Origin: Escherichia coli
GTDB lineage: Bacteria; Pseudomonadota; Gammaproteobacteria; Enterobacterales; Enterobacteriaceae
Reading direction: 5' to 3' (one strand)
DNA length: 64,000 nucleotides
Assembly: GCF_013315695.1 (NCBI RefSeq)
Contig: NZ_CP054353.1
The notes under the pieces: model-generated
Database searches by the model: none
What the model was told of the DNA's origin: nothing
Seen by the model: only the letters and a program-made list of their open reading frames with translations
In this document: positions 1-64,000 of the stretch, piece by piece
How positions within the stretch are numbered: the stretch's first letter is position 1
Layout of the letters: each line of letters opens with the position of its first letter
Program-made: the position numbers and the translations under genes

Positions 1-603
1 CTGCTTATATAAATGGGCCTGATACCCAGCGACAATACCCAGTAAGAGAAGAATGAACAGAAGTAAATTACGGCAACGTAGCCCGGACGTGCCGGTTAAA
101 GGATGCCTTGTCGGCCAGCCGTATCCCAGCGAAAAACTGATATGCGTTCCAACGGGAATAATGACTATCCACCAGTACTCACCACCGACTAATGAGACTA
201 ACAAAACACCCAGCCAGGGAAGCATAAGATCTGCCAACCAACCTGAAACCATCTGGCGAAATTGATAATCTGCCAGATGTAGCGTGATTATCCAGCCAAC
301 CAGGGTTAATAAAGCGGGAACTAAAAAAAGACATTGTCGCCAGGCGGCTATTTCTCTGTTTTCTGGTGCGCTATCGCCCGCCCACACTCGCCCAGAGAAA
401 AATAGCAGTAATGCGCCCAGCGTCAGCATAAAGACGTTGAGTAGAAGATAAATTGTTGGTGTAAAGAGTAAATTGCAAAACTCAAGAATAGCGGCAAGCC
501 CGGCCCCCAGCATGGCAACAACCGCTGCCAAAAATTGCGCCAGTATGGGGATGCCAAAAAAAGTCATTACCAGCGAGGTCAAAATCCATTTTCCGTTTTG
601 CAT
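1..603 (-). CDS. Hypothetical polytopic inner-membrane protein, 5' part only (about 201 codons in window; 3' end lies beyond position 1)
   Basis: Reverse-strand frame opens with ATG at 603..601 (MQNGKWILTSLVMTFFGIPILAQFLAAVVAML...) and stays open to position 1; several hydrophobic segments. Not in the ORF track, presumably because no stop falls inside the window. Identity not recognised. Confidence 0.45.
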   Translation of the reverse strand, partial: MQNGKWILTSLVMTFFGIPILAQFLAAVVAMLGAGLAAILEFCNLLFTPTIYLLLNVFMLTLGALLLFFSGRVWAGDSAPENREIAAWRQCLFLVPALLTLVGWIITLHLADYQFRQMVSGWLADLMLPWLGVLLVSLVGGEYWWIVIIPVGTHISFSLGYGWPTRHPLTGTSGLRCRNLLLFILLLLGIVAGYQAHLYKQ

Positions 604-686
604 TATTCTTTCCATTCTTGCTGAATGGCGAAATTATACTCCCCGATAACCCTCGCCCCCTCTGGACACTTTTCCTAAATAAAGGC

Positions 687-724
687 GAAAAAAAACGGGA
701 CCTTTTGGCCCCGTTCTGTTTTTT
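687..724 (-). terminator. Rho-independent terminator downstream of glgP (probably bidirectional)
   Basis: Hairpin ACGGGACC-TTTT-GGCCCCGT at about 695..714, flanked by an A-run on one side and a T-run on the other; sits 8-40 nt past the glgP stop. Confidence 0.6.
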
Positions 725-731
725 AGCGAAC

Positions 732-3197
<2,466 letters not shown>

Positions 3198-4631
3198 CTA
3201 TTTCAAGCGATAGTAAAGCTCACGGTACGACTTCGCCGCGACCTGCCAGCTAAAATCCATTGCCATAGCCTGACGTTGCACAAACCGCCACAGTGAAGGA
3301 CGGGACCACAGTACAAAAGCACGTCGAATAGCCCGTAATAGCGACCAGGCATTACTATCTTCAAAGACAAACCCACTGGCGACGCCATCTGCAAGGTTCT
3401 CAAGAGAACAGTCAGAAACCGTATCAGCAAGCCCACCGGTGCGCCGCACTAACGGCAGCGTACCGTACTTCAATCCATAAAGTTGCGTTAAGCCGCACGG
3501 TTCAAAACGGCTGGGCACCAGAATGACGTCCGCGCCGCCCATAATGCGATGCGAAAATGCTTCGTGATAGCCAATCTGAACGCCCACCTGGCCGGGGTAT
3601 TCCGCTGCCGCCGCAAGGAAACCTTCCTGCAGCACCGGATCGCCCGCGCCGAGTAGCGCCAGTTGCCCGCCCTGCTCCAGAAGACCCGGTAAGGCCTCCA
3701 GCACCAGGTCGAGACCTTTCTGGCTGGTCAGACGGCTCACCACTGCAAAAAGCGGCACTTTATCGTCAACCTTAAGCCCCATTGCGATTTGTAACTGGCG
3801 CTTATTTTCCGCTTTATCTTCCAACGTATCGCGGGTGTAACGCGAGGCCAACAGTAAGTCCGTCTCTGGACTCCAGATTTTCTCGTCCACGCCGTTCAGT
3901 ACGCCGGAAAGACGCCCTTCACGGTGACGCTGTTGCAACAGACCTTCCATACCGTAGGCAAACTGCGGTTCGGTGATCTCGCGAGCGTAGGTTGGGCTGA
4001 CTGCCGTAATGTGATCGGCATAGTACAGACCGGCCTTCAGGAAAGAGATTTGTCCGTTGAATTCCAGCCCATGAATATTAAAGAATGACCATGGCAATTG
4101 GATGTCATTCATATGATGTGCATAAAACATGCCTTGATAGGCCAGGTTGTGCACAGTAAACACCGACTTCGCCGGACGCCCGCGCGCCGCCAGATACGCA
4201 GGCGCAAGACCTGCATGCCAGTCGTGCGCATGCACCACATCAGGACGCCAGAATGGGTCAAGCCCGCTGGCCATTTCTGCCCCAACCCACCCCAGCAGCG
4301 CAAAACGCAATACGTTGTCGGTATAGGCAAATAAGTTGGTATCGTGATACGGGCTTCCCGGACGATCATAGAGATGCGGCGCGTCAATCAGGTATATGCC
4401 AACCCCGTTGTAATGACCGAACAACAGCGTGATATGTCCGGCGAAGGTATCACGACGGGATACTACCTGCGCATCGGTCACGCCACGGCGAATATCGGGA
4501 AATGCAGGCAACAGTACGCGAGCGTCAACGCCGTCTGCGATTTGTGCTGCGGGTAATGCCCCAATAACATCAGCCAGACCGCCGGTTTTAAGCAGCGGGA
4601 ACATCTCTGAACATACATGTAAAACCTGCAT
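3198..4631 (-). CDS. glgA: Glycogen synthase (ADP-glucose transglucosylase)
   Basis: 477-aa ORF; N-terminal KTGGLADV motif; sits between glgC and glgP. Confidence 0.97.
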
Positions 4632-5926
4632 TATCGCTCCTGTTTATGCCCTAACTTCCGTAGCATTTCGCGCGTTACCAGCACGATGCCTTCTTCTGAA
4701 CGATAGAAACGACGTGCATCTTCCTCTGCGTTTTCACCAATCACCATGCCTTCCGGGATAACACAAGCACGATCGATGACGCAGCGGCGCAGACGGCACG
4801 AGCGACCTACCCATACTTCCGGTAACAATACGGCGGAATCAATGTTGCAGAATGAATTCACGCGAACGCGCGAGAACAGAACGGACTGCACCACCACCGA
4901 ACCGGAGATCACACAACCGCCGGATACCAGTGAGTTAAGGGTCATCCCGTGGCTACCGGAGCGATCCTGCACGAATTTCGCTGGCGGTAATGATTCATTG
5001 TAGGTGCGAATTGGCCAATTGCGATCGTACATATCCAGTTCCGGCACCACAGAGGCCAGATCGAGGTTCGCTTTCCAGTAAGCTTCAAGCGTACCCACAT
5101 CGCGCCAGTACGGCTCGGCATCCGGGTCGGATTGTACGCAAGAGAGCGGGAACGGATGCGCATAGGCCAGACCGGCTTCGGTGATCTTGGGAATCAAATC
5201 TTTGCCAAAGTCGTGGCTGGAGTTCTCATCGCGATCGTCTTCTTCCAGCAGTTCATACAGATAGTCGGCGTCAAAGACGTAGATACCCATACTCGCCAGA
5301 GATTTGCTCGGATCGTTCGGCATTGACGGTGGGTTAGCAGGTTTTTCAACGAATTCGATAATTTTATCGTTCTCATCAACCGCCATAACGCCAAATGCGG
5401 AGGCTTCTTCAATCGGTACTGGCATACAAGCAACGGTGCAACGTGCGCCTTTTTCGACGTGGTCGATAAGCATACGCGAGTAGTCTTGCTTGTAGATATG
5501 GTCGCCCGCCAGGATCACCACGTATTCCGCTTTATAACGGCGGATAATGTCGAGGTTTTGGGTAACTGCATCTGCGGTGCCGCGATACCAGTTTTCCCCT
5601 TTCATTCTCTGCTGTGCTGGCAGCAGAGCGACAAACTCGTTCATTTCTTCATTGAAGAATGACCAGCCGCGCTGAATGTGCTGCACCAGAGTGTGGGACT
5701 GGTACTGGGTGATCACGCCCATACGACGGATCCCGGAGTTGATGCAGTTAGACAGCGCAAAGTCGATAATGCGGAACTTACCGCCGAAGTGTACGGCCGG
5801 TTTTGCTCGCTTATTGGTTAAATCCTTCAGGCGGGTACCACGTCCTCCCGCCAGTATCAGGGCAACAGATTTCAATGGCAGCTGGCGCGCCAACATTAAG
5901 TGATCGTTCTTCTCTAAACTAACCAT
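4631..5926 (-). CDS. glgC: Glucose-1-phosphate adenylyltransferase
   Basis: ORF track starts 12 codons upstream (5962); the ATG at 5926..5924 with GGAG 8 nt upstream gives the 431-aa protein starting [33 protein letters not shown]; its stop overlaps the glgA start by 1 nt. Confidence 0.95.
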
Positions 5927-5943
5927 GACTAACTCCTTTTTTA

Positions 5944-7917
5944 TCATCTCTGGAACACACACAATCCGTGTGCAGGTCCCTGCCAGACAGCCGTAATCAC
6001 TGGGTTATCCTCTCCAGCGAATGGGGGAATGGCGTGCCACTCCCCAGCAGGTAAAACAATCTCTGTTACCTCAAGCGTGGCGTTAATTGCGATCAAAAAG
6101 CGATCCGAGAGCAGAATTTGCAGCTGTTTCGGCCCGTTTTGCCACTCATCCGTGCTTAAAGGTTGAGCATATCGATTTAGCCAACGGACATTGCCGTCGC
6201 CTTCTTCCCACCAGCGATTCTCCATCAAAGCGGGAATGCGCTTGCGCAGATGGATTAACGCGGCGGTAAATGCGGTTAAACCACTGCTTGCCTGCGACCA
6301 GTCCAACCAGGTTAATTGGTTATCCTGACAGTAGGCATTGTTATTGCCATGCTGGCTGTGACCATGTTCGTCACCGGCCAGTAACATCGGCGTACCCTGG
6401 GAGAGCAACAACGTTGTTAACAGGGCGTGAATGCTGTCGCGCCGCCGTTCAACCAGATCAAGAGTACCGCCTAACCCTTCTTTACCATGATTGTTACTGT
6501 AATTGTTGTTGGTCCCGTCGCGATTTTCTTCTCCGTTTGCTTCATTGTGTTTATGGTTGAAGCAAACGCAGTCGCGAAGCGTAAAACCGTCATGCGCGGT
6601 GACGAGATTAATCGCGGCACTCGGCAGACGACCATTACGTTTAAAAACATCGCTGGAGGCAGCAAAACGCCCGGCAAACGCCCCCAGAGGCAAATCATAA
6701 TGCAGCCAGAAACGACGGGCAGCATCGCGGAAATGATCGTTCCACTCGGCAAACAGCGGCGGGAAATTTCCCACCTGATAACCACCAGGAGCAATATCCC
6801 ACGGTTCAGCAATTAACTTCACCTGCGAGAGCACCGGGCAGTTCTGGATAGCGGTAAACAACGGCGCATCCTGACGGAACTCTGGCGTACGGCCCATGAC
6901 TGCCGCCAGATCAAAGCGGAAACCATCGACGTGGCAGGTTTCTACCCAATAACGCAGGCAAGCGCTGGCATAATCCACTACCGCCGGATGACTCAAATTG
7001 AGCGTGTTACCACAACCGGTCCAGTTGTGATAATCGCCGTCTTCTCTTATCCAATAATAGCTACGGTTGTCGATCCCACGCAGCGAGAATAACGGGCCGT
7101 CGAGGTCTAGTTCCGCACTATGGTTGAGCACGATATCAAGAATGACTTCGATACCCGCTTTATGCAGTGCTTTGATTGCATCGCGAAACTCATCCAGCGC
7201 CGTTTCTGGGGAGCAGGCATACGCCGGATGCAGCGCAAACATCGCCACCGGGTTATAACCCCAGTAGTTACTTAGACCCATACGTTGCAGGCGTGGTTCG
7301 CTGGCAAACTGCGCCACCGGCAGCAGTTCCAGCGCGGTAATGCCCAACTGTTTCAAATAGTTGATCATCACCGGATGCCCGAGGGCTTTATAAGTGCCAC
7401 GGATCTCGACCGGGATCTCCGGATGCAGGTACGTTAATCCTTTGACATGGGCTTCATAAATGATGGTGCTGCCCCATGGCGTGCGCGGCGGGGCATCATC
7501 TTCCCAGTCATAGTGATCAACCACCACTACGCATTTCGGCGCAATGGCGGCGTTGTCGCGATAGTCAGGTTCATTATGACCGGCGTGTAGCAGCGGGTTA
7601 TCTTTAAACTCCCCGTCAATTTGCCGCGCGCAAGGATCAATCAACAACTTCGCCGGGTTAAAGCGATGCCCCTCGGCGGGTTGCCAGGGGCCATGAACGC
7701 GATAACCATAACGCAAACCCGGACGCGCATCCGGCAGATAACCGTGCCAAATGTCGCCACTGTGCCCTGGCAAGTCATAGCGATGTTCCTGGCCATTGGC
7801 GTCAAAGACACACAGCTCTACCCGCTCGGCATGAGCGGAGAAAAGTGTGAAGTTGACGCCCTGACCGTCGTAATGCGCGCCGAGGGGTGCGGGTTTGCCA
7901 ATGGCGAGTTGTGTCAT
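5944..7917 (-). CDS. glgX: Glycogen debranching enzyme
   Basis: 657-aa ORF, GH13-type sequence; overlaps the glgB stop by 4 nt. Confidence 0.97.
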
Positions 7918-10100
7918 TCTGCCTCCCGAACCAGCCAGATAGTGGCCAGCGGTGGTAGTGTCAGGCTTAGTGAATGCTGACGACCGTGGCTGGCAATCTC
8001 ATCGCTGTGTACCGTGCCGCCATTGCCGGCATTACTGCCGTGATAGTGCATGGAATCGGTATTGAGGATCTCACGCCATTTACCCGGCTGGTTAATGCCG
8101 AAGCGATAATCATGACGCGGCACCGGAGTAAAGTTACTGGCAACGATGATTTCGTTACCCTCTTTATCGCGACGCACAAAGATCAGCACCGAGCGTTCTT
8201 TGTCATCCACCACCAGCCATTCAAAGCCGTACGGGTCAAAATCCAGTTCATGCATTGCTTTATGGTGGCGGTAGGTGAGGTTCAGATCGCGCACCAGACG
8301 CTGGACACCGTGGTGCCAGTTATCGCCGCCTTCCAACAGATGCCAGTCGAGGCTGGCGTCATGGTTCCACTCGCGGCCCTGGGCAAATTCGTTCCCCATG
8401 AACAGCAGTTTCTTGCCCGGGAATGCCCACATCCAGCCATAGTAGGCGCGCAGGTTAGCGAATTTCTGCCATGCGTCGCCCGGCATCCGGTCGAGAATCG
8501 ATTTTTTACCGTGGACCACTTCATCATGCGACAACGGTAGGACGAAGTTTTCAGTGTAGTTGTAGAGCATCCCGAAGGTCAGTTTATCGTGATGATACTG
8601 ACGATAAATCGGGTCGAGCTTCATGTAGTCCAGGGTGTCATGCATCCAGCCGAGGTTCCACTTGTACCAGAAGCCCAGACCGCCCATATCCTGTGGACGA
8701 GAAACGCCAGGGAAATCGGTAGACTCCTCCGCCATTGTCACCGCACCGGAAACCTGCTCACCAAGAATACGGTTGGTATTACGCAAGAATTCAATCGCTT
8801 CAAGATTCTCGCGACCGCCAAATTCGTTCGGGATCCACTCCCCCTCTTTACGGCTGTAGTCGCGATAAATCATTGACGCCACCGCATCGACGCGCAGCGC
8901 ATCAATACCAAAACGTTCAATCCAGTAAAGCGCGTTACCGACAAGGAAGTTACTAACTTCACGGCGACCATAGTTGTAGATCAGCGTGTTCCAGTCCTGA
9001 TGATAGCCTTCGCGCGGATCGCTGTGTTCATACAAGTTCGTGCCATCAAATTCGGCAAGCGCAAAGTCATCGGTCGGGAAGTGGCCTGGCACCCAGTCGA
9101 GAATCACGTTCAGACCAGCTGCGTGTGCGGCATCAATGAAATAACGGAAGTCGTCGCGAGTACCAAAACGGCGGGTCGGTGCATACAGGCCGGTTGGCTG
9201 ATAACCCCAACTGCCATCGAAGGGATGCTCGTTAATGGGCAGTAGCTCGAGATGGGTAAAGCCCATCCATTTAGCATAAGGCACAAGTTGATCGGCCAGC
9301 TCGCGGTAGCTTAACCAGAAATTGTTGTCGGTGTGGCGACGCCAGGAGCCCAGGTGAACTTCATAAATAGAGATTGGCGCATCAAACTGATTCGCTTTTT
9401 TGCGCTCTTCAGTCTGCACAACCTTTTCCGGCAGCCCGCAAATAAGAGACGCGGTTTCCGGGCGCATTTGCGCTTCGAAGGCATAAGGGTCGGACTTCAG
9501 ACGCAAGTTGCCATTGGCATCAATCATCTCATATTTATAGAGCTGACCGTTATGCGCCCCAGGGATAAACAGTTCCCAGATGCCGCTCTCTTTACGCAGG
9601 CGCATCGGATGACGGCGACCGTCCCAGTAGTTGAATTGCCCAACCACCGAGACCCGACGGGCGTTTGGAGCCCAGACAGAAAAACGCGTACCTGTGACGC
9701 CATCCATAGTATCTGCATGCGCGCCTAAGGTTTCATACGGGCGCAGGTGAGTACCTTCAGATAATAGCCAGGCATCCATTTCCTGGATTAGCGGACCAAA
9801 ACGGTAAGGATCATCTATCAGGTTTTGCTGACCATGCCAGACAACAGCCAACTGATAGCGGAAAAAATTCTTACGTCGCGGAATGACACCGCTAAAGAAT
9901 CCACGGGAGTCGAGACACTCCAGTTTTGCGAGTTTGCGCCCGGTTTTCGGTTCAATCACCCACACATCGGTAGCGTCGGGTAAAAGGGCACGGACTTCCA
10001 GTCCCGCGGTGGTTTTATGCATCCCCAGTACGGAAAAAGGATCCGCAAAATGGCCTGCAATTAGCGCGTTAATCACGTCTCTATCGATACGATCGGACAT
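7914..10100 (-). CDS. glgB: 1,4-alpha-glucan branching enzyme
   Basis: 728-aa ORF, GH13 branching-enzyme sequence; first gene of glgBXCAP. Confidence 0.97.
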
Positions 10101-10372
10101 GCTTGTCTTCCTGTTTTATTGTGTCACCCCATCCAACTGAATTTTTGACTTCTGGTTGTGACATTTTTTTGACCTGAACGGCGCAGCACTCTGTGCATCC
10201 TCTCTGCGTCGTCCTCACTTCAGGTAAGGCTGTGAATACTCGTGTATTCCGCCACCCTTAAAGAATAGCCAATGCTCTATTTAACTCCCGGTAAATCATG
10301 AAACATCTGCGCTTACTCCTGTATTACGCACTAGCAGGGGCGGCATCGCGCCCCAGATTTAATGAATAAAGA

Positions 10373-11476
10373 TTACGCCAGTTGACGAAGCATCCGACGC
10401 AGCGGCTCCGCGGCCCCCCACAGCAGCTGGTCGCCCACGGTAAAGGCTGACAGGAACTCCGGTCCCATATTCAGCTTACGCAGGCGGCCTACCGGCGTGG
10501 TCAGCGTGCCGGTAACGGCAGCTGGGGTTAGCTCACGCATAGTGATTTCCCGATCGTTCGGAACGACTTTCGCCCACGGATTGTGCGCAGCCAGCAGTTC
10601 TTCCACGGTCGGAATAGACACATCTTTTTTCAATTTAATAGTGAATGCCTGGCTGTGGCAGCGCAATGCCCCGACACGCACACATAAACCATCTACCGGA
10701 ATTACGGAAGATGTGTTGAGGATCTTGTTGGTTTCCGCCTGCCCTTTCCACTCTTCGCGGCTCTGACCGTTATCAAGCTGTTTGTCGATCCACGGAATCA
10801 GGCTACCCGCCAGCGGCACGCCAAAGTTATCTACCGGCAGCTCACCGCTACGGGTTAAGGTTGTGACTTTGCGTTCGATATCGAGAATAGCAGAGGACGG
10901 GGTCGCGAGTTCATCTGCCACATGGCCATACAGATGGCCCATCTGGGTTAATAACTCACGCATATGTCGCGCACCACCGCCGGAAGCGGCCTGGTAGGTT
11001 GCAACGGACACCCAATCAACAAGATCATTGGCGAATAAACCACCCAACGACATCAACATCAGGCTTACGGTACAGTTACCGCCAACAAAAGTCCTGATGC
11101 CATTATTTAATCCGTCGGTAATGACGTCCTGATTGACGGGGTCAAGAATGATGATGGCGTCATCTTTCATGCGCAGAGATGATGCTGCGTCAATCCAGTA
11201 ACCTTGCCATCCGCTTTCACGAAGCTTTGGATAGATTTCGTTGGTATAATCGCCGCCCTGACAGGTCACAATGATATCGAGGGCCTTTAGCGCCTCCAGA
11301 TCAAAGGCATCCTGAAGTGTGCCAGTGGTTCCGCCAAAAGACGGCGCAGCCTGACCAAGCTGAGAAGTAGAAAAGAAGACAGGGCGAATGGCGTCGAAGT
11401 CGCGCTCTTCAACCATGCGTTGCATGAGAACGGAGCCGACCATACCGCGCCAGCCGATAAAACCAACATTTTTCAT
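10373..11476 (-). CDS. asd: Aspartate-semialdehyde dehydrogenase
   Basis: ORF track starts 20 codons upstream; ATG at 11476 gives the 367-aa protein [17 protein letters not shown]... with the active-site [10 protein letters not shown]. Confidence 0.95.
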
Positions 11477-11667
11477 AAGCGTTTTTTCCTGCAAAGATGT
11501 GTGCTGTATAAATGTGCCGGTCTCCTCCTGGCACATCTTTCACCATACAAAAAGCAGCCAAAGTCGCAAGTGAAATTAATCAATGATAGCGAAGCCATCA
11601 GTAATGCGACTTATCCTGCTTTGTTAGCACGCAGAAAGTCCGCGGCAATTATCAGGGAATTTGAGTT

Positions 11668-12261
11668 ATGAATGAAATCATTTCTGCAGCAGTTTTATTG
11701 ATCCTGATTATGGATCCGCTCGGAAACCTACCTATTTTCATGTCCGTACTGAAACATACTGAACCGAAAAGACGGCGGGCAATCATGGTGCGAGAGTTGC
11801 TTATTGCTCTCCTGGTGATGCTGGTGTTCCTGTTTGCGGGTGAGAAAATTCTGGCATTTCTCAGCCTGCGAGCAGAAACCGTCTCCATTTCTGGCGGCAT
11901 CATTCTGTTTCTGATCGCCATTAAGATGATTTTCCCCAGCGCTTCAGGAAATAGCAGCGGGCTTCCGGCAGGTGAAGAGCCGTTTATCGTGCCGTTGGCA
12001 ATTCCGTTAGTCGCCGGGCCGACTATTCTCGCCACGCTGATGTTGTTGTCTCATCAGTACCCGAATCAGATGGGACATCTGGTAATTGCTCTGCTGCTGG
12101 CCTGGGGTGGCACCTTTGTCATCCTGCTACAGTCTTCGCTATTTTTACGTCTGCTGGGCGAGAAAGGGGTGAATGCACTTGAACGCCTGATGGGATTGAT
12201 TCTGGTGATGATGGCAACTCAGATGTTCCTCGACGGCATTCGAATGTGGATGAAGGGGTAA
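11668..12261 (+). CDS. yhgN: MarC-family (UPF0056) inner-membrane protein
   Basis: 197-aa hydrophobic ORF, divergent from asd. Confidence 0.9.
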   Translation: MNEIISAAVLLILIMDPLGNLPIFMSVLKHTEPKRRRAIMVRELLIALLVMLVFLFAGEKILAFLSLRAETVSISGGIILFLIAIKMIFPSASGNSSGLPAGEEPFIVPLAIPLVAGPTILATLMLLSHQYPNQMGHLVIALLLAWGGTFVILLQSSLFLRLLGEKGVNALERLMGLILVMMATQMFLDGIRMWMKG

Positions 12262-12269
12262 GGTTCAAA

Positions 12270-12306
12270 CAGGTGCTGCACACAACCAGACGCGGCACCT
12301 GTTTTA
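12270..12306 (+). terminator. Rho-independent terminator of yhgN
   Basis: CAGGTGC (12270..12276) pairs with GCACCTG (12295..12301), followed by TTTT; ends immediately before the stop of the DprA-like gene on the other strand. Confidence 0.6.
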
Positions 12307-13509
12307 TTACCTGAACTGATAATGACCTTCGCCCAATCGAATAACCCTTCCCTCTTCTTCTGCGCGGTTCAGCCACACACTAATTTGTTCGATGGTTAAA
12401 CCAGTACAAGACGCCAGCCTTTCAATACTTATCGATTCCTTTGCAAGGATCGCCAGTTCCGCCACAAAGAGTTGATAAAAATCGACAGGCGTATGCGCGG
12501 GCATTACTGCGTAATTTGCGTCATCTTCATGCAGCGAAAACAGTTCTGGTTGAACGTTACGGAGTGCTTTGTCATACATCAGCCCAGGAACGTCTGGCAG
12601 TCTGATCGTCACATTCTCAGCCTGTTCAGCACTCCATGACGCCCCATTTTCTACTAATCGTGAATTGGCTGATTGCACATCCTGATTTGGTTTAACCAGA
12701 ACAGGCAGCCACTGATGTTTTAACGCCTCCATCGCTCCGGTTATCGTTCCACCGGTCATTCCCGCACGTACAACCATTGCGCTTTCAGCAAGGCAATAAA
12801 TATATTTATTCCGCGCCATTGCATTGCCGACGGTGAAACGTACCTCTGGGTAAAACGGTGAAATCAACACCAGGTTGCCTGCTATAAGCCCTTCACGCCA
12901 TTTCACTAACGTACTCGTTTTTAACAAGCTATCAGCTAATACGCCAACGGCAGTTCCCCCGGCCTCCAGTGCCGACGCCATTGCACATTCATCAATACCT
13001 CGCGCACCACCAGAGATAACGCAAATCCCCTGTTGGGCCAGTTTCGCTGCCAGTTGTTGGGTATAGCGCAAATCGGCAGTCGGAGCATCTCGCGAGCCAA
13101 CAATCGCCATACCTTCCGCTTGCAGTAATGCTTTATTCCCGCAGCCAAATAAAACGGGAGGTGCATCCGTTCGCAATCGGTTTTTCAAGCGAACGGGATA
13201 ATCGGCATCTCCGCGGGTTAAGATCCATAAACCGGCGCGTTGCCACTTATCTACCGCCAACGCCAGACTATGACCACGCGCCAGCAAGCCAAGAATACGC
13301 TCCTGAGAAATACGCGGATCGCTCCAGCCTGTAAGTTTCTCTTGCGGTTGCGGCACCAGAAGATCGGCGGGACTGATACGTTGGTGCTTCAGCCATAATG
13401 CAAACTTCCCCCATTCACTATTACTAAGAGGTTTATACTCACTCGCCGCCGCGCGAGAAAAATCGCTGGTTAGCAGGAGAGTTGCTTGTGCATTGGCTGA
13501 AAGATTCAT
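12307..13509 (-). CDS. DprA/Smf-like protein; putative partner (PsyrA/RqlI-like) of the upstream helicase
   Basis: 400 aa from ATG at 13509..13507 (the ORF-track start at 13602 lies inside the upstream gene). Rossmann motif VISGGARGIDECAMASAL typical of DprA, and a C-terminal winged-helix-like tail. Start shares one base with the upstream stop (TGATG). Confidence 0.75.
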   Translation of the reverse strand: MNLSANAQATLLLTSDFSRAAASEYKPLSNSEWGKFALWLKHQRISPADLLVPQPQEKLTGWSDPRISQERILGLLARGHSLALAVDKWQRAGLWILTRGDADYPVRLKNRLRTDAPPVLFGCGNKALLQAEGMAIVGSRDAPTADLRYTQQLAAKLAQQGICVISGGARGIDECAMASALEAGGTAVGVLADSLLKTSTLVKWREGLIAGNLVLISPFYPEVRFTVGNAMARNKYIYCLAESAMVVRAGMTGGTITGAMEALKHQWLPVLVKPNQDVQSANSRLVENGASWSAEQAENVTIRLPDVPGLMYDKALRNVQPELFSLHEDDANYAVMPAHTPVDFYQLFVAELAILAKESISIERLASCTGLTIEQISVWLNRAEEEGRVIRLGEGHYQFR

Positions 13510-15605
13510 CAATTTTTTACCGAGGTAGAAGCAAGGGCAAGAGGATAAACCGTCGGGCAACCTGCCTGGCGTAACAGTGCTGTCAGAACTGTCAGCGTCC
13601 ATGCAGAATCCACGATATCATCAACCAGCAACGCCGGACCTGGCATCAAAGGAGGGGTAATCACAAACGCCCCGTCGAGATTTTGACACTGGTGAAAACG
13701 GTTTTGCTGCATTTTCTGCGGTGGATTGTCCACGACTTTTTCAATGGCATCAATAAAAGGTAAGCCAAGTTTCGCCGCCAGTCGCCGGGCAAAATCAGGA
13801 ACCAGGTCGAGGTGCCTTAATGAAGGAACGCAGCATACCCAGGTTGGTTCAGGATGCGGATTCCAGCGTTGGCGAACCATTTCCGCACATGCTTCTACCA
13901 GCTCATCACTTAAGCGCCCCGTTTTTTTCTCCTGTGCTACCTGCTTTCCCCACCCGGAATCTCCCCAACGAGAAAGGATTCGCCCCGTAGATCCTTGTAA
14001 ACCCGCAGGCAAGTTCCCTTTAAATCCGTATTGCGTAAAAGCCCCAGCTGCCACCTGTTTATTGAGATTTAACGGCAGGTCAGCGTGTTTAATAAATAAA
14101 TTTGCCGCATGGAGTAAGCCGCTATCAATGTCGGGCGACAATAACGGATGCTGAAGACAACTGCTACATTTACCACAACGTTCGGCACTTGGCTCATCGA
14201 GTGCACGGCGCAGAAATTGCATTTTGCACTCCTTGGTCGTGATATAGCTTTCAACGTCTGCCAGTTCACTTTTTCTCTGATTCATCAAATGGTTAATTCG
14301 TTCATGATCAGGAGAAAAACTGACGATAGTTCTGCGCCATAATTTCTCGGTATACACCACAGGCGATGGATTTTCCGCTACCAATAATTTCAGTGCTTTT
14401 TCTATTTGCCCATAACGAAGATTCGTCCGTTGTTCAATGCCTCGTAGGGTAAGACCGTCATTCTCGCTAAGTACGTTGAGTATTTCATGAATTTGCGCCT
14501 CCGCAGGAAAGGCGCTTTCACGGAAGAATTGATGAATAGCGCGGTCTTCACCACCACAAAGCAATATGCCAACTGCGGAATCTATAGCACGCCCGGCACG
14601 CCCCACCTGTTGGTAGTAACCGACAATAGACCCCGGCATCTGATAATGAATGACGAAACCTAAATCAGGTTTATCAAACCCCATACCTAATGCCGTCGTC
14701 GCGACCAGCACTTTGATTTTATTTGCCAGCAGTGCCTGCTCCAGATATTCCCTGGCAGTATTAGAATCTTCCGCGCCTTCACAAGTCACGCCGCTGTAGT
14801 AAGCAAATGCACTGATACCATTTTTCCTTAACCACTCGGCGACAAGTTCAGCATCGCGAGTCGTCAGGGTATAAACAATTCCCGATTTGGAAAACTGAGG
14901 GATAACCGTTGCTAACCATGCCAGACGGGATGACTGTTCTCCTAAGACTAAGGCATCAAGCGCCAAACTTTCGCGAGCCAGCGTTCCACGCTGAATCACA
15001 ATGTCACCCAATTGCTGACGGATATCCTCAACAACACGGTTATTCGCTGTCGCGGTTGTACCCAGAACAGGGGTATTCGCAGGCAGTTGGCGCAAAATAT
15101 CTAATATACGTCGGTAATCCGGGCGAAAATCGTGGCCCCAATCAGAGATGCAGTGCGCCTCGTCGACCACAAGCAAGCCAATACGATCGGCTATAGGATA
15201 TAAAACCGTTTCGATAAAGTCCTGGTTTGCCAAACGTTCCGGGGAAACCAGCAAGCAATCGACCTCACCTTGCAGCAACTTATCGCTAATGCGCTGCCAT
15301 TCTTCCCTGTTTGTAGAATTCAACGTTTCAGCCGTAATACCTAACCGTTCAGCGGCGGCAACCTGGTTACGCATCAGGGCAAGCAAAGGAGAGATGATAA
15401 TTGTCGGGCCAGCGCCGCGATCGCGGAAGATTTTACTGGCGATGAAGTACACGGCACTTTTCCCCCAGCCGGTGCGCTGTACAACCAGCAGTTTTCGCCG
15501 CTGATTAACCACTGCATCTATGGCTTCCCATTGCCCTTCCCTGAAAGTAGCGGTGGTATTTCCTAACATCCGCTGTAAAAGCAATTCAGCTCCGTGCTTT
15601 TCCAT
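13509..15605 (-). CDS. RecQ-like DEAH helicase fused to a C-terminal ComF-type PRTase-like domain (PsyrT/RqlH-like)
   Basis: 698 aa. Helicase motifs TGWGKS, VVDEAHCISDWGHDFRPDY, LGTTATA, ATTALGMGFDKPD, YYQQVGRAGRA; CGKCSSC zinc-like motif; C-terminal segment with LLVDDIVDSAWT resembling the PRPP-binding loop of type-I PRTases. Confidence 0.8.
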   Translation of the reverse strand: MEKHGAELLLQRMLGNTTATFREGQWEAIDAVVNQRRKLLVVQRTGWGKSAVYFIASKIFRDRGAGPTIIISPLLALMRNQVAAAERLGITAETLNSTNREEWQRISDKLLQGEVDCLLVSPERLANQDFIETVLYPIADRIGLLVVDEAHCISDWGHDFRPDYRRILDILRQLPANTPVLGTTATANNRVVEDIRQQLGDIVIQRGTLARESLALDALVLGEQSSRLAWLATVIPQFSKSGIVYTLTTRDAELVAEWLRKNGISAFAYYSGVTCEGAEDSNTAREYLEQALLANKIKVLVATTALGMGFDKPDLGFVIHYQMPGSIVGYYQQVGRAGRAIDSAVGILLCGGEDRAIHQFFRESAFPAEAQIHEILNVLSENDGLTLRGIEQRTNLRYGQIEKALKLLVAENPSPVVYTEKLWRRTIVSFSPDHERINHLMNQRKSELADVESYITTKECKMQFLRRALDEPSAERCGKCSSCLQHPLLSPDIDSGLLHAANLFIKHADLPLNLNKQVAAGAFTQYGFKGNLPAGLQGSTGRILSRWGDSGWGKQVAQEKKTGRLSDELVEACAEMVRQRWNPHPEPTWVCCVPSLRHLDLVPDFARRLAAKLGLPFIDAIEKVVDNPPQKMQQNRFHQCQNLDGAFVITPPLMPGPALLVDDIVDSAWTLTVLTALLRQAGCPTVYPLALASTSVKN

Positions 15606-15707
15606 CTTTATCTCCTGCGATCTTTAGGCAGTGATTAGAACGGATTATTAGCAGGTAAATTTGCGAGAGAGATCAAAAAGATGAAGAGAGGAGATAAGAG
15701 AAATGAA

Positions 15708-15735
15708 TTACTGCGAGCAAGCTCGCAGTAATTTG
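15708..15735 (-). terminator. Terminator-like perfect hairpin downstream of gntU
   Basis: TTACTGCGAGC-AA-GCTCGCAGTAA at 15708..15731, about 14 nt past the gntU stop, with T-rich flank. Confidence 0.5.
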
Positions 15736-15744
15736 TCGCAGTAA

Positions 15745-17085
15745 TTAACTCAACAGCTGGAACGCAATCATCCCAACGATGGCACCAACAGTGCCGAGTA
15801 TGGTTTCCATCATGGTCCAGGTTTTCAGCGTTTCGGCTTCGGTCGCGCCGGTAAATTTACCGAACAACCAGAAACCGGCGTCGTTAACGTGGCTGACAAC
15901 AATCGAACCACCGGCGATACAAATCGACAGCGCCGCCATTTGCGCACCGGAGTAGTTCAGTTGTTCAATAACCGGCATCACCAGTCCCACCGCCGTTAAA
16001 CAGGCAACGGTGGCAGAACCCTGAATGATGCGCACTGCAGCTGCCAGCACGAAGCAGGTGATGGCAATCGGCAGGCCCATGCCGGTTAACGCTTCGCCCA
16101 GTGCCGGACCTACGCCTGAGTCAACCAGCACCTGTTTGAACACGCCGCCCGCACCAATCACCAGCAGAATGATCCCCGCCGGTTGCAGCGCGTGACCGCA
16201 AATTTCCATCACTTTATCTTTCGGCATGCCCTGACGCATTGCCAGACCGTAAATCGCCACCAGGCAAGCAACCAGAATCGCGGTAAACGGATGACCAATA
16301 AACTCGAACCATTCGTAAGCAGTAGAGCCTTCTGGCACAAAACGCGCGGCAATGGTTTTCAGCCCCACCAGCACCAGTGGCAACAGGATCAGCGACAGGC
16401 TGAATCCGAAGGACGGCATTTTGCCTTCGCCGAGATGCGGTTCGCTGATGTCGTCAGGAATATGCAACTCCACGTAGCGGCTGATGAAATTACCCCACAG
16501 CGGCCCGGCAATAATCATTCCCGGAATTGCCGCACACAGGCCAATCAGGATCATCCAGCCAAAGTCGGCGTTCATCTGCGATGCCAGCAGCATTGGCGCT
16601 GGTCCAGGCACCAGGAACGCAGCCGCGGCCGCCACGCCTGCAAATAATGGGATTACCAGCTTCACCAGGTTCGTACCGGTGTGGCGCGCCATTGAGAAAG
16701 CAACGCTAATCAGCAGAACAATCGCCACTTCAAAGAACAACGGCAACGCACAGACCAGCCCCGCAAGGCCGATGGCATAATGCGCGCGGCTGTGACCGAA
16801 GGATTTGAGCATTTTGACGGCAATCTGATCGACTGCGCCGGTTTCATGTAAGATCTTGCCAAACATGGCTCCCAGGGCGACAACCACCGCCAGGAAGCCG
16901 AGGGTGCCTCCCATCCCTTTTTCCATCGTCGCTGCGATTTTATCGAGCGGCATACCGGAAAAAAGGCCAGCCCCCATAGACACCACCATTAAAGCCAGGA
17001 AAGCGTGCATACGCGCCTTCATGACTAAAAACAGCAGCAGTAAAACAGACCCTACTGCTGTTAAAACAAGCGTTAATGTAGTCAC
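15745..17085 (-). CDS. gntU: Low-affinity gluconate:H+ symporter
   Basis: 446-aa GntP-family permease; annotated start is GTG at 17085..17083, 3 nt after the gntK stop (see finding on the internal hairpin). Confidence 0.9.
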   Translation of the reverse strand: MTTLTLVLTAVGSVLLLLFLVMKARMHAFLALMVVSMGAGLFSGMPLDKIAATMEKGMGGTLGFLAVVVALGAMFGKILHETGAVDQIAVKMLKSFGHSRAHYAIGLAGLVCALPLFFEVAIVLLISVAFSMARHTGTNLVKLVIPLFAGVAAAAAFLVPGPAPMLLASQMNADFGWMILIGLCAAIPGMIIAGPLWGNFISRYVELHIPDDISEPHLGEGKMPSFGFSLSLILLPLVLVGLKTIAARFVPEGSTAYEWFEFIGHPFTAILVACLVAIYGLAMRQGMPKDKVMEICGHALQPAGIILLVIGAGGVFKQVLVDSGVGPALGEALTGMGLPIAITCFVLAAAVRIIQGSATVACLTAVGLVMPVIEQLNYSGAQMAALSICIAGGSIVVSHVNDAGFWLFGKFTGATEAETLKTWTMMETILGTVGAIVGMIAFQLLS

Positions 17086-17088
17086 TAC

Positions 17089-17616
17089 TTATTTGCCTTT
17101 TTTAATAACCTCAATGGTGCTTGCCACAACACCTTCCAGCGGTTGATCGATATCCACCACCAGTACATCGGTTTCGTCCGCACCCGGCTCCTGCAGCGTT
17201 TCAAACTGCGTCACTAACATTTGGGTTTTAAAGAAATGGCCTTTGCGCGCTTTCAGGCGGCTTTCAATCACATCAAAATCGCCTTTCAGGTAGATGAACG
17301 AGAGATTCGGATTACCTTCACGCAGCAAGTCGCGATAGTGTTTTTTCAGTGCAGAACAGACGATCAGCGACACTTTATTGGTACGCTGCATGGCAAACGC
17401 GGCGTCGTTCAGCGCCTGCAACCACGGTTTGCGATCGTCGTCATTCAGCGGTTCACCAGACGCCATTTTTTCGATATTGCGCCGTGGATGGAGGAAATCG
17501 CCATCAAGAAACGCGGCATGAAGTTGATGCGCCACTTCACTGGCGACCGCAGATTTGCCGCTGCCCGATACGCCCATCAAGACGTAAATGTGGTGATCAT
17601 GGTTAGTCGTGCTCAA
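17089..17616 (-). CDS. gntK: Gluconokinase (thermoresistant)
   Basis: Protein matches GntK from (L)STTNHDHHIYVLMGVSGSGKS (P-loop); the codon at 17616..17614 is TTG, so the gene seems to use a TTG start; the ORF track extends 7 codons further up to another TTG. Confidence 0.9.
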   Translation of the reverse strand: MSTTNHDHHIYVLMGVSGSGKSAVASEVAHQLHAAFLDGDFLHPRRNIEKMASGEPLNDDDRKPWLQALNDAAFAMQRTNKVSLIVCSALKKHYRDLLREGNPNLSFIYLKGDFDVIESRLKARKGHFFKTQMLVTQFETLQEPGADETDVLVVDIDQPLEGVVASTIEVIKKGK

Positions 17617-17646
17617 AGTGGTGCCCCCACAATACAAGAATTAAAA

Positions 17647-17675
17647 ATGTTACGGGTAACTGTTATCGGTAACAT
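17647..17675 (-). promoter_or_regulatory. Tandem GntR operator half-palindromes in the gntK promoter
   Basis: ATGTTACGGGTAAC and TGTTATCGGTAACAT lie adjacent, 10-40 nt upstream of gntK; match the palindromic GntR operator ATGTTACCGGTAACAT. Confidence 0.6.
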
Positions 17676-17754
17676 TGTCCAGCCGGACAATATCAGAAGC
17701 AATATCCATCCGTGCCTTAAGTGTATAAGTGTGAGCTACTTCAAATTTGTGGGC

Positions 17755-18750
17755 TTAAATAGATCCGCCCGGTGACAAGGTGAAACCTAAATCTAACATT
17801 TTCGGTGTCACAGATTCGCCACGAATACGCGCCAGCAGGCGTTCAGCGCCAATACTGCCCATCCGCTCACGCGGCGTCAGTACGCTCGCCAACCGTGGTT
17901 CCATCACCTGACCAATGTCATGACCATGGAAACCGGCAATCGCCATATCGTCAGGAACTTTCAACCCCAGACGCTGGCATTCAAACGCCGCGCCGACCGC
18001 CAGGTCATCATTAGTACAGAACACGCCATCCAGCTGCGGATATTCCCGCCTCGCCTGGCGAATCAGTTCAATACCGGAAGAGTAAGAAGAAGATTGTTCA
18101 ACCATCACGCTATACGGCACCAGGCCTGCATCCAGCATCGCCTGCTCATATCCCTTCTGTTTGATGATAGTACGTTCGTCGAGGCGTGCGCCGAGATAGG
18201 CAATGTGACGATGCCCGCGAGCAATAATGGCGGTGGTCATCTGGCGTGCCGCTTCAAAGTTATCAAAACCGACGGCGATATCGAGACACGGCGACTGGCT
18301 GTCCATCAGTTCCACCACGGGAATCCCCGCCACTTCAATCATCTTTAAGGTGCGCGGCGTGTGCGTACGTTCAGTGAGGATCAGGCCGTCGATATTCCAG
18401 GAGAGCATGGATTCGAGGCGTTCTTGCTCCATTTCCGGTTTATAACCGTAGTGGGCCAGCATGGTCTGATAACCGTGCGCGTCGGTGACGCTTTCGATTC
18501 CGCGTAATACTTCCGCAAAAACCTGGTTGGTGAGAGAAGGTAACAGGACGCCAATCGCCCGGCTGGTGGCGTTAGAGAGGATATCGGGCGCACGATTGGG
18601 AATATAGCCCAGTTCATCAAGAGCGGCGGCAATCTTGCCGCGTAGAGCGACGGAAACCTGCTCCGGGTTACGCAAAAAGCGGCTGACCGTCATTTTGGTC
18701 ACGCCTACACGGTCAGCCACATCCTGAAGTACGGGTCTTTTCTTTTTCAT
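17755..18750 (-). CDS. gntR: LacI-family gluconate repressor
   Basis: 331-aa ORF; N-terminal HTH LQDVADRVGVTKMTVSRFL. Confidence 0.97.
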   Translation of the reverse strand: MKKKRPVLQDVADRVGVTKMTVSRFLRNPEQVSVALRGKIAAALDELGYIPNRAPDILSNATSRAIGVLLPSLTNQVFAEVLRGIESVTDAHGYQTMLAHYGYKPEMEQERLESMLSWNIDGLILTERTHTPRTLKMIEVAGIPVVELMDSQSPCLDIAVGFDNFEAARQMTTAIIARGHRHIAYLGARLDERTIIKQKGYEQAMLDAGLVPYSVMVEQSSSYSSGIELIRQARREYPQLDGVFCTNDDLAVGAAFECQRLGLKVPDDMAIAGFHGHDIGQVMEPRLASVLTPRERMGSIGAERLLARIRGESVTPKMLDLGFTLSPGGSI

Positions 18751-18973
18751 CGTCCTGAAGGTACAAAAGAGATAGATTCTCTTAGTTTAACACGGACGCA
18801 TCAGAACCTTCCCGGGGAAAACAGTGCTTGTTTACAATTATTAGATATACACTAAATCAATTGCATCGCATTGTGCTAACGACGCGGCAAAACCCCGGAA
18901 GCGTACATCAGCACGCGACCGGAGCGAGCGAGGAAGCCTGCAAAAAGGCAGGCTTCAAAGATGCCGTTGAGTT

Positions 18974-19669
18974 TTAAACTGGCGGCAGATCGAACAGTAA
19001 CACTTCGCTGTCGCTATCCGCATGAATGGCGATTGCCTGCTCATCCCAGATTGCCAGACCATCGCTGGTCGAGGCTTTCACGCCGTTAATGGTGACATTG
19101 CCTTTCACCACCTGGATCCAGACGCGGCGTTCAGCGGCAATCTGATGCACTGACTGCTCATCTTTCAGCAATGCCCAACGATACAGTTCCATATCCTGAT
19201 GCACTTTCAGCGAACCATCTCGCGCATCCGGCGAGAGCACCAGCTGTTTGCCCTGTACGGCATCGAAGCGACGCTGTTCATAACGCGGCGTAATGCCGTT
19301 TTCTTCAGGCATGATCCAGATCTGATACAGATGCAGACGCTCGGTGCTGCTTGGGTTGTACTCAGAGTGACGGATACCCGTACCCGCACTCATAATCTGG
19401 AACTCACCCGCCGGAACCTGCTCTTTATTGCCCATGCTGTCCTGGTGCTCAACAGTACCTTCCAGCACGTAGGTCAAAATTTCCATATCTTTATGCGGGT
19501 GAGTGCCAAAGCCCTGCCCTGCTTCAATCACGTCGTCGTTAATCACGCGCAGCGCGGAGAAGCCCATAAAGTTCGGATCGTAATAGTTGGCAAAAGAGAA
19601 AGTATGCCAGGAATCCAGCCAGCCATGATTTGCATGACCACGTTCATTTGCTTTGCGTAAGTAGATCAT
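18974..19669 (-). CDS. yhhW: Pirin-like cupin (quercetin 2,3-dioxygenase)
   Basis: 231-aa ORF with cupin His motifs (GFGTHPHKDMEILTYVLEG). Confidence 0.9.
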   Translation of the reverse strand: MIYLRKANERGHANHGWLDSWHTFSFANYYDPNFMGFSALRVINDDVIEAGQGFGTHPHKDMEILTYVLEGTVEHQDSMGNKEQVPAGEFQIMSAGTGIRHSEYNPSSTERLHLYQIWIMPEENGITPRYEQRRFDAVQGKQLVLSPDARDGSLKVHQDMELYRWALLKDEQSVHQIAAERRVWIQVVKGNVTINGVKASTSDGLAIWDEQAIAIHADSDSEVLLFDLPPV

Positions 19670-19791
19670 TTGTATTCGCCCCCTGAATGTTTTCGATGGG
19701 CTTAGTGTGGACCCGATCTGCCTGGGATGATAGAGGGTGAAAATTGACCCCTCTGTTCAAAAAAATTGAACTATTCGAGGGGCCATCAAAC

Positions 19792-20829
19792 TTACTTCGC
19801 GAGAGTCACTGTGGAGGGAGAGGCTTGCTCAAAACCGCGTTCAAGGATTTCCAAATTGGTAAGAACTTCAGATTCCTTGACGTAATTTGGCGCACCATTG
19901 GTGATGGTTTGGTACAACGCATCATAAACGCGCCCGTAATCGCCCATCTCTGGCTTCATCTCTTCTCTGACCGTCACGCCTTCGTCATTGACATACTCCA
20001 GCACACCGACCGAATCATCCGCTGCGAATCCTGGTTCGCCCGGCATAATATTAGCCTTCAGGCTGGTTTCCTGCTGGTCGATACCGTATTTAATAAACGA
20101 ACCTTTCTTACCGTGAACGATAAATTTCGGATAATCGATTTTCACCAGATGGCTGGTTTTGACGATGGCTTTTAGATCGCCATAAAACAGCTGCGCTTCA
20201 AAGGTGTCGTCCGGATTGGCTTTATTACGCAGGCTGCGGATGTCATAAGCGACGTGATCCGGGCGACCGAACAGAGAAATAATCTGGTCCATCGTATGCA
20301 CACCAAGGCCATAGAACGCGCCATCCTGCGGCAGCCCAGGTTTGGTTTCTGCCACCGGGCGGTAATAGTCAAAATGGCTTTCCACTTCAACAATCTCTCC
20401 CAGCTTACCGCTTTCAATCGCTTTTTTCGCCGTCAGGAAGCAGGAATCAAAGCGACGATTCTGATACGGCGTGACGGTCAGCCCTTTGCTTTTCGCCAAC
20501 GCAAACAGCGCCTTCGCCTGGGCAAGCGTCGGGGTGAACGGTTTTTCGACCAGCACATTTTTCCCGGCTTCCAGCGCGCGCTTCGCGTATTCGAAATGGC
20601 TATCCGCGTGGGTGCAGACGACAACCAGCTTAACATCGGGATCGTTTAGCACTTCGTCGAGATCGCTGGTGAAATGGATATGAGAGTAAATGGGAGCCTG
20701 TTCTTCCGGCTTCGCATGGCGGCGAAAAATATGCGCGACATGCCAGCTATCCTTGCGGTTAAGTACATACGGCAGATGGTAACGGGTGGTGCTTTTGCCG
20801 AAGCCAATAAAGGCGCAGTTGATGACCAT
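19792..20829 (-). CDS. yhhX: Gfo/Idh/MocA-family NAD(P)-dependent oxidoreductase
   Basis: 345-aa ORF; N-terminal Rossmann INCAFIGFGKSTTRYHLPY. Confidence 0.9.
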   Translation of the reverse strand: MVINCAFIGFGKSTTRYHLPYVLNRKDSWHVAHIFRRHAKPEEQAPIYSHIHFTSDLDEVLNDPDVKLVVVCTHADSHFEYAKRALEAGKNVLVEKPFTPTLAQAKALFALAKSKGLTVTPYQNRRFDSCFLTAKKAIESGKLGEIVEVESHFDYYRPVAETKPGLPQDGAFYGLGVHTMDQIISLFGRPDHVAYDIRSLRNKANPDDTFEAQLFYGDLKAIVKTSHLVKIDYPKFIVHGKKGSFIKYGIDQQETSLKANIMPGEPGFAADDSVGVLEYVNDEGVTVREEMKPEMGDYGRVYDALYQTITNGAPNYVKESEVLTNLEILERGFEQASPSTVTLAK

Positions 20830-20950
20830 GATTTCGTCCTTATTAAGGTGGTTATTTACACCTTAGCGCAAAGCGGATGTGGTTCCTACTGGAGTGCGCA
20901 TAACGAACACAAGCACTCTCGTGGATAAATTGAGAACGAAAGATCAAAAA

Positions 20951-21040
20951 AAAAGCCAGCACCCGGCTGGCTAAGTAATACTGGAAGCAATGTGAGCAAT
21001 GTCGTGCTTTCAGGTTCTCCGCGAGGGTCTTCCTGATCGC
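20951..21040 (-). ncRNA. ryhB: RyhB small RNA (Fur-repressed, Hfq-dependent)
   Basis: Reverse complement of 20951..21040 reads GCGATCAGGAAGACCCTCGCGGAGAACCTGAAAGCACGACATTGCTCACATTGCTTCCAGTATTACTTAGCCAGCCGGGTGCTGGCTTTT, the RyhB sequence as I know it, ending in a GCCAGC/GCTGGC terminator hairpin and U-tract. ORF-track entries 20852..21100 and 21010..21225 across it are spurious. Confidence 0.9.
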
Positions 21041-21042
21041 GA

Positions 21043-21065
21043 GACAATAATAATCATTCTCATTC
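21043..21065 (-). promoter_or_regulatory. Fur box overlapping the ryhB promoter
   Basis: Minus strand just upstream of the RyhB 5' end reads GAATGAGAATGATTATTATTGTC, a GATAAT/ATTATC-type Fur-box array. Confidence 0.6.
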
Positions 21066-21162
21066 GCACTTGTCCAACACTTTTTGCAAAAAAAATGCAT
21101 TTGACTCGCATTTGAAAGTCAATGATGTTGAAAGGGACATTTACCCCAAAGAGGACAAAGGA

Positions 21163-21651
21163 ATGAGTGAGATAGTAATACGCCATGCTGAAACGCGGGA
21201 CTACGAGGCCATCAGGCAGATTCACGCCCAGCCGGAGGTGTATTGCAACACACTACAGGTGCCTCATCCTTCCGATTATATGTGGCAGGAGCGACTCGCC
21301 GATCGTCCCGGCATCAAGCAACTTGTCGCCTGTATTGATAGAGACGTCGTGGGCCATCTCACTATTGACGTGCAACAACGCCCACGCCGCAGTCATGTTG
21401 CCGATTTTGGTATCTGTGTCGACTCTCGCTGGAAGAACCGCGGCGTCGCCAGCGCCCTGATGCGCGAAATGATTGATATGTGCGACAACTGGTTGCGGGT
21501 AGATCGTATCGAGCTAACGGTGTTCGTCGATAACGCGCCAGCAATTAAGGTCTATAAAAAATTCGGCTTTAAGATTGAAGGGACTGGCAAAAAGTACGCA
21601 TTACGTAATGGTGAATATGTCGATGCGTATTATATGGCGCGGGTGAAGTAA
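21163..21651 (+). CDS. yhhY: GNAT-family N-acetyltransferase
   Basis: ORF track starts at TTG 21070; ATG at 21163 with AAGGA RBS gives the 162-aa protein MSEIVIRHAETRDYEAIRQIH... Confidence 0.9.
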   Translation: MSEIVIRHAETRDYEAIRQIHAQPEVYCNTLQVPHPSDYMWQERLADRPGIKQLVACIDRDVVGHLTIDVQQRPRRSHVADFGICVDSRWKNRGVASALMREMIDMCDNWLRVDRIELTVFVDNAPAIKVYKKFGFKIEGTGKKYALRNGEYVDAYYMARVK

Positions 21652-21886
21652 GATAGTGCCCTTTTTCTGAGATGGAAAAAGGGCGTCATTCAAAATCGGC
21701 ATATCTTCCTTTAATGTATTTATTTGCCCAATAAATATATTGAGATTTACCTCATAATTACGTCCTAAAGTGTAATATTTTATTATTAATATATACGCCT
21801 ACAATTTCCTGGAGTAAATAAATAACAATTAACAAGCATAATAGTGCCATTAATAAAATAGCATGCCATAAAAGGACTTTTCAGGG

Positions 21887-23065
21887 ATGAGTAATATTGT
21901 TTACCTGACAGTAACGGGAGAACAACAAGGAAGCATCTCCGCAGGTTGTGGGACTTCTGAGTCTACAGGTAATCGCTGGCAGAGCGGGCATGAGGATGAA
22001 ATATTTACATTCTCACTCTTAAATAGTATTACTAATACGGGGCTTGGTTCACAGTTCCATGGTATAACATTTTGTAAATTAATTGATAAAAGCACTCCAT
22101 TATTTATTAATTCCATTAACAATAATGAACAATTATTTATGGGATTTGACTTCTATCGAATAAATAGATTTGGTAGATGGGAAAAGTATTATTATATACA
22201 ACTAAGAGGCGCTTTTTTATCGGCTATTCATCATCAGATCATTGAAAATCAACTGGATACAGAAACAATAACTGTTAGTTATGAATTTATCCTCTGTCAA
22301 CATATTATCGCAAATACCGAGTTCAGCTATTTGGCACTCCCTGAAAATTATAACTGTTTGTTTTTACCAAATTCAAAAAACCAAACAAATAATCGTTTCA
22401 AAACGTTAAACAGCAAAGCTATTGGCAGGCTACTTGCTGCTGGTGGCGTATACAATGGGAACATTGAAGGATTCAGAGATACTGCGGAAAAACTGGGTGG
22501 AGATGCAATAAAAGGCTATGATCAAATACTAAATGAAAAAACAGCGGGCATAGCGATAGCAACAGCATCTATTCTTTTAACAAAGCGTTCTAATGTTGAT
22601 ACATATACAGAAATAAATAGTTACTTAGGCAAACTTAGAGGTCAACAAAAACTTCTTGATGGTATAGACATAATAGAAATAATATACATTAAGAGACCTT
22701 CAAAAGACTTAGCTAACTTACGAAAGGAGTTTAATAAAACTGTAAGAAAAAATTTTCTTATCAAACTTACAAAAACCTCCGAAGCATCTGGAAGATTCAA
22801 CGCCGAAGACCTTTTAAGAATGAGAAAGGGCAATGTTCCTCTAAATTATAATGTTCACCATAAACTATCTCTAGATGATGGTGGTACTAATGATTTCGAA
22901 AATTTAGTATTAATCGAAAACGAACCATATCATAAAGTTTTTACTAACATGCAATCACGAATAGCTAAGGGAATATTAGTAGGTGAAAGCAAAATCACTC
23001 CCTGGGCCATTCCATCTGGCTCAATTTATCCTCCCATGAAAAATATTATGGAACCCACAAAATGA
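21887..23065 (+). CDS. yhhZ: Hcp-family (T6SS tube-like) protein with C-terminal HNH-type nuclease motif; orphan Hcp-toxin fusion
   Basis: 392 aa; Hcp-like N-terminus MSNIVYLTVTGEQQGSISAGCGTSESTGNRWQSGHEDEIFTF; C-terminal NYNVHHKLSLDDGGTNDFENLVLIENEPYHKVF (HH..N..H pattern); AT-rich codon usage. Confidence 0.85.
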   Translation: MSNIVYLTVTGEQQGSISAGCGTSESTGNRWQSGHEDEIFTFSLLNSITNTGLGSQFHGITFCKLIDKSTPLFINSINNNEQLFMGFDFYRINRFGRWEKYYYIQLRGAFLSAIHHQIIENQLDTETITVSYEFILCQHIIANTEFSYLALPENYNCLFLPNSKNQTNNRFKTLNSKAIGRLLAAGGVYNGNIEGFRDTAEKLGGDAIKGYDQILNEKTAGIAIATASILLTKRSNVDTYTEINSYLGKLRGQQKLLDGIDIIEIIYIKRPSKDLANLRKEFNKTVRKNFLIKLTKTSEASGRFNAEDLLRMRKGNVPLNYNVHHKLSLDDGGTNDFENLVLIENEPYHKVFTNMQSRIAKGILVGESKITPWAIPSGSIYPPMKNIMEPTK

Positions 23066-23556
23066 TGACTAAAACCCAAATAAATAAATTAAAAAAAATG
23101 ATGAATGATTTAGACTATCCATTTGAAGCACCGCTCAAGGAATCATTTATTGAAAGTATAATCCAAATAAAATTTAATTCTAATTCAACTAATTGCCTGG
23201 AGAAGTTATGTAATGAAGTTAGTATTCTCTTTAATAATCAACCTGATTATCTTACTTTTTTAAGAGCAATGGATGGATTCGAAGTTAATGGATTACGATT
23301 ATTCAGCCTCTCGATTCCAGAACCTTCAGTTAAAAACCTTTTTGCCGTAAATGAATTTTATAGAAATAATGATGATTTCATAAACCCTGATCTACAAGAA
23401 CGGTTAGTGATCGGGGATGATAGCATTTCAATATTTACTTATGACATTAAAAATAACTTTTTTGAAATTAGAGATAATATTGGCACAGAAAATATATTCA
23501 GTTCGTTTAGTGATTTCTCTTCATTCTTAAACGAAATCATGGACAGTTGTTCATAA
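23062..23556 (+). CDS. yrhA: Hypothetical protein, candidate immunity protein for the YhhZ nuclease
   Basis: 164-aa ORF whose ATG overlaps the yhhZ stop (ATGA); AT-rich; immunity role inferred from arrangement only. Confidence 0.65.
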   Translation: MMTKTQINKLKKMMNDLDYPFEAPLKESFIESIIQIKFNSNSTNCLEKLCNEVSILFNNQPDYLTFLRAMDGFEVNGLRLFSLSIPEPSVKNLFAVNEFYRNNDDFINPDLQERLVIGDDSISIFTYDIKNNFFEIRDNIGTENIFSSFSDFSSFLNEIMDSCS

Positions 23557-24005
23557 TAATCAAAAGGTAACAAAAATCATTATAAACCATGCCATCTTTT
23601 TAGAGATTACCAGCAGAAAATTCCTTGTTCGAAACTTAGCAATGCAAGCTATGGAAAAACTTACAACGGAACTACACTCCTTAAGTGAGATGGACCGAAG
23701 ACATGTAATCTCTATTTTAGCCGAAATAGCTAATGGCTATGATGATTTTAGTGACATGTTGATTTAGTTAGAATTTCACCCGAATCATAAGATTCTGATA
23801 TCTTAAATAAGAAAATCCCGTTCGACGTTCTGAAAAAGAAATCACAAAACATTAGCAGATACTTATTTCGTGACTGTATATTATCCGATGAACTTTTTTC
23901 AAAACCAGCATTTAATAATATCTTTGACGAAGATGAACGCGTCTTTTCTCAAAGTATAACGCAAGAATAATAATATAACGATCAACAATAATATTTATTA
24001 TAATT

Positions 24006-24290
24006 ATGATTACTTATCACGACGCATTCGCGAAAGCGAACCATTACCTTGATGATGCAGATCTCGCCGTCATCATTACTCTACATGGACGCTTTAGCCA
24101 GGGCTGGTATTTCTGTTTCGAAGCACGAGAATTTCTCGAAACTGGTGATGAGGCCGCGCGTTTAGCCGGTAACGCACCTTTTATTATTGATAAAGACAGT
24201 GGTGAAATTCATTCCCTTGGAACGGCAAAGCCGCTGGAAGAATATCTACAGGATTATGAAATAAAAAAGGCTACCTTCGGCTTGCCCTGA
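24006..24290 (+). CDS. yrhB: YrhB-family small protein (reported heat-stable chaperone-like protein)
   Basis: 94-aa ORF MITYHDAFAKANHYLDDADLAVIITLHGRFSQGWYFCFEAREFLETGDEAARLAGNAPFIIDKDSGEIHSLG..., recognised as YrhB. Confidence 0.8.
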   Translation: MITYHDAFAKANHYLDDADLAVIITLHGRFSQGWYFCFEAREFLETGDEAARLAGNAPFIIDKDSGEIHSLGTAKPLEEYLQDYEIKKATFGLP

Positions 24291-24296
24291 CAATAC

Positions 24297-24320
24297 GGCC
24301 CTCTTCCCACGAAGAGGGCC
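24297..24320. terminator. Bidirectional terminator hairpin between convergent yrhB and ggt
   Basis: Perfect 10-bp stem GGCCCTCTTC-CCAC-GAAGAGGGCC between the two stops. Confidence 0.6.
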
Positions 24321-24327
24321 GCTAACC

Positions 24328-26061
24328 TTAATACCCCGCCGTTAAATCATCTACTGAGCGCGGGTCGGATGCGCCGTACAACTCACCGTCAGGCCCAACC
24401 ATAATGCTTTGTGTACTGCCCATCGCCTCTTTCAGCACTACTTTCTGACCTTTTGCTTCCAGCAGCTTGAGCGTATCCGGGCTAAATCCTTTCTCGACAC
24501 GCAGCTCGTCCGGCAACCACTGATGGTGGAAACGCGGTGCATTGGTCGCTTCGGCGACATTCATACCATAATCGATGCTATTCACCACCATTTGCAGCAC
24601 GGTAGTGATGATCCGGCTACCGCCTGGGCTACCAGTCACTAACCAGGTTTTACCGTCTTTCACCACAATGGTTGGTGACATCGACGACAGCGGGCGTTTA
24701 TTCGGCCCGACCGCGTTGGCGTCACCACCCACCAGCCCGTAAACGTTCGGTACGCCAGGTTTGGCGGAGAAATCATCCATCTGGTTATTGAGCAAAATAC
24801 CGCTCTCGCCCGCGACAATGCCCGTCCCGAAGGTGGTGTTCAGCGTATAGGTCACCGCCACCGCGTTACCGTCTTTATCCACCACTGAGTAATGGGTAGT
24901 TTGATTACTCTCATAAGGCGCAAGCTTGCCGGGGCGAATTTCGCTGGATGGCTTCGCTTTATTGATATCGATTTGATCGGCAATAGATTTGGCATAGGCT
25001 TTATTGGTCAGCGCCTGCCACGGTACTTTGACAAAATCCGGGTCGCCAAGATATTCCGAGCGGTCGGCATAGGCGTATTTCTCAGCTTCTGCCATGATTT
25101 GCATCGCGTCGGCGCTGCCAAAGCCGTACTTCTGCATATCGAAGTTTTCCAGAATATTGAGGATTTGTACGATATGGATCCCGCCGGAGGATGGCGGTGG
25201 CATGGAGTAAACCTGATACCCGCGATAATCGCCGCTTATCGGTGTGCGTTCGACCGCTTTATATGCCGCTAAATCTTCTTTGCTGATCAAGCCACCGTTT
25301 TTCTGCATCTCCTGGGCAATCTGTTCCGCTATCGTGCCTTTGTAGAATTCATCCGGGCCGTTTTCGGCAATCATCTCCAGGCTCTTTGCCAGGTTCGCCT
25401 GCACCAGCTTGTCGCCCTTTTTCAGCGGTTCGCCCTCTTTCCAGAAGATAGCTTTGCTGTTTTCGTGGTTCAGCAGCACTTCACTGCCGTAGGTTTTGAG
25501 ATCGTCAGCCAGCGCGTCGTTAACGATAAAACCATCGCGTGCCAGTTTAAACGCCGGTTGCACCACTTTATTCAACGGCATGGTGCCGTATTTATCCAGC
25601 GCCAACGAGAAACCCGCTACCGTACCGGGTGTGCCGGAAGCCAGATGCGAAGTGAGTGATTTTTTGCTGTCCGGGTTGCCCTGATCATCGAGGAACATAT
25701 CGCGGGTCGCTTTGGCGGGTGCCATTTCGCGGAAATCGATAGCCGTGGTATTGCCATTTTTCGAGCGGATCAGCATAAAACCACCGCCGCCCAGATTCCC
25801 TGCCTGCGGATGCGTTACTGCCAGCGCGTAGCCCACCGCCACGGCAGCATCAACGGCATTCCCGCCCTCCTTTAGAATATCTACCCCCACTTGGGTGGCA
25901 GTGGCATCGACAGACGCCACCATCCCCTGTTTCGCGCGTACCGGATGGAAGACATCTTCCTCCACACCATAAGAAACAGGAGGCGCGGCTACCGTACTAA
26001 AACAACTTCCTGTGAGCAGAGCAGCAATGGCCACCCGGCGTAAAAACGTCGGTTTTATCAT
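24328..26061 (-). CDS. ggt: Gamma-glutamyltranspeptidase
   Basis: ORF track starts 9 codons upstream; ATG at 26061 gives MIKPTFLRRVAIAALL... with a signal peptide; catalytic-threonine region TTHYSVVDKDGNAVAVTYTLN. Confidence 0.95.
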   Translation of the reverse strand: MIKPTFLRRVAIAALLTGSCFSTVAAPPVSYGVEEDVFHPVRAKQGMVASVDATATQVGVDILKEGGNAVDAAVAVGYALAVTHPQAGNLGGGGFMLIRSKNGNTTAIDFREMAPAKATRDMFLDDQGNPDSKKSLTSHLASGTPGTVAGFSLALDKYGTMPLNKVVQPAFKLARDGFIVNDALADDLKTYGSEVLLNHENSKAIFWKEGEPLKKGDKLVQANLAKSLEMIAENGPDEFYKGTIAEQIAQEMQKNGGLISKEDLAAYKAVERTPISGDYRGYQVYSMPPPSSGGIHIVQILNILENFDMQKYGFGSADAMQIMAEAEKYAYADRSEYLGDPDFVKVPWQALTNKAYAKSIADQIDINKAKPSSEIRPGKLAPYESNQTTHYSVVDKDGNAVAVTYTLNTTFGTGIVAGESGILLNNQMDDFSAKPGVPNVYGLVGGDANAVGPNKRPLSSMSPTIVVKDGKTWLVTGSPGGSRIITTVLQMVVNSIDYGMNVAEATNAPRFHHQWLPDELRVEKGFSPDTLKLLEAKGQKVVLKEAMGSTQSIMVGPDGELYGASDPRSVDDLTAGY

Positions 26062-26180
26062 CGTTATTCTCCAGAGATTAAGGGGCAACCCCAGCTAAGC
26101 CTGGTATATAACTCTGAATTAATCATCGTTTTGCCGGGAAGCGAGTAAACTTAAAGAATATCTTCAGAGGAGGATACGCG

Positions 26181-26621
26181 ATGAAACGACTTCTGCTTTT
26201 GACGGCACTCCTGCCGTTTGTCGGCTTTGCACAGCCCATTAATACTCTGAACAACCCTAACCAGCCGGGATATCAGATCCCCAGCCAGCAGCGGATGCAA
26301 ACTCAAATGCAGACGCAGCAAATCCAGCAAAAAGGGATGCTGAACCAGCAACTGAAAACGCAAACGCAGCTGCAACAGCAGCATTTAGAAAACCAGATAA
26401 ACAATAATTCTCAGCGGGTGTTGCAGTCACAGCCGGGGGAGCGAAATCCCGCCCGGCAGCAAATGCTGCCCAACACCAACGGCGGGATGTTAAACAGCAA
26501 CCGTAATCCGGATAGTTCGTTGAATCAGCAGCATATGCTGCCGGAGAGGAGAAACGGCGACATGCTGAATCAGCCCAGCACGCCGCAGCCTGACATTCCG
26601 TTGAAAACTATTGGGCCGTAA
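26181..26621 (+). CDS. yhhA: Secreted Gln-rich protein (DUF2756 family)
   Basis: 146-aa ORF with signal peptide [17 protein letters not shown] and a Q-rich low-complexity body. Confidence 0.85.
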
Positions 26622-27351
26622 AGTTCGGACCAATCACGTCAATCGCATCGGTACAGATGCAATCCACGCCCCAGCGCAGCAACTCTGCCGCGCGCTGGGG
26701 TTTATTGACGGTATAAACCAGAATTCGCAGTCCTGCATCTTTCAACTGCATCACTCGCGCTTTATCGAGCAACTTATGATTGAGATGAATAGAGACGCAG
26801 CCCAGTCGCGCGGTCAATTCTCGCCAGTCGTCGCGCCATTCATCAAGCAATAAACCACGCGGCAGTTCCGGTGCTGCCTGTTGCGCGGCTTCTAAAGCAT
26901 CAATCTCAAACGATGACAGCAGCGGCGGCGTCATACCGGTCCACAGTTCGCGTGCCGCCAACGCCACCATTTTGCCCGTTAATGGTCCAGTGCCAGTGGT
27001 GGGTTTGATTTCGATATTCGCCATCATCCCGTGTTTGCGACAACGTTCCGCCACCTGCGAAAGCAACGGCAGTGGCTCACCTTTAAACGCTTTGCTGTAC
27101 CAACTGCCTGCATCCACGCGCAGTAAATCCTGCCAGTTCAGATCGCCCGCGACGCCCCAGCCGTTGCTGGTGCGTTCAAGATTGTCGTCATGGAGCAGGA
27201 AGATCTCGCCATCTTTCGATAACTTCGCGTCAAATTCGATCATCTTATGACCGTATTTTGCCCCGACGTCGATTGCTGCCAGGGTGTTCTCCGGGGCCAG
27301 TTTACCGCCGCCACGATGGGCGACGATGCGGGGATAAGGCCAGTTACTCAT
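26608..27351 (-). CDS. ugpQ: Glycerophosphodiester phosphodiesterase (cytoplasmic)
   Basis: 247-aa ORF; GDPD motif [15 protein letters not shown]; last gene of the ugp operon. Confidence 0.95.
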
Positions 27352-28418
27352 ACTCGTTGTCCTGTTTCACCATCAAAAAGATGTAGCTGATTTTCCGGCA
27401 GATGCAGCCACAGCGTGCTGCCTGCCGTCGGGCGCTCCTGATGTGCCAGTCGCACCACCAGCTTCTGTTCGCCCCAGCGTCCGTGCGCCAGGTTATCTGC
27501 GCCGAGGATCTCCAGCGTGTCCATCACCAGCGGCACACCACCTTCTGCCTGCGAGCTTAGCGCTATATGTTCCGGGCGAATGCCGAGGGTCATTTTACGC
27601 CCGGCATACTGACGGTAGCCACCGTTTAGCGGCAGCGTAATACAACCATCCAGTTCGAAATGCGTACCTTCGTTATTCACGCGACCTGCCAGCAGGTTCA
27701 TCGCCGGGCTGCCGATAAAACTCGCTACAAACAGGCTGGCGGGCTTTTCGTAGACTTCCACTGGCGTGCCAATCTGTTCGGCAACGCCGCCGTTCATCAC
27801 CATTACTCGCTGGGCGAGCGTCATCGCCTCAACCTGATCGTGGGTAACGTAGAGTGAAGTCGTTTTCAGGCGACGGTGCAGCTGTTGCAGTTCAAGACGC
27901 ATCTGCACACGCAGCTTGGCATCGAGGTTAGAGAGCGGCTCATCAAACAGGAACACTGCCGGCTCACGCACAATCGCACGCCCCATCGCCACACGCTGAC
28001 GCTGACCGCCAGATAGCTCACGCGGGCGGCGCTTAAGCAGGCCGTCCAGCTCCAGAATGCGCGCCGCTTCTTTAACACGTTCGGCAATTTGTTGCTTGCC
28101 CATGCCGCGAATTTTCAGCCCCCACGCCATGTTCTCCTCTACGCTCATATGCGGATAGAGCGCGTAGTTCTGGAACACCATCGCAATCCCGCGATCTTTC
28201 GGCTCCATTTCGGTGACACGCTTGCGGTCGATCCAGATATCGCCCGTCGTTACCCGCTCCAGTCCGGCCACCATTCGCAATAACGTCGATTTCCCGCAGC
28301 CAGACGGCCCGACCATCACGATAAATTCGCCATCCGCCACATCAAGGGTCAGCGGTTTAATGACCTGGGTTTTGCCATCCCAGCTTTTGGTTACTGCCTG
28401 TAATTTCAGTCCTGCCAT
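27348..28418 (-). CDS. ugpC: sn-glycerol-3-phosphate ABC transporter ATPase
   Basis: ORF track starts 13 codons upstream; ATG at 28418 gives 356 aa [13 protein letters not shown]...; Walker [10 protein letters not shown] and LSGGQRQR signature. Confidence 0.95.
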
Positions 28419-28419
28419 C

Positions 28420-29265
28420 TTATTTCTCACTATCGACCAGGCCGCGCACGAAGGCACGCTGCATCACTAAAACAATCACTACTGGTGGGATCAGGGTTAA
28501 CAACATCGCCGCCATCACCGAGTTCCATTCCGTGGTGCCTTCGCCTGTGGCGATCATCCCTTTAATCCCTGCTACGGTGGTGCCGAGATCCACATCGGTA
28601 ATAATCAACAACGGCCACAAATACTGGTTCCAGCCGTAGATAAAGGTGATCACAAACAGCGCCGCCAGATTGGTTTTGGACAGCGGAAAAACGATGTCGC
28701 AAAAGAAACGCATTGGTGACGCGCCGTCGATCCGCGCGGCTTCCACCAGCTCATCCGGCAGCGTCATAAAGAACTGGCGGAACAGGAAGGTGGCGGTCGC
28801 CGAGGCCATCAGCGGCAGCGTTAAGCCGGCGTAGCTGTCGAGCATCTTCAGATTGGCGATGACTTCCACCGTCGGGAAGATACGCACTTCAACCGGCAGC
28901 ATCAGGGTGATAAAAATCATCCAGAAGAAGAGGTTACGTAGCGGAAAACGAAACCAGACAATGGCAAATGCCGAGAGCATCGAGACGGTAATTTTGCCGA
29001 GCGTAATGCTGAACGCCATCACGAAGCTGTTAAGCAACATCCGCCAGAACGGCGCACTATTCGTGCCTACCCCGTTTACCCAGATGTTGTGGATGTTTTC
29101 CAGCAGATGTGTGCCGGGGATTAGCGTCATCGGCGCGGCATAGACTTCTTGTTTATCCAGCGTCGCCGCGACAAACGCCACGTACAGCGGGAAGAGGATC
29201 ACCGCGATCCCGAGGATCAGCATGGTATGGCTGAATATTGTCAGCCACGGACGGTTCTCAATCAT
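28420..29265 (-). CDS. ugpE: sn-glycerol-3-phosphate ABC transporter permease
   Basis: 281-aa membrane ORF in the ugp operon. Confidence 0.95.
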
Positions 29266-30149
29266 TGGTAACGTACCTTGCTTTCAACATAGCGGAACTG
29301 CACCACCGTCAGCACGATGACGAGGAACATCAACACCACCGACTGCGCGGCAGACGAAGCCAAATCCAGTCCGGTAAAGCCTTCGCGGTAGATCTTATAA
29401 ATCAGCGTCGTGGTGGCCTGAACGGGTCCGCCGGACGTGGCGGCGTCGATGACCGGGAAAGTATCGAAGAAGGCGTACACCAGGTTCACCACCAGCAGGA
29501 AGAAACTCACCGGAGCGATAAGCGGCAGCGCAATCTTAAAGAAGCGGCGAATCGGGCCTGCACCGTCGATGGCTGCGGCTTCGATCAACGAACGGGGAAT
29601 GGATTGCAGCGCGGCATAGAAGAACAGAAAGTTGTAGCTGATTTGCTTCCACACTGAGGCAAACACCACCAGGAACATCGCCTGACCGCTGTTTTGCGCG
29701 TGGTTCCAGTCGTAGCCGAACTCAGCGAGAAAATGGGTGATCAGCCCGCGACCGGGGTTAAACAGAAAGATCCACAATACGGCGGCAACGGCGGGAGCCA
29801 CGGCATACGGCAGCAGCATCAAAGTTTGATAGAAACGGCTGCCGCGCACGATGTACTCCACCAACGCCGCGAAGAACAGTGACACCAGCAAACCGCTGAC
29901 GGTGACAAAGGTGCTGAATTTTATCGTCGTCCAGAAGGAGTCGAGATAATAGCTGTCATGAAACAGCGCGACGAAGTTATCCAGGCCGACAAACTGGCTG
30001 GAGAAACCAAATGGATCGACACTTTGCAGCGAGTACCACAACGCTTCGCCCGCAGGCCAGATAAAAAAGATAACGGTGATGATGAGCTGCGGCGCGACCA
30101 GCAGATAAGGCAGCCAGCGCGAGCGGAACACCGGACGGGATGATGACAT
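29262..30149 (-). CDS. ugpA: sn-glycerol-3-phosphate ABC transporter permease
   Basis: 295-aa membrane ORF, overlaps ugpE by 4 nt. Confidence 0.95.
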
Positions 30150-30170
30150 TACAGTTAATTCCTGAACTGT

Positions 30171-30238
30171 GCCGGATGCGCTTCGCTTATCCGGCCTACA
30201 CGCGATGCCAGGTCAGATAAGCGAAACGCATCCGACAT
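30171..30238. repeat. REP/BIME palindromic element between ugpA and ugpB
   Basis: GCCGGATGCGCTTCGCTTATCCGGCCTACA (30171..30200) and inverted partner GGTCAGATAAGCGAAACGCATCCGACAT (30211..30238). Confidence 0.7.
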
Positions 30239-30246
30239 TACACTGA

Positions 30247-31563
30247 TTAAGACTTCGTCGATTTCTCAAAGCGGCGCAGTAACTGGTTCCCACGCTCAAC
30301 GGCAGTATCCAGCGCCTGCTGTGGTGTCTTCTTACCGGTCCACACGCTCTCCAGCTCTTCATCCACAATCACGCGGATCTGCGGCATGTTGCCCAGACGC
30401 AGCCCTTTGGTGAACGGCAACGGCGGCTTGTTCAGCATCTGACGCGTCGCAATATCCGCTCCTGGGTTTTTCTCGTAAAAGCCCTGCTCACGGGTCAGGT
30501 CATACGCCGCTTTAGTGATTGGCAGATAGCCGGTTTTCTGATGCCACTCGGCAGCGTTTTCTGGCTTTGCGAGGAAGTCGAGGAACTTCGCCACGCCGGT
30601 GTAGGTTTCTTTATCTTTACCCTGCATTACCCACAGGCTGGCTCCGCCGATAATGGCGTTTTGCGGCGCGTCTTTCGCATCGGCATCGTAAGGCATCATG
30701 CCTACGCCATAGTTAAATTTGGCGTACTCGCGAATGTTGGCGAGAGAACCGGAAGAGGCGGTGGTCATCGCGCAATCACCGTTATAGAACTTCTCGGTGG
30801 ATTCATCCTTACGCCCAACGTAGCTGAAATCGCCCTTCTTGTTCATCTCTTCGAGCATGGCGATGTGTTTCACCTGCTCCGGCTTGTTGAACTCAAGCAC
30901 CGCGTCTGTGCCGTCAAAGCCGTTGTTTTTGCTGGCAAACGGCAGACCGTTCCAGGCGCTAAAGTTTTCCAGTTGGATCCAGCCCTGCCAGCCGCTGGCG
31001 TAGCCGCACTTCATACCGGAGGCTTTCAGTTTCGCGGCATAGTCAGCCAGATCCTGCCAGGTTTTCGGCGGCTGTTCCGGGTCTAAACCGGCTTTCTTGA
31101 AGGCGTCTTTGTTGTAATAGAGAACGGGAGTCGAGCTGTTGAACGGCTGGGAGAGTAAGTGGCCGGTTTTGCTGTCGGAGTAGTAGCCTGAAACCGTCGG
31201 CACAAACTGCGACTCATCGAACTGAATCCCCGCATCTTTAAACACGTCATATACCGGTTTAATGGCTTTCGACGCCATCATGGTGGCGGTGCCAACTTCA
31301 TAAACCTGCAAAATAGCCGGAGCGTTGCCGGTACGAAATGCGGCAATCCCCGCGCTTAAATTCTGTTCGTAGTTGCCTTTATAGGTCGGTACAATTTTGT
31401 AATCCGGGTTTTCGGCGTTAAAACGTTGGGCCAGAGAATCCACCTCTTTACCCAGTTCCCCTTCCATAGAATGCCAGAACGGAATGGTCGTCGCTGCCTG
31501 CGCATTTGCCATTAAAGCCAGTCCGAGCGCCAGTGCTGAAGCTGTATAACGTAACGGTTTCAT
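30247..31563 (-). CDS. ugpB: sn-glycerol-3-phosphate periplasmic binding protein
   Basis: 438-aa ORF with signal peptide [23 protein letters not shown]. Confidence 0.95.
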
Positions 31564-31640
31564 TGATTATCTCTCTTGTTGTACCGAATGCGCGAATTCA
31601 CGCGTTTTATGCTCGCGGGGTAACATGACATGCTCGAATT

Positions 31641-31700
31641 ACAGAAAAATAACTATTTTGTTACATTTTTAAGATAGTAAGGTGTCAGAAAGATGACAAG
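31641..31700 (-). promoter_or_regulatory. Pho-box array of the ugp promoter (PhoB sites)
   Basis: Minus strand reads CTTGTCATCTTTCTGACACC then TTACTATCTTAAAAATGTAA, resembling tandem pho boxes (CTGTCATA-type), about 80-140 nt upstream of ugpB. Confidence 0.5.
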
Positions 31701-31922
31701 GCGGTGACGGCGCGGGCGAGGGAAAATGGGAGATGGGGCACGGATATCCCGAGAATGCACTGAAAAGAGGCGATTAACGGCCAGCTAATCGCCAGAACTC
31801 CTTACCATGAAGAGCAAAAATGGCAGCAAATTCTGCGTCCAGTTTTGCTGCCCGATGAGAGCTACATTTTTCAATTTTAACAAAAGATTGCCGCGACACT
31901 GGTCTAACGGCAAAGAAGATTT

Positions 31923-32669
31923 TCATTGCACCACACTCTGCTTCAGCCGTTCATTGGCGGTCTTAATCCATTCCCGGTGGTGTTTTCTATAATGTGGTTT
32001 TGAACGTTTAGCCGTATCAACCACAGCAATATACTGCTCGTTGGCTTCACGTAACCGACTCATTTTCGCCAACATTTCCGCATAGTAAATACGTGCCTGC
32101 GGGCCGGGGTAATAAGAAACAAGCACCTCAAACTCACTTTCCGCATCAGCGTATTTTTCTTGTGCGGCTAACGCTCTGGCAAATAACAAATGCCCGTCTG
32201 CCGACTGAAAATCGGGGTTATAACGCATCACATCTTCCAGCGTCTGCTGACAGGCGGCGAACTCCTGAATAGCAAATTGCACCTGCGCCAGGCTTAACAT
32301 CATTACCGCTTCATGGGCGAAAATTCCGCTTAACGCCTGCTGATAATGGGGAACGGCTTCGTGATAACGCCCAAGGCGCGCCAGTTCGTTAGCTAACGCA
32401 TAATGGTTTTGATTAGTCTCGGCAATCGCCAGCTCTTCGGTTAATTTGTGCAGGTGGCGTTCCGGGCTGATTTTGTCCTGCAGGCGCATCAGCAAAGTAC
32501 GCCCGTGACGGTCAGCGCCCGTTTCAGGCAGCATGACCATGACGAAATACGCCACGCAGCCAATCACCGGAAAACAGAAGATAATAAAAATCCAGTATCG
32601 CTCTTGTCCGGAGCGATAAGCGTGAATACAGCAAAGCAGTTCAAGCATGACGACAACGGCATAATGCAT
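31923..32669 (-). CDS. Hypothetical membrane-anchored protein: PLDc_N-like two-helix N-terminus plus TPR-like repeat domain
   Basis: 248 aa. N-terminus HAYRSGQERYWIFIIFCFPVIGCVAYFVMVMLPE resembles the PLD-superfamily N-terminal membrane domain (compare cardiolipin synthase N-terminus); the rest is helical-repeat-like. I do not recall a gene between ugpB and livF in K-12. Confidence 0.7.
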   Translation of the reverse strand: MHYAVVVMLELLCCIHAYRSGQERYWIFIIFCFPVIGCVAYFVMVMLPETGADRHGRTLLMRLQDKISPERHLHKLTEELAIAETNQNHYALANELARLGRYHEAVPHYQQALSGIFAHEAVMMLSLAQVQFAIQEFAACQQTLEDVMRYNPDFQSADGHLLFARALAAQEKYADAESEFEVLVSYYPGPQARIYYAEMLAKMSRLREANEQYIAVVDTAKRSKPHYRKHHREWIKTANERLKQSVVQ

Positions 32670-32753
32670 GGGAGGGAACCTTTCCGTGGCAAATAAGTGG
32701 TCTGGTTTTAATCCTCCCGGTCAGTTGAAACAAGTCTGTATACGGACGAAGAA

Positions 32754-32776
32754 CCCGGCAGAAGCTGGCTGCCGGG
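32754..32776 (-). terminator. Hairpin downstream of livF (possible livKHMGF terminator)
   Basis: CCCGGCAG-N7-CTGCCGGG about 12 nt after the livF stop; weak U-tract. Confidence 0.4.
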
Positions 32777-32787
32777 TATTCGATAAT

Positions 32788-33501
32788 TTACCCGCCTAAA
32801 TACGCACTTCTCACCGCTTCGTTTGCCAGCAGCGCATCGCCGGTATCGGAGAGCACCACATGACCGTTTTCCAGCACGTAGCCGCGATCCGCCAGCTTTA
32901 GCGCCTGGTTGGCGTTCTGCTCGACGAGGAAGATGGTCATCCCCTGCTCGCGCAGTTGTTCGATGGTGTCGAAAATTTGCTGGATGATAATCGGTGCCAG
33001 CCCGAGCGATGGCTCATCAAGCAGTAGCAAACGCGGGTTACTCATCAAAGCGCGACCAATCGCCAGCATCTGCTGTTCACCGCCGGACATAGTGCCCGCT
33101 CGCTGAACACGGCGCTCATGCAGACGTGGAAACAGTTCGTAGACCCACTTTATGCGCTCCTGGAACTGGTCGCGTTCGGCAAAAAAGCCGCCCATCGCCA
33201 GGTTCTCTTCCACCGTCATCCGCGAGAAGACGCGACGCCCTTCCGGGACAATCGCTACCGCTTCGCGCATGATTTTCGCCGTCTGCCAGTCGGTAATGTC
33301 TTTATCATCAAACACAATTCGCCCGCTGGTGGCGCGCGGATCGCCGCATAACGTGCCGAGCAAGGTGGTTTTCCCCGCCCCGTTCGCGCCAATCAGCGTG
33401 ACAATTTCGCCCTGATTGATATGCAGGCTCACCTCATGCAGCGCCTGGATTTTGCCGTAGTGGGCGCTGACTTTGTCAAAGGACAACATGACTTTTTCCA
33501 T
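32788..33501 (-). CDS. livF: Branched-chain amino acid ABC transporter ATPase
   Basis: ATG at 33501 (ORF track starts 4 codons upstream at GTG) gives 237 aa MEKVMLSFDKV...; Walker A GANGAGKTT. Confidence 0.95.
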   Translation of the reverse strand: MEKVMLSFDKVSAHYGKIQALHEVSLHINQGEIVTLIGANGAGKTTLLGTLCGDPRATSGRIVFDDKDITDWQTAKIMREAVAIVPEGRRVFSRMTVEENLAMGGFFAERDQFQERIKWVYELFPRLHERRVQRAGTMSGGEQQMLAIGRALMSNPRLLLLDEPSLGLAPIIIQQIFDTIEQLREQGMTIFLVEQNANQALKLADRGYVLENGHVVLSDTGDALLANEAVRSAYLGG

Positions 33502-33502
33502 C

Positions 33503-34270
33503 TTATGCCTCACCTAAATAGGCTCGGATCACGTCCGGGTTATTACGGATCTGCTCCGGTGTACCGTTTGCCAGCGGCGTCCCCTGGTTGACCACGTAAA
33601 TTCGGTCTGAAATTCCCATCACCAGCTTCATATCGTGTTCAATCAACAAGATAGTGGTGTTGTGATGATTACGCAGTTCGGCAATCAGCTCATCCAGCTC
33701 TTTCGTCTCTTTCGGGTTAAGTCCTGCTGCCGGTTCGTCGAGCATTAAAATCTCCGGCTGCGTCACCATGCAGCGGGCGATCTCCAGACGACGCTGGTCG
33801 CCATAGGCCAGGTTACTCGCCTGACGGTTGGCGTGTTCCAGCAAACCAATGCGCTCAAGCCAGGTGGCGGCGCGGTCGAGCGCTTCGCTCTGGGCGCGAC
33901 GGAAAGAAGGCGTTTTCAACAGGCCGGAGAACAGCCCGGTTTTCAGTTGCTGATGCTGTGCCACCAGCAGGTTTTCAATCACCGTCATTTCACGGAACAG
34001 ACGTACATGCTGGAAGGTGCGCACCACGCCCATGCGGGCAATTTGCTGCCCCGGTAAACCTTCCAGATGCTGATCGCGCAGTAAAATGGTGCCGCCGGTG
34101 GGTTTATAGAATCCGGTCAGGCAGTTGAAGACCGTGGTTTTTCCGGCACCGTTAGGGCCGATTAACGAGACGATCTCCTGCGGGTACAGTTCGAGATTGA
34201 CGTTGTTCACCGCCAGCAGGCCGCCGAAGCGCATCATCAGACCGTTAACAGATAATAATGTCTGACTCAT
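33503..34270 (-). CDS. livG: Branched-chain amino acid ABC transporter ATPase
   Basis: 255-aa ORF; Walker [10 protein letters not shown]. Confidence 0.95.
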
Positions 34271-35544
34271 GCCTGCTCTCCTTTCGCTGCGCCGTTCTTC
34301 AGCTTGAGTTGCGGGCGCGTCATGGGCAGCAAGCCCTGCGGACGCCAGATCATCATCAGCACCATCAAACCACCAAGCATTAACATGCTGTATTCGTTGA
34401 AATCACGCATCAACTCGCGCGATACCACCAGCAAAACAGCCGCCAGAATCACTGCAAATTGCGAGCCCATACCGCCGAGCACCACTATCGCCAGCACAAA
34501 CGCCGATTCGGCAAAAGTGAAGGATTCAGGGCTGACAAAGCCCTGGCGCGCAGCAAACAACGTTCCGGCAAAACCGGCAAACGCAGCGCTGATGGTAAAG
34601 GCAGTCAGCTTGATACGACGCGGGCTTAAGCCCAGCGAACGGCAGGCGATCTCGTCTTCACGCAACGCTTCCCACGCACGACCCAGCGGCATCCGCAGCA
34701 GGCGGTTAATGACAAACAGGCTTAACACCACCAGCAGCAACGCCACCAGGTAGAGGAAAATGACGCGATCGGAGGGATCGTATTTCAGGCCAAAGAAATT
34801 ACTGAACGTGTCCCAGCCGCCTTCGCGGGCGGTACGGCTGAACTCGAGGCCGAAGAAAGTCGGTTTCGGGATCTGACTAATTCCGTTCGGGCCACCGGTG
34901 ATTTCAGTGTTATTGAGCAGCAAGATGCGCACAATTTCGCCGAAACCGAGGGTAACGATCGCCAGATAGTCGCCACGTAAACGCAACACCGGGAAGCCGA
35001 GCAGGAAGCCCGCCGCCGCCGCCATCAACCCGGCAATCGGCAGACAGGTCCAGAAGCCCAGACCGTAATAGTGATTGAGCAGCGCAAAAGTGTAAGCGCC
35101 GATGGCGTAAAAGCCGCCGTATCCCAGCACCAGCAGACCAGAAAGACCTACCACCACGTTCAGCCCGAGACCGAGAATAATGTAGATCATGGTCAGGGTG
35201 GCGATATCCACCGTCCCACGTGAAACCATAAACGGCCACGCCACCGCAATCACCAGCAGCGCCACGAGAAACAGCTTTTGCTTCACCGTGGAGCCATCAA
35301 TCGCTGGCAGAATAAACTTAGGCCCGGAAACGCTTTTCAGCCCTTTCTGGAAAGCCGGTCGCAAAATCTGGAAGAAAAAGACCACCGCCGTGCCGATAAA
35401 CACCCACTGCCAACGGATGTCTGAAGCCGTGTCGACCACCAGTTTGGTGCCATCCAGCTCCAGTTGCACGCCCATAAAGACGCCAGCGAGGACAAAGAAC
35501 ATCGCGGCAGAGAGCAGCGCCATTGCAATATGCATCGGTTTCAT
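34267..35544 (-). CDS. livM: Branched-chain amino acid ABC transporter permease
   Basis: 425-aa membrane ORF. Confidence 0.95.
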
Positions 35545-36467
35545 ACTTTCTCTACCTCCGGGCGACCCAGAATACCGGTCGGCATCACCAGCAACACCAG
35601 AATCAGCAGGGCGAATGAGACCACATCTTTATATTCCGTACTCAGATAGGCAGAAGAGAGCGCCTCCGCAATCCCCAGAATCAGGCCGCCAATCATCGCT
35701 CCCGGAATGCTGCCAATCCCACCGAGCACCGCAGCGGTAAAGGCTTTCATCCCGGCCATAAAGCCGATGTAGGGGTTAATTACGCCGTAGAACTGACCGA
35801 GCAGCACACCCGCCACCGCCGCCATCGCCGCGCCAATCACAAAGGTCAGCGCAATCACCCGATCGGTGTTGATGCCAAGCAGGCTCGCCATTTTCAGATC
35901 TTCCGCGCAGGCACGACAGGCGCGCCCCATGCGGGAATAGCGAATGAAAATCGTCAGCGCCAGCATGGCGAGGAAAGTAACAATCCAGATCACCGCCTGC
36001 ATGGTGGTAATAGAGGCAGAGAAGTTTTCGCTATGGCCCACCACCCACTGACCGTTAAACAGGCTCGGCAGCGCCACGTCGCGCGAACCTTCGGTCAGGC
36101 TGACGTAGTTTTGCAGGAAGATAGACATGCCGATTGCGGAAATAAGCGCAATCAGGCGCTTAGAGTTACGCACCGGGCGATAGGCCACCCGTTCGATACT
36201 CCAGCCGTAGGCGCTGGCAATGACGATTGCGCCAACGAATCCCGCCGCCACCAGCAGCCAGCCGGTATCAATTCCCAGCATCATCAGTGCAGCGATGATC
36301 ATAAAGGAGACGTAGCTGCCGATCATATAAACCTCACCGTGGGCGAAGTTGATCATGCCGATAATGCCGTAAACCATGGTGTAGCCGATGGCTATCAGCG
36401 CGTAGGTACTGCCCAGCGTGACGCCGTTAAACATCTGCTGCAAGAAATACAAAAACTGCTCAGACAT
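35541..36467 (-). CDS. livH: Branched-chain amino acid ABC transporter permease
   Basis: 308-aa membrane ORF. Confidence 0.95.
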
Positions 36468-36514
36468 AAGGTAACCTTTCTAAACCCGCCCGTTTTTCAC
36501 GGGCAGTGGGATGA

Positions 36515-37624
36515 TCACTTGGCTGCCGTGGATGAACCGTCGGCGTGCCACTGGAAGACACCAAAATCAAATCCCTTAAGATCGCCTTTTTCATCCCAGT
36601 TCAGCGGCCCAATTACGGTGTTTGCACCGTTAGCTTTTAAATCTTTCACCAGCGCCAGCGGCTCATCGCTGCCGGTACGCTCAAGTGCAGTCGCCAGAGA
36701 TTGCACCGCCGCGTAAGTGATCCAGACATATGGCCCGGACGGATCTTTCTTGTCTGCTTTCAGCGCATCAACGATGTCCTGATTTGCCGGATCCTGGTCA
36801 TAGCGTTTTGGCATAGTGACCAACATGCCTTCGGCAGCATCGCCAGCAATATTCGACAACGACGCATTACCCACACCTTCCGGCCCCATAAACTGGGTTT
36901 TCAGGCCAACGGAACGGGCCTGGCGCAGCATCTGCCCCATTTCCGGGTAGTAACCGCCGTAGTAAACGAAGTCGATGTTTTCTTTTTTCAGGCGGGCGAT
37001 CAGCGCGGAGAAATCTTTCTCTCCAGCGGTAATGCCGTCGAAGAAGACGACGTTGGCGTTAGCCGCTTTCAGCCCGTCCTGCACCGAACGTGCCAGTCCT
37101 TCGCCATACTGTTGTTTGTCGTGAATGATGGCGATGCGCTGGGGCTTCACCGTCTCAAGAATGTATTTTGCCGCCGTTGGCCCCTGGGAAGAGTCCAGCC
37201 CGGCAGTACGCATGATGTATTGATAACCGCGTTGGGTCAGCTCCGGATTGGTCGCTCCCGGCGAGATCATCAGAATACCTTCGTCTTCATAGATATCTGA
37301 TGCAGGTTGGGTAGAGGAGGAACACAGATGACCAATAACATATTTAATGCCGTCGTTAACGATTTTGTTGGCGACCGCAACGGCTTGTTTCGGGTCGCAG
37401 GCGTCGTCATATTCCACGCCAACCAGTTTATCGCCCTTAATTCCCCCTTTGGCATTAATGTCTTTAATTGCCTGACGCGCGCCGTTAAATTCCATATCGC
37501 CCCACTGGGCAATCGGGCCGGACATCGCGCCGACAACGGCGACTTTAATATCGTCAGCCATAGCGGTGTGTGAAATTGTCAGTGCAATCATCCCTGCGAT
37601 GATAGTTTTCGCATTCCGTTTCAT
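36515..37624 (-). CDS. livK: Leucine-specific periplasmic binding protein
   Basis: ATG at 37624 gives 369 aa [32 protein letters not shown]...; ORF track starts 18 codons upstream. Confidence 0.95.
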
Positions 37625-38047
37625 AGTCAAAAATCCCCATTCGTGATGTTGTGTTGCTTTGTTTTTATGTGTTAACAAATCAGACTGTTCTTTTTTTATA
37701 CTGCACTGTTTTTACCTGTCTGATTAAGGGTTTAGCGCAGTACTTTGTGATGATAGCGATTAAAACCCCTATTTTTCAGTCGATTAATAACAGATAATAT
37801 TCTGAATTTATTGATAGATAAACAGAAAAAAGCGCCGTTGTCAGCATAAAATAACGGTACAAAGGGCAGAATAATTCACTACCATTTAGGGGATTATGCT
37901 GGATATTTTTCATTCTCTAATGTTTTAACTTTGTAATTATTGCTGAAAAAAAATTAATCACCTGCCAAAAGAAATAAAAAAGAGAAAGCCTCCGATTAAA
38001 TTATTTCGCTACACTGGTTCCACTTTTGTGATTTACACGGGTTCCCC

Positions 38048-38431
38048 ATGAAGCTGACCATCATTCGATTAGAAAACTTTAGCGACCAGGACCGGATTGA
38101 CCTGCAAAAGATCTGGCCGGAATATTCCCCTTCCTCTTTACAGGTTGACGATAACCACCGCATCTACGCCGCGCGTTTTAACGAGCGCCTGCTCGCGGCC
38201 GTGCGGGTAACCTTAAGCGGCACTGAGGGGGCACTGGATTCCCTGCGCGTGCGGGAAGTCACCCGCCGTCGCGGTGTGGGGCAATATCTGCTGGAAGAGG
38301 TTTTGCGTACCAATCCTGGCGTTTCATGTTGGTGGATGGCGGATGCTGGCGTGGAAGATCGCGGCGTGATGACGGCGTTTATGCGAGCACTGGGATTTAC
38401 GGCACAACAGGGTGGCTGGGAGAAGCGTTAA
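38048..38431 (+). CDS. panM: PanD maturation/regulatory factor (GNAT-like)
   Basis: 127-aa ORF MKLTIIRLENFSDQDRIDLQKIWPEY... between the liv operons. Confidence 0.9.
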   Translation: MKLTIIRLENFSDQDRIDLQKIWPEYSPSSLQVDDNHRIYAARFNERLLAAVRVTLSGTEGALDSLRVREVTRRRGVGQYLLEEVLRTNPGVSCWWMADAGVEDRGVMTAFMRALGFTAQQGGWEKR

Positions 38432-38460
38432 TCGTCAAGTTTGATTTCACAAGTGATATT

Positions 38461-38560
<100 letters not shown>

Positions 38561-38618
38561 TGAAGCAACGTACTCGATATTAGCAATTTGGCGGCAACCC
38601 AAAGTTGCCGATTAATGA

Positions 38619-39722
38619 TTACTTCGCATCGGTCGCCGTGCCGTTGGCGTGCCAGTCAAATACGCCGAACTCAAAGCCTTTCAGATCGCCTTTCTCATCC
38701 CAGCTAAGCGGCCCCATCACCGTATCAACCGAGTTCGCTTTCAGGTATTTAGCGATCTCCGCCGGATCGTCAGACTGATTCAGCCCCGCTTGCAAAGATT
38801 GCAGCGCGGCGTAGGTGGTCCAGACGAACGCGCCGCTTGGGTCCTGTTTTTTCGCTTTGATCGCGTCAACAATCGGTTTGTTCGCCGGAACCTGATCGTA
38901 GTTCTTCGGCTTGGTCACCAGCAGCCCTTCCGCTGATTCGCCTGCAATGTTAGACAGCGAGACGTTAGCCACGCCTTCCGGCCCCATAAACTGAGTTTTC
39001 AACCCTGCCGCGCGTGCCTGACGCAGGATTTGCCCCATTTCCGGGTGATAACCACCGTAGTAAACGAAGTCGATATTCTCTTTCTTCAAACGCGCCACCA
39101 GGGTAGAGAAATCTTTTTCCCCAGCGGTGATACCATCAAAGAACACCACGTTAGCATTGCCTTTCTTCAGGCCGTCCTGCACCGCACGCGCCAGACCTTC
39201 GCCGTACTGCTGTTTGTCGTGGACGATAGCAATACGCTGCGGTTTCACTTTCTCAAGAATATATTTCGCCGCCGTCGGCCCCTGGTCGGAGTCCAGGCCG
39301 GTAGTGCGCAGGATCAGCTGATAGCCACGGGCGGTCAGCTCTGGCGCGGTTGCCGCTGGGGTGATCATTAAAATGCCTTCATCTTCATAGATGTCTGACG
39401 CTGGCTGCGTTGATGAAGAACAGAGGTGACCAATCACATATTTAATGCCGTCGTTAACGACTTTGTTCGCCACCGCAACCGCCTGTTTCGGGTCACAGGC
39501 ATCGTCATATTTCACGATTTGCAGTTTGTTGCCTTTGATACCACCTTTAGCATTGATATCCGCAACCGCCTGCTCAGCACCAGTAAACTCCTGGTCACCG
39601 TACTGCGCCACCGGACCGGACATTGCGCCTACGACGGCGACTTTAATATCTTCTGCCAGAGCCATATTGCTGAATGCCAGCGCGATACATCCTGCCAGTA
39701 ACGCTTTACCCTTTATGTTCAT
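38619..39722 (-). CDS. livJ: Leu/Ile/Val periplasmic binding protein
   Basis: ATG at 39722 gives 367 aa [32 protein letters not shown]...; ORF track starts 33 codons upstream. Confidence 0.95.
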
Positions 39723-39993
39723 CCTGAGAATCCCCACTCTTCTGGTTATTACGTGTGTTGTGATGTTGTTGTGCAGCACTTTATTTCGTTTTATACGTAG
39801 CCACCCGTGCTTTAGCAGCATACTCTGCTAAAACATACCCCATTTTTATGATATTGGAATAGCTATTTTGACAGTTTATTAACAATCTGCGTGGGGATTG
39901 GCGTTTTGCCGGAGGGGGAAACTGATTATTGTAGAGGCCCAAAAAACAAAAACCCCGGACTCTCATCCAGGGTTCTCTGCTTAATAGCGGAAA

Positions 39994-40848
39994 TTACGCT
40001 TCAATGGCAGCGCGCAATTTTTTCATCGCGTTCTTTTCCAGCTGACGCACACGCTCAGCGGAAACACCGTAACGGTCAGCCAGTTCCTGCAACGTGGACT
40101 TGTTGTCTTCGTCCAGCCAGCGCGCGCGGATGATATCCTGGCTACGCTCGTCCAGACCTTGCATCGCGTCGGTCAGACGGTTTGCCGCCTGCTCTTCCCA
40201 GTTATCATCTTCGATGCCGTCAGCAAAGTTAGATGATTTATCCTGCAGATAGAGCACCGGAGCCATCGGCTGGCTGTCGGAATCGTCATCGGAAGACAGG
40301 TCAAAGGTCATGTCCTGTGCCGCCATACGCGATTCCATCTCACGTACGTCTTTGCTGGTTACGCCCAGTTCACGGGCCACCATTTCGACTTCATCCTGAT
40401 TAAACCAGCCCAGACGCTGCTTGGTTTTACGCAGGTTGAAGAACAGTTTGCGCTGCGCTTTGGTGGTCGCAACTTTGACGATACGCCAGTTGCGCAGAAC
40501 GTATTCGTGGATCTCTGCTTTGATCCAGTGAACGGCGAAGGAGACCAGGCGCACACCCACTTCCGGGTTAAAACGGCGCACTGCTTTCATCAGGCCGATG
40601 TTACCTTCCTGAATCAAATCCGCCTGTGGCAGGCCATAGCCCGCATAATTACGAGCAATATGAACAACAAACCGCAGGTGAGACAGGATCAGCGTTTTAG
40701 CTGCTTCCAGATCGCCATGGTAATGCAGCTTTTCAGCCAGCGCCCGCTCCTCGTCAGCCGACAACATCGGCCACGCGTTAGCTGCCCGGATGTAGGAATC
40801 CAGGTTGCCAACTGGGGCTAAAGCTAAACTTTGCATTTTGTCAGTCAT
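39994..40848 (-). CDS. rpoH: RNA polymerase sigma-32 (heat-shock sigma factor)
   Basis: 284-aa ORF with the RpoH-box region [17 protein letters not shown]. Confidence 0.97.
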
Positions 40849-40942
40849 TCAAATCCTCTCAATCGATATCTTCTGGCGCTTCAGTGGTAGCAACAACTGT
40901 GCCAGAGCTTAAGAGCAACGAGGTTATCATTCACTGTTTTAT

Positions 40943-40968
40943 CAGACAGTGATTTTATCCACAAGTTC
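40943..40968 (-). promoter_or_regulatory. Sigma-E-type promoter upstream of rpoH (P3-like)
   Basis: Minus strand reads GAACTT-N15-GTCTGA, matching the sigma-E consensus (GGAACTT ... TCTGA), about 100 nt upstream of the rpoH start. Confidence 0.6.
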
Positions 40969-41042
40969 AATGCAACGCTGTGAATAAATTACGCACAAAA
41001 TGTGACATAGAGATGAAATACCGGGAAGAGACAACGGGGTCT

Positions 41043-41075
41043 CTTTCCCTGCTACGGAACCCATTGCAGGGAAAG
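41043..41075 (-). terminator. Stem-loop just downstream of ftsX (terminator-like, no clear U-tract)
   Basis: Perfect 10-bp inverted repeat CTTTCCCTGC ... GCAGGGAAAG with a 13-nt loop, about 18 nt after the ftsX stop. Confidence 0.35.
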
Positions 41076-41092
41076 AGTATAACACGCTTTTA

Positions 41093-42151
41093 TTATTCAG
41101 GCGTAAAGTGGCGTAAATGTTGTACCGTGGCAAGCCACGCTGCCACCCAGCCAATCATCGAGCATACCAGCAGCAATAGCAGGCATTCATCGAACGATAA
41201 GCCATTGATATCAAACTTTGTTCCGAAAACCTGTGCCACTTCCGCAACCGCCGATGACAAACGCAGTACCAGAATTTCTGACAAAATTAGTGACAACAAT
41301 GCGCCAGAAAATCCCAGCAGTGCGCCACCGTACAGGAACGGGCGCAGGATGAAACCATCCGTCGCACCAATCAGTTTCTGCACGTTAATGGAGTCACGGC
41401 GAGCAAAGATACTCAGGCGCACACTGTTACCGATGACGAGGAACACTGCCGCCACCATCAACACGCCGATCATCGCGGAAACGCGCCCGACCAGCCCGGT
41501 TAACGCCGCCAGACGGGCAAACCAGCTGTCATCCATCCGCACTTCGTCAATGCCGTTGATCTGGGTGATACGATCACGCAGCGTATTCAGTGATTCCGTC
41601 CCCTGAAAATCGAGTTTCGGGATCACCACCGCCACTGCCGGAAGCGGGTTTTCTTCCAGCATATCCAGCGCACCACCAAAACCAGACCAGTTACGGAACT
41701 CGCCCAGTGCGTCTTCACGAGAAAGATAATTCACTTTCTCCACGCCTTGCTCAGCCTGCAACTGTGCCACCACGCCCGCAGCGGCGTCATCATCCAGCGT
41801 TTTTTGCAGATAAACAGTGATTTGCGGTGACGGATAATATTGCGTCGCCGCCTGGTTAACGTTTTTGTACACCATATAACAGACGCTGGGCAGCGTCAGG
41901 GAGATGGCGATAACCATCACCGTTAAAAACGTGGCGAACGGTTTGCTTTTCAGATCTTGCAATGCGCCGTGGAAGGCATAGCGCACCTGTTCGTTGAAAA
42001 CGTTGGTTTTGCGATTTACCGGTTTTGGCGAGGATTTCGCACGTTTCGGCGCGTTACGACCGCCGTCGCCAGAGCCGCCGACCGATTTACGGAAGCGATC
42101 CAGACGCCCGCCAAACTGCCGAATATGATTGATTGCATCGCGCTTATTCAT
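41093..42151 (-). CDS. ftsX: Cell-division ABC-transporter-like permease
   Basis: ATG at 42151 gives 352 aa [20 protein letters not shown]...; ORF track starts 9 codons upstream; overlaps the ftsE 3' end. Confidence 0.95.
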
Positions 42152-42812
42152 GGCCCACGCCTCCATGCAAGTGACCATCGCTCAGGGTGAGCATGCGATA
42201 GGAACGCCGCGAGATCAGGTTGATGTCGTGCGTTGCCATCAATACGGTTACCCCAACGCGGTTAAACTCTTCAAACAGCCGTAGAATCCCTTCCGACAAC
42301 GCGTCGTCCAGGTTACCGGTCGGTTCGTCCGCCAGCAATACCGCGGGCTTGTTCACCACCGCGCGGGCAATGCCAACACGCTGTTGTTCACCGCCCGAAA
42401 GCTGAATAGGGAAGTTCTTCGCTTTGTCCAGTAGCCCGACTTTATCCAGCGCCGCCGACACCCGGCGACGAATATCGTCACCGCTGGCACCGGCGATAAT
42501 CAGCGGGATCGCCACGTTATCGTAGACGGTACGGTCCATCAGCAGATGGTGATCCTGAAAAATCATACCGATCTGACGACGCAGAAATGGCACCTCGCGA
42601 TTTTTCAGTCGCGTGATGTCATGGCCGCTAAACCAGATTTTCCCAGCACTGGGCCGCTCAATCCCACAAATCAGCTTCAGGAGGGTACTTTTCCCTGCGC
42701 CGGAATGACCGGTCAGAAACGCCATCTCACCCGGCTGCATATGGAACGTCACGCCCTGCAGCGCTTGCCTCCCACCGAGATAAGCCTTGCTGACATGTTC
42801 AAAGCGAATCAT
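42144..42812 (-). CDS. ftsE: Cell-division ATPase
   Basis: 222-aa ORF; Walker [10 protein letters not shown] and LSGGEQQRV signature. Confidence 0.97.
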
Positions 42813-42814
42813 TG

Positions 42815-44329
42815 TTAATCCTCTCGGGCAAAAAGTGCCTCAATAAAGTCGTCCGCTTTAAACGGACGCAAATCCTCAATACGTTCGCCGACACCAATGT
42901 AGCGGATAGGAATACCAAACTGGTCAGCCACCGAGAAAATTACCCCACCTTTCGCTGTACCGTCCAGTTTCGTCAACGTAATGCCGGTTAAACCAACCGC
43001 TTCGTGGAACAGTTTGGCCTGGCTTACCGCATTCTGCCCGGTGCTGGCGTCAATTGTCAGCATAACTTCATGCGGGGCTTCAACGTCGAGCTTCTTCATC
43101 ACGCGGACGATTTTCTTCAGCTCTTCCATCAGGTGCGATTTGTTCTGCAAACGTCCGGCGGTATCGGCAATTAATACGTCGATGTTACGTGCCTTCGCAG
43201 CCTGAATGGCATCGAAGATAACAGAGGCAGAATCGGCACCAGTATGCTGAGCAATCACCGGAATATTGTTGCGCTGGCCCCAGACCTGAAGCTGTTCAAC
43301 CGCTGCCGCACGGAAGGTATCGCCCGCCGCCAGCATCACCGATTTACCCTGCTGCTCAAACTGACGCGCCAGCTTACCGATAGTGGTGGTTTTACCCACG
43401 CCGTTGACGCCTACCATCAGGATCACAAACGGCGCTTTGCCTTCGACGTTAAGCGGTTCATCGACTTTTGCCAGAATCTCGCCCATCTCTTCTTTCAACA
43501 GGCCGTAGAGCGCCTCAGCATCGCGAAGCTGCTTGCGGGTCGCGCCTTCGGTCAGATTAGTGATGATTTTGCGCGTAGTTTCCACACCCACGTCGGCAAT
43601 GAGCAGTTGTTCTTCCAGCTCTTCAAACAGATCATCGTCGATTTTTTTGCCACGGAACAGGCTGATAAATCCTGAACCGAGGTTTTCTTTAGTCTTCAGA
43701 AGGCTGCGTTTCAGGCGCGCGAAGAAACCTTCTTTGGTTGGTTTTTCCTGCTCCTGGGCAATTTCTTCAACCAACGGCTCTTCTTCTACCGCAGGAACAA
43801 GCTCCACCGCCTCTTCTGCGGCTTCATCAGCCAACGCCTGCGCTTCCAGCTCTTCGTCGGTAATCTCTTCTTTTGCCGCTTCTTCTTCCGCCGCGTCGAC
43901 AATCTCTACCGTTTCTGCTTCTGCCTGCCATTCTTCTGGCGAAATCTCTTCGGCTTTGACTTCTTCCGGCAGCGGTTGCTCTTCACGCTCACTAGCCACA
44001 GGCTCAGGTGTGGCTTCAGATTCAACTACCGGTTCCGGCTCTGCAATAACTTCCGGTTCGCTAACCGCTTCCGGCTGCGCTTTTTCGTTTTCGGCAACCT
44101 GTTCAGTGACTTGAACGACGTCGGCAGCGAAAGTTTCCGCCTCTGCTTCAGTATGTGTCTGAGGCAGCTCTTCTGTAGGCTGTTCAGCGACCTTCGCAGG
44201 CTCTTGCGCCTGAACGGTCTCTTCTACAACCGGTTGATCGTTCTGGACTTCTGTCTCTTTTTCCGGGGTCTGCTCTTTTTGACCAAAGCCCAGCCAGGAA
44301 AAAAAGCCACGTTTTTTTTCTTTCGCCAT
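42815..44329 (-). CDS. ftsY: Signal recognition particle receptor
   Basis: 504-aa ORF; acidic Glu/Ala-rich N-domain; GTPase motifs GVNGVGKTTTIGKLA and DTAGR. Confidence 0.95.
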   Translation of the reverse strand: MAKEKKRGFFSWLGFGQKEQTPEKETEVQNDQPVVEETVQAQEPAKVAEQPTEELPQTHTEAEAETFAADVVQVTEQVAENEKAQPEAVSEPEVIAEPEPVVESEATPEPVASEREEQPLPEEVKAEEISPEEWQAEAETVEIVDAAEEEAAKEEITDEELEAQALADEAAEEAVELVPAVEEEPLVEEIAQEQEKPTKEGFFARLKRSLLKTKENLGSGFISLFRGKKIDDDLFEELEEQLLIADVGVETTRKIITNLTEGATRKQLRDAEALYGLLKEEMGEILAKVDEPLNVEGKAPFVILMVGVNGVGKTTTIGKLARQFEQQGKSVMLAAGDTFRAAAVEQLQVWGQRNNIPVIAQHTGADSASVIFDAIQAAKARNIDVLIADTAGRLQNKSHLMEELKKIVRVMKKLDVEAPHEVMLTIDASTGQNAVSQAKLFHEAVGLTGITLTKLDGTAKGGVIFSVADQFGIPIRYIGVGERIEDLRPFKADDFIEALFARED

Positions 44330-44481
44330 CTGCGACTACACTCCTCGCTGTTGCTTCATGGCACAGCGTTAACGACGCTATGTACATAGCAGCTATAAAA
44401 ATGATGAAATAGTCTATCACTTAACTTAATTCACATCACCGCCTGCAAGTATGTGTTAACAGGCGGATTGAGCAAATTGTC

Positions 44482-45078
44482 ATGAAAAAACCGAATCATT
44501 CCGGCAGCGGCCAAATCCGCATTATTGGCGGTCAGTGGCGAGGCCGTAAACTCCCGGTTCCGAATAGCCCTGGTCTGCGCCCCACCACCGATCGCGTACG
44601 TGAAACGCTGTTTAACTGGCTGGCGCCAGTCATTGTTGATGCGCAATGTCTGGATTGTTTCGCCGGCAGCGGCGCACTGGGGCTGGAAGCCTTGTCGCGC
44701 TACGCTGCGGGGGCTACGCTGATTGAGATGGAGCGCACAGTTTCTCAGCAGTTAATCAAAAATCTGGCGACGCTGAAAGCAGGCAATGCACGCGTGGTGA
44801 ACAGTAATGCGATGTCATTCCTGGCGCAAAAAGGTACGCCGCATAATATCGTATTTGTCGATCCGCCATTCCGTCGTGGCTTGTTAGAAGAGACGATTAA
44901 TTTACTGGAAGATAACGGCTGGCTGGCTGACGAAGCCTGGGTTTATGTCGAAAGCGAAGTCGAAAACGGTCTGCCCACCGTTCCGGCAAACTGGTCGTTA
45001 TATCGCGAAAAAGTAGCGGGTCAGGTTGCTTATCGCCTGTATCAACGTGAAACACAAGGAGAAAGTGATGCTGATTAA
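44482..45078 (+). CDS. rsmD: 16S rRNA (guanine966-N2)-methyltransferase
   Basis: 198-aa ORF; SAM-binding LDCFAGSGALGLEALSRYA and DPPF motif. Confidence 0.93.
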   Translation: MKKPNHSGSGQIRIIGGQWRGRKLPVPNSPGLRPTTDRVRETLFNWLAPVIVDAQCLDCFAGSGALGLEALSRYAAGATLIEMERTVSQQLIKNLATLKAGNARVVNSNAMSFLAQKGTPHNIVFVDPPFRRGLLEETINLLEDNGWLADEAWVYVESEVENGLPTVPANWSLYREKVAGQVAYRLYQRETQGESDAD

Positions 45079-45337
45079 TATTGGACGCTTGTTAATGCTC
45101 TGCGTATGGGGATTTTTAATCCTTAATATTTTTCAGCCCTTCCCACGCCCGCTGAATATTTTCGTTAATGTGGCGCTGATTTTTACCGTGCTGATGCATG
45201 GTATGCAACTGGCGCTATTGCAATCGACCTTACCAAAAGATGGCCCGCAGATGACGACCGCCGAAAAGGTGCGTATTTTCCTTTTCGGCGTGTTTGAACT
45301 GTTAATCTGGCAGAAGAAATTTAAAGTTAAAAAATAG
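45068..45337 (+). CDS. yhhL: Small inner-membrane protein (DUF1145)
   Basis: ATG at 45068 gives 89 aa MLINIGRLLMLCVWGFLILNIF...; overlaps the rsmD 3' end by 11 nt. Confidence 0.85.
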   Translation: MLINIGRLLMLCVWGFLILNIFQPFPRPLNIFVNVALIFTVLMHGMQLALLQSTLPKDGPQMTTAEKVRIFLFGVFELLIWQKKFKVKK

Positions 45338-45339
45338 CG

Positions 45340-45699
45340 TTATTGCTCACCAACAAAGCTGACAAAGCGCGTTCCTTTATAGCTCAGCGTACCTTTCTCC
45401 CCCACCGTCAGGGCGTGGTACTGCTGAGCATCAAGGCGGAAGGTCTGCTCCAGCCCGCCGCTTTGCGGTTTGAAACTTGCCTCATAGCGCATGCTGGTTC
45501 CAGCCGGAGTGACCTCCTGCTGACGCGAACGGCGATCGTTAATCGGTTTTTCCCGCTTGTTGCTCACCACCACCAGCTTTTGCTGGAGCGGAGCCATATC
45601 ATTATCAGCTTTTTCCCGTCGCTGCTGCATAAAGCGAAACGATGCAGCGACAATAATTAAGCCAATGATAACAATAAAGAAAAGAGGTGGTTTACTCAT
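45340..45699 (-). CDS. yhhM: DUF2500-family protein with N-terminal membrane anchor
   Basis: 119-aa ORF MSKPPLFFIVIIGLIIVAASFRF... Confidence 0.85.
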   Translation of the reverse strand: MSKPPLFFIVIIGLIIVAASFRFMQQRREKADNDMAPLQQKLVVVSNKREKPINDRRSRQQEVTPAGTSMRYEASFKPQSGGLEQTFRLDAQQYHALTVGEKGTLSYKGTRFVSFVGEQ

Positions 45700-45839
45700 C
45701 GTTATCCCTCATCGGAAAATGAGGAAATAAGCATACCCTGCCAGTTATGGTGTTGTCATCCGTCCACCCTCGCCACTAAACTGGAGGCAAGACCGTAAGC
45801 ATTCCGCTTACGAAAAAATAACGAATTCAAGGAACTAAG

Positions 45840-46466
45840 ATGCTTTGGTCGTTTATCGCTGTCTGTCTTTCCGCATGGCTATCTGTGGATGCATCGTATC
45901 GTGGGCCAACCTGGCAACGCTGGGTGTTTAAACCGTTAACCCTTCTTCTCCTGCTGTTGCTGGCCTGGCAAGCGCCGATGTTCGACGCCATTAGCTATCT
46001 GGTGCTGGCGGGGCTGTGTGCCTCACTGCTGGGCGATGCGCTAACCCTGTTGCCACGTCAACGTCTGATGTACGCCATCGGCGCGTTTTTCCTCTCGCAC
46101 CTGCTGTACACCATCTATTTCGCCAGTCAGATGACGCTCTCCTTCTTCTGGCCTCTGCCGTTGGTGCTGTTGGTTCTGGGCGCGCTGTTACTGGCGATTA
46201 TCTGGACGCGTCTGGAAGAGTATCGTTGGCCTATCTGCACGTTTATCGGCATGACGCTGGTGATGGTGTGGCTGGCAGGTGAACTGTGGTTCTTCCGTCC
46301 GACCGCTCCGGCACTCTCTGCGTTTGTCGGCGCTTCGTTGCTGTTTATCAGTAACTTTGTCTGGCTGGGTAGTCACTATCGCCGACGCTTCCGTGCGGAC
46401 AACGCGATTGCTGCGGCCTGCTACTTTGCTGGTCACTTCCTCATCGTCCGCTCGCTGTATCTCTGA
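45840..46466 (+). CDS. yhhN: YhhN-family (TMEM86-like) integral membrane protein
   Basis: 208-aa polytopic membrane ORF. Confidence 0.88.
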
Positions 46467-46475
46467 TAAAACTTG

Positions 46476-46497
46476 ACTCTGGAGTCGACTCCAGAGT
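46476..46497 (+). promoter_or_regulatory. ZntR (MerR-family) operator within the zntA promoter
   Basis: Perfect 22-bp palindrome ACTCTGGAGTCGACTCCAGAGT between a TTGACT -35-like hexamer and a TATCCT -10-like hexamer, the long-spacer layout of MerR-type promoters. Confidence 0.75.
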
Positions 46498-46539
46498 GTA
46501 TCCTTCGGTTAATGAGAAAAAACTTAACCGGAGGATGCC

Positions 46540-48738
46540 ATGTCGACTCCTGACAATCACGGCAAGAAAGCCCCTCAATTTGCTGCGTTCAAACCGCTAA
46601 CCACGGTACAGAACGCCAACGACTGTTGCTGCGACGGCGCATGTTCCAGCACGCCAACGCTCTCTGAAAACGTCTCCGGCACCCGCTATAGCTGGAAAGT
46701 CAGCGGCATGGACTGCGCCGCCTGTGCGCGCAAGGTAGAAAATGCCGTGCGCCAGCTTGCAGGCGTGAATCAGGTGCAGGTGTTGTTCGCCACCGAAAAA
46801 TTGGTAGTCGATGCCGACAATGACATCCGTGCCCAGGTTGAATCTGCGGTGCAAAAAGCGGGCTATTCCCTGCGCGATGAACAGACCACCGACGAACCAC
46901 AAGCATCACGCCTGAAAGAGAATCTGCCGCTGATTACGCTAATCGTGATGATGGCAATCAGCTGGGGTCTGGAGCAGTTCAATCATCCGTTCGGGCAACT
47001 GGCGTTTATCGCGACCACGCTGGTTGGGCTGTACCCGATTGCTCGTCAGGCATTACGGCTGATCAAATCTGGCAGCTACTTCGCCATTGAAACCTTAATG
47101 AGCATAGCCGCTATTGGGGCGCTGTTTATTGGCGCAACGGCTGAAGCTGCGATGGTGTTGCTGCTGTTTTTGATTGGTGAACGACTGGAAGGCTGGGCCG
47201 CCAGCCGCGCGCGTCAGGGCGTTAGCGCGTTAATGGCGCTGAAACCAGAAACCGCCACGCGCCTGCGTAACGGTGAGCGTGAAGAGGTGGCGATTAACAG
47301 CCTGCGACCTGGCGATGTGATTGAAGTCGCCGCAGGTGGGCGTTTGCCTGCCGACGGTAAACTGCTCTCACCGTTTGCCAGTTTTGATGAAAGCGCCCTG
47401 ACCGGAGAATCCATTCCTGTGGAGCGCGCGACGGGCGATAAAGTTCCTGCAGGCGCCACCAGCGTAGACCGTCTGGTAACGCTGGAAGTGCTGTCAGAAC
47501 CGGGTGCCAGCGCCATTGACCGGATTCTGAAACTGATCGAAGAAGCCGAAGAGCGTCGCGCCCCCATTGAGCGGTTTATCGACCGTTTCAGCCGTATCTA
47601 CACGCCAGCGATTATGGCCGTCGCCCTGCTGGTAACGCTGGTGCCGCCGCTGCTGTTTGCCGCCAGCTGGCAGGAGTGGATTTATAAAGGGCTGACGCTG
47701 CTGCTGATTGGTTGCCCGTGTGCGTTAGTTATCTCCACGCCCGCGGCGATTACCTCCGGGCTGGCGGCAGCAGCGCGTCGTGGGGCGTTGATTAAAGGCG
47801 GCGCGGCGCTGGAGCAGCTGGGTCGTGTTACCCAGGTGGCGTTTGATAAAACCGGTACGCTGACCGTCGGTAAACCGCGCGTTACCGCGATTCATCCGGC
47901 AACGGGTATTAGTGAATCTGAACTGCTGACACTGGCGGCGGCGGTCGAGCAAGGCGCGACGCATCCACTGGCACAAGCCATAGTGCGCGAAGCACAGGTT
48001 GCTGAACTCGCCATTCCCACCGCCCAATCACAGCGGGCGCTGGTCGGGTCTGGCATTGAAGCGCAGGTTAACGGTGAGCGCGTGTTGATATGCGCTGCCG
48101 GAAAACATCCTGCTGATGCATTTGCTGGTTTGATTAATGAACTGGAAAGCGCCGGGCAAACGGTAGTGCTGGTAGTACGTAATGATGACGTGCTGGGTGT
48201 CATTGCGTTGCAGGATACCCTGCGCGCCGATGCTGCAACTGCTATCAGTGAACTGAACGCGCTGGGCGTCAAAGGGGTGATCCTCACCGGCGATAATCCA
48301 CGCGCCGCGGCGGCAATTGCCGGGGAGCTGGGGCTGGAATTTAAAGCGGGCCTATTGCCGGAAGATAAAGTCAAAGCGGTGACCGAGCTGAATCAACATG
48401 CGCCGCTGGCGATGGTCGGTGATGGTATTAACGACGCGCCAGCGATGAAAGCCGCCACCATTGGGATTGCAATGGGCAGTGGCACAGACGTGGCGCTGGA
48501 AACCGCCGATGCAGCATTAACCCATAACCACCTGCGCGGCCTGGTGCAGATGATTGAACTGGCACGCGCCACTCACGCCAATATCCGCCAGAACATCACC
48601 ATTGCGCTGGGGCTGAAAGGCGTTTTCCTCGTCACCACACTGTTAGGAATGACCGGGCTATGGCTGGCGGTGCTGGCAGATACGGGTGCGACGGTGCTGG
48701 TGACAGCGAATGCGTTAAGATTGTTGCGCAGGAGATAA
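46540..48738 (+). CDS. zntA: Zn(II)/Cd(II)/Pb(II)-exporting P-type ATPase
   Basis: 732-aa ORF; N-terminal GMDCAACARKVE metal-binding motif, CPC motif GCPCALVISTP, phosphorylation site DKTGTLT. Confidence 0.97.
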   Translation: MSTPDNHGKKAPQFAAFKPLTTVQNANDCCCDGACSSTPTLSENVSGTRYSWKVSGMDCAACARKVENAVRQLAGVNQVQVLFATEKLVVDADNDIRAQVESAVQKAGYSLRDEQTTDEPQASRLKENLPLITLIVMMAISWGLEQFNHPFGQLAFIATTLVGLYPIARQALRLIKSGSYFAIETLMSIAAIGALFIGATAEAAMVLLLFLIGERLEGWAASRARQGVSALMALKPETATRLRNGEREEVAINSLRPGDVIEVAAGGRLPADGKLLSPFASFDESALTGESIPVERATGDKVPAGATSVDRLVTLEVLSEPGASAIDRILKLIEEAEERRAPIERFIDRFSRIYTPAIMAVALLVTLVPPLLFAASWQEWIYKGLTLLLIGCPCALVISTPAAITSGLAAAARRGALIKGGAALEQLGRVTQVAFDKTGTLTVGKPRVTAIHPATGISESELLTLAAAVEQGATHPLAQAIVREAQVAELAIPTAQSQRALVGSGIEAQVNGERVLICAAGKHPADAFAGLINELESAGQTVVLVVRNDDVLGVIALQDTLRADAATAISELNALGVKGVILTGDNPRAAAAIAGELGLEFKAGLLPEDKVKAVTELNQHAPLAMVGDGINDAPAMKAATIGIAMGSGTDVALETADAALTHNHLRGLVQMIELARATHANIRQNITIALGLKGVFLVTTLLGMTGLWLAVLADTGATVLVTANALRLLRRR

Positions 48739-48839
48739 GGCAAACCGATCGCAACATTGAGCGCGATCGGTCCCCTCGCTCCTCTGGGGAGAGGGTTAGG
48801 GTGAGGGGAAAAGGCGGCATCGAAGCCAATCTTTCCCCA

Positions 48840-49085
48840 TCAACCGCCTTTGCGAATCAAATAACGATAAGGCAGTCCATCCGTCTCTTTCGCAACCAGT
48901 TCGTGTTCCATAAAGGTACAAAACCCAGGAATATCGCGTGTCGTCGCCGGATCGTCAGCAATAATCAGCAACGTTTCACCTGGCTGCATATTGCGCACTG
49001 TTTTGCGCACCATCATTACTGGTTCCGGGCAGCGCAGGCCAAGTGCGTCGAGTGTGTGGTCAGGGCTGGAAAAGAGATCGGTCAT
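48840..49085 (-). CDS. tusA: Sulfur-carrier protein (2-thiouridine tRNA modification)
   Basis: 81-aa ORF with the [17 protein letters not shown] motif. Confidence 0.95.
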
Positions 49086-49305
49086 TTTCTTCTCATCACA
49101 TAAAAAAACGGCGCTAGTTTACGCCCTGTGAGTCCGTAAGCAAACCAGGTTAACGATTGCGTGAAAATTAACCATTGCATTGTCAACGTAAAGCAGTATC
49201 ATGCGGCGGCTCGAAAAAAGGGTCAGCACGTTATTATGTTAAGGTAACAGACGTGTCGTACGTATTGGGTTCCCTCACCCCAATGGTTAATCAAAAAGGT
49301 ACAAT

Positions 49306-49971
49306 ATGAACGTTTTCTCGCAAACGCAACGCTATAAGGCGTTGTTCTGGTTATCGTTATTTCATCTTCTGGTGATCACCTCCAGTAACTATCTGGTTCA
49401 GCTTCCCGTCTCCATTTTTGGTTTCCATACCACCTGGGGCGCGTTTAGCTTTCCGTTTATTTTCCTTGCTACCGACCTGACTGTGCGTATTTTTGGCGCA
49501 CCGCTGGCTCGTCGCATCATCTTTGCGGTAATGATCCCCGCATTGCTGATCTCCTACGTCATCTCATCGCTGTTTTATATGGGGTCATGGCAAGGATTCG
49601 GCGCGCTCGCCCACTTCAACCTGTTTGTCGCCCGTATCGCCACCGCCAGTTTCATGGCCTACGCGCTGGGGCAGATCCTCGACGTGCACGTTTTTAACCG
49701 CCTGCGTCAGAGTCGTCGCTGGTGGCTGGCACCGACGGCTTCCACCCTGTTTGGTAACGTCAGCGACACGCTGGCCTTCTTCTTCATTGCCTTCTGGCGC
49801 AGCCCGGATGCCTTTATGGCTGAACACTGGATGGAAATCGCGCTGGTCGATTACTGTTTCAAAGTGTTAATCAGTATCGTTTTCTTCCTGCCAATGTATG
49901 GCGTATTACTCAATATGCTGTTGAAAAGACTGGCAGATAAATCCGGAATCAACGCTTTGCAGGCGAGTTAA
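49306..49971 (+). CDS. yhhQ: Queuosine-precursor transporter (COG1738 membrane protein)
   Basis: 221-aa polytopic membrane ORF. Confidence 0.9.
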   Translation: MNVFSQTQRYKALFWLSLFHLLVITSSNYLVQLPVSIFGFHTTWGAFSFPFIFLATDLTVRIFGAPLARRIIFAVMIPALLISYVISSLFYMGSWQGFGALAHFNLFVARIATASFMAYALGQILDVHVFNRLRQSRRWWLAPTASTLFGNVSDTLAFFFIAFWRSPDAFMAEHWMEIALVDYCFKVLISIVFFLPMYGVLLNMLLKRLADKSGINALQAS

Positions 49972-50043
49972 AGGTTCGTTATCAGAGTTGTGATAAGATG
50001 GATGAATGAGCCGTTATGGCCGTTTATCGAAAGGAAGAAGTCA

Positions 50044-50601
50044 ATGCGCAATCTGGTTAAATATGTCGGAATTGGCCTGCTGGTTATGGGGCTTGCGGCC
50101 TGTGATGATAAAGACACTAACGCTACGGCGCAGGGTTCGGTCGCGGAAAGTAACGCTACCGGGAATCCCGTCAACCTGCTTGATGGCAAGTTAAGTTTCT
50201 CGCTGCCAGCGGATATGACCGACCAGAGCGGTAAGCTGGGAACGCAGGCTAATAACATGCATGTCTGGTCCGACGCCACCGGGCAAAAAGCAGTCATCGT
50301 CATCATGGGCGATGATCCGAAAGAAGATCTGGCGGTGCTGGCGAAGCGCCTGGAAGATCAGCAACGTAGCCGCGATCCGCAGCTGCAAGTGGTAACCAAT
50401 AAAGCCATTGAGCTGAAAGGTCACAAAATGCAGCAGTTAGACAGCATTATCTCCGCGAAAGGCCAGACGGCGTACTCTTCCGTTATTCTGGGTAACGTGG
50501 GTAATCAACTGCTGACCATGCAAATTACGCTGCCCGCTGACGATCAGCAAAAAGCACAGACCACCGCAGAAAACATCATTAATACGCTGGTTATTCAGTA
50601 A
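50044..50601 (+). CDS. dcrB: Periplasmic lipoprotein DcrB
   Basis: ATG at 50044 gives 185 aa with lipobox [20 protein letters not shown]; ORF track starts 18 codons upstream. Confidence 0.9.
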
Positions 50602-50604
50602 GTT

Positions 50605-51822
50605 TTAAGATGATGAGATGGCCTCAGGTACTTCCACCGGAGGCCGTTTTTTTAATCGCCACGTCAGTAATAACGCGATTGCGACCAGTCCCGCCGCCGC
50701 CAGATAAATCACCGGGACGCCCGCCCAACTCATCACCAGCCCAGCCAGTGGTCCGGTCACGCCAAGCGATAAATCCATAAATACGGTGTAAGTTGCCAGC
50801 GCCGCCCCCTGATTTTGCTGCGGAACCGCTTTTACCGCCACTACGCCCAATGCCGGGAACACCAGCGAAAACCCCGCCCCCGCGAGTAAGACGCCGATTT
50901 TCGCCATCCACGGCATAGTCGCCACGCCAACCAGTAGCAGGCCGATTATCTCAACGCTAAAGCAAATCATCGCCACGTTTAAGCCGCCGATACGGTTAAT
51001 GCCGTTAGGAAATAACAAACGCGTACCGACAAACGCACAGCTAAACAGCGTCAGCGCGAAAGCCGCACCGTCCCAACCTTTAGCGTCATAAAACAGCGTG
51101 ATAAAGGTGGCGATAACGCCAAATCCGGCGGAAGCCAGTGCCAGCGCCATACCGTACAGCCAGACGCGCCCAAGCACCGCACGAAACGGCAGCGGTTTGC
51201 CTTTACTGGCTTTTACCGTCGGACGCGGGATCGCCAACAAAATGGCCACCAGCGCCACGCCCATAATGATTAACGCTAACGCCTGCAATCCGCCCCAGTG
51301 ATAAAACACGACACCTAACGGCGCACCCATCGCCATCGCCCCGTAAGTGACAATACCGTTCCACGAAATCACCCGCCCGATATGTAGCGAACCAACCACG
51401 CCAACACCCCACAGGGTCGATCCCGTTCCGGCAAAACTTTGCCCAATCCCAAGGATTACGCGCCCCAGGCACAGTAATAACAGGCTGATGACGGGCAGAC
51501 TGGCGGTTAATCCCGCCGTCAGATATCCCAGACCGCTCAAAAAGCAGCCGCATAAACCGAAGACGACAATCTTTTTGGGTCCCAGCAAATCGGCGTAACG
51601 TCCGGCATGAGGACGGCTCAGCAAGGTGGCGAAATATTGCAGGCTGATAACCAACCCTGCCCAGAAGGCACTAAATCCCATCACATCATGGACATAGCCC
51701 GGTAATACAGCGAGCGGCAACCCGATGGTGAGGTAGCTGGCGAAGTTAAACATGACAATGGAGACAATGCGCAAATTCAGGCGCAATCCGTTTAGCGCGG
51801 GTTCGGCTACGGGTTCGGGCAT
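50605..51822 (-). CDS. yhhS: MFS transporter
   Basis: ATG at 51822 gives 405 aa MPEPVAEPALNGLRLNLRIVSIV...; 12-TM-like. Confidence 0.9.
   Translation of the reverse strand: MPEPVAEPALNGLRLNLRIVSIVMFNFASYLTIGLPLAVLPGYVHDVMGFSAFWAGLVISLQYFATLLSRPHAGRYADLLGPKKIVVFGLCGCFLSGLGYLTAGLTASLPVISLLLLCLGRVILGIGQSFAGTGSTLWGVGVVGSLHIGRVISWNGIVTYGAMAMGAPLGVVFYHWGGLQALALIIMGVALVAILLAIPRPTVKASKGKPLPFRAVLGRVWLYGMALALASAGFGVIATFITLFYDAKGWDGAAFALTLFSCAFVGTRLLFPNGINRIGGLNVAMICFSVEIIGLLLVGVATMPWMAKIGVLLAGAGFSLVFPALGVVAVKAVPQQNQGAALATYTVFMDLSLGVTGPLAGLVMSWAGVPVIYLAAAGLVAIALLLTWRLKKRPPVEVPEAISSS
50620..50653 (+). terminator. Rho-independent terminator of dcrB
   Basis: GGCCTCAGG ... CCGGAGGCC hairpin followed by GTTTTTTT; lies inside the 3' end of convergent yhhS. 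Confidence 0.6.
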
Positions 51823-51953
51823 GAGGATCACCACATTTTTACAACAGTGTTTCATTTTTACCACGTGCTGACGTGAAAATCAGCAGTAAGAATCAGAATA
51901 TTGCTGGCGTGACTCCCGCTACACTTAATACAAAAAGTCACAAGGAAGCCCCA

Positions 51954-53003
51954 ATGGAAACCCCTCAACCCGATAAAACGGGCATGCACATTCTGCTCAA
52001 GCTGGCCTCGCTGGTGGTGATCCTCGCGGGAATTCACGCAGCGGCAGATATCATTGTGCAGCTATTACTGGCGCTGTTTTTTGCCATCGTTCTCAACCCG
52101 CTCGTCACCTGGTTTATTCGTCGGGGAGTACAACGCCCCGTTGCCATTACGATTGTGGTTGTGGTGATGCTGATCGCACTCACCGCGCTGGTCGGCGTAC
52201 TGGCGGCATCGTTTAACGAATTTATCTCTATGCTGCCGAAGTTTAATAAGGAGCTGACGCGCAAACTTTTTAAATTGCAGGAGATGTTGCCTTTTCTTAA
52301 TTTGCATATGTCGCCGGAGCGAATACTGCAGCGGATGGACTCGGAAAAAATGGTTACCTTCACCACGGCGCTAATGACCGGGCTTTCCGGGGCAATGGCG
52401 AGCGTGCTTTTGCTGGTGATGACCGTAGTTTTCATGCTGTTTGAAGTGCGCCACGTCCCTTACAAAATGCGTTTTGCGTTGAATAATCCACAGATTCACA
52501 TCGCCGGACTACACCGCGCCTTAAAAGGTGTTTCGCACTATCTTGCATTGAAGACACTGCTAAGTTTATGGACAGGCGTAATCGTCTGGCTGGGGCTGGC
52601 GCTAATGGGCGTACAGTTTGCGCTGATGTGGGCAGTACTGGCGTTTTTGCTCAACTACGTGCCCAATATCGGCGCGGTAATTTCCGCCGTACCGCCAATG
52701 ATTCAGGTGCTGCTGTTTAATGGCGTTTACGAATGTATTCTGGTCGGCGCATTGTTTTTAGTGGTCCATATGGTCATCGGCAATATTTTAGAACCTCGGA
52801 TGATGGGCCATCGCCTGGGGATGTCCACCATGGTGGTATTTCTTTCATTGTTAATTTGGGGATGGCTGCTCGGCCCGGTAGGGATGCTACTTTCGGTGCC
52901 ATTAACCAGCGTGTGTAAAATCTGGATGGAAACCACCAAAGGCGGTAGCAAACTGGCGATTTTACTGGGGCCAGGCAGACCGAAAAGTCGGTTACCGGGA
53001 TGA
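51954..53003 (+). CDS. yhhT: AI-2E/PerM-family membrane transporter
   Basis: ATG at 51954 gives 349 aa METPQPDKTGMHILLKLASL...; ORF track starts 27 codons upstream. Confidence 0.9.
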   Translation: METPQPDKTGMHILLKLASLVVILAGIHAAADIIVQLLLALFFAIVLNPLVTWFIRRGVQRPVAITIVVVVMLIALTALVGVLAASFNEFISMLPKFNKELTRKLFKLQEMLPFLNLHMSPERILQRMDSEKMVTFTTALMTGLSGAMASVLLLVMTVVFMLFEVRHVPYKMRFALNNPQIHIAGLHRALKGVSHYLALKTLLSLWTGVIVWLGLALMGVQFALMWAVLAFLLNYVPNIGAVISAVPPMIQVLLFNGVYECILVGALFLVVHMVIGNILEPRMMGHRLGMSTMVVFLSLLIWGWLLGPVGMLLSVPLTSVCKIWMETTKGGSKLAILLGPGRPKSRLPG

Positions 53004-53057
53004 GGCGACAAGTGATACGATACGCACTTTCATTTTCCATTAAACGTTGGCCCTGAT

Positions 53058-53645
53058 ATGTATCGGATAGTTCTGGGGAAAGTTTCGACCTTAAGCGCAG
53101 CTCCTCTGCCACCGGGTTTACGCGAGCAAGCACCGCAAGGTCCACGACGCGAACGCTGGCTGGCGGGGCGTGCATTGCTTTCGCACACGCTTTCCCCGCT
53201 ACCGGAGATCATCTATGGCGAACAAGGCAAACCTGCATTCGCGCCGGAAACGCCGCTATGGTTCAACTTAAGCCATAGCGGTGACGATATCGCCCTGCTG
53301 TTGAGCGATGAAGGCGAAGTCGGCTGCGATATCGAAGTGATTCGCCCGCGCGCCAACTGGCGCTGGCTGGCGAACGCCGTATTCAGCCTTGGGGAACATG
53401 CCGAGATGGACGCCGTGCATCCTGATCAGCAACTGGAAATGTTCTGGCGCATCTGGACGCGCAAAGAAGCCATCGTTAAACAGCGTGGCGGCAGCGCCTG
53501 GCAAATCGTCAGCGTAGACAGCACCTATAACTCCTCGCTGTCAGTCAGCCATTGTCAGCTAGAAAATTTAAGCCTGGCGATCTGCACCCCTACCCCCTTT
53601 ACGCTCACCGCCGACAGTGTGCAATGGATCGATTCAGTTAACTGA
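53058..53645 (+). CDS. acpT: 4'-phosphopantetheinyl transferase
   Basis: 195-aa ORF with PPTase-like core (WFNLSHSGDDIALLLS, VGCDIEVIRPR). Confidence 0.9.
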   Translation: MYRIVLGKVSTLSAAPLPPGLREQAPQGPRRERWLAGRALLSHTLSPLPEIIYGEQGKPAFAPETPLWFNLSHSGDDIALLLSDEGEVGCDIEVIRPRANWRWLANAVFSLGEHAEMDAVHPDQQLEMFWRIWTRKEAIVKQRGGSAWQIVSVDSTYNSSLSVSHCQLENLSLAICTPTPFTLTADSVQWIDSVN

Positions 53646-53690
53646 TCCGCCCACCCGACTGCCCATCTATTGATCCAGAACAGGTAATCA

Positions 53691-53718
53691 GTATGACGAA
53701 TACTTAAAATCGTCATAC
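53691..53718 (+). promoter_or_regulatory. NikR operator in the nikA promoter
   Basis: GTATGA-N16-TCATAC dyad (GTATGACGAATACTTAAAATCGTCATAC), the known NikR site architecture, about 40 nt upstream of nikA. Confidence 0.8.
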
Positions 53719-53755
53719 TTATTTCCGCCATCTATTTTAATCCATTGGGGTTACC

Positions 53756-55330
53756 ATGTTCTCTACACTCCGCCGCACTCTATTTGCGCTGCTGGCTTGT
53801 GCGTCTTTTATCGTCCATGCCGCTGCACCAGATGAAATCACCACCGCCTGGCCGGTGAATGTCGGGCCACTAAACCCGCACCTTTACACGCCTAACCAAA
53901 TGTTCGCCCAGAGCATGGTTTATGAACCACTGGTGAAATATCAGGCAGACGGTTCGGTGATCCCGTGGCTGGCAAAAAGCTGGACCCATTCAGAAGATGG
54001 CAAAACCTGGACCTTCACCCTGCGTGATGATGTGAAATTCTCTAACGGTGAACCGTTTGATGCAGAGGCCGCGGCAGAAAACTTCCGCGCTGTGCTCGAC
54101 AACCGTCAACGTCACGCCTGGCTGGAGCTGGCAAACCAGATTGTTGATGTCAAAGCTCTCAGTAAAACCGAGCTGCAAATCACCCTGAAAAGCGCCTACT
54201 ACCCTTTCCTGCAAGAACTGGCCCTGCCCCGTCCTTTCCGCTTTATCGCCCCCTCGCAGTTTAAAAACCACGAAACCATGAACGGAATTAAAGCGCCGAT
54301 TGGCACCGGGCCGTGGGTTTTACAGGAATCGAAACTGAATCAGTACGATGTCTTCGTCCGTAACGAAAACTACTGGGGCGAAAAGCCGGCGATTAAAAAG
54401 ATCACCTTTAACGTGATCCCGGACCCGACTACCCGCGCAGTAGCGTTTGAAACCGGCGATATCGATCTACTATACGGTAATGAAGGGCTATTACCGCTCG
54501 ATACCTTCGCCCGCTTTAGCCAGAACCCGGCTTACCACACCCAACTGTCACAGCCGATCGAAACCGTGATGCTGGCGCTCAATACTGCCAAAGCCCCCAC
54601 CAACGAGCTGGCCGTACGTGAAGCTCTCAATTACGCGGTAAACAAAAAATCGCTGATCGATAACGCGTTGTATGGCACCCAGCAGGTCGCCGACACCCTG
54701 TTTGCCCCTTCCGTGCCCTATGCCAATCTCGGCCTGAAACCGCGCCAGTACGATCCGCAGAAAGCGAAGGCGTTGCTGGAACAAGCAGGCTGGACGCTGC
54801 CCGCAGGCAAAGACATCCGCGAGAAAAATGGTCAGCCGCTGCGCATTGAACTGTCGTTCATCGGCACCGATGCGTTAAGCAAATCAATGGCCGAAATCAT
54901 TCAGGCTGATATGCGCCAGATTGGCGCGGATGTCACGCTGATCGGCGAAGAAGAGAGCAGTATCTATGCTCGTCAGCGCGACGGTCGTTTTGGCATGATT
55001 TTCCACCGTACCTGGGGCGCGCCATACGATCCACACGCCTTCCTGAGTTCAATGCGCGTACCGTCGCACGCTGACTTCCAGGCACAGCAAGGTTTAGCCG
55101 ACAAGCCACTGATTGATAAAGAGATTGGCGAAGTGCTGGCGACACACGACGAAACACAACGTCAGGCACTGTATCGCGACATTCTGACCCGTCTGCATAA
55201 CGAGGCGGTTTATCTGCCCATCAGCTATATCTCAATGATGGTGGTTTCAAAACCGGAACTGGGTAACATCCCCTACGCGCCGATCGCCACCGAAATCCCG
55301 TTCGAACAGATTAAACCGGTGAAACCTTAA
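53756..55330 (+). CDS. nikA: Nickel ABC transporter periplasmic binding protein
   Basis: 524-aa ORF with signal peptide. Confidence 0.95.
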
Positions 55331-56270
55331 TGTTGCGTTATGTATTACGCCGCTTTCTGCTGCTGATCCCGATGGTGCTCGCCGCCTCGGTGATCATTTT
55401 TCTGATGCTGCGCCTCGGCACCGGCGACCCGGCGCTCGATTATCTGCGTCTGTCTAACCTGCCGCCGACGCCGGAAATGCTGGCTTCTACCCGCACCATG
55501 CTGGGGCTGGATCAGCCGTTGTACGTGCAGTACGGAACCTGGTTGTGGAAAGCGCTGCATCTTGACTTTGGTATCTCATTCGCCAGCCAACGCCCGGTGC
55601 TGGACGATATGCTGACCTTCCTGCCCGCCACGCTGGAGCTGGCGGGTGCGGCGCTGGTATTAATTCTGCTCACTTCCGTGCCGCTCGGCATCTGGGCGGC
55701 GCGCCATCGCGACCGCCTGCCGGATTTCGCCGTGCGTTTTATCGCGTTTCTTGGCGTGTCGATGCCTAACTTCTGGTTGGCGTTTTTACTGGTGATGGCA
55801 TTTTCAGTGTATCTGCAATGGCTGCCCGCGATGGGTTACGGCGGCTGGCAGCACATCATTTTGCCTGCGGTTTCCATCGCTTTTATGTCGCTGGCGATTA
55901 ACGCGCGTCTGCTGCGCGCCAGTATGCTGGACGTCGCCGGTCAGCGTCATGTGACCTGGGCGCGACTGCGCGGCCTGAACGACAAACAGACCGAACGCCG
56001 CCACATCCTGCGCAATGCCTCGCTGCCGATGATCACCGCCGTGGGGATGCACATTGGCGAACTGATTGGCGGGACGATGATTATCGAAAACATCTTTGCC
56101 TGGCCGGGCGTCGGGCGCTATGCGGTGTCGGCGATTTTCAACCGTGACTATCCGGTGATCCAGTGCTTTACGCTGATGATGGTGGTGGTTTTTGTGGTCT
56201 GTAATTTGATTGTCGATTTGCTCAACGCCGCGCTGGACCCGCGTATTCGTCGTCATGAAGGAGCCCACGC

Positions 56271-56274
<4 letters not shown>
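55330..56274 (+). CDS. nikB: Nickel ABC transporter permease
   Basis: 314-aa membrane ORF. Confidence 0.95.
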
Positions 56275-59078
<2,804 letters not shown>

Positions 59079-59228
59079 CACCTACCCACGCGCCGTTATT
59101 TCCTGACGGCGCAGTAAATTCCTGCCAAATATCGACTCACGTCACATTTTTTTGATCACGATTTGGTCCCTCAAAATGTGAGACGCTTCGATCCTCTTTT
59201 TCTCCCGTTCACCTACTATACGCTTGAA

Positions 59229-59254
59229 GTTGTCCATGATTGTCCATAGACAAC
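59229..59254 (+). promoter_or_regulatory. Candidate operator dyad upstream of the HutC-type regulator / PTS cluster
   Basis: GTTGTCCATG-N6-CATAGACAAC (arms match 9 of 10), 20-45 nt upstream of the regulator start; contains the GT..AC core common in GntR/HutC operators. Confidence 0.4.
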
Positions 59255-59276
59255 TGTAAATGTTCAGGTGCGCGCC

Positions 59277-60023
59277 ATGAAATCATTAAGTAAGTCGTCA
59301 CAAATACCGCTCTATCAACAAGTGGTGGAGTGGATAAGAGAAAGTATTTATACCGGGGATCTGGTGGAAGACGATCGCATTCCTTCGGAATACCAGATTA
59401 TGGATATGCTGGAAGTGAGTCGGGGAACCGTTAAAAAAGCGGTCGCCCAACTGGTAAAAGAAGGCGTGTTGATTCAGGTCCAGGGGAAGGGAACTTTTGT
59501 CAAAAAAGAGAACGTGGCATATCCGTTAGGTGAAGGATTATTGTCATTCGCGGAATCGCTGGAAAGCCAGAAAATACATTTTACCACTGAAGTTATTACG
59601 TCACGGATTGAACCGGCTAATCGTTATGTGGCAGAGAAATTAAGAATAACGCCCGGTCAGGATATTCTTTACCTTGAGCGTTTACGTTCAATTGGTGATG
59701 AAAAAGCGATGCTGATAGAGAACCGTATCAATATTGAGCTATGCCCCGGCATCGTGGAAATCGATTTTAATCAACATAATTTATTTCCAACAATAGAAAG
59801 TTTGTCGCAAAGAAAAATTCGTTACTCGGAAAGTCGCTATGCCGCGCGATTAATTGGTAATGAACGCGGTCATTTTTTAGATATCAGTGAAGATGCACCC
59901 GTTTTGCATCTGGAGCAGTTAGTCTTTTTCTCCCGAGAGTTACCCGTTGAGTTTGGCAACGTCTGGTTAAAAGGAAATAAATATTATCTGGGCACCGTGC
60001 TGCAACGGCGGGAAGTGAGTTAA
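59277..60023 (+). CDS. GntR/HutC-family transcriptional regulator (HTH plus UTRA-type effector domain)
   Basis: ATG at 59277 with AGGTG RBS (ORF track starts at GTG 59268); N-terminal HTH LVEDDRIPSEYQIMDMLEVSRGTVKKAVAQLVKEG. Confidence 0.8.
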   Translation: MKSLSKSSQIPLYQQVVEWIRESIYTGDLVEDDRIPSEYQIMDMLEVSRGTVKKAVAQLVKEGVLIQVQGKGTFVKKENVAYPLGEGLLSFAESLESQKIHFTTEVITSRIEPANRYVAEKLRITPGQDILYLERLRSIGDEKAMLIENRINIELCPGIVEIDFNQHNLFPTIESLSQRKIRYSESRYAARLIGNERGHFLDISEDAPVLHLEQLVFFSRELPVEFGNVWLKGNKYYLGTVLQRREVS

Positions 60024-60047
60024 ATACACTTTTTTATGAGGAATAAA

Positions 60048-60521
60048 ATGCAAGGCATACAGTTTCAGGAAAATTATATTCAACGACTTCCGGCAGGGTT
60101 AAGCGTTGAACAGATCATCCGTCAGTTAGCGCAACCGTTGGTTGCTGCTGAGCTGGTGGTCCCTGATTTTGCCAATCACGTACTGAAACGTGAGGCGACG
60201 TACCCAACGGGGCTGCCTACCGAACCACCGTGCGTCGCCATTCCGCACACGGACCATAAACATGTCCGGCACAATGCAATTGCCGTCGGTATTTTGCCAG
60301 AGCCGGTAGAGTTTGCCGATATGGGCGGCGACCCTGATCCCGTACCTGTCAGGGTGATTTTTTTGCTCGCCTTAAGTGAAAGTAATAAACAATTAAATGC
60401 CCTGGGCTGGATTATGGAGATGATTCAGGATACGCCCTTTATGCGCGCCCTGCTTACGATGGAAACAACAGAAATACACACAGTAATCTTAAACAAAATG
60501 AATGAACGAGGTGAAATATGA
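60048..60521 (+). CDS. PTS EIIA component, galactitol-type (EIIA-2 fold)
   Basis: ATG at 60048 with GAGGA RBS; phospho-His region CVAIPHTDHKHV; overall similar to GatA-type EIIA. Confidence 0.8.
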   Translation: MQGIQFQENYIQRLPAGLSVEQIIRQLAQPLVAAELVVPDFANHVLKREATYPTGLPTEPPCVAIPHTDHKHVRHNAIAVGILPEPVEFADMGGDPDPVPVRVIFLLALSESNKQLNALGWIMEMIQDTPFMRALLTMETTEIHTVILNKMNERGEI

Positions 60522-60799
60522 GTCAAACCATTTTATTTGTCTGCGCCACAGGTATTGCCACATCCACGGCGGTAACAGAAAAAGTCATGGAGTATTGCAA
60601 AGAGCACGGCCTTAACGTCAATTATTCCCAAACCAACGTTGCCTCTTTACCCGGTAATACCGACGGCGTAGCGCTGGTTGTTTCAACGACTAAAGTGCCT
60701 TATGAACTCGACGTCCCGGTAGTTAACGGCTTGCCGATTATTACCGGTATTGGCGAAGAGAAAGTACTGGCGCAAATTGTTTCGATTCTTAAAAAGTAA
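60518..60799 (+). CDS. PTS EIIB component, galactitol-type
   Basis: 93-aa ORF with phospho-Cys motif ILFVCATGIATS near the N-terminus; ATGA overlap with the EIIA gene. Confidence 0.8.
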   Translation: MSQTILFVCATGIATSTAVTEKVMEYCKEHGLNVNYSQTNVASLPGNTDGVALVVSTTKVPYELDVPVVNGLPIITGIGEEKVLAQIVSILKK

Positions 60800-60872
60800 T
60801 TAATAATTAATTCCAACCCACTCCATCAGGCGCTAACGCGAGGTGCGCTCTCGCCTGAAAAAGAGGTTTATT

Positions 60873-62231
60873 ATGAACGATATCGCGCATACCCTCTATA
60901 ATATTGTGCAATATATATTGGGATTTGGCCCCACGGTAATGTTGCCGTTGGTGTTATTTATTCTTGCTCTCTGTTTTAAAGTAAAACCCGCTAAAGCCTT
61001 ACGCTCGTCATTAACAGTCGGCATTGGTTTTGTCGGTATTTATGCCATTTTCGATATTCTTACCAGCAATGTCGGGCCAGCGGCCCAGGCGATGGTTGAA
61101 CGCACCGGAATTAATTTACCGGTGGTGGATTTAGGCTGGCCGCCGCTTTCCGCTATTACATGGGGTTCGCCAATTGCCCCGTTTGTTATTCCCCTGACCA
61201 TTCTGATTAATGTCGCAATGCTGGCGTTAAATAAAACCCGCACCGTTGATGTAGATATGTGGAACTACTGGCATTTTGCCCTTGCCGGTACGCTGGTTTA
61301 TTACAGCACCGGCAGCCTATTCTTTGGTTTGCTGGCGGCCGCGATTGCCGCAGTGGTGGTGCTAAAACTCGCCGACTGGTCTGCGCCACTGGTACAAAAA
61401 TACTTTGGCCTGGAAGGGATCTCATTGCCGACGCTCTCTTCGGTGGTGTTCTTCCCGGTCGGTCTGCTGGTCGACAAAATCATCGACCATATCCCTGGCC
61501 TCAATCGTATTCATATCGACCCGGAAACCGTACAGAAAAAGTTTGGCATCTTCGGCGAACCGATGATGGTTGGCACTATTCTGGGCATTCTGCTCGGCGT
61601 AATTGCCGGATACGATTTCAAAAAAGTCTTGCTGCTTGGCATCAGCATTGGCGGTGTGATGTTCATCCTGCCACGCATGGTTCGCATCCTGATGGAAGGT
61701 TTATTACCGCTGTCTGAAGCCATTAAAAAGTATCTCAATGCCAAATACCCTGACCGTGACGATCTCTATATAGGACTGGATATCGCCGTTGCCGTAGGTA
61801 ACCCGGCGATTATCTCCACCGCCCTGCTGCTGACGCCAATCTCGGTCTTTATCGCGTTTGTCCTCCCAGGTAATGAAGTCCTGCCGCTTGGCGACCTTGC
61901 CAACCTGGCGGTAATGGCGTCGATGATTGCTTTAGCCAGCCGTGGCAATATTTTCCGCACCGTTCTGGCGGCGATCCCGGTGATTATTGCCGACCTGTGG
62001 ATTGCCACTAAAATCGCGCCGTTTATTACCGGAATGGCGAAAGACGTTAACTTCAAATTTGCCGAAGGCTCCAGCGGCCAGGTTTCCAGTTTCCTTGATG
62101 GCGGTAACCCGTTCCGCTTCTGGCTGCTGGAAATCTTCAACGGCAATCTCATCGCCATTGGTCTGGTGCCGGTTATCGCCCTGATACTGTATGGCATTTT
62201 CCGAATGACGCGGAGCACGGTTTATGCCTGA
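60873..62231 (+). CDS. PTS EIIC permease, galactitol (Gat) family
   Basis: ATG at 60873 with AGAGG RBS (ORF track starts at GTG 60843); conserved blocks GPTVMLP, GIGFVGI, VDLGWPP, GEP, GNIFRT shared with GatC-type EIIC. Confidence 0.8.
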   Translation: MNDIAHTLYNIVQYILGFGPTVMLPLVLFILALCFKVKPAKALRSSLTVGIGFVGIYAIFDILTSNVGPAAQAMVERTGINLPVVDLGWPPLSAITWGSPIAPFVIPLTILINVAMLALNKTRTVDVDMWNYWHFALAGTLVYYSTGSLFFGLLAAAIAAVVVLKLADWSAPLVQKYFGLEGISLPTLSSVVFFPVGLLVDKIIDHIPGLNRIHIDPETVQKKFGIFGEPMMVGTILGILLGVIAGYDFKKVLLLGISIGGVMFILPRMVRILMEGLLPLSEAIKKYLNAKYPDRDDLYIGLDIAVAVGNPAIISTALLLTPISVFIAFVLPGNEVLPLGDLANLAVMASMIALASRGNIFRTVLAAIPVIIADLWIATKIAPFITGMAKDVNFKFAEGSSGQVSSFLDGGNPFRFWLLEIFNGNLIAIGLVPVIALILYGIFRMTRSTVYA

Positions 62232-63732
62232 TAACAGCGCAGCTATCGTTATCGATATTGGCACCACCAATTGCAAAGTCACCTGCTTTTCCTGCCTGGA
62301 TGCAACGACGTTGGGCGCGCATAAATTCGTGACGGCAAAACAGATCTCCCCACAGGGCGATGTCGATTTCGATATCGACGTCCTCTGGCAGGAGGTCCGC
62401 CAGGCAATAGCGCAACTGAGCGCCGCTTCGCCGCTGCCGGTCAGGCGGATAAGCATTGCCAGTTTTGGCGAGTCAGGGGTGTTTCTTGACGAGCATGGCG
62501 AGATCCTGACGCCAATGCTGGCATGGTATGACCGCCGCGGTGAAGAGTACCTGGCAACGCTTAGTGAGGCAGACAGTGCGGCGCTTTATGACATCTGCGG
62601 GCTACCGCTGCACAGCAATTACTCTGCCTTCAAAATGCGTTGGTTGCTGGAGCATTATCCACTGCGTAATCGCCGCGGCCTGCGTTGGCTACATGCGCCG
62701 GAAGTACTGCTCTGGCGGCTGACTGGCGAACAGCGTACGGATATCACCTTAGCCAGCCGTACGCTGTGTCTGGACGTGCGTAAAGGCGAATGGTCAGCGA
62801 AAGCGGCGGCGTTGTTACACGTTCCCTGTTCAGCATTTGCGCCATTGGTGCAGCCAGGCGAGCACGCCGGATGGGTCAGCGAGTCGCTCTGCAAAACGCT
62901 TGGGTTCTTGCAACCGGTCAGCGTGACGCTGGCCGGGCATGACCATATGGTGGGTGCGCGGGCGTTGCAGATGACGCCGGGCGATATCCTTAACTCGACG
63001 GGCACCACAGAAGGCATTCTGCAACTGGATACACAACCGACGCTGGATGAACAGGCCAAACGTGACAAGCTGGCAAACGGCTGTTATTCGCTTGCAAACC
63101 AGTTCACCCTGTTTGCGTCGCTGCCGGTGGGCGGTTTCGCTCTGGAGTGGCTGCGCAACACGTTCCGGCTAACCGATGAGGAGATCGCCGCATCACTTAC
63201 TCGCGGACATGCGGATTACCTGGCGGGGAACTGGTCGCTCGATGACATTCCCGTTTTTATTCCGCATCTTCGCGGTTCGGGTTCGCCCTATAAAAATCGC
63301 CATACCCGAGGATTATTTTATGGGCTTGGCGATACGTTAAATATCGATATGTTAATTGCCAGCGTCTCACTGGGATTAACCATGGAATTTGCCAACTGCT
63401 TCGCCTGTTTTAATGTGCCCGGCACCAGCGCGTTAAAAGTGATAGGTCCGGCAACCCATAATCCCCTTTGGCTGCAATTAAAGGCGGATATTTTACAGCG
63501 TCCGGTTGAAGCAATTGCATTTAACGAGGCGGTTTCTGTCGGAGCATTATTAACCGCCGCACCGGATATTCCACCGCCGCAAGTCACCATAGCCCAACGT
63601 TTGTTACCGAATCGGGCGAGATACCATCAATTACAGCGTTATCAGCACAAATGGAAAAGCTGGTATCAGTTGAAATTACAGCAAGAAGGCGTGATGCCAT
63701 TACATCATCGGGAGGAGCACTATGTTGAGTAA
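62224..63732 (+). CDS. FGGY-family carbohydrate kinase (rhamnulokinase/fuculokinase-like)
   Basis: 502-aa ORF; N-terminal phosphate-binding loop AIVIDIGTTNCKV and the FGGY second motif region AGHDHMVGA; overlaps the EIIC stop by 8 nt. Confidence 0.75.
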   Translation: MPDNSAAIVIDIGTTNCKVTCFSCLDATTLGAHKFVTAKQISPQGDVDFDIDVLWQEVRQAIAQLSAASPLPVRRISIASFGESGVFLDEHGEILTPMLAWYDRRGEEYLATLSEADSAALYDICGLPLHSNYSAFKMRWLLEHYPLRNRRGLRWLHAPEVLLWRLTGEQRTDITLASRTLCLDVRKGEWSAKAAALLHVPCSAFAPLVQPGEHAGWVSESLCKTLGFLQPVSVTLAGHDHMVGARALQMTPGDILNSTGTTEGILQLDTQPTLDEQAKRDKLANGCYSLANQFTLFASLPVGGFALEWLRNTFRLTDEEIAASLTRGHADYLAGNWSLDDIPVFIPHLRGSGSPYKNRHTRGLFYGLGDTLNIDMLIASVSLGLTMEFANCFACFNVPGTSALKVIGPATHNPLWLQLKADILQRPVEAIAFNEAVSVGALLTAAPDIPPPQVTIAQRLLPNRARYHQLQRYQHKWKSWYQLKLQQEGVMPLHHREEHYVE

Positions 63733-63991
63733 AACCGTGGAGGTCAGAAACAGTACTGGCCTGCATGCACGTCCGGCGGCCTGTCTGGCGAAAGCCGCCA
63801 AAAAATATAGCTGTAAAGTGACGCTGCATTATGAAGGTAATGATATTAATGCCACCAGCATGATGAATATTATGCGCGCCGGAATAAAAGGCGGAAAAAC
63901 GGTGGAAATACGCTGCGAAGGTGATGATGAAAACGAGGCAATACAAACTCTCACTACCTTATTTCGCGACCGCTTCGGTGAAGCTGAATAA
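63722..63991 (+). CDS. HPr-like phosphocarrier protein
   Basis: 89-aa ORF with the HPr active-site context NSTGLHARPAA (phospho-His); overlaps the kinase 3' end by 11 nt. Confidence 0.75.
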   Translation: MLSKTVEVRNSTGLHARPAACLAKAAKKYSCKVTLHYEGNDINATSMMNIMRAGIKGGKTVEIRCEGDDENEAIQTLTTLFRDRFGEAE

Positions 63992-64000
63992 TTAACTGAT

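Follow-up and report, generated by a model that had tools for sequence, protein, structure and literature searches.

The window analysed here, a stretch of 64,000 nucleotides of Escherichia coli DNA (assembly GCF_013315695.1, contig NZ_CP054353.1), carries a two-gene operon between a pair of convergent core genes, yhgN on the plus strand (11668..12261; a transporter of the NAAT/MarC family) and gntU on the minus strand (15745..17085; a gluconate transporter). Both flanks were recognised from their open reading frames and from alignment with other genomes, yhgN also from its annotation in matching genomes and from the junction alignment. The gap between them (12262..15744) has a GC content of 49.2%, against 52.7% and 46.8% in its flanks. 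Its two genes lie on the minus strand, co-directional with gntU, and both are intact: psyrT, or rqlH (13509..15605), encodes a RecQ-like SF2 helicase of 698 aa with a C-terminal phosphoribosyltransferase (PRTase) toxin domain, and psyrA, or rqlI (12307..13509), a DprA-like antitoxin of 400 aa with a SLOG Rossmann domain. The helicase gene comes first, and the ATG of psyrA (13507..13509) shares one nucleotide with the stop codon of psyrT (13509..13511) in the motif TGATG. The same order is found in all orthologous loci; the PsyrA orthologs have 391-401 aa, with a gene overlap of 4 nt. The initial annotation had described a two-gene cassette lying between two terminator hairpins, and its coordinates hold.

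The identity of the pair is indicated by profile searches. PsyrT matches the PADLOC profile over positions 5-687 of 689 (E = 0, 1064 bits) and the Pfam families DEAD (4.9e-25) and Helicase_C (4.2e-13), with weak matches to RecQ_Zn_bind (1.4e-3) and to Pribosyltran (8.4e-3, residues 605-683). PsyrA matches its PADLOC profile over positions 1-397 of 398 (E = 5.8e-201), beginning at residue 32 of the long open reading frame, and the Pfam families DNA_processg_A (7.4e-50) and LDcluster4 (3.3e-11); it also matches the ShosA profiles (3.7e-27). Judged from these matches, the pair is the E. coli toxin–antitoxin and phage-defence operon already known as rqlHI, or PsyrTA (Sberro 2013; Millman 2022; PADLOC PDLC03927/03928): both profiles are covered over their full length, and the toxin and antitoxin roles would be as described for that system. 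The equivalence of PsyrTA and RqlHI was drawn by Millman et al. The RqlHI operon of ExPEC (Russell & Mulvey 2015, PMC4670107) resembles the one in the window in belonging to the same species, in having the helicase-PRTase gene upstream of an overlapping DprA-like gene, in being separate from its neighbour genes and missing from K-12 MG1655, and in combining a RecQ-like core with a PRTase in the region that is removed when RqlH is truncated after residue 509. The correspondence with the F11 proteins (EcF11_3932/3933) is drawn from the PADLOC models of PsyrT and PsyrA and from how B2 strains are annotated in RefSeq. Compared with a B2-type allele, the one in the window differs at about 2.9% of nucleotides. 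Experiments on the operon of E. coli F11 showed that the toxicity of the PRTase domain is neutralised by the partner protein (PMC4670107). Phage protection by PsyrTA was reported by Millman et al. for a homolog under heterologous expression, whereas the native PsyrTA of E. coli NILS69 gave no detectable phage protection in one study (bioRxiv 10.1101/2024.12.20.629700). The related ShosTA system (PMC11961720) likewise pairs a PRTase toxin with a DprA-like antidote and shows DNA damage and filamentation phenotypes, but ShosT lacks the RecQ helicase domain of PsyrT, and ShosTA has been reported as a type IV system in which toxin and antitoxin have no direct contact, whereas RqlH and RqlI co-immunoprecipitate.

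The non-coding ends of the gap are structured. Between the convergent yhgN and psyrA, a hairpin folds on both strands (12267..12308, with a 13-bp stem at 12267..12279 and 12292..12304), with energies of -25.1 kcal/mol for 12267..12304 (z = -5.1 against shuffled sequences) and -22.7 kcal/mol on the other strand (z = -3.4), and it is likely to be a bidirectional terminator. The psyrA stop codon starts at 12307, as had been noted (12307..12309); the T-run does not end at 12306, since the motif TTTTATT spans 12302..12308 and so overlaps the stop codon. At the other side, the start of the helicase gene at 15605 is indeed followed by about 100 nt and then a stem-loop (15706..15733, minus strand), recognised by folding and covariation, with a 12-bp stem (-16.6 kcal/mol, z = -4.1) lying 19-21 nt 3' of the gntU stop codon. 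Its core, CTGCGAG-N4-CTCGCAG at 15711..15728, is invariant in sequence and not just in pairing. The stem-loop is found in all 17 occupied loci and in no locus without psyrTA, and an RNAalifold consensus of six sequences has 12 pairs, of which 7 are invariant and 5 show compensatory double changes, with none broken. A search of 11500..16500 against Rfam gave no match. The stem-loop is presumably the terminator of gntU and an insulator of the toxin-first operon; because it lacks a strong U-tract in most lineages, the terminator role is one that we infer. The left hairpin occurs only with the occupied allele of E. coli, and each of the other genera has a different one. The names yhgN terminator and gntU terminator are an interpretation. 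Neither hairpin occurs in the empty site. Alignment of the gntU-psyrT gap across genera delimits the psyrT leader and presumed promoter region (15606..15705, minus strand), with a Shine-Dalgarno motif AGGAG (15612..15616) and conserved blocks TAAAT/TAATCA (15632..15637) and TTGAT..TC(G/A)CAA (15660..15679). A sigma-70 scan found no minus-strand site in 15606..15705, and the TTGAT and TAAAT blocks, about 33 nt apart, are too distant for a canonical -35/-10 pair.

Comparison with other E. coli genomes defined the empty and occupied sites and their exact junctions. Among 5426 complete genomes, the yhgN-gntU gap is occupied by psyrTA in 1641 (30%), empty in 3774 (about 70%) and in another state in about 9, the one of these that was examined having IS1397 within yhgN; the locus is essentially biallelic. 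As the initial annotation had stated for K-12, the K-12 derivative C600 has yhgN next to gntU, with 56 nt between them, and the same holds for BL21 and the other empty genomes. In the 7 occupied and 7 empty loci that were analysed in detail, homology between the two states ends at the TAA stop codon of yhgN and resumes at the stop codon of gntU, so that the alleles consist of 3483 nt and 56 nt of unrelated sequence. The 56-nt gap has a single hairpin, unrelated to either of those beside the cassette. A blastn-short comparison of the spacer with the 3483 nt gave chance matches of 7-12 nt only, none with more than 9 nt of perfect identity or an E-value below 0.5. We rejected the idea that the spacer is a diverged homolog of the gntU-side gap: both contain a purine-rich run and, after it, a hairpin, but they show no significant alignment. 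No remnant of the spacer, split or duplicated, and no target-site duplication is found beside the cassette. The pair had been proposed to be a clean insertion into a gap running from terminator to terminator, a proposal that fails on this point: nothing of the spacer is kept. Conversely, the 56-nt gap of K-12 is not recognisable as a deletion scar of the occupied allele. The junctions are identical across all occupied genomes. In keeping with what had first been noticed, we found no direct repeats of at least 6 nt across the two junctions and no integrase or IS open reading frame near the cassette. In O157:H7 the toxin gene is dead and shows ongoing decay.

The divergence of the cassette within E. 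coli speaks to its age. Between clades, 4-fold synonymous divergence is 0.044-0.066 in psyrA and 0.069-0.144 in psyrT, compared with 0.069-0.111 in gntU, 0.074-0.102 in gntR and 0.047-0.086 in glgB; the cassette matches the flanking core genes in divergence, and the insert is not younger than its flanks. The clades of the cassette mirror those of the flanks, and empty genomes also occur in each flank clade. Empty alleles also vary among themselves and turn up on every flank clade, the divergent AST85 among them. Recombination mosaics are seen inside the cassette and across the junctions, and the kilobase of flank beside the junction shows no excess divergence of the kind that marks imported tracts. 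In none of 5436 places in E. coli genomes is psyrTA on a plasmid, and the cassette has no match in PLSDB or in the phage collection. The site shares with the defence-island hotspots of E. coli (Hochhauser et al. 2023, PMC10121019) a variably occupied position between core genes that holds a defence system. The hotspot islands, however, have at least 10 genes and usually lie on mobile elements; their cargo varies and their median occupancy is 8%. The yhgN-gntU site holds a single, fixed cargo of two genes, is occupied in 30% of genomes, lacks the hallmarks of mobile elements and has co-diverged flanks and cargo; its behaviour is closer to that of the CRISPR I-E locus, which the same study describes as core-like. 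The description of the site as a landing place for defence islets stands in part: the cargo is a defence or toxin–antitoxin system and other small cargo occurs here across Enterobacteriaceae, but within E. coli the cargo does not vary, and integrases or transposases, att sites, target-site duplications and plasmid or phage copies were all missing.

The arrangement gntU–psyrT–psyrA recurs at this locus in Citrobacter freundii, Silvania hatchlandensis and three further lineages (loci L107, L109 and L116). These syntenic loci, found by a homologous-protein search for Citrobacter and Silvania, hold the nearest relatives of E. coli PsyrT (68-74% identity); a scan of genome contigs with PsyrT gave at least 600 matches, with at most 65% identity among the matches listed. 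Among the remaining relatives, the one whose locus was examined, from Proteus terrae (66%), is embedded in a type I R-M operon. The gntU-psyrT gap can be aligned across genera, and the flanks are highly conserved (94-97% amino-acid identity for GntU and about 95% for YhgN). Nei-Gojobori dS reaches saturation for the cassette when genera are compared, so divergence was measured at 4-fold sites of conserved codons instead. For C. freundii and L109, an unsaturated pair, cassette divergence (0.35) matches that of the flanks (0.23-0.33), whereas between E. coli and the other genera the cassette (0.62-0.72) exceeds the flanks (0.38-0.53). This excess could reflect lineages older than the host split, or lateral exchange, instead of strict co-inheritance; it could also come from weaker codon bias. 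Other Enterobacteriaceae carry different cargo in the same convergent gap, such as a pair of an 87-aa gene and a Fic gene, a 146-aa open reading frame, or extra genes beside psyrTA. A YhgN locus labelled 'Salmonella Choleraesuis' (L103, 83% identity), which looks mislabelled, has an unrelated gap of 309 nt; the YhgN protein clusters contained no member from E. albertii, E. fergusonii or authentic Salmonella.

A recent insertion of a two-gene defence cassette, illegitimate or site-specific but clean, between the existing terminators of a K-12-like ancestor would fit the occurrence of empty and occupied sites with the same flanking genes, the lack of mobility genes and the uniform junctions. We consider it very improbable, because the 56-nt target survives on neither side and was not duplicated, the cassette has diverged as far as the core genes between E. 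coli clades, other genera share both the arrangement and a homologous junction, and the flanking hairpins go with the cassette allele and not with the empty site. Just as improbable is that the palindrome CTGCGAG-N4-CTCGCAG serves a trans-acting recombinase as an integron- or dif-like recombination site, the pair then being a mobile cassette. The invariance of the core in sequence and the varied cargo of the gap across the family would suit such a site, but the palindrome is present in a single copy, at one side of the cassette, with no recombinase gene nearby; it is absent from loci with other cargo and from 80 distant psyrTA loci, and neither PLSDB nor the phage collection has it together with the cassette. 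We rejected this reading.

Our preferred reading, to which we give a probability of roughly three in four, is that 12262..15744 is a complete occupied allele, made of the PsyrTA (RqlHI) operon and its own non-coding ends, and one side of an old dimorphism. E. coli would hold two old gap alleles that cannot be aligned with each other, one of 3483 nt that includes psyrTA and one of 56 nt that lacks it. Both seem to have diverged along with the chromosome and, as the mosaic flanks suggest, to have been exchanged among backgrounds through homologous recombination in the conserved genes on either side. The occupied arrangement appears to predate the E. coli radiation and is common to Citrobacter, Silvania and other enteric lineages, so it would be either ancestral to the group or passed between genera by flank homology. 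Strict vertical ancestry, with psyrTA fixed here in the ancestor of Escherichia and Citrobacter and a derived empty state, K-12 included, later spread through E. coli by recombination, is a possibility that we rate well short of even. It accords with the synteny across genera and the close kinship of the syntenic cassettes, the conserved non-coding junction, the co-divergence of cassette and flanks both within E. coli and for C. freundii and L109, and the decaying toxin gene of O157:H7. Against it are the diversity of the empty allele and its spread over all flank clades including AST85, the excess synonymous divergence of the cassette between genera, and the unrelated gap content of other enterobacteria; moreover, the occupied allele does not contain the 56-nt spacer, which does not suit a simple deletion scar. 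That the pair is ancestral and was deleted in K-12 thus finds support in its age at the locus and its synteny, and none in a scar. We hold equally tentatively the alternative that the cassette and its gntU-side junction were passed repeatedly from one species or genus to another by homologous recombination in gntU and yhgN, the shared location resulting from the transfer mechanism and not from common descent. The conservation of GntU and YhgN, the same excess of cassette over flank divergence, the mosaics within the cassette and over the junctions in E. coli, and the patchy presence in each genus all favour such exchange, but the flank kilobase by the junction has no excess divergence, C. freundii and L109 co-diverged, and no mobile vector with the cassette was seen in PLSDB or the phage collection.

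The ends that belong to the occupied allele are a stem-loop after gntU that appears to be selectively maintained, a conserved leader and a 3' hairpin shared with yhgN. From the literature, the PRTase domain of the PsyrT/RqlH helicase would be genotoxic, the DprA-like PsyrA/RqlI would bind and neutralise it, and the toxin would be set free once the supply of antidote fails, e.g. in phage-induced shut-off. Most likely, the stem-loop that follows gntU blocks gluconate-induced gntKU transcription from entering the toxin-first operon. We think it rather unlikely, though worth stating, that this invariant element is more than a terminator, e.g. a PsyrA operator or an attenuator tying the toxin operon to gluconate-induced gntKU, within a long-lived and possibly trans-specific balanced polymorphism of presence and absence that has no mobility machinery.

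The system is already known, and the locus is most probably an old dimorphism exchanged through flank homology, not a fresh insertion. The main value of our analysis is this correction: a defence or toxin–antitoxin pair that sits between convergent core genes without marks of mobility may look freshly landed and yet be an old chromosomal allele that other genera share and that is exchanged by way of flank homology, which bears on how defence islets are counted and dated. It also bears on how one interprets the prevalence of PsyrTA across E. coli phylogroups (the toxin gene of O157:H7 is dead) and on the regulation of rqlHI, a fitness determinant of ExPEC, for which the conserved stem-loop and leader are concrete targets.

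The yhgN–gntU cassette is a known system, PsyrTA, also named RqlHI (Millman et al.): the 698-aa helicase protein matches the PADLOC PsyrT model end to end (E = 0, 1064 bits), with Pfam DEAD and Helicase_C domains and weak RecQ_Zn_bind and Pribosyltran matches, and the DprA-like protein, which carries DNA_processg_A/SLOG, matches the PsyrA model end to end (5.8e-201). Russell and Mulvey studied the RqlHI operon in ExPEC, where RqlH and RqlI co-immunoprecipitate, and both genes are missing from MG1655 (PMC4670107). In the related ShosTA system, a PRTase toxin that disrupts purine metabolism has a DprA-like partner that binds DNA and serves as antidote (PMC11961720). In the RefSeq/PGAP annotation, the DprA-like gene of the window encodes 431 aa and shares 94 nt with the helicase gene (extra part 13510-13602, minus strand). 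Since the PsyrA profile match begins at residue 32 of this long ORF and orthologs in other genera have 391–401 aa, the real psyrA is 12307..13509 (minus strand, 400 aa); its ATG at 13509 shares one base with the stop codon of psyrT (TGATG).

The left part of the window holds glgB–asd on the minus strand, followed by yhgN (11668..12261, plus strand), psyrA (stop codon at 12307..12309), psyrT (start at 15605), gntU (15745..17085), gntK and gntR, all minus-strand after yhgN. A 13-bp stem followed by TTTTATT lies on the yhgN side (12267..12304), and a stem-loop with a 12-bp stem on the gntU side (15706..15733, minus strand); compared with shuffled sequence both are far more stable, the first at -25.1 kcal/mol (z = -5.1) and the second at -16.6 kcal/mol (z = -4.1). 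The initial annotation had placed these hairpins, the DprA-like stop and the helicase start correctly, and it rightly reported neither repeats nor mobility genes: no direct repeat of at least 6 nt links the two junctions, and the ORFs near the cassette include neither integrase nor IS.

Of 5,426 complete E. coli genomes searched by megablast with 12100..15900, 5,424 have the flanks and 1,641 the full cassette (always chromosomal, 97.2–100% identity); the empty-site query reached a coverage of at least 80% in 3,774, and about 9 genomes fit neither standard allele. The E. coli locus thus has essentially two alleles, with psyrTA as sole cargo. One of the leftover genomes, SK0189, carries IS1397 in the 3' part of yhgN, adjoining an intact psyrTA (locus L115, 1488-3516). 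In BL21, O104:H4, C600 and other empty genomes, yhgN and gntU are 56 nt apart, which bears out their adjacency in K-12, of which C600 is a derivative. This gap contains a single hairpin, GCCCGGTAG-N8-CTACCGGGC, and is common to the seven empty genomes compared (0–3 SNPs); the junctions are identical in all seven occupied ones. When the alleles are aligned, similarity ends directly after the yhgN TAA and restarts at the gntU TAA, and the 56-nt spacer has no match above chance 9-mers in the 3483-nt occupied allele. No "target" sequence therefore lies beside the cassette, whose hairpins are not the empty-site terminators. The proposal of a clean insertion between existing terminators thus finds no support: the difference is a replacement polymorphism.

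Cassettes diverge by up to 4.25% between E. coli lineages and form three clades (the window, 21AH006 and SC516; CEC13091, THO-010 and S56; Ecol_656) that mirror those of the flanks. Every flank clade also contains empty genomes: 19AR0646 and Z1002 group with the window, BL21, C600 and O104:H4 with the second clade, and A37 with the B2-type Ecol_656. Between clades, divergence at 4-fold synonymous sites (conserved codons only) is 0.044–0.066 in psyrA and 0.069–0.144 in psyrT, level with gntU (0.069–0.111), gntK (0.075–0.100), gntR (0.074–0.102) and glgB (0.047–0.086). In E. coli the cassette is as old as the chromosome around it. Its GC content is host-like, and no plasmid or phage copies were found in the 5,426 genomes or in plasmid and phage collections. 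Mosaics indicate recombination inside and around it: the window (12307-15605) and 21AH006 (L088) differ at 0/341 4-fold sites in psyrT, 7/203 in psyrA and 12/262 in gntU, and identity in psyrT beside differences in psyrA points to exchange within the cassette.

Relatives of PsyrT fall into three tiers: a single 90% cluster of E. coli and Shigella, plus truncated S. sonnei forms; a tier at 68–74% identity; and a broad one spanning many families (64–67% among the matches listed). Every examined member of the second tier sits at the same locus, gntR–gntK–gntU–psyrT–psyrA–(yhgN)–asd–glgB, namely those of Citrobacter freundii, Silvania hatchlandensis, the metagenomic lineages L107 and L109, and L116. 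In the enterobacterial L116, psyrA and yhgN are separated by four extra genes (8294-11451: AIM24-domain, 148-aa ORF, metallophosphatase, DUF4440); its gntU–psyrT junction and hairpin are unchanged, so the variable side of the gap is that of yhgN. In a Proteus terrae lineage (66% PsyrT identity; L117/L118, 1634-11743) the pair lies within a type I R-M operon, hsdM-hsdS-psyrT-psyrA-hsdR, and adjoins phage-like regulators, an island-type context very unlike the enteric locus. Between C. freundii and L109, an unsaturated pair, 4-fold divergence of the cassette (0.35) matches that of the flanks (0.23–0.33). When E. coli is compared with the other genera, the cassette exceeds the flanks (0.62–0.72 versus 0.38–0.53); lateral exchange, cassette lineages that split earlier, or a weaker codon bias would each fit this excess. 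Elsewhere in enterobacteria the gap holds an 87-aa ORF with a Fic-domain protein (L111, 3646-4655; PADLOC PDC-S04, 1e-25), an unannotated 146-aa ORF (L113, 4238-4678), a YdgH/BhsA-like gene (L105, 3700-3915, in a lineage without gntU called at the locus) or an unrelated 309-nt spacer. This variety of cargo across the family lends the idea of a landing site partial support.

The gntU–psyrT gap can be aligned across genera, and the core of its stem-loop, CTGCGAG-N4-CTCGCAG, is invariant; all 12 pairs are kept, five of them through compensatory double changes. This stem-loop occurs in 17/17 occupied loci and in no examined locus without psyrTA; the K-12-type hairpin is restricted, among the loci compared, to the ten E. 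coli empty ones. Between psyrA and yhgN there is likewise always a hairpin, of different sequence in each genus. The gntU-side stem-loop is probably a gntKU terminator shielding the toxin-first operon, and would stop gntKU transcription short of it. Most lineages have a weak U-tract here, and the core is invariant not only in pairing but in sequence, which makes an additional role possible. The gap also has two cross-genus conserved blocks, TTGAT..TC(G/A)CAA (15660-15679, minus strand; palindromic in L107) and TAAAT/TAATCA (15632-15637, minus strand). Lying ~33 nt apart, they are too distant for a standard -35/-10 pair, and may represent an operator and a -10 element; the search for a promoter in this gap found none.

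The gap is best read as an old dimorphism. The occupied allele, common to E. coli and sister genera, would carry its own ends, anchored on the gntU side, and within E. coli would be inherited with the chromosome and exchanged via the flanks. Cross-genus synteny favours an occupied ancestral state in Escherichia, but the 56-nt allele is no deletion scar, and is itself widespread and diverse. Earlier publications already describe the system, its occurrence in E. coli and the constancy of its genomic context (PMC4670107; bioRxiv 10.1101/2022.08.21.504612; bioRxiv 10.64898/2025.12.14.694197); the replacement alleles, cross-genus synteny and linked covarying hairpin add incremental fine structure.

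A few kb from the cassette, the interval between yhhY and ggt is also variable (window ~19700-21000; downstream of yhhY in loci L084-L096): it holds tssD-yrhA-yrhD, a DUF4225 gene or nothing, depending on the strain. In O157:H7-type genomes (EDL933, L119 6031-8155; CEC13091, L085 9410-11534; matching window 13509-15605), psyrT has three lesions and is a pseudogene: codon 172 carries a 1-nt deletion, a CAA>TAA change creates a nonsense codon, and 29 nt near the PRTase domain are tandemly duplicated. As psyrA is intact, decay was toxin-first. PsyrTA was reported as enriched in phylogroup E2 (OR 7.8; bioRxiv 10.1101/2022.08.21.504612), and surveys of this enrichment may be tallying a dead PsyrT toxin.

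Follow-up and report, generated by a model that had tools for sequence, protein, structure and literature searches.

The closest described relatives of the locus reported here are the RqlHI proteins of ExPEC strains F11, CFT073 and 536 (PMC4670107). [quoted passage not shown] When RqlH was produced without RqlI, cells mounted an SOS response, became filamentous, showed mutagenesis and lost viability; RqlI binds and neutralises RqlH (Russell & Mulvey, 2015; PMC4670107). Toxicity required the PRTase domain and residue D663 in its PRPP loop, the PRTase domain alone being harmless. Loss of rqlI in uropathogenic strains carried a strong fitness cost in vivo. Many Gram-positive bacteria encode rqlH without rqlI (PMC4670107).

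The homologous PsyrTA of Pseudomonas syringae (Sberro, 2013), likewise composed of a RecQ-like helicase-PRTase toxin and a DprA-like antitoxin, is represented among antiphage systems (Millman, 2022), with models in PADLOC and DefenseFinder. PsyrTA is listed among the systems reported in phage resistance on the basis of a heterologous donor system, whereas native PsyrTA of E. coli NILS69 had no detected antiphage effect, either by deletion or on transfer to MG1655, and its expression led only to a growth defect. Attempts to transform the psyrA deletion failed. RqlH-type proteins hydrolyse ATP in a DNA-dependent manner and are 3'-5' helicases; their ComF-like C-terminal domain is dispensable for unwinding. 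For M. smegmatis RqlH (691 aa), the helicase was examined on its own (Ordonez, Unciuleac & Shuman, 2012; PMC3378886). ShosTA also has a DprA-like antitoxin and acts through a PRPP-binding PRTase, with DNA damage and filamentation as the outcome (PMC11961720, PMC12961424). Unlike RqlH, ShosT is a stand-alone PRTase with no helicase, and ShosA neutralises ShosT without binding it, via RecA and ssDNA, whereas RqlI physically binds RqlH. An earlier note on the present DNA had described the mechanism of this module as unresolved, and the literature that we searched contained no account that resolves it for PsyrTA; no solved PsyrT structure matches RqlH by sequence.

Identification of the operon

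We analysed a 64,000-nucleotide stretch of E. coli contig NZ_CP054353.1 (assembly GCF_013315695.1), here called the window. Two adjacent genes (Table 1), at exactly the coordinates given earlier, encode proteins of 698 and 400 aa. The PADLOC model for PsyrT (PDLC03928) matches the first protein at E=0 and 1064 bits (residues 3-697 on model positions 5-687 of 689), and that for PsyrA (PDLC03927) matches the second at E=4.4e-201 (residues 1-400 on positions 1-397 of 398). The order, with rqlH first, and the lengths of 698 and 400 aa are those of the ExPEC operon, and K49, D148 and DIVD663 occupy the positions they have in F11 RqlH. F11 was compared by its published sizes and residue numbers; direct alignment was with the proteins of strain EcN (Nissle), to which RqlH is 98.6% and RqlI 97.8% identical (about 10 and 9 amino acid changes). 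One of the RqlI changes, G168S, lies inside the GGARGID motif. Given the full-length model matches together with the F11 lengths and residue numbers, sequence comparison goes beyond the resemblance to PsyrTA/RqlHI seen earlier and identifies the locus as the published chromosomal E. coli rqlHI operon itself, catalogued for defence as PsyrTA. It is therefore already known, not new, and its differences from the ExPEC operons are allelic only. The locus was described in 2012, 2013, 2015 and 2022.

The window copy is intact, with every catalytic motif present. In the genome annotation the rqlH product is a RecQ family helicase (WP_001551777.1). The rqlI gene lies directly downstream on the same strand, and the rqlH stop codon shares one base with the rqlI start codon (TGATG), which suggests that the two genes are translationally coupled. 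PGAP places the rqlI start at 13602, giving 431 aa; we favour the 400-aa product that starts at the overlap because the PsyrA model aligns with residues 1-400 and RqlI was published as a 400-aa protein.

We consider it highly probable that rqlHI is a two-gene toxin-antitoxin-like module in which a helicase-fused toxic enzyme domain is restrained by a DprA-like partner. This judgement applies jointly to the identity as rqlHI/PsyrTA and to the abortive-infection mechanism proposed below. Canonical type II toxin-antitoxin systems, with proteins of about 100 aa and the antitoxin gene upstream, were rejected as a classification given the 698- and 400-aa proteins and the toxin gene in first place.

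Table 1. Features of the rqlHI locus in the window, with the evidence for each.
Feature	Position	Strand	Evidence
Whole accessory segment, yhgN stop codon to gntU stop codon	12262..15744	-	Empty-site comparison with NCTC9041 (L002)
13-bp-stem hairpin between convergent yhgN and rqlI stop codons	12267..12304	.	Inverted repeat I9, 92% complementary
rqlI / psyrA, 400-aa DprA-like partner, antitoxin component	12307..13509	-	PsyrA profile, published 400 aa
DprA Rossmann-fold (SLOG) domain, RqlI aa 89-292	12634..13245	-	DNA_processg_A, LDcluster4
rqlH / psyrT, 698-aa RecQ-like helicase fused to PRTase, toxin component	13509..15605	-	PsyrT profile, published F11 RqlH size and residue numbering
ComF-like PRTase domain, RqlH aa 488-698, PRPP loop LLVDDIVDSAWT aa 659-670	13512..14144	-	
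RecQ-type tetracysteine zinc-binding module, RqlH aa 443-484	14154..14279	-	RecQ_Zn_bind E 1.4e-3, cysteine positions
RqlH-specific linker, aa 356-442, ATPase core to zinc module	14280..14540	-	MarR_2 weak match
RecQ-type SF2 ATPase core, RqlH aa 19-355	14541..15551	-	TIGR00614, DEAD, Helicase_C, 1oyw
5' region of operon, presumed promoter	15606..15705	-	Sequence, haplotype alignment
Perfect 13-bp hairpin with T-rich tail, just downstream of gntU	15706..15733	-	Terminator-like site; inverted repeat I2, 100% complementary

Domain organization of RqlH and RqlI

All motifs quoted earlier for a RecQ-type helicase core, a zinc-like motif and a ComF-type PRTase segment were found in RqlH, starting at residues 45 (TGWGKS), 146 (VVDEAHCISDWGHDFRPDY, with DEAH at 148), 184 (TATA), 330 (YYQQVGRAGRA), 477 (CGKCSSC) and 659 (LLVDDIVDSAWT). 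The ATPase core contains motifs 0 (FREGQ), I (GWGKS, residues 46-50, including K49), II (DEAH, including D148), the aromatic loop (CISDWGHDFRPDY), III (TATA) and VI (QQVGRAGR, residue 332). K49 and D148 are the equivalents of M. smegmatis RqlH residues, and D663 in the PRPP loop is the published toxicity residue. RqlH scores 252.8 bits against TIGR00614 (recQ_fam), above the cut-off of 219.8, and matches the E. coli RecQ structure 1oyw by sequence at 2.1e-53. Profile searches that the earlier note had proposed gave DEAD (4.9e-25) and Helicase_C (4.2e-13) matches, a RecQ_Zn_bind match at 1.4e-3 and a weak Pribosyltran match (8.4e-3).

The linker gave only a weak MarR_2 match (E 0.19, aa 373-410) and is possibly a winged helix. 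The zinc-module cysteines are C460, C477, C480 and C483, and we take this C-x16-C-x2-C-x2-C spacing to be the RecQ pattern. No HRDC domain was detected in RqlH by profile search, including the region after the zinc module. The same arrangement of ATPase, linker, tetracysteine zinc module and ComF-like PRTase without HRDC is found in M. smegmatis RqlH, which has a spacer of roughly 90 aa without RecQ counterpart (PMC3378886). Housekeeping RecQ shares the ATPase core and zinc module, but RqlH has in addition the ~90-aa linker and the PRTase, and has no HRDC or RQC-type match after the zinc module. Assignment to housekeeping RecQ was rejected, given scores of 296.3 against a required 640.2 bits (TIGR01389) and 225.5 against 1015 bits (PRK11057) and the missing HRDC.

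In its predicted fold the PRTase module resembles ComFC and not ShosT. The modelled likeness to ComFC (ComF/GntX) is in fold only: RqlH was rejected as a ComF/GntX protein (NF008616, stand-alone, ~230 aa), with 15.3 against 304 bits and a PRTase that is fused to a helicase. The ShosT profile gave no match to the PRTase domain even at E<=10, and a ShosT-type toxin was accordingly rejected.

The RqlI motif GGARGID, reported earlier for the 400-aa product, lies at residues 167-173. RqlI matches DNA_processg_A (6.1e-50) and LDcluster4 (2.9e-11), and by sequence the DprA structures 3maj and 4ljr (~1e-11) and ShosA 9vzo (7.8e-8). The ShosA profile matches RqlI residues 85-272 at 3.2e-27, far poorer than PsyrA, indicating a related family but not the same one. 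The proposed relationship to ShosTA thus holds for the DprA-like partner and fails for the toxin at the sequence level. With competence DprA, RqlI has the Rossmann domain and nothing further in common; it was rejected as DprA/Smf with 102.5 against 191.15 bits (TIGR00732) and 80.6 against 495 bits (PRK10736).

Insertion site and regulatory sequences

The cassette takes the place of a 56-bp yhgN-gntU spacer in cassette-free strains (comparison with NCTC9041). The segment breakpoints coincide exactly with the yhgN and gntU stop codons, and the segment contains the two genes only. No integrase, transposase or recombinase gene, border direct or inverted repeat or target-site duplication was identified at the segment. 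A mobile element or integrative island was rejected, given the lack of mobility genes and border repeats and the chromosomal location of 1659 of 1659 places in E. coli.

Hairpins bracket the operon, one upstream and one downstream, a layout that, with the gene overlap, is compatible with co-transcription. The downstream one is likely a bidirectional terminator. The upstream hairpin is, from its sequence, a putative gntU terminator that is carried on the inserted segment and would insulate rqlHI from gntU read-through. An AGGAG ribosome-binding site is located 8 nt upstream of the rqlH ATG. A scan of the presumed promoter region gave no consensus sigma-70 match. Alignment of this region from the window, EcN and O157 shows two haplotypes among strains, and the 5' UTR/promoter haplotype of the window differs from that of the known ExPEC-type allele compared.

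Distribution and decay of the cassette

The cassette is carried by 1650 of 5426 complete E. coli genomes (~30%), and in sampled genomes without it yhgN and gntU are adjacent, in agreement with the earlier view of an accessory rather than housekeeping locus. All 1659 places are chromosomal and always at the yhgN-gntU site. Carriers include ST131, Nissle and O157:H7; K-12 has no cassette. By far most carriers have both genes intact, and alleles are ~97-100% identical. Full-length rqlI is present in every one of the 1650 carriers and rqlH is split or truncated in eight. Across the whole sampled O157:H7 lineage rqlH is frameshifted and rqlI is intact, and in one isolate ISEcp1-blaCTX-M-15 is inserted in rqlH. 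Structural damage confined to rqlH, never rqlI, is as expected of a toxin and its antitoxin and indirectly supports that assignment.

On an IncF plasmid of E. coli, a homologous pair lies within a type I RM system, with hsdS on one side and hsdR on the other. Another pair separates pglX from pglZ in a BREX-1 operon of Acinetobacter, and a Nostoc plasmid carries one beside parAB. That such pairs sit within plasmid-borne RM and BREX operons supports a role in defence.

Although the operon re-identified here is published and is recognised automatically by standard defence finders, the window provides an intact copy, under native regulation, of a system present in about 30% of E. coli. Three results may guide experiments: the predicted ComFC-like PRTase fold, the rqlH-only breakage among the 1650 genomes and the homologous pairs within RM and BREX operons.

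Alternative functions

RqlH and RqlI could instead serve host DNA as an accessory repair or genome-maintenance helicase acting at stalled forks or unusual structures, toxicity being a by-product of an unbalanced complex. This was the working model of the 2015 study, whose authors proposed a cooperative, beneficial DNA function from an rqlI deletion phenotype that depends on oxygen and stress (PMC4670107). It fits with the genuine 3'-5' helicase activity of RqlH homologues, with the lack of classical RecQ in mycobacteria that have RqlH (PMC3378886), and with a stable chromosomal locus that has no marks of mobility and no detected phage phenotype in a native host. We regard it as unlikely, as 70% of E. 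coli genomes do without the cassette, rqlH is dead in the sampled O157:H7 lineage and IS-hit elsewhere while rqlI is kept, and in the 2015 study the rqlI mutant was rescued, in vitro as well as in vivo, once rqlH was deleted (PMC4670107). The homologues within RM and BREX operons and the reported phage resistance of heterologous PsyrTA also argue against it.

The last two points also count against a purely selfish addiction module that gives the host no benefit and makes rqlI loss lethal while rqlH is active, to which we assign the same low probability. Toxin-antitoxin behaviour, the asymmetric decay of rqlH with rqlI always retained, the homologous pair beside parAB and the absence of phage protection by the native E. 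coli system all agree with addiction. However, there is no mobile element at the locus to stabilise, and most of the 1650 carriers keep both genes intact at high identity.

A second natural-competence set (helicase motor, ComF and DprA) that takes up or processes transforming DNA is very improbable: the DprA domain of the partner (6e-50) and the link discussed in the 2015 paper (PMC4670107) favour it, but the scores fall well short of the curated DprA and GntX cut-offs, the helicase is RecQ-type with no other family matching as well and no ComFA model among the matches listed, E. coli strains encode a separate canonical DprA (PMC4670107), and an accessory, toxic pair found outside any DNA-uptake machine and in defence-operon contexts is ill-suited to that role.

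Proposed mechanism of abortive infection

The preferred reading is that RqlHI acts in phage defence. In an uninfected cell the RqlH-RqlI complex would be inert. Phage infection may perturb RqlI in one of two ways: ssDNA or recombination intermediates could engage the DprA domain of RqlI and the helicase, or host synthesis could be shut off. Either would free the helicase-tethered PRTase. The freed enzyme could use PRPP at or close to DNA or, like ShosT, on the purine pool. The resulting replication block and DNA damage would arrest or kill the cell before phage release.

Several observations weigh against this reading. Native NILS69 PsyrTA gave no detected protection, and the two genes of the cassette stand by themselves between housekeeping genes, outside any defence island or mobile element. 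The allele divergence (~3%) and single chromosomal site indicate that the cassette behaves as a long-resident pair rather than as fast-turnover defence cargo. RqlHI also has non-canonical toxin-antitoxin traits, namely the large size of its proteins, a toxin gene that precedes the antitoxin gene, and an increase in persisters when both genes are deleted (Russell & Mulvey, 2015; PMC4670107). Helicase mutations alter toxicity, and helicase-dead RqlH is still harmful and is rescued by RqlI only in part (PMC4670107), so a simple on/off switch does not describe the system completely. At the sequence level, RqlH gives a weak PRTase signal.

Within the defence reading, a more specific and tentative possibility is that the toxic module is a ComFC-type, ssDNA-handling PRTase brought to DNA by the RecQ motor, not a ShosT-like consumer of PRPP. 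RqlHI would then be a competence-style machine for processing ssDNA (motor, ComFC, DprA) that has been turned to a new use: it would read ssDNA of the phage or recombination intermediates and inflict its damage directly on DNA, for instance through phosphoribosylation of DNA or DNA-bound bases. The lack of toxicity of the PRTase alone and the shifts in toxicity with helicase mutations are compatible with such a DNA-acting enzyme. Direct binding of RqlI to RqlH, unlike the relation of ShosA to ShosT, is also compatible with it.

Identity and gene calls of the rqlHI operon

The rqlHI operon of the window is an already known system. The PADLOC profiles of PsyrT (E = 0, 1064 bits) and PsyrA (4.4e-201) both match over their full length, the earlier note having seen a resemblance to PsyrTA/RqlHI, and the cassette agrees with PsyrTA/RqlHI, one system under two names in the literature, in every feature that can be tested by sequence. 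The E. coli proteins studied by Russell & Mulvey (PMC4670107) are 698 aa (RqlH) and 400 aa (RqlI) long, and the RqlH residues mutated there (K49A and D148A in the helicase, D663A and DIVD663EVME in the PRPP loop) are present in the window protein as K49, D148 and DIVD at 663. Identity to the proteins of E. coli Nissle (EcN) is 98.6% for RqlH and 97.8% for RqlI, with unchanged lengths. A 2012 paper on the RqlH of M. smegmatis already described the same architecture, including the ComF-like C-terminus, and stated that RqlH occurs in E. coli strains other than K-12 (PMC3378886). Given the published architecture and the characterisation in E. coli, the window cassette is a known operon, which the earlier note identified correctly.

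Both ORFs lie where the earlier note had placed them, and all the motifs that it quoted were found, each at one position. The gene order around the cassette is glgP-A-C-X-B, asd, yhgN, rqlI and rqlH, gntU-K-R, and window 11600-15800 is 100% identical to the E. coli chromosome of isolate AF3 (NZ_OZ547117.1). The A of the rqlI start codon ATG is also the last base of the rqlH stop codon TGA (...AAT TGATG AAT...), an overlap that suggests translational coupling of the two genes. RefSeq/PGAP places the rqlI start farther upstream, giving 431 aa; this gene would begin inside the rqlH PRPP-loop codons and overlap rqlH by 94 nt. Shine-Dalgarno sequences are poor at both candidate starts, and we rejected the longer form in favour of the 400-aa start because of the end-to-end PsyrA profile match, the published length and the TGATG overlap.

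The 5' region of the operon occurs as two haplotypes, one in the window and O157 and the other in EcN. Substitutions are concentrated at the ribosome binding site (GCAGGAGATAAAG vs GAGGGAGAAGATG) and in an AT-rich stretch resembling a -10 element; thus, expression of rqlHI may differ among lineages. A promoter scan of 15606-15744 found no match to a consensus sigma-70 promoter 5' of rqlH.

Coordinates of the features discussed
Feature	Sequence	Coordinates (strand)	Remarks
PstS-family gene	window	1-606 (-)	adjoins glgP
Cassette segment	window	12262-15744	between yhgN and gntU
Hairpin	window	12267-12304	between convergent rqlI and yhgN
rqlI/psyrA	window	12307-13509 (-)	400 aa
rqlI, PGAP call	window	12307-13602 (-)	431 aa, start at 13602; rejected
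rqlH/psyrT	window	13509-15605 (-)	698 aa
rqlHI 5' UTR/promoter	window	15606-15660 (-)	two haplotypes
Hairpin	window	15706-15733	terminates gntU, upstream of rqlH
RyhB sRNA	window	20947-21011 (-)	between yhhX and yhhY
yhhZ-yrhB block	window	21887-24290 (+)	~31% GC
Tetratricopeptide-repeat protein gene	window	31923-32669 (-)	248 aa, between ugpB and livF
GntR/PTS/FGGY kinase genes	window	59277-63991 (+)	after nikR
rqlH pseudogene	O157:H7 strain 7.1_Anguil (L003)	2410-4534
rqlH site, annotated pseudogene	Sakai, NC_002695.2	4291592-4295102
Interrupted rqlH	isolate NRZ94505 (L010)	5248-8413
PsyrT/PsyrA pair	E. coli IncF plasmid NZ_OX030731.1 (L006)	1694-11773	region; pair lies between hsdS and hsdR
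PsyrT/PsyrA pair	Acinetobacter plasmid (L007)	1-14091	region; pair lies between pglX and pglZ

Domain organisation of RqlH and RqlI

The N-terminal 355 residues of RqlH form a RecQ-family ATPase core (TIGR00614, 252.8 bits; cut-off 219.8), and Pfam searches bear out the helicase domains expected for it (DEAD, 4.9e-25; Helicase_C, 4.2e-13). By sequence search, the structure of E. coli RecQ (1oyw) matches at 2.1e-53. The RecQ equivalog model scores 296 against a cut-off of 640; thus, RqlH is not the housekeeping RecQ. The core is followed by a linker of ~90 residues with no clear family and a four-cysteine module (C460/C477/C480/C483; RecQ_Zn_bind, 1.4e-3). Its spacing, C-x16-C-x2-C-x2-C, we take to be that of the RecQ zinc module. 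The Pfam search detected no HRDC domain.

The ComF-type PRTase segment claimed for the C-terminus is present in the last ~210 residues, although its sequence signal is weak (Pfam, 8.4e-3; GntX/ComF, 0.011); the best PDB sequence match for this part has an E value of 0.24. Structure prediction gives the PRTase a fold markedly nearer to ComFC than to ShosT.

RqlI has the DprA-type Rossmann domain attributed to it (DNA_processg_A, 6.1e-50, residues 89-292), and matches structures of DprA and of the ShosA antitoxin. Its score of 102.5 is below the curated DprA cut-off of 191. Overall, RqlH and RqlI miss the cut-offs of the RecQ, DprA and ComF equivalog models widely. The toxin also differs from that of ShosTA, as RqlH has a helicase and no ShosT HMM match, and kinship with ShosT by HMM was rejected. 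Nor does rqlHI have the canonical layout of a type II toxin-antitoxin operon.

Distribution and insertion site

Among 5426 complete genomes of E. coli, 1650 have the cassette, ST131, Nissle and O157:H7 included; this upholds the accessory status assigned to it. In the carriers it is always chromosomal and occupies a single place per genome. In sampled cassette-free genomes yhgN and gntU adjoin; compared with the empty site of NCTC9041, a segment of 3483 bp replaces a 56-bp spacer, with breakpoints exactly at the yhgN and gntU stop codons. Border repeats, an integrase, mobility genes and a tRNA target were all looked for and none was found, and an origin as a mobile element was rejected.

Relative to strain 54214, all 24 differences fall within yhgN, rqlI and the 3'-terminal bases of rqlH, the remaining rqlH being identical. 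Alleles at least 99% identical to that of the window occur in only 9 genomes for rqlI and in 323 for rqlH. From these two comparisons, a recombination breakpoint is placed near the rqlH/rqlI junction (11862-13620 vs 13621-15800), as judged from sequence.

Broken toxin genes and intact antitoxin genes

We searched rqlH and rqlI separately across the carriers and tallied split or truncated matches, that is, at the structural level. At this level, rqlI is unbroken and full length in all 1650 carriers, and 8 of them have a split or truncated rqlH. In strain 7.1_Anguil, the O157:H7 genome that we analysed, rqlH is a pseudogene that lacks one nucleotide at nt 516 and has 29 extra nucleotides at nt 1788; translation ends at codon 202, and the intact rqlI ORF is an orphan antitoxin. 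The same two-piece match, 28 bp longer, occurs in every sampled O157:H7 genome, and a pseudogene is annotated at the rqlH site of Sakai. In clinical isolate NRZ94505, an ISEcp1-blaCTX-M-15 transposition unit is inserted in rqlH; thus, insertion of a resistance gene disarmed the toxin gene. The helicase part is lost, the PRTase remnant is annotated by PGAP as 'ComF family protein', and rqlI is intact. In this small test at the structural level, it is the toxin gene that breaks, and the antitoxin gene is never broken by itself, as the toxin-antitoxin model predicts.

Homologues on plasmids

Full-length RqlH homologues with a DprA-like gene directly downstream were found on plasmids. An E. coli IncF plasmid carries a diverged pair (60.6% and 49% identity) within a type I RM system, and on an Acinetobacter plasmid the pair lies inside BREX-1 and adjoins a DUF262 gene. 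A homologous pair on a Nostoc plasmid adjoins parAB. These contexts support a role in defence or addiction over one in housekeeping repair. Functional coupling of the embedded pairs with the host defence operon is possible, by analogy with PrrC in type I RM. Phage-borne copies of RqlH were rejected: matches in phage records span at most 67% of the protein and belong to plain RecQ-like helicases.

Toxicity and possible mechanism

An RqlH-family helicase has DNA-dependent ATPase activity and unwinds in the 3'-5' direction, and the C-terminal domain is dispensable for this (PMC3378886). Without RqlI, RqlH causes SOS induction, filamentation, mutagenesis and lower viability; toxicity requires the PRTase domain and D663, and the PRTase domain by itself does no harm. 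RqlH with a dead helicase continues to harm the cell, and its rescue by RqlI is partial; the two genes are co-transcribed and RqlI binds RqlH (PMC4670107). Heterologous PsyrTA has been counted among phage-resistance systems, and deletion of its antitoxin could not be made. In the related ShosTA, ShosT binds PRPP, which is essential to its toxicity, and disturbs purine metabolism and DNA replication; ShosA, a DprA-like ssDNA binder, acts via RecA without binding ShosT, and the triggers involve host shut-off or phage DNA (PMC11961720, PMC12961424).

From these experiments, we infer an abortive-infection mechanism. In a healthy cell the RqlH-RqlI complex would be inert. On infection, RqlI would be disturbed, either by ssDNA or intermediates of recombination or because synthesis is shut off, and the helicase-tethered PRTase would then be set free. 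A PRPP-dependent reaction on DNA or the nucleotide pool could block replication and abort the infection. Against this mechanism, no protection was detected for the native PsyrTA of E. coli NILS69, whether the system was deleted or moved into MG1655, and rqlHI stands alone between housekeeping genes in the window. In line with the earlier note, no paper on the PsyrTA mechanism was found in the literature searched, and no solved PsyrT structure by sequence search. The one mildly new angle is the predicted likeness of the PRTase to ComFC rather than ShosT. Together with the direct binding of RqlI to RqlH, it would be compatible with a mechanism directed at DNA and unlike that of ShosTA, which we offer only as a hypothesis.

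Other features of the window

The low-GC block contains yhhZ (392 aa, Hcp-like, annotated tssD), yrhA, a yrhD fragment and yrhB, and looks like an orphan island of Hcp-effector/immunity type. The tetratricopeptide-repeat protein gene is presumably outside the K-12 gene order at its position. In a search for defence genes near the cassette, this gene and the yhhZ/yrhA block had no PADLOC match. The genes after nikR encode a GntR-family regulator, PTS IIA/IIB/IIC of galactitol type, an FGGY kinase and an HPr-like protein, and look like an accessory sugar-utilisation operon. The PstS-family gene is annotated as a phosphate-binding protein; the K-12 neighbour of glgP is, we assume, a different gene, and thus the site may be another variable locus. 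RyhB (RF00057, 83 bits) is the sole Rfam family found in the window.

Follow-up and report, generated by a model that had tools for sequence, protein, structure and literature searches.

The rqlH–rqlI (psyrT–psyrA) junction of Escherichia coli: a conserved stop/start overlap, a probable 400-aa antitoxin start and plausible translational coupling

The rqlH and rqlI genes of E. coli F11 encode proteins of 698 and 400 aa, respectively, and constitute an operon as evidenced by RT-PCR (Russell and Mulvey, 2015; PMC4670107). In that strain the toxin causes SOS induction and filamentation, RqlI supplied from a plasmid gives rescue, the 400-aa form of RqlI is functional, and the two proteins co-immunoprecipitate via the PRTase domain; an alternative 431-aa start and translational coupling are not discussed for F11 RqlI (PMC4670107). 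Under the name PsyrTA, with RqlHI as alias, the pair is also listed as a defence system, for whose homologues phage protection has been reported, and a construct deleted for psyrA proved impossible to transform (Millman et al., 2022; bioRxiv 2022.05.11.491447). One native E. coli PsyrTA examined in another study, by contrast, gave no protection and led to a growth defect on over-expression only. PsyrTA of Pseudomonas syringae (Sberro et al., 2013) comes from a different genus but has the same architecture and gene order as the locus described here. The literature searched contained no mechanistic or structural paper devoted to PsyrTA and did not mention translational coupling of the system.

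The locus under study lies in a 64,000-nucleotide stretch of E. coli DNA, hereafter referred to as the window, which is chromosomal and differs from isolate AF3 by 7 mismatches over the 64 kb. The first-pass annotation had described a helicase gene followed by a DprA-like gene and regarded the two as a toxin/antitoxin-like pair, and both full-length PADLOC matches and the literature identify them as the known PsyrTA/RqlHI system. The features considered below, all on the minus strand, are as follows.

15612..15616, minus strand: AGGAG, the psyrT Shine-Dalgarno (SD) sequence, 6 nt before the ATG at 15605.
13509..15605, minus strand: rqlH/psyrT, RecQ-like helicase with PRTase, toxin, 698 aa (PADLOC, Pfam, NCBIfam).
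12307..13509, minus strand: rqlI/psyrA, DprA-like antitoxin, 400 aa, with the probable true start at ATG 13509-13507.
13507..13511, minus strand: TGATG stop/start overlap, read directly from the sequence.
13519..13522, minus strand: CGGT, invariant columns in 42 aligned junctions (overlapping clade).
13510..13602, minus strand: probably spurious 31-codon 5' extension of psyrA inside the PRTase-coding end of psyrT.

The helicase protein matched the PADLOC PsyrT profile (PDLC03928) over residues 3-697 with E=0 and 1064 bits, carried the Pfam domains DEAD, Helicase_C and RecQ_Zn_bind, and scored 252.8 bits with NCBIfam recQ_fam, above the cutoff of 219.8. Its translation shows the PRTase motif LLVDDIVDSAWT; the C-terminal PRTase motif, VDDIVDSAWT, contains the DIVD motif of the RqlH PRTase that was mutated in F11 (PMC4670107). 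The DprA-like protein aligned over its entire 400 residues with positions 1-397 of the 398-position PADLOC PsyrA profile (PDLC03927, 4.4e-201) and contains the Pfam domain DNA_processg_A (PF02481, 4.7e-50). Thus, the locus combines a RecQ helicase toxin with a C-terminal PRTase and a DprA-like antitoxin of about 400 aa, and is E. coli RqlH/RqlI (PsyrT/PsyrA), a known toxin-antitoxin and anti-phage operon. The species, the operon, the sizes and types of the proteins and the position of the toxin gene in front are the same as in F11, whose rqlHI, as judged from the published description, represents a further allele of this locus. Some 30% of E. coli genomes carry rqlH-rqlI, which is located between yhgN and gntU. 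Sequence searches of the PDB returned DprA, ShosA and RecQ-family relatives, and no entry for PsyrT, PsyrA or RqlH/RqlI.

ShosTA resembles PsyrTA in having a DprA-like antitoxin and a toxin working through its PRTase domain, yet it is a separate family. The ShosT toxin is not known to carry a RecQ helicase module, and the similarity of PsyrA to PADLOC ShosA (3e-27) is confined to the DprA core (residues 85-272), with PDB 9vzo ShosA matching at 7.8e-8.

On the minus strand the junction reads TCG GTA AAA AAT TGA TG AAT CTT. The toxin stop TGA occupies 13511-13509 and the ATG 13509-13507, so that base 13509 is common to both codons. The longest psyrA ORF in the ORF list, in comparison, spans 12307..13602 (431 aa, ATG 13602-13600) and runs (13602-13509)/3 = 31 codons into the helicase gene. 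The one-base overlap and the 31-codon run-in noted in the first-pass annotation were both exact when coordinates and arithmetic were re-read. A single one-base overlap is unremarkable, as such junctions are common: RefSeq gives three other 1-nt overlaps (glgC/glgA, nikA/nikB and nikC/nikD) and nine 4-nt gene overlaps within the 64-kb window. What does exceed chance at the psyrTA junction is the conservation of the stop-ATG spacing. When junctions were located by tblastn anchoring in 81 psyrTA loci from many phyla, psyrT was directly upstream of psyrA on the same strand in all 81, and the distance from the toxin stop to the antitoxin ATG was between −4 and +6 nt, likewise in 81/81. Forty loci fell into the −4 class (ATGA), 27 into the +1 class and 12, including the window, into the −1 class, with one locus each at +2 and +6.

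In order to define the start of psyrA, its N-terminus was compared with those of 119 full-length homologues of 47-72% identity. All but one of these (118/119) begin with MN(L)S at the codon corresponding to ATG 13509, that is Met32 of the long ORF, and M1 forms an invariant alignment column; the 31-codon extension is missing in the same number of homologues and in all of those from outside E. coli. The PsyrA profile match, too, starts at Met32 of the 431-aa form. An in-frame stop lies less than 31 codons upstream of the psyrA ATG in 53 of the 81 loci, and within three codons of it in eight, while 48 have no in-frame start whatever upstream and only three, the window included, carry an ATG at codon −31. 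These comparisons, together with the published 400-aa protein, indicate that the psyrA start is most probably ATG 13509, giving 400 aa, and bear out the earlier view of the ORF-track start at 13602 as an artefact. The ATG at 13602-13600 arises from the helicase codons GCA TGG (Ala-Trp), and the peptide sequence tied to this start is MDADSSDSTVTPGR. The 431-aa ORF would accordingly be an over-extension resulting from two coincidences: the toxin gene is open in its −1 frame at this place, and GCA TGG spells ATG.

RefSeq, which agrees with our psyrT coordinates, nevertheless models psyrA as a 431-aa protein (e.g. WP_072146068.1) overlapping psyrT by 94 nt. That this model is correct, with rqlI starting at ATG 13602 and sharing 31 codons with rqlH out of frame, appears very unlikely to us. 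It has in its favour that 12307..13602 is the longest ORF, that PGAP annotates a 431-aa RqlI in all four E. coli records checked (the form is present on 568 contigs), and that ATG 13602 is kept in all four E. coli alleles examined, although this last point says little since the alleles are at least 97% identical. In addition to the homologue N-termini, the upstream stops and the functional 400-aa RqlI of F11, it is opposed by the anti-SD pairing at 13602, which at −3.1 kcal/mol gives no SD there either, and by the size of the 94-nt same-strand overlap, an outlier in a window where the next largest measures 11 nt. The sole polymorphism within the extension, a change at 13584 in O55:H7, is synonymous in the helicase and turns Asp into Asn in the extension frame. 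As a coding test of the extension, E. coli allele diversity was uninformative because the alleles are too similar, with one or two differences per 171 nt, one of them in the extension. Even less probable is a start at the in-frame TTG 13512-13510, one codon before the ATG, which would yield 401 aa. This TTG adjoins the ATG, a TTG is also found at this place in two other loci (L069 and L075) and a GTG in two more (L009 and L039); it results, however, simply from the −1 geometry (N-TGA-TG), and in the 40 ATGA loci the codon before the psyrA ATG is no start codon (e.g. CTC or TTC) while the ATG itself is invariant.

On comparative evidence, then, the RefSeq rqlI model seems to be 31 codons too long, and this over-extension is the only new point of the present analysis, the remainder being already known. 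Earlier publications cover the operon, its nature as a toxin-antitoxin system, the antitoxin of 400 aa and a near or overlapping junction, so that little new biology is added. The over-extension is of practical consequence, as expression, deletion or modelling of RqlI/PsyrA based on RefSeq coordinates would append a spurious tail to the N-terminus or encroach on the PRTase domain of the toxin.

The sequence preceding the psyrA ATG was then considered with regard to initiation. Whereas psyrT is preceded by an SD with an anti-SD duplex of −7.4 kcal/mol, both candidate psyrA starts reach only −3.1 kcal/mol, which in the window corresponds to the 41st percentile of the within-gene background, as against a family median before psyrA of −6.0 kcal/mol (14th percentile). 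The psyrA start in E. coli appears to have no SD of its own. The CGGT at 13519-13522 forms part of an SD-like GGTG(A) in the family that ends 8 nt before the ATG and is degenerate (GGTA) in the E. coli allele of the window. At this motif, G is the last base of the Ser/Thr codon in 51 of 52 loci; Ser is encoded by TCG in 47/50 cases against a baseline of 17.5%, while neighbouring Ser codons vary freely, and Val by GTG or GTA in 52/52. As CGGT is thus invariant at synonymous positions, selection on the junction RNA is implied. We rejected a hairpin that would mask the junction: the predicted minimum free energy at the psyrA start (−24.3) hardly departed from the mean of shuffled sequences (−24.2; z = −0.03), and the consensus fold computed by RNAalifold from 42 junctions had −0.55 kcal/mol, with two invariant pairs and no covariation. 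An Rfam scan of positions 11500-16500 returned no matches at E ≤ 1, and a crude scan of the minus strand within psyrT revealed no sigma-70-like promoter.

The genes are co-directional, their stop and start overlap, and this geometry is conserved among the loci. Such arrangements are common, being present in more than 30% of E. coli gene pairs. Classic TGATG pairs are trpE-trpD and trpB-trpA. In the study of Huber et al. (2019; PMC6728339), 13 of the 14 overlapping gene pairs tested were coupled; rqlHI resembles these pairs in being co-directional, in its TGATG/ATGA overlap and in its weak or absent downstream SD. It differs from the strongly coupled E. coli pairs, for which a structure in the initiation region is predicted (PMC6728339), none being found at the rqlHI junction. 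Expression of the two proteins had been proposed to be coupled; this holds at the transcript level by virtue of the RT-PCR data from F11 (PMC4670107), whereas at the translational level we infer it from the conserved geometry. Given this geometry, the invariant CGGT and the apparent lack of an own SD in E. coli, translational coupling of rqlI to rqlH is plausible. Ribosomes that complete the toxin would continue on to the neighbouring antitoxin ATG at 13509 or re-initiate there, and the antitoxin, which binds the PRTase domain of the toxin, would then be made whenever, and about as often as, the toxin. Taken together, we consider it likely that rqlI has a 400-aa start at 13509, that its 431-aa form is an over-extension and that termination-reinitiation couples it to rqlH.

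It is conceivable, though we think it rather unlikely, that ATG 13509 is used but that rqlI is translated independently of rqlH by de novo ribosome loading, the overlap reflecting compact packing. The psyrA start indeed has no masking structure, and an A-rich, unstructured leader could allow independent initiation; moreover, among the pairs of Huber et al. the sole uncoupled E. coli pair, bioBF, lacked a structure in its initiation region, and menDH was coupled to only about 60% (PMC6728339), and depletion of RRF left coupling unchanged genome-wide. Against independent translation stand the apparent absence of an SD in the window, a stop-start distance of at most 6 nt in all loci across phyla, the CGGT invariance at synonymous positions and the preponderance of coupled pairs among those tested.

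A different link between the two genes would arise if some ribosomes slipped by −1 on the heptamer A_AAA_AAT (13518-13512), which lies two codons ahead of the rqlH stop, to yield a fused RqlH-RqlI protein about 1,100 aa long. This sequence has the correct X_XXY_YYZ register, and the −1 frame leads into rqlI without meeting a stop; the heptamer occurs, however, in the window and one further locus (L002) only among the 81 scanned, and no stimulatory structure was found downstream. AAT is moreover a weaker slippery codon in E. coli than AAG, which counts against a frameshift. A programmed −1 frameshift, which calls for a conserved heptamer with a stimulatory element, was rejected since A_AAA_AAT is not conserved, and we regard slippage at this site as highly improbable. 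If it did take place, a covalently joined toxin-antitoxin would add a cis-neutralised species to the system. As a milder alternative, CGGT and the spacing of at most 6 nt may enforce obligatory re-initiation, in which case the toxin:antitoxin stoichiometry would be fixed and the system would be sensitive to phage interference with translation. Returning to coupling by termination and re-initiation at ATG 13509, the conserved psyrTA junction offers a testable case of how a toxin-first toxin-antitoxin operon secures synthesis of its antitoxin.

The junction of the two genes, read directly on the minus strand, is ...CCT CGG TAA AAA ATT GAT GAA TCT..., in which the helicase frame ends as TCG GTA AAA AAT TGA with its stop at 13511-13509, and base 13509 is common to this TGA and to the ATG at 13509-13507. 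The six-frame list holds the following ORFs:

15605..13509, minus strand, helicase ORF (rqlH or psyrT), 698 aa
13602..12307, minus strand, long form of the DprA-like ORF (rqlI or psyrA), 431 aa

Re-reading of the sequence and of this list confirmed the TGATG overlap and the run of the long ORF into the helicase gene (13602 − 13509 = 93 nt, i.e. 31 codons) reported in the first-pass annotation. According to the RefSeq annotation, three other gene pairs in the window overlap by 1 nt (glgC/glgA, nikA/nikB and nikC/nikD) and nine by 4 nt.

The window is chromosomal E. coli sequence that shows seven mismatches to isolate AF3 over its 64 kb, and the gene pair is the published RqlH/RqlI system (PMC4670107), also named PsyrTA, which appears among the listed anti-phage defence systems. 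The helicase protein matched the PADLOC PsyrT profile over its full length (E=0, 1064 bits), was assigned to the RecQ family by NCBIfam, contained the Pfam domains DEAD, Helicase_C and RecQ_Zn_bind, and carried the PRTase motif LLVDDIVDSAWT at its C-terminus; the downstream protein matched PADLOC PsyrA (4.4e-201) and Pfam DNA_processg_A (DprA). RqlH and RqlI have been described as proteins of 698 and 400 aa, encoded on one transcript as detected by RT-PCR, which co-immunoprecipitate through the PRTase domain of RqlH, and RqlH is genotoxic via this domain without RqlI (PMC4670107). The identity with this known system bears out the earlier designation as a toxin/antitoxin-like pair. Both the system and its 400-aa start had been published before; the present analysis adds only a comparative proof of the start, a conserved junction signature and the flagging of a RefSeq over-extension.

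A search of 5.8 billion proteins yielded 4944 homologues, the best 120 of which were aligned, one partial sequence being left out of the start-site count. In 118 of the 119 (47-72% identity; Citrobacter, Klebsiella, Providencia, Vibrio, Shewanella, Marinobacter and others) the protein began MN(L)S...AQATLLLT in exact register with the long ORF's Met32, and the 31-codon extension was found only in the E. coli cluster representative. Likewise, position 1 of the PADLOC PsyrA profile aligned to Met32, that is, to ATG 13509. Eighty loci from Gamma-, Alpha- and Deltaproteobacteria, Chloroflexi, Acidobacteria and others were then anchored by tblastn, giving 81 with the window. In 53 of the 81, a stop in frame with the conserved ATG lay less than 31 codons before it, and in eight within three codons (e.g. 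TGA TTC ATG); 48 had no upstream in-frame start codon of any kind, and an upstream ATG occurred in only four. The ATG at −31 is made by the helicase codons GCA TGG (Ala-Trp, PRTase motif), and elsewhere this position is CTG, TTG or GTG, depending on which synonymous base ends the codon before it. Taken together, these comparisons argue that the long ORF is a chance product, owed to a −1 frame that happens to be open and to a single synonymous base, in agreement with the first-pass view of the ORF-track start as an artefact, and that ATG 13509 is very probably the true psyrA start.

Both forms circulate in databases, with at least 1000 contigs carrying the 400-aa form and 568 the longer, 431-aa one. 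A length of 400 aa is given in GenBank, in other sources and in the 2015 paper; RefSeq/PGAP gave 431 aa in all four E. coli records checked (e.g. WP_072146068.1, WP_001443175.1), annotated in the window and in loci fetched for comparison (L handles) as follows:

12307-13602, minus strand, window, 431-aa form
6108-7403, locus L001, 431-aa form
408-1703, loci L082, L083 and L084, 431-aa form

This model creates a 94-nt same-strand overlap with the helicase gene, the next largest in the window being 11 nt, and the RefSeq form is probably a systematic start-site mis-annotation. Over-extension by the longest ORF is routine in the window, as for asd (387 aa versus 367 aa annotated; 10373-11536, minus strand) and gntK (182 aa with a TTG start versus 175 aa annotated; 17089-17637, minus strand), and ORF-track starts are generally unreliable there.

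Across the 81 loci, the spacing between psyrT stop and psyrA ATG was −4 (ATGA) in 40, +1 (TGAnATG) in 27, −1 (TGATG or TAATG) in 12, among them the window, and +2 and +6 in one each. In the +1 clade, GGAG or GGGG stood out clearly 5-8 nt upstream. CGGT was without variation in 42 aligned junctions of the overlapping clade, where a GTG or GTA Val codon was present at every locus and the codon before it had G as its third base in 51 of 52, being TCG for 47 of 50 Ser codons (Ser-codon baseline 17.5%) and ACG where the residue was Thr. The two Ser codons just upstream varied freely (TCA/TCT/TCC). This pattern indicates that selection acts on the junction RNA itself, putatively on a Shine-Dalgarno (SD)-like GGTG(A) whose end lies 8 nt short of the ATG. 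The E. coli allele of this element is GGTA, with an anti-SD pairing of only −3.1 kcal/mol (41st percentile of within-gene windows); the start at 13602 scored the same, and the psyrT start has AGGAG (−7.4 kcal/mol).

The first-pass annotation had further proposed that expression of the two proteins is coupled, an interpretation that is supported as a whole: it holds for the transcript, by RT-PCR (PMC4670107), whereas coupling of translation is what we infer rather than what has been shown. In favour of the latter are the tight geometry at every locus, the lack of a separate SD for psyrA in E. coli and the failure to find a promoter-like site inside psyrT; moreover, in Huber et al. (PMC6728339) 13 of 14 tested overlapping pairs were coupled. 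Against it counts the unmasked start, as no structure masking the psyrA start was found (fold z-score −0.03) and the consensus fold of 42 junction sequences was essentially empty; in the same study E. coli bioBF, which is structure-free, showed no coupling and menDH a coupling of only about 60%. RRF depletion left coupling unaltered (Saito et al.), a result that speaks against re-initiation of the simple kind in E. coli. On balance, we lean towards a substantial dependence of RqlI synthesis on RqlH translation. The toxin-first order would then place production of a protein that binds the last-made (PRTase) domain of the toxin beside the toxin and in step with it.

A toxin-antitoxin fusion through ribosome slippage is also conceivable, because rqlI lies in the −1 frame and an in-register slippery heptamer is present:

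13518-13512, minus strand, A_AAA_AAT, −1 slippery heptamer two codons before the rqlH stop

However, this heptamer occurred in only two of the 81 loci scanned, the window and L002 (Silvania hatchlandensis), and neither folding nor the 42-junction consensus revealed a stimulatory structure at it; owing to this confinement it is probably incidental. The TTG at 13512, considered as a start, was rejected as a by-product of the TGATG geometry without conservation, and no Rfam family matched in the region.

Among 5426 complete E. coli genomes, 1641 carry the full-length pair between yhgN and gntU, and in the others the site is empty. The cassette is a presence/absence polymorphism that lies exactly between the yhgN stop and the stop of gntU:

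12262-15744, window, rqlHI cassette, about 3.48 kb
563-618, empty-site locus L085, 56-nt K-12-type intergenic hairpin replaced by the cassette

The cassette has its own hairpins at both ends (about 12268-12303 and 15706-15733), and no target-site duplication was evident at it. In L083 (E. coli O55:H7 RM12579; 1610-3705) psyrT is a pseudogene, in which a 1-nt deletion at nt 516 leads to a stop at codon 203, beside an intact antitoxin gene, as would be expected when a TA pair decays. At 15706-15733 (minus strand), directly past the stop codon of gntU and with the rqlH start about 100 nt further downstream, lies the perfect 12-bp-stem inverted repeat AATTACTGCGAGC-TTGC-GCTCGCAGTAATT, with a partial direct copy (AATTACTGCGA) in front of it. 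The simplest reading of this repeat is the gntU terminator; an operator for RqlI, which is HTH-bearing, would be another possible role.

Elsewhere in the window, a gene annotated tssD (Hcp; 21887-23556, plus strand) lies apart from any T6SS cluster within the window, encodes 392 aa and overlaps the next gene, yrhA, by 4 nt. Typical Hcp proteins are far shorter, and this gene may encode an Hcp that carries an effector fused at its C-terminus and be followed by an immunity gene.

Follow-up and report, generated by a model that had tools for sequence, protein, structure and literature searches.

A conserved hairpin and U-run inside the first codons of gntU as a probable leaky terminator of the Escherichia coli gntK–gntU operon

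A hairpin followed by a run of five U, here T1, lies on the minus strand within the first 60 bases of gntU (17062-17027), and its stem and U-run show a pattern of synonymous constraint that ranks first among all offsets of the gene. T1 is probably a conserved leaky intrinsic terminator within gntU, with gntU translated from the GTG at 17085 by coupling to gntK. A partial terminator at this site is well supported by the comparison of species, if not proven; that termination occurs, that it is partial and that it shifts the gntK:gntU ratio are all points that we infer.

The DNA analyzed was a window of 64,000 nt from Escherichia coli (assembly GCF_013315695.1, contig NZ_CP054353.1), in which both genes lie on the minus strand. 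It was compared with 80 Enterobacteriaceae species, mostly 80–87% identical to the window at the nucleotide level and three of them 92–96%. Of 5424 E. coli genomes, 5308 match the 80-nt junction of the window with an identity of 99% or more, a figure that carries little information, since only ~1.7 differences would be expected at ~2% divergence.

Results

Gene layout and fold of T1

The genes and the hairpin at the end of the operon are as follows:

17089-17616, minus strand: gntK (gluconokinase) CDS, with a TTG start at 17616 and a TAA stop at 17091-17089; from the ORF list and RefSeq (identical DNA, 528 nt)
15745-17085, minus strand: gntU CDS, a GntP-family gluconate transporter of 446 aa; from the ORF list, RefSeq, Pfam and NF007781
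15706-15733, minus strand: operon-end hairpin, for comparison, 12 nt past the gntU stop, with a 12-bp stem, a loop of 4 and the tail CATTTCTCTT

The GTG of gntU (17085-17083), which is also the RefSeq start, stands 3 nt past the gntK TAA (17091-17089), and a profile search matched GntU to the NF007781 equivalog along its entire length (915.8 bits, 1–446 of 446). An earlier note on this DNA had reported the GTG at 17085, the gntK stop, two hairpin arms, a U-run and an ATG at 17022, and the minus-strand sequence confirms the position of each.

T1 consists of the following parts, listed with the alternative pairing:

17052-17062, minus strand: T1 5′ arm, nt +24 to +34, AACAGCAGUAG, core 17060-17052; from the MFE, centroid and RNAalifold consensus folds
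17030-17040, minus strand: T1 3′ arm, nt +46 to +56, CUGCUGCUGUU, core pairs 17040-17032; from the fold and the 80-species alignment
17027-17031, minus strand: U5 tract (TTTTT from Phe19-Leu20, TTT TTA), corresponding to K-12 3577003-3577007
17035-17060, minus strand: alternative register of the earlier note, CAGCAGUA-N10-UACUGCUG, which leaves CUG between stem and U-run

On the minus strand, CAGCAGTA (17060-17053) and TACTGCTG (17042-17035) are separated by 10 nt, and the latter is followed by CTGTTTTTA (17034-17026) and then by an in-frame ATG, codon 22, at 17022-17020. The CUG repeat allows the arms to pair in two registers. The arms are present as the earlier note described them, but the fold prefers a register shifted by 3 nt (pair probability 0.75 versus 0.23), in which nt 26–34 pair with nt 46–54 (17060-17052 with 17040-17032) in both the MFE fold and the ensemble, at −13.3 to −16.4 kcal/mol as against −11.5 kcal/mol for the alternative. 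The 9-bp core (five G-C, three A-U and one G-U pair) accounts for −13.3 kcal/mol; two closing A-U pairs, which extend the stem to 17062/17030, bring it to −16.4 kcal/mol, on par with the operon-end hairpin (−16.6 kcal/mol, z = −4.26). Only in the preferred register does the UUUUU at 17031-17027 adjoin G54 (17032), the end of the stem, an arrangement typical of intrinsic terminators. The loop measures 11 nt in the MFE fold (~3–8 in a typical terminator), and the pattern scan arrives at a loop of 4 only if it uses the alternative register with three G-U pairs included.

The pair probability of T1 remained at 0.75–0.77 whatever the upstream context (0–200 nt), and no antiterminator competing with the 5′ arm was predicted when those lengths of upstream sequence were included. 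A role of T1 on the opposite strand was rejected, as the hairpin runs into TTAAAAC there and lacks a U-run. No Rfam 15 family matched the gntK–gntU junction. The sole Rfam 15 hit was a chance-level mir-299 match within gntR (E = 0.11; 23 bits, where the gathering score is 67).

Stability of T1 against chance

Taken alone, the T1 hairpin has z = −4.15, with none of 200 dinucleotide shuffles equally stable; its 91-nt context reaches only z = −1.31. Terminator-like patterns are common by chance (six matches in the 3.6-kb region versus 4.1 ± 2.0 expected), and T1 is the sole sense-strand site of this kind that the scan returned at the gntK–gntU junction. Synonymous recodings of the same Leu-rich peptide average −8 to −9 kcal/mol, so the peptide itself predisposes to hairpins, and ~75% of the recodings satisfy the lenient terminator-like criteria used. 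Against this null, the observed −13.8 kcal/mol corresponds to p = 0.03 and hairpin plus U-run to p = 0.008, the latter combination yielding p ≤ 0.05 in 57 of the 80 species. The single-sequence evidence is mixed; the comparative evidence makes T1 more than chance.

Conservation of T1 across 80 species

The synonymous entropy ratio is 0.33 over the stem and U-tract codons (9, 10 and 17–20) and 0.83 over the loop codons (11–15), with a gene median of 0.72, and this pattern ranks first among 410 offsets in gntU for the low stem value and the stem–loop contrast alike. Codon 9 is ACA in 66 species and codon 10 is GCA in 71; both codons are rare, and neither reaches 80% at any other Thr or Ala column of gntU. 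In the U-tract, codon 19 is TTT in all 80 species compared with 46% gene-wide, and codon 20 is TTA or TTG in 78 compared with 17%, with TTT TTR at the U-run in 78 species. A general preference for AU-rich codons at 5′ ends could account for part of this U-tract conservation.

Among the 73 distinct sequences, 93.8% of cells are paired in the preferred register and 89.6% in the alternative one. Changes are one-sided, mostly A to G opposite U or C to U opposite G, with G-U pairing kept. The 80-species alignment contains no compensatory double changes in T1 and its covariation measures equal those of shuffles, so selection on the structure is deduced from constraint alone. In three lineages the stem is much weaker (−5 to −7 kcal/mol). 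A homologous Leu-rich N-terminus is also encoded by the paralogues gntT, idnT and gntP; their first 100 nt are free of U-runs of four or longer, and no comparable single hairpin is seen in the folds predicted for them.

A second hairpin downstream of T1

A candidate structural element, H2, follows T1 and is identified by covariation:

16994-17025, minus strand: H2 hairpin, nt +61 to +92, in which GUCAUGAAGGCG pairs with CGCUUUCCUGGC around the loop CGUAUGCA; from the fold and covariation
16981-16993, minus strand: tail after H2, UUUAAUGGUGGUG in the window and UUUGAUGGUGGUU in most species, with conserved synonymous sites

Most species have a perfect H2 stem of 10–12 bp, and that of the window contains a single U-C mismatch and a single G-U pair; the energy is −10.1 kcal/mol in the window and −16.8 kcal/mol in Klebsiella spallanzanii. 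Across the alignment, 96.3% of H2 cells are paired compared with 91.0 ± 0.6 in shuffles, and 40 cells are changed on both sides compared with 15.9 ± 2.8, neither value being reached in any of 500 shuffles. The pair 63-90, for instance, is found as G-U, C-G, G-C and A-U. The recoding null gives a median p of 0.023. In the tail, codon 31 is GCT in 69 of 80 species (11% gene-wide), codon 32 is TTG in 75 (9%) and codon 34 is GTG in 79; the U-run is short (UUUG).

Start codon of gntU

The profile and paralogue alignments settle the start of gntU at the annotated GTG at 17085, not at the ATG at 17022. The relevant sites are:

17083-17085, minus strand: gntU start codon GTG, kept as the true start on the 80-species, profile and paralogue alignments
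17096-17099, minus strand: AAGG, a weak Shine-Dalgarno (SD)-like core 10 nt before the GTG, within the last gntK codons (AAA GGC)
17020-17022, minus strand: ATG of Met22, an internal Met codon in the 5′ arm of H2, with no SD-like sequence upstream

The start codon is GTG in 59 species, TTG in 21 and never ATG. In 71 of 80 species the SD-like core begins at −13, and it persists even where gntK ends earlier; in 73 the gntK stop either overlaps the gntU start or sits 3 nt upstream of it. GntU residues 2–21 are invariant in all 80 species, with variation mostly at third codon positions, including two-step swaps of Leu codons; heterozygosity at positions 1, 2 and 3 of codons 2–21 (0.066, 0.021 and 0.307) resembles that of the rest of the gene. 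PF02447 aligns residues 5–441 of full-length GntU to profile positions 2–437 of 440 with 561.2 bits, whereas the version beginning at Met22 aligns only from position 18 with 546.8 bits, a loss of 14.4 bits. TIGR00791 aligns GntU 4–444 to its positions 1–438. The N-termini of GntT, IdnT and GntP align with the segment of GntU residues 1–21, with G12, L16, L18 and L20 invariant. The sequence upstream of the ATG at 17022 holds no purine-rich or SD-like stretch, and the PDB offered no GntU homologue in which residues 1–21 could be placed in a fold.

Near starts in general, AU-rich rare codons are favoured, and gntU has TTA at codons 4 and 8. We also considered a 5′ hairpin sequestering the GTG and dropped it, as it is weak (~−5 kcal/mol) and just 36 of 80 species have all of the start codon paired.

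Discussion

Proposed mechanism

In the reading that we favour, T1 would act 24–59 nt into the gntU coding sequence and 26–28 nt past the gntK stop. As polymerase from the gntK promoter reached UUUUU, the stem of CAGCAGUAG with CUGCUGCUG would just have formed; a fraction of transcripts would stop there, yielding a short mRNA for gntK alone that carries a hairpin at its 3′ end, which is expected to fall in the U5 tract (17027-17031), and the rest would enter gntU. A single promoter would in this way yield more message for the kinase than for the transporter. T1 is expected to be leaky because only five of its nine pairs are G-C, its loop is 11 nt long and it has only five U. A ribosome at the gntK stop codon would be too far upstream to block the stem, and one restarting at the weak GTG would be unlikely to reach the polymerase within 60 nt, which is why a terminator could act inside the reading frame. 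Translation of GntU would begin at the GTG at 17085, coupled to that of gntK, and the ATG at 17022 would serve as an internal Met codon.

Neither gntK nor gntU appeared in the two 3′-end and operon data sets searched. Among the full texts searched, none described a gntK–gntU attenuator. A riboswitch-prediction paper places one of its hits ahead of the gntRKU operon rather than at the gntK–gntU junction.

The covarying H2 lends itself to a broader reading, which we regard as unlikely, in which T1 and H2 together make up a conserved module within the first 95 nt of gntU and act as an attenuator internal to the reading frame that makes transcription dependent on translation. Under this proposal, again an improbable one, polymerases without a close ribosome from the weak GTG or TTG would end at T1, or at H2 with its UUUG. 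The start, never AUG, might conceivably be kept weak so that stop-less transcripts terminated at T1 load no ribosomes in need of rescue, although we give this little weight. Such a module, doubtful as it is, would need neither a leader peptide nor an antiterminator.

Alternative explanations

Flanking hairpins are established as a means of segmental mRNA stability in several operons, and a short gntK transcript might instead arise through RNA processing. RNase E-type cleavage would then fall in the single-stranded UUUUUAGU (17031-17024) between T1 and H2, an explanation that we consider unlikely; in its equally tentative second part, T1 would shield the 3′ end of the gntK mRNA, and the downstream fragment, deprived of the gntU start, would be inactive. 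Two adjacent conserved hairpins around an AU-rich linker would suit such a scheme, as would the structural selection on H2, which is transcribed later and cannot affect termination at T1, and a Northern blot could not tell processing from attenuation. Against it, an invariant U5 set right against the stem is what specifically marks an intrinsic terminator, and a protective 3′ hairpin would have no need of it; the cleavage is a candidate only, and the two processes are not mutually exclusive.

It is rather less plausible that T1, with or without H2, is a hairpin-dependent pause or a translation-tuning element that releases no transcript. Polymerase or the early ribosomes might be slowed, keeping transcription and translation, or membrane targeting, coupled, a role that we think quite improbable. 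It would be in keeping with structures conserved over the first 95 nt of a gene that encodes a membrane protein and has a weak start codon, and the short U-run of H2 (UUUG) fits a pause better than release, but T1 has full terminator geometry, and the paralogous transporters are without any such structure.

We think it very unlikely that the hairpin has no function and is a by-product of the Thr-Ala-Val...Leu-Leu-Leu-Phe-Leu codons of a transmembrane helix together with 5′-end codon bias. CTG is the commonest Leu codon and recodings already fold at ~−8 kcal/mol, terminator-like matches are no commoner than in shuffles of the region, the z-score in the 91-nt context is modest, and T1 lacks compensatory covariation. 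These points are opposed by a constraint that falls exactly on stem and U-run and spares the loop, first of 410 offsets, by the rare ACA and GCA in the 5′ arm, which CTG usage leaves unexplained, by TTT in every species and by the lack of structure in paralogues with similar peptides.

That GntU begins instead at the ATG at 17022 (MKARMHAF...), with the hairpin in an untranslated intercistronic leader, was the suggestion of the earlier note and is scarcely credible, for although the ATG would make a better start than the GTG, stands right behind the hairpin and would put the terminator in an untranslated spacer, the more usual arrangement, it is contradicted by coding-type evolution (residues 2–21 invariant with third-position variation in 80 species), by the Pfam alignment from profile position 2 with 14.4 bits lost on truncation, by TIGR00791 and NF007781, which cover the N-terminus, by GntT, IdnT and GntP, which align there, by an ATG that has no SD and is paired in the covarying H2 stem, and by the conserved AAGG and stop/start overlap pointing to GTG/TTG.

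If the leaky-terminator reading is true, a soluble kinase and a membrane transporter are made in unequal amounts from a single promoter by means of a leaky terminator that occupies synonymous sites in the codons for the first transmembrane helix of the transporter. T1 would then be a clean natural case of selection acting on nucleotides within a reading frame. For the engineering of gluconate uptake, recoding gntU codons 9–20 should then raise GntU. The annotated GTG start of gntU should stand. Our understanding of gnt regulation is unchanged. The biology is ordinary and largely known already.

Comparison with known systems

The structure of the gntRKU operon has reportedly been described, and an attenuator between gntK and gntU is said to have been found; that attenuator may be T1, or possibly H2. 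Locus and proposed role, with gntU kept below gntK, would be the same. With only 3 nt separating the genes, no attenuator "between" them could avoid overlapping coding sequence. The earlier note had equated the hairpin with this attenuator, and the present results favour that indirectly, T1 being the sole terminator-like site at the junction, having the strongest synonymous constraint and occupying a workable position.

T1 shares with canonical intrinsic terminators a stem of 9–11 bp that leads straight into a U-run, and like them it is found on the sense strand downstream of a gene; unlike them, it lies inside a translated reading frame and has a loop of 11 nt, five U and a stem that is about half G-C. 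From its loop, U count and G-C share, low to moderate efficiency would be predicted.

In pyrBI and pyrE (rph-pyrE), the distance between ribosome and polymerase decides read-through. T1 resembles these attenuators in lying shortly downstream of a translated reading frame, but neither an alternative antiterminator pairing nor a dedicated leader peptide was found at T1. It also differs in its distance from the gntK stop, which makes masking by the ribosome terminating there unlikely, and no nucleotide-sensing pause is evident.

The tR2 terminator escapes ribosome masking when placed at least 28–30 bp past a stop codon, with an efficiency of ~0.9 (Li et al, 2015; PMC4824070), and, in placements within the first 100 bp of a reading frame, loses only ~10% when set 30 bp past a start codon, where the first ribosome has not yet reached the polymerase (PMC4824070). 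T1 is similarly placed, 26–28 nt past the gntK stop and 23–25 nt past the gntU start, and transcripts terminated there would carry a stop-less gntU fragment of 19 codons. Whereas tR2 is strong and was studied in a synthetic reporter, T1 is natural, weaker and conserved.

The gntKU locus and a hairpin abutting a U-run

The locus in the window is E. coli gntR-gntK-gntU, on the minus strand, found in 5424 of 5426 complete E. coli genomes; K-12 gntU is b4476 (3575721-3577061; K-12 coordinate = window x + 3,559,976). The gntKU DNA (15700-17700) shares only about 97.9% identity with most E. coli genomes; just 5 of 5424 reach 99% or more. O55:H7 RM12579 (97.9% identity) and MS 21-1 (100%) share the same GntK and GntU protein accessions, and the ~40 differences in both coding sequences are therefore synonymous. 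In many E. coli genomes the match to the window ends in the spacer past the gntU stop, 45 nt short of the query end, so the flank beyond gntU seems strain-variable. The next ORF downstream of gntU (13509-15605, minus strand) encodes a 698-aa RecQ-family helicase, flagged as frameshifted by RefSeq in O55:H7 RM12579. Directly upstream of gntK lies the near-palindromic ATGTTACCGATAACAGTTACCCGTAACAT (17646-17674, minus strand), a candidate for the operator pair used by GntR at the gntK promoter.

Features of the locus (window positions, all minus strand; nt + numbers count from the gntU GTG)
17755-18750, gntR
17089-17616, gntK
15745-17085, gntU (RefSeq: 446 aa from GTG, 3 nt past the gntK stop)
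17091-17089, gntK stop TAA
17085, gntU GTG
17060-17053, first arm CAGCAGTA in the originally drawn register, followed by a 10-nt spacer
17042-17035, second arm TACTGCTG in the same register
17034-17026, U-run stretch CTGTTTTTA
17022, in-frame ATG, codon 22
17025-16994, second hairpin, H2 (nt +61 to +92, gntU codons 21-31), covarying, directly 3' of the U-run
to 16981, H2 tail UUUGAUGGUGGUU, conserved, with rare codons GCT (69/80) and TTG (75/80)

The hairpin with its U-run (T1, 17062-17027) is present, and the stop, GTG, both arms, spacer, U-run and ATG all lie where the earlier note placed them; the observation holds overall, apart from the pairing, which is favoured 3 nt away from that drawn. 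The CUG repeat that forms the T1 3' arm also allows a second register, in which nt +26 to +34 pair with +46 to +54 (17060-17052 with 17040-17032), with two further A-U pairs possible. This register is preferred both in folding energy (-13.3 to -16.4 versus -11.5 kcal/mol) and in pair probability (0.75 versus 0.23), and sets the stem against UUUUU (17031-17027) with zero spacer, a predicted fold of textbook terminator geometry. The T1 hairpin alone (-16.4 kcal/mol, z = -4.15) is predicted to be as stable as the hairpin past the gntU stop (-16.6 kcal/mol, z = -4.26). Single-sequence statistics other than this hairpin-alone z are unimpressive: the 91-nt T1 context gave z = -1.31, and terminator-like matches in the region were not enriched over shuffles (6 versus 4.1 ± 2.0). 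Folding predicted no antiterminator alternative to T1, which is therefore not classed with leader-peptide attenuators, and an Rfam search returned no matching family.

Synonymous codon usage mirrors T1

T1 occupies codons 8-20, within a Leu-rich transmembrane helix of GntU, so it has to be judged against synonymous recoding as the null. A fold of about -8 kcal/mol is already what recoded versions of this peptide give; 3% of them reached the -13.8 kcal/mol of the real sequence, and 0.8% had a hairpin and adjoining U-run to equal the real ones. Scanning a genome collection yielded 80 loci from Enterobacteriaceae whose GntU shows 92-100% amino-acid identity. Of these, one incomplete locus was left out, and the other 79 plus the window made up the 80 complete coding sequences for the codon analyses. 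Nucleotide identity of the 79 to the window is mostly 80-87%, with three at 92-96%, which means ample divergence at synonymous sites.

Codon usage across T1 (80 coding sequences)
Codons 9-10, 5' arm: ACA 66/80, GCA 71/80
Codons 11-15, loop: synonymous usage near-free
Codons 17-18, 3' arm: CTG 78/80 and 70/80
Codons 19-20, U-run: TTT 80/80; TTA or TTG 78/80

This per-codon pattern mirrors the predicted structure, the synonymous entropy ratio being 0.33 for stem and U-run codons, 0.83 for loop codons and 0.72 for the gene median. When the same pattern was slid along gntU, the T1 site ranked first of 410 for both low stem value and stem-loop contrast. The codons fixed in T1 are rare ones for gntU: ACA makes up 10% of Thr codons, GCA 14% of Ala codons and TTA 8% of Leu codons, and codons 9 and 10 are the sole Thr (n = 21) and Ala (n = 57) columns with at least 80% ACA and GCA, respectively. 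Paired alignment cells reach 93.8% in the preferred register versus 89.6% in the original one, and RNAalifold picks the former. Variation in the arms is one-sided and mostly retains G-U pairs; the T1 alignment holds zero compensatory double changes, its covariation measures equal those of shuffles, and the stem is much weaker in three lineages. The K-12 paralogues gntT, idnT and gntP encode the homologous N-terminal helix, and their first 100 nt contain no run of four or more U, and no comparable single hairpin appears in the folds predicted for them. Together, the comparison offers good evidence, short of proof, that selection acts on the RNA or DNA sequence as such, with structure as the most economical account.

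Elsewhere in the gene, codons 227-243 (16357-16407, minus strand) have the lowest synonymous-codon entropy of all across the 80 species (ratio 0.44 versus a median of 0.72), below the 5' hairpins.

A covarying second hairpin

In 73 distinct sequences, H2 pair 63-90 occurs as G-U (30), C-G (23), G-C (8) and A-U (5), and pair 69-84 as G-C (47), A-U (14) and G-U (10). Paired cells (96.3% versus 91.0 ± 0.6 in shuffles) and two-sided changed cells (40 versus 15.9 ± 2.8) were each attained in 0 of 500 shuffles, and every slid control dropped to 35-60% paired. Codons 23 and 28 are associated (AAA with GCT, AAG with GCC; Fisher p = 8e-9, phylogeny ignored). These patterns amount to real covariation, which supports H2. 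Its energy is -10.1 kcal/mol in the window versus a median of -15.2, most species having a stronger stem; CTG at codon 30 leaves the stem in the window with one U-C mismatch. Polymerase has already cleared T1 by the time H2 is made, so H2 cannot affect what happens there. Its role may be that of a second weak terminator or a pause, that of a stem protecting the 5' end left by cleavage, or another one.

T1 as a putative leaky terminator

Most likely, T1 acts as a leaky intrinsic terminator at which, 59 nt into gntU, some of the transcription started at the gntK promoter would end. Conservation supports the earlier reading of the hairpin as the gntK-gntU attenuator; termination itself, in occurrence and efficiency, we infer from sequence rather than demonstrate. 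The same short gntK transcript would also result from processing in the AU-rich linker that separates T1 from H2, which we consider unlikely. A pause or translation-tuning role for T1 seems less probable still, and that the hairpin is a functionless by-product is quite improbable given where the synonymous constraint falls.

The gntU start codon

A GntU start at ATG 17022, as proposed earlier, failed every test applied (coding signature, profiles, paralogues, initiation signals), and we reject it as scarcely credible on these comparisons. Across 80 species, 18 of 20 columns of residues 2-21 are invariant, and heterozygosity at codon positions 1/2/3 of codons 2-21 (0.066/0.021/0.307) is as in the rest of the gene. 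The alignment of full GntU to Pfam PF02447 begins at profile position 2, that of the Met22-start version at position 18 and 14.4 bits lower; the TIGR00791 alignment begins at position 1, and 1-446 are covered by the equivalog model for GntU. GntT, IdnT and GntP, whose genes each have their own ATG start and SD sequence, align across the N-terminal segment, with G12, L16, L18 and L20 invariant.

The gntU start codon is GTG in 59 species, TTG in 21 and ATG in none. An AAGG-type core begins 13 nt 5' of it in 71/80, and is retained even in species with an earlier gntK stop. In 26 species that stop overlaps the start as xTGA and in 24 as TAGTG, and in 23 it lies 3 nt upstream, a layout that is classical for translational coupling. 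Upstream of ATG 17022 there is only CUGCUGUUUUUAGUC, and this ATG is base-paired in the 5' arm of H2, a conserved predicted stem. The annotated gntK start in the window (17614-17616, minus strand) is TTG, after GGGGG; both operon genes thus have weak start codons.

Comparison with known terminators

Izu and colleagues reportedly described an attenuator between gntK and gntU in 1997. T1 is a known kind of element, at a locus where it has reportedly been described before; new are only the synonymous-site evidence, the covarying H2 and the universally non-AUG gntU start.

In a study of terminator placement, masking by the ribosome was confined to terminators lying a few bp from the stop codon, and efficiency reached its maximum at about 28-30 bp past it (Li et al. 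2015, PMC4824070). In the same work, the loss of efficiency for a terminator 30 bp past a start codon was only about 10%, as the polymerase was still ahead of the first ribosome; the authors also note that stop-less mRNA results when termination falls within an ORF (Li et al. 2015, PMC4824070). The T1 stem begins 26-28 nt past the gntK stop and 23-25 nt past the GTG, a placement that fits these experiments (Li et al. 2015, PMC4824070).

Follow-up and report, generated by a model that had tools for sequence, protein, structure and literature searches.

The gntK gene in the window, by which is meant the whole 64,000-nucleotide stretch of Escherichia coli DNA that was analysed, was found to start at a TTG codon at 17616..17614 on the minus strand, and every line of evidence run placed gntK initiation at this codon. 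An earlier note on this DNA, made from the sequence alone, had proposed that gntK uses a TTG initiation codon, and this proposal is supported by annotation, by identity with a crystallized protein (PDB 1KNQ), by the NCBIfam model NF008583, by a Shine-Dalgarno sequence, by the codon pattern in 80 species and by a published paper (PMC12523793). The TTG start is ordinary and already recorded, both in curated annotations and in that paper from 2025, in which UUG is given as the natural start codon of gntK. UUG starts approximately 3% of known E. coli genes (bioRxiv 10.1101/063800), and 10 TTG starts were confirmed by N-terminomics among 688 E. coli database starts (PMC13245402). No entry for gntK, b3437, P46859 or STTNHDHH was present in the supplementary tables of INRI-seq (PMC9825163) or of the TRAINSPOTTER N-terminomics study (PMC13245402).

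Read on the minus strand, the start region consists of TAA (17643-17641), TTC, TTG (17637-17635), TAT TGT GGG GGC ACC ACT and TTG (17616-17614), followed by AGC ACG ACT AAC CAT GAT CAC CAC ATT TAC GTC TTG ATG GGC GTA and then by TCG GGC AGC GGC AAA TCT. The codon directly preceding STTNHDHH is thus the TTG at 17616..17614, exactly where the earlier note had placed the beginning of the GntK N-terminus, and the protein read from 17616 would start with (M)STTNHDHHIYVLMGVSGSGK. The frame is closed by the in-frame TAA at 17641..17643 (minus strand), nine codons upstream of this TTG. A codon walk between the two showed neither ATG nor GTG in frame, so that the absence of an in-frame ATG upstream within the ORF could be upheld, and the sole other start-type codon was a TTG at 17637..17635, seven codons further up. 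It is from this upstream TTG that the mechanically derived ORF (17089..17637, 182 aa) begins, as had also been noted.

The gntK coding sequence (17089..17616, minus strand, 175 codons and a stop codon) encodes a thermoresistant gluconokinase, as shown by identity with 1KNQ, by NF008583 and by RefSeq. ORF residues 8-182 were identical to residues 1-175 of chain A of PDB entry 1KNQ (E=3e-115), and five further PDB entries gave the same result. As 1KNQ derives from the cloned annotated ORF, what this identity establishes is the existence of a real, folded enzyme of 175 aa, and not the site of native initiation. The NCBIfam equivalog model NF008583 matched with 372.3 bits (cutoff 265), with model position 1 falling on ORF residue 8, and TIGR01313, which describes the GntK/IdnK-type family, matched with 241.5 bits (cutoff 113.75), with the family core starting from ORF residue 18. 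The P-loop GxxxxGKS is present as GVSGSGKS. The thermosensitive paralogous gluconokinase IdnK, whose gene idnK (gntV) starts with ATG, belongs to the same family (TIGR01313) as the protein in the window. Against the idnK model NF007336, the window protein scored 183.9 bits, which is below the 304-bit cutoff, and it is therefore GntK and not IdnK.

A search with an 801-nt query covering gntK gave matches in 5424 of the 5426 complete E. coli genomes, and strain MS 21-1 showed 100% identity. In the PGAP annotation of MS 21-1, gntK is 528 nt long and its first base is equivalent to position 17616 of the window; the same TTG was called as start by PGAP in four other strains, namely MS 21-1 and three variant strains. 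Comparison with curated gntK annotations, which had been suggested as a check, gave the same answer: in K-12 MG1655, gntK (b3437, NP_417894.2, 'D-gluconate kinase, thermostable') is 528 nt long and starts at the same TTG in an identical context. The gntR-gntK-gntU gene order was taken from the RefSeq annotation of MS 21-1 (identical over 801 bases) and of MG1655. Compared to the K-12 gene (b3437, GNTK_ECOLI, 1KNQ), the window was shown to have the same 175 residues, the same DNA in the start region, the same gene order and the same TTG start, without any difference in gntK itself; the strains differ downstream of gntU. Among annotated proteins, the 175-aa form, named GNTK_ECOLI, was found on at least 1000 contigs and the 182-aa form on 25 contigs, mostly in older O157:H7 records, and a 163-aa annotation was found in E. 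albertii. Such a spread of forms is commonplace when starts are called automatically.

Within the 20 nt preceding the TTG at 17616, a GGGGG Shine-Dalgarno sequence (17624..17628, minus strand) pairs with the 3′ end of 16S rRNA with a duplex energy of -8.4 kcal/mol, and it is separated from the TTG by the 7-nt spacer CACCACT. A Shine-Dalgarno sequence 5-10 nt upstream is one of the features looked for in a gene with a UUG start, and the spacing in gntK lies inside this range. The 96-nt stretch around the gntK start was less structured than 199 of 200 shuffled sequences (z = +2.15), which is what an accessible initiation site would be expected to show. The near-cognate start codon, the good Shine-Dalgarno sequence with canonical spacing and the lack of structure in the initiation region are features that gntK has in common with UUG-initiated E. 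coli genes in general, as is the rise in expression when the codon is replaced by AUG.

The comparative set contained one genome per species and comprised 80 Enterobacteriaceae loci (L003-L082) with GntK identities of 90-99%. The codon homologous to the gntK start was TTG in 77 of these loci and ATG in the other three (Yokenella regensburgei, Trabulsiella odontotermitis, and Buttiauxella sp.). All 80 loci contained a purine-rich Shine-Dalgarno sequence (GGGGG, GGGAG, GGAGG or GAGGG) with energies from -5.6 to -11.8 kcal/mol. The nearest in-frame stop codon was located 7 to 40 codons upstream of the homologous start. Over 81 sequences, codon 1 was TTG in 78 and ATG in 3, with no synonymous leucine codon, whereas each of the 14 invariant internal leucine positions (14/14) was encoded by three to six synonymous codons. 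Since codon 1 varies only between TTG and ATG while internal leucines are encoded by varied codons, codon 1 evolves in the manner of a start codon and not of a leucine codon.

This pattern bears directly on the reading in which translation starts at the upstream TTG (17635..17637, minus strand), giving a 182-aa protein beginning with MYCGGTTLSTTNHDHH in which the TTG at 17616 would be an internal leucine. Such a start gives the longest ORF, it corresponds to the 182-aa form present in some GenBank O157:H7 annotations, and Escherichia, together with a few Citrobacter and Kosakonia genomes, retains the TTG at codon -7. However, an in-frame TTG at codon -7 occurs in only 13 of the 80 loci, and in 36 loci the stretch from the upstream stop to the homologous start codon contained no in-frame ATG, GTG or TTG. 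The supposed internal leucine is never encoded by a synonymous leucine codon and is replaced by ATG in three species, and the leaders upstream of the gntK start differ in length by non-multiples of 3. Besides, no Shine-Dalgarno complementarity was detected before the TTG at 17637, the A/T-rich 20 nt in front of it scoring +0.5 kcal/mol against the 16S rRNA 3′ end, and 17616 is the start in the curated annotation of MG1655, in PGAP and in NF008583. The upstream TTG was therefore judged not to be the start, and its use as such is considered very improbable, although low-level initiation at this codon may occur in Escherichia.

A start further downstream, either at the TTG of Leu13 (17580) or at the ATG of Met14 (17577), would leave STTNHDHH untranslated and is considered more improbable still. 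No in-frame ATG precedes the one at 17577, and the 163-aa annotation in E. albertii agrees with a start in this region, but such a protein would have 0-1 residues left in front of the P-loop GVSGSGKS and would lose residues belonging to the TIGR01313 model, which runs from ORF residue 18. In addition, the 80 species conserve STTNHDHH(I/V)Y at the protein level while its codons show synonymous changes. The Leu13 codon was CTG in 73 of 81 sequences, which shows that Leu13 is not a conserved start, and no meaningful Shine-Dalgarno sequence was present upstream of the downstream candidates. Scores of -5.7 kcal/mol obtained for these candidates against the anti-Shine-Dalgarno sequence were traced to the GAUC palindrome of the 13-nt probe and not to its CCUCC core, and were rejected. 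The explanation of the gntK TTG as a sequencing or assembly error, or as a strain-specific mutation of an ATG, can be dismissed, and no evidence in its favor was found. Sequencing error had been named in the earlier note as a possible refutation; MG1655 was shown to be identical, 4857 of 5424 complete E. coli genomes carried the 84-nt start region (17577-17660) with 100% identity, the remaining 567 showing 95-99% identity, and TTG is present in 77 of 80 other species. With this degree of identity, a sequencing error at the TTG is excluded. Three variant strains were aligned, and their differences spared both the TTG and the Shine-Dalgarno sequence. In strains DG343-1 and 7CC the upstream TAA (17643..17641) reads TAT, so that the frame extends further upstream, and the annotated TTG start was the same.

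Translation of gntK from the UUG at 17616..17614, placed by its Shine-Dalgarno sequence, read by fMet, limiting synthesis through the UUG itself and preceded by a 21-nt leader, is thus held with near certainty as a whole. From general knowledge of bacterial initiation, the GGGGG sequence 7 nt upstream would position the 30S subunit on the UUG, which would then be read by fMet-tRNA(fMet) with a first-position mismatch, under the scrutiny of IF3. As the initiator tRNA would read UUG, GntK is expected to begin with methionine and not with leucine, and since serine follows, this methionine is probably removed, giving a product starting with STTNHDHH. The UUG would also be expected to initiate less efficiently than AUG, in which case the start codon would act as a built-in limiter of GntK synthesis. 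This lower efficiency has indirect support from one engineering paper, in which a change of UUG to AUG in gntK brought the residual gluconate down from 0.42 g/L to less than 0.05 g/L, with better gluconate use (PMC12523793). The 21 nt from the TTG at 17637 to the TTG at 17616 would constitute non-coding leader RNA.

This putative leader follows an inverted-repeat pair resembling a GntR operator, ATGTTACCGATAACAGTTACCCGTAACAT (17647..17675, minus strand), located in the leader/promoter region of gntK. Most of the 80 loci retain this element ahead of gntK, and its distance to the start varies among them by lengths that are not multiples of three. Within the gnt regulon, ATGTTACCGATAACAGTTACCCGTAACAT (17647-17675) would be a putative GntR operator sequence. 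In the Klebsiella/Raoultella group, where the leaders look unrelated, the 60 nt nearest the start contained no similar element. A further sequence, TTTGAAGTAGCTCACA, located at approximately 17733-17748 on the minus strand just past the gntR stop codon, resembles by eye a pair of CRP-binding half-sites (TGTGA-N6-TCACA). A simple scan of the gntK strand from 17500 to 17850 gave neither a promoter nor a terminator and no sigma-70 match.

In the surroundings of the gnt genes, a gene for a 698-aa RecQ-family helicase (13509-15605, minus strand) and an overlapping DprA-like gene were found between gntU and yhgN. In MG1655, yhgN directly follows gntU, whereas the window strain contains the RecQ-family helicase and DprA-like genes between them, and this pair looks like a strain-specific insertion. 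In MS 21-1 (locus L086, 12794-15914), an IS1A transposase gene was found to adjoin a yrhB/yrhA/Hcp1-family (tssD) cluster a few kb past yhhX-yhhY; this IS1A/yrhB region would lie inside the window if the identity between the two strains extends beyond the 801 bases compared.

The gntU gene, which is co-transcribed with gntK, was also shown to start with a codon other than ATG. Its GTG start (17083..17085, minus strand) lies 3 nt after the gntK TAA according to the ORF list and the annotation. Over the 80 Enterobacteriaceae species, the gntU start codon was GTG in 59, TTG in 21 and ATG in none, and in 74 of them the gntU start was located at -4, -1 or +3 nt from the gntK stop codon, i.e., abutting or overlapping it. 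These positions point to translational coupling, and the start codons to a non-AUG start that is conserved in the second gene as well. As gntU never starts with ATG and its start abuts or overlaps the gntK stop in most species, gntKU may as a whole be adjusted to a modest level of coupled translation. With its TTG kept in 77 of 80 species and a co-transcribed gntU that is never ATG-initiated either, gntK may differ from UUG-initiated E. coli genes in general.

A comparison of substitution rates was made by parsimony on a neighbour-joining tree. The first position of the gntK start codon had undergone 2 changes, both T to A, compared to a mean of 15 changes at four-fold degenerate sites. Only 2% of the four-fold sites were as conserved as this position overall, but the proportion was 21% when transversions only were counted, which is not significant, and the evidence for selection on the retained T is thus suggestive but not conclusive. 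It is conceivable, although we regard it as rather doubtful, that the weak starts of gntKU are held by selection and not by drift, and that they cap the synthesis of gluconokinase and transporter on induction. A possible purpose of such weak starts would be a limited flux through 6-phosphogluconate/KDPG, or a fixed GntK:GntU ratio obtained through translational coupling.

These results show that the start of the curated 175-aa GntK is right and that the longest-ORF rule over-extends the gene by 7 codons, which is a routine annotation caveat. The TTG start in itself matters little, being of low interest and already known, and exchange of UUG for AUG has already been used to raise GntK output in engineered strains. 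The avoidance of AUG by both genes of gntKU across the Enterobacteriaceae could reflect selection for limited expression.

Follow-up and report, generated by a model that had tools for sequence, protein, structure and literature searches.

Among the small RNAs that couple bacterial gene expression to iron supply, RyhB of Escherichia coli K-12 is the closest described relative of the element analysed here. Its induction by iron limitation, repression by Fur, dependence on Hfq and down-regulation of sodB and sdh are experimentally established for K-12, whose ryhB sequence is identical to the present one (PMC2189734, PMC4666370, PMC4509938). About 50 targets are known, and two genes, shiA and cirA, are activated (PMC4666370; PMC4509938). 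The K-12 gene carries four overlapping Fur sites in a 31-bp cluster; a gel shift confirmed the strongest of them, a 25.2-bit site with its centre at −15 (Chen et al. 2007, PMC2189734). Its terminator hairpin has a reported ΔG of −10.7 and is followed by a polyU tail of 9 (Morita 2015, PMC4509938). During normal growth about 20% of polymerases read through this terminator, yielding extended products that have lost Hfq binding (PMC4509938). In RyhB and its siblings, conservation and target pairing lie mostly at nt 37–69 (PMC4211561), and C28–U68 is the segment used for hybrid prediction (PMC4666370).

Other bacteria employ the same logic with different molecules. PrrF1/2 of Pseudomonas, FsrA of Bacillus and IsrR of Staphylococcus are likewise Fur-repressed small RNAs that lower the synthesis of iron-containing proteins (PMC4211561 and another paper). 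They are unrelated to RyhB in sequence and fall outside the Rfam family RF00057, and are thus analogs only.

Identity and anatomy of the ryhB locus

The window, a stretch of 64,000 nucleotides of E. coli DNA, contains a ryhB gene on the minus strand at 20946..21040. Its transcription start site is G21040, and a T-run that finishes at 20946 contains its 3' end. Read along the minus strand, a −35/−10 pair is followed by GCGATCAGGAAGACCC..., then by a G+C-rich hairpin and a run of nine T. The initial annotation had placed a full RyhB sequence on the minus strand of the yhhX–yhhY intergenic region, and two lines of evidence bear this out. A scan of the whole 64-kb window with the Rfam 15 covariance models at gathering thresholds gave an RF00057 RyhB match at 21011..20947 (−) with 83.1 bits and an E-value of 3.6e-14, well over the family's gathering score of 55. 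The match is untruncated, spanning model positions 1–67 of 67, and is the sole Rfam match in the entire 64 kb. Aligned with K-12 ryhB (b4451; NC_000913.3 3580922-3581016, minus strand), window positions 21040..20946 (−) are the same at 95/95 bases. The K-12 MG1655 record likewise places the ncRNA ryhB between yhhX and yhhY.

Identity to K-12 extends beyond the RNA. The yhhX–yhhY intergenic region as a whole is 98% identical, and the −35 hexamer, spacer, −10 hexamer, Fur box cluster and terminator carry no change; the flanking yhhX and yhhY are the same genes. The region differs from K-12 only in a homopolymer of T8 instead of T7, about 50 nt upstream of the start site, and in three single-nucleotide polymorphisms (SNPs) past the terminator, within the yhhX leader. 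The T8 run (21088..21095, minus strand; about −48 to −55 of ryhB) is the sole difference upstream of the gene; both K-12 and Escherichia albertii have T7 at this place. Immediately ahead of the −35 hexamer, it forms part of a short A/T palindrome, TTTTTGCAAAAA. From this comparison, no functional difference between the window copy and K-12 RyhB is expected.

The ryhB promoter is of the sigma-70 type and occupies 21047..21076 on the minus strand. It consists of a −35 hexamer TGGACA (21076..21071), an 18-nt spacer and a −10 hexamer TATTAT (21052..21047), which finishes 7 nt ahead of the 5' end annotated in K-12 (21040). In a consensus scan it scored 10/12 and was the sole promoter-like site within 20700-21300. 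A Fur box cluster at 21043..21067 overlaps its −10 hexamer and spacer. The better 19-mer matches the Fur consensus GATAATGATAATCATTATC at 16/19 positions (3 mismatches) and lies at 21043-21061, that is, at −3 to −21. It is unique in the 64 kb, and 100 shuffles yielded 0 sites at this level. The second 19-mer, matching at 14/19, lies at 21049-21067 (−9 to −27) and overlaps the first with an offset of 6 nt, so that the two boxes jointly span −3 to −27, including the −10 hexamer.

The upstream Fur-box array that had been proposed for this region is therefore present as two overlapping 19-mers, and the word "array" is fair because four overlapping sites have been published on the same K-12 sequence (PMC2189734). 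The interval originally given for the locus, 20946-21065, includes the main Fur box as well as the RNA, but stops 2 nt short of the end of the second box and excludes the −35 hexamer (21071-21076).

The published K-12 work suggests how this copy would operate. Under sufficient iron, Fe2+-Fur would occupy the overlapping boxes between −3 and −27 and block RNA polymerase, because the boxes cover the −10 hexamer and the spacer. When iron is scarce, Fur would depart and an RNA of about 90–95 nt would be made, from G21040 to the T-run at 20946-20954. Hfq would then bind the terminator hairpin, the 3' poly-U tail and the U-rich stretch preceding it, and the conserved single-stranded core would pair with sodB, sdhCDAB and other mRNAs whose iron-using products are non-essential. 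This is predicted to block translation and to lead to RNase E-dependent decay, together constituting the "iron-sparing" response, while some transcripts would probably run past the terminator into yhhX. For Fur binding, iron regulation, Hfq dependence and the target set, we infer the behaviour of this copy from experiments on the identical K-12 sequence, and its description as the Fur-repressed iron-sparing small RNA agrees with that literature. Sequence identity, covariance-model membership, the anatomy of promoter, Fur box and terminator, synteny and conservation were demonstrated here directly. The sequence, place and regulation of this locus are all already known: it is a textbook element, and nothing about it is biologically new.

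Reading frames that overlap ryhB

Three open reading frames (ORFs) on the minus strand are listed across the locus. An 82-aa ORF (20852..21100) crosses the ryhB promoter, the RNA, the terminator and the yhhX leader. A 71-aa ORF (21010..21225) runs antisense to the 5' end of yhhY and stops 31 nt into RyhB. A 53-aa ORF with a TTG start (20886..21047) passes through RyhB. The first two had been named in the initial annotation as spurious frames that the ORF track proposes over RyhB, and both are indeed in the mechanical list; the third was absent from it.

Could one of these frames be a real small-protein gene, or could RyhB be a dual-function RNA with an encoded peptide? The frames do exist in the ORF list, dual-function small RNAs are known generally (e.g. 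SR1/SR1P), and the 53-aa frame has been deposited as a "hypothetical protein". Its sequence, however, returned only a handful of such entries, from E. coli and Shigella, in a collection of about 15 billion proteins, in which the exact 82- and 71-aa sequences were not found at all. Scans of the three ORFs against Pfam and NCBIfam gave no family above cut-off. No coding sequence is annotated over ryhB in the K-12 and IAI39 records, and no RyhB-encoded protein came up in a literature search.

The geometry of the locus also argues against a protein product. All three ORFs start upstream of the RyhB start site, and the 82- and 71-aa starts lie upstream of the promoter as well. Beginning before its first nucleotide, none of them can be encoded by the small RNA transcript. 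The 53-aa ORF cannot be translated from the RyhB transcript because its start lies 7 nt upstream of the start site. The RyhB RNA itself has no AUG in its sequence.

Comparison between genomes points the same way. The frames are not conserved across 104 loci among the matches listed: which of them is open over the core varies arbitrarily, and the median ORF length there is 30 aa in one frame, 24 aa in another and 0 aa in the third. The T8/T7 polymorphism falls directly after the ATG of the 82-aa ORF, and the same ATG in K-12 opens a 29-aa product. With this 1-nt difference in the T-run, the K-12 frames recombine into ORFs of 95, 54 and 29 aa with their termini swapped, the counterpart of the 71-aa ORF being 54 aa long with a different C-terminus. 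The polymorphism thus exchanges frames among strains of a single species, and E. albertii lacks the start codon, ATG, of the 82-aa ORF. The reading as a small-protein gene or peptide-encoding RNA is already largely refuted and is very improbable. The judgement that the frames are spurious holds on the absence of a family, the lack of frame conservation, the T7/T8 scrambling and the absence of a coding sequence in the two records. The element in the window is almost certainly an intact, orthologous E. coli ryhB gene, with the overlapping 82-, 71- and 53-aa ORFs as chance frames, and no observation made here speaks against this.

These frames have a practical consequence for annotation. ORF-based tracks are blind to ryhB and show three misleading frames in its place, one of which, the 53-aa frame, has entered public protein databases. 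The IAI39 RefSeq record (NC_011750.1 4080251-4083591) lacks a ryhB feature despite 100% identity to the window over 20830-21170. That the gene was recognised from raw sequence together with its operator and terminator serves as a positive control, and its value here is that of an annotation note.

Conservation, paralogs and RNA structure

The locus is nearly universal in the species. A megablast search with window positions 20830-21170 found it in 5424/5426 complete E. coli genomes, on the chromosome every time. This 341-bp haplotype is shared at 100% identity by at least ten further complete genomes, among them IAI39 and CE10. Beyond the species, the most stable part is a 22-nt core, ACATTGCTCACATTGCTTCCAG, at 20981..21002 (minus strand), which corresponds to RyhB nt 39–60 and forms part of the target-pairing region. 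Its exact sequence occurs in at least 120 stretches of other species' genomes, from the Enterobacterales, Vibrionales and Aeromonadales. In an alignment of 23 sequences the core columns are invariant and the 5' third of the RNA is variable, in agreement with the published conservation at nt 37–69 (PMC4211561). A Fur-like box of at least 14/19 stands upstream of the core in 102/117 scorable copies among the matches listed. Among those matches, about 100 loci drawn from three orders carry the core together with a Fur box and a terminator, and two copies of the core per genome were often seen.

Such second copies raise the question of which paralog the window holds. Salmonella RfrA/RfrB (IsrE) and Yersinia RyhB1/RyhB2 share with the window copy the invariant core, the upstream Fur box and the terminator with its poly-U tail. 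The second paralogs, of the RfrB/RyhB2 type, differ from it: they lie at distal loci without yhhX or yhhY, their 5' half reads ACCGAATAGTTGAG..., and their terminator stem is GCCCGC. By these features the window copy classes as a RyhB1/RfrA-type ortholog.

A different possibility is that the window holds a silent or decaying allele, for instance one whose promoter is weakened by the T8 run, or a paralog of the RyhB2/RfrB type. Relative to K-12, the sequence ahead of the −35 hexamer does carry one 1-nt indel, and second RyhB paralogs occur in many Enterobacterales. Against decay, everything from the −35 hexamer through the spacer, −10 hexamer, Fur box and RNA to the terminator is identical to K-12, and the T8-bearing 341-bp haplotype recurs unchanged in the complete genomes mentioned above. 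Against a paralog, the yhhX/yhhY synteny marks an ortholog, the paralog type has another 5' half and the GCCCGC stem, and the window yields a single Rfam RyhB match. A silent allele or a second-type paralog thus has next to no probability, and the intact orthologous ryhB gene is the reading retained below.

The Rho-independent terminator, which would also serve as the Hfq-binding module, was located by a terminator scan and a minimum free energy (MFE) fold at 20946..20972 (minus strand). Its hairpin, AGCCAGC-CGGGT-GCTGGCT, lies at 20972..20954, with a 7-bp stem containing 5 G-C pairs, and is followed by a run of 9 T (20954..20946). The single-sequence MFE of the 95-nt RNA is −24.1 kcal/mol, no more stable than that of shuffled sequences (z = −0.67), so that this fold does not bear on the assignment. 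RNAalifold on a MAFFT alignment of 23 close orthologs gave 2 compensatory pairs and an implausible 3' helix; covariation is scarce there because the rows are too alike and the terminator is mis-registered in three of them.

To assess covariation of the terminator, the 3' tails were instead folded one by one for 80 distinct copies whose 3' end resembles that of E. coli. Among these copies, drawn from the matches listed, the hairpin is kept through 24 different stem sequences and abuts the T-run in nearly all. The variants include GCCAGC/GCTGGC, GCCCGC/GCGGGC, GCCGGC/GCCGGC, GCCCAC/GTGGGC and GCCAAC/GTTGGC. Judged from these paired changes, the stem covaries as expected of a structured RNA.

Gene neighbourhood and the wider window

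RyhB lies between the two genes that had been named as its neighbours, and both ORFs and annotation agree on them. The oxidoreductase gene yhhX (19792..20829, minus strand) is on the same strand, 116 nt downstream of the RyhB 3' end. The N-acetyltransferase gene yhhY (21163..21651, plus strand) is transcribed divergently, its ATG and the RyhB +1 being separated by 122 bp.

The connection to yhhX has been considered before. Co-transcription of yhhX with ryhB has been proposed in two papers, and yhhX mRNA rises in low iron in dependence on the ryhB promoter region (PMC4509938 and a second paper). A consensus scan of the intergenic region found no promoter for yhhX or yhhY besides that of ryhB, a weak negative. 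The lack of a promoter-like site between the terminator and yhhX is consistent with readthrough into yhhX and weakly supports it; yhhX probably receives readthrough from the ryhB promoter. The yhhX leader (20829-20946, minus strand) also holds a weak second terminator-like hairpin at 20923..20908.

The spacing to yhhY is the more constant of the two. Among the loci fetched, the distance from the yhhY ATG to the RyhB core is 157–186 nt, near-constant and divergent, in 30 loci that range from Escherichia to Yersinia, Pantoea, Serratia and Erwinia. By comparison, yhhX lies downstream of ryhB in only 16 of the loci fetched, at distances of 75–1465 nt. The near-constant ryhB–yhhY spacing suggests a shared, constrained control region. 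Taken with a possible regulated readthrough of the terminator, by which the Fur-controlled ryhB promoter may also drive yhhX, this near-fixed spacing allows the tentative and rather doubtful proposal that the ryhB locus is no stand-alone small RNA gene but the hub of a small conserved iron-responsive module. A linkage of ryhB to yhhX and yhhY is already a subject of the literature.

At larger scale the window runs collinear with positions 4060922-4124921 of E. coli IAI39. The two are near-identical around ryhB, but an identity of 98.2% over the whole window marks them as different strains; past about 26 kb, small indels shift the positions relative to IAI39. The genes follow one another as glgPACXB-asd-yhgN-(psyrAT)-gntUKR-yhhW-yhhX-ryhB-yhhY-yhhZ-yrhA-...-ggt-ugp-liv-rpoH-ftsYEX-...-nik.

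Several other features of the window deserve mention. Between ugpB and livF, at 31923-32669 (minus strand), a 248-aa ORF carries TPR repeats (Pfam TPR_19, E 1.8e-09); it is a "hypothetical protein" in IAI39 and had no match among the defence-system models. Between yhgN and gntU, at 12307-15605 (minus strand), a DprA-like gene (431 aa) overlaps a RecQ-like helicase gene (698 aa), and the pair matches the PsyrA/PsyrT defence (toxin-antitoxin) models near end to end, with E-values of 5.8e-201 and 0. The pair is presumably missing from the K-12 gene order and has the look of an insertion that varies among strains. A PstS-family gene adjoins glgP at the window's left edge (1-606), and at about 60100-64000, after nikR, there follow a GntR-type regulator, PTS IIA/IIB/IIC, an FGGY kinase and an HPr-like protein, as named from the IAI39 annotation. 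Both this gene and the post-nikR cluster, which we take to be out of keeping with the K-12 gene order, are probably strain-variable islands.
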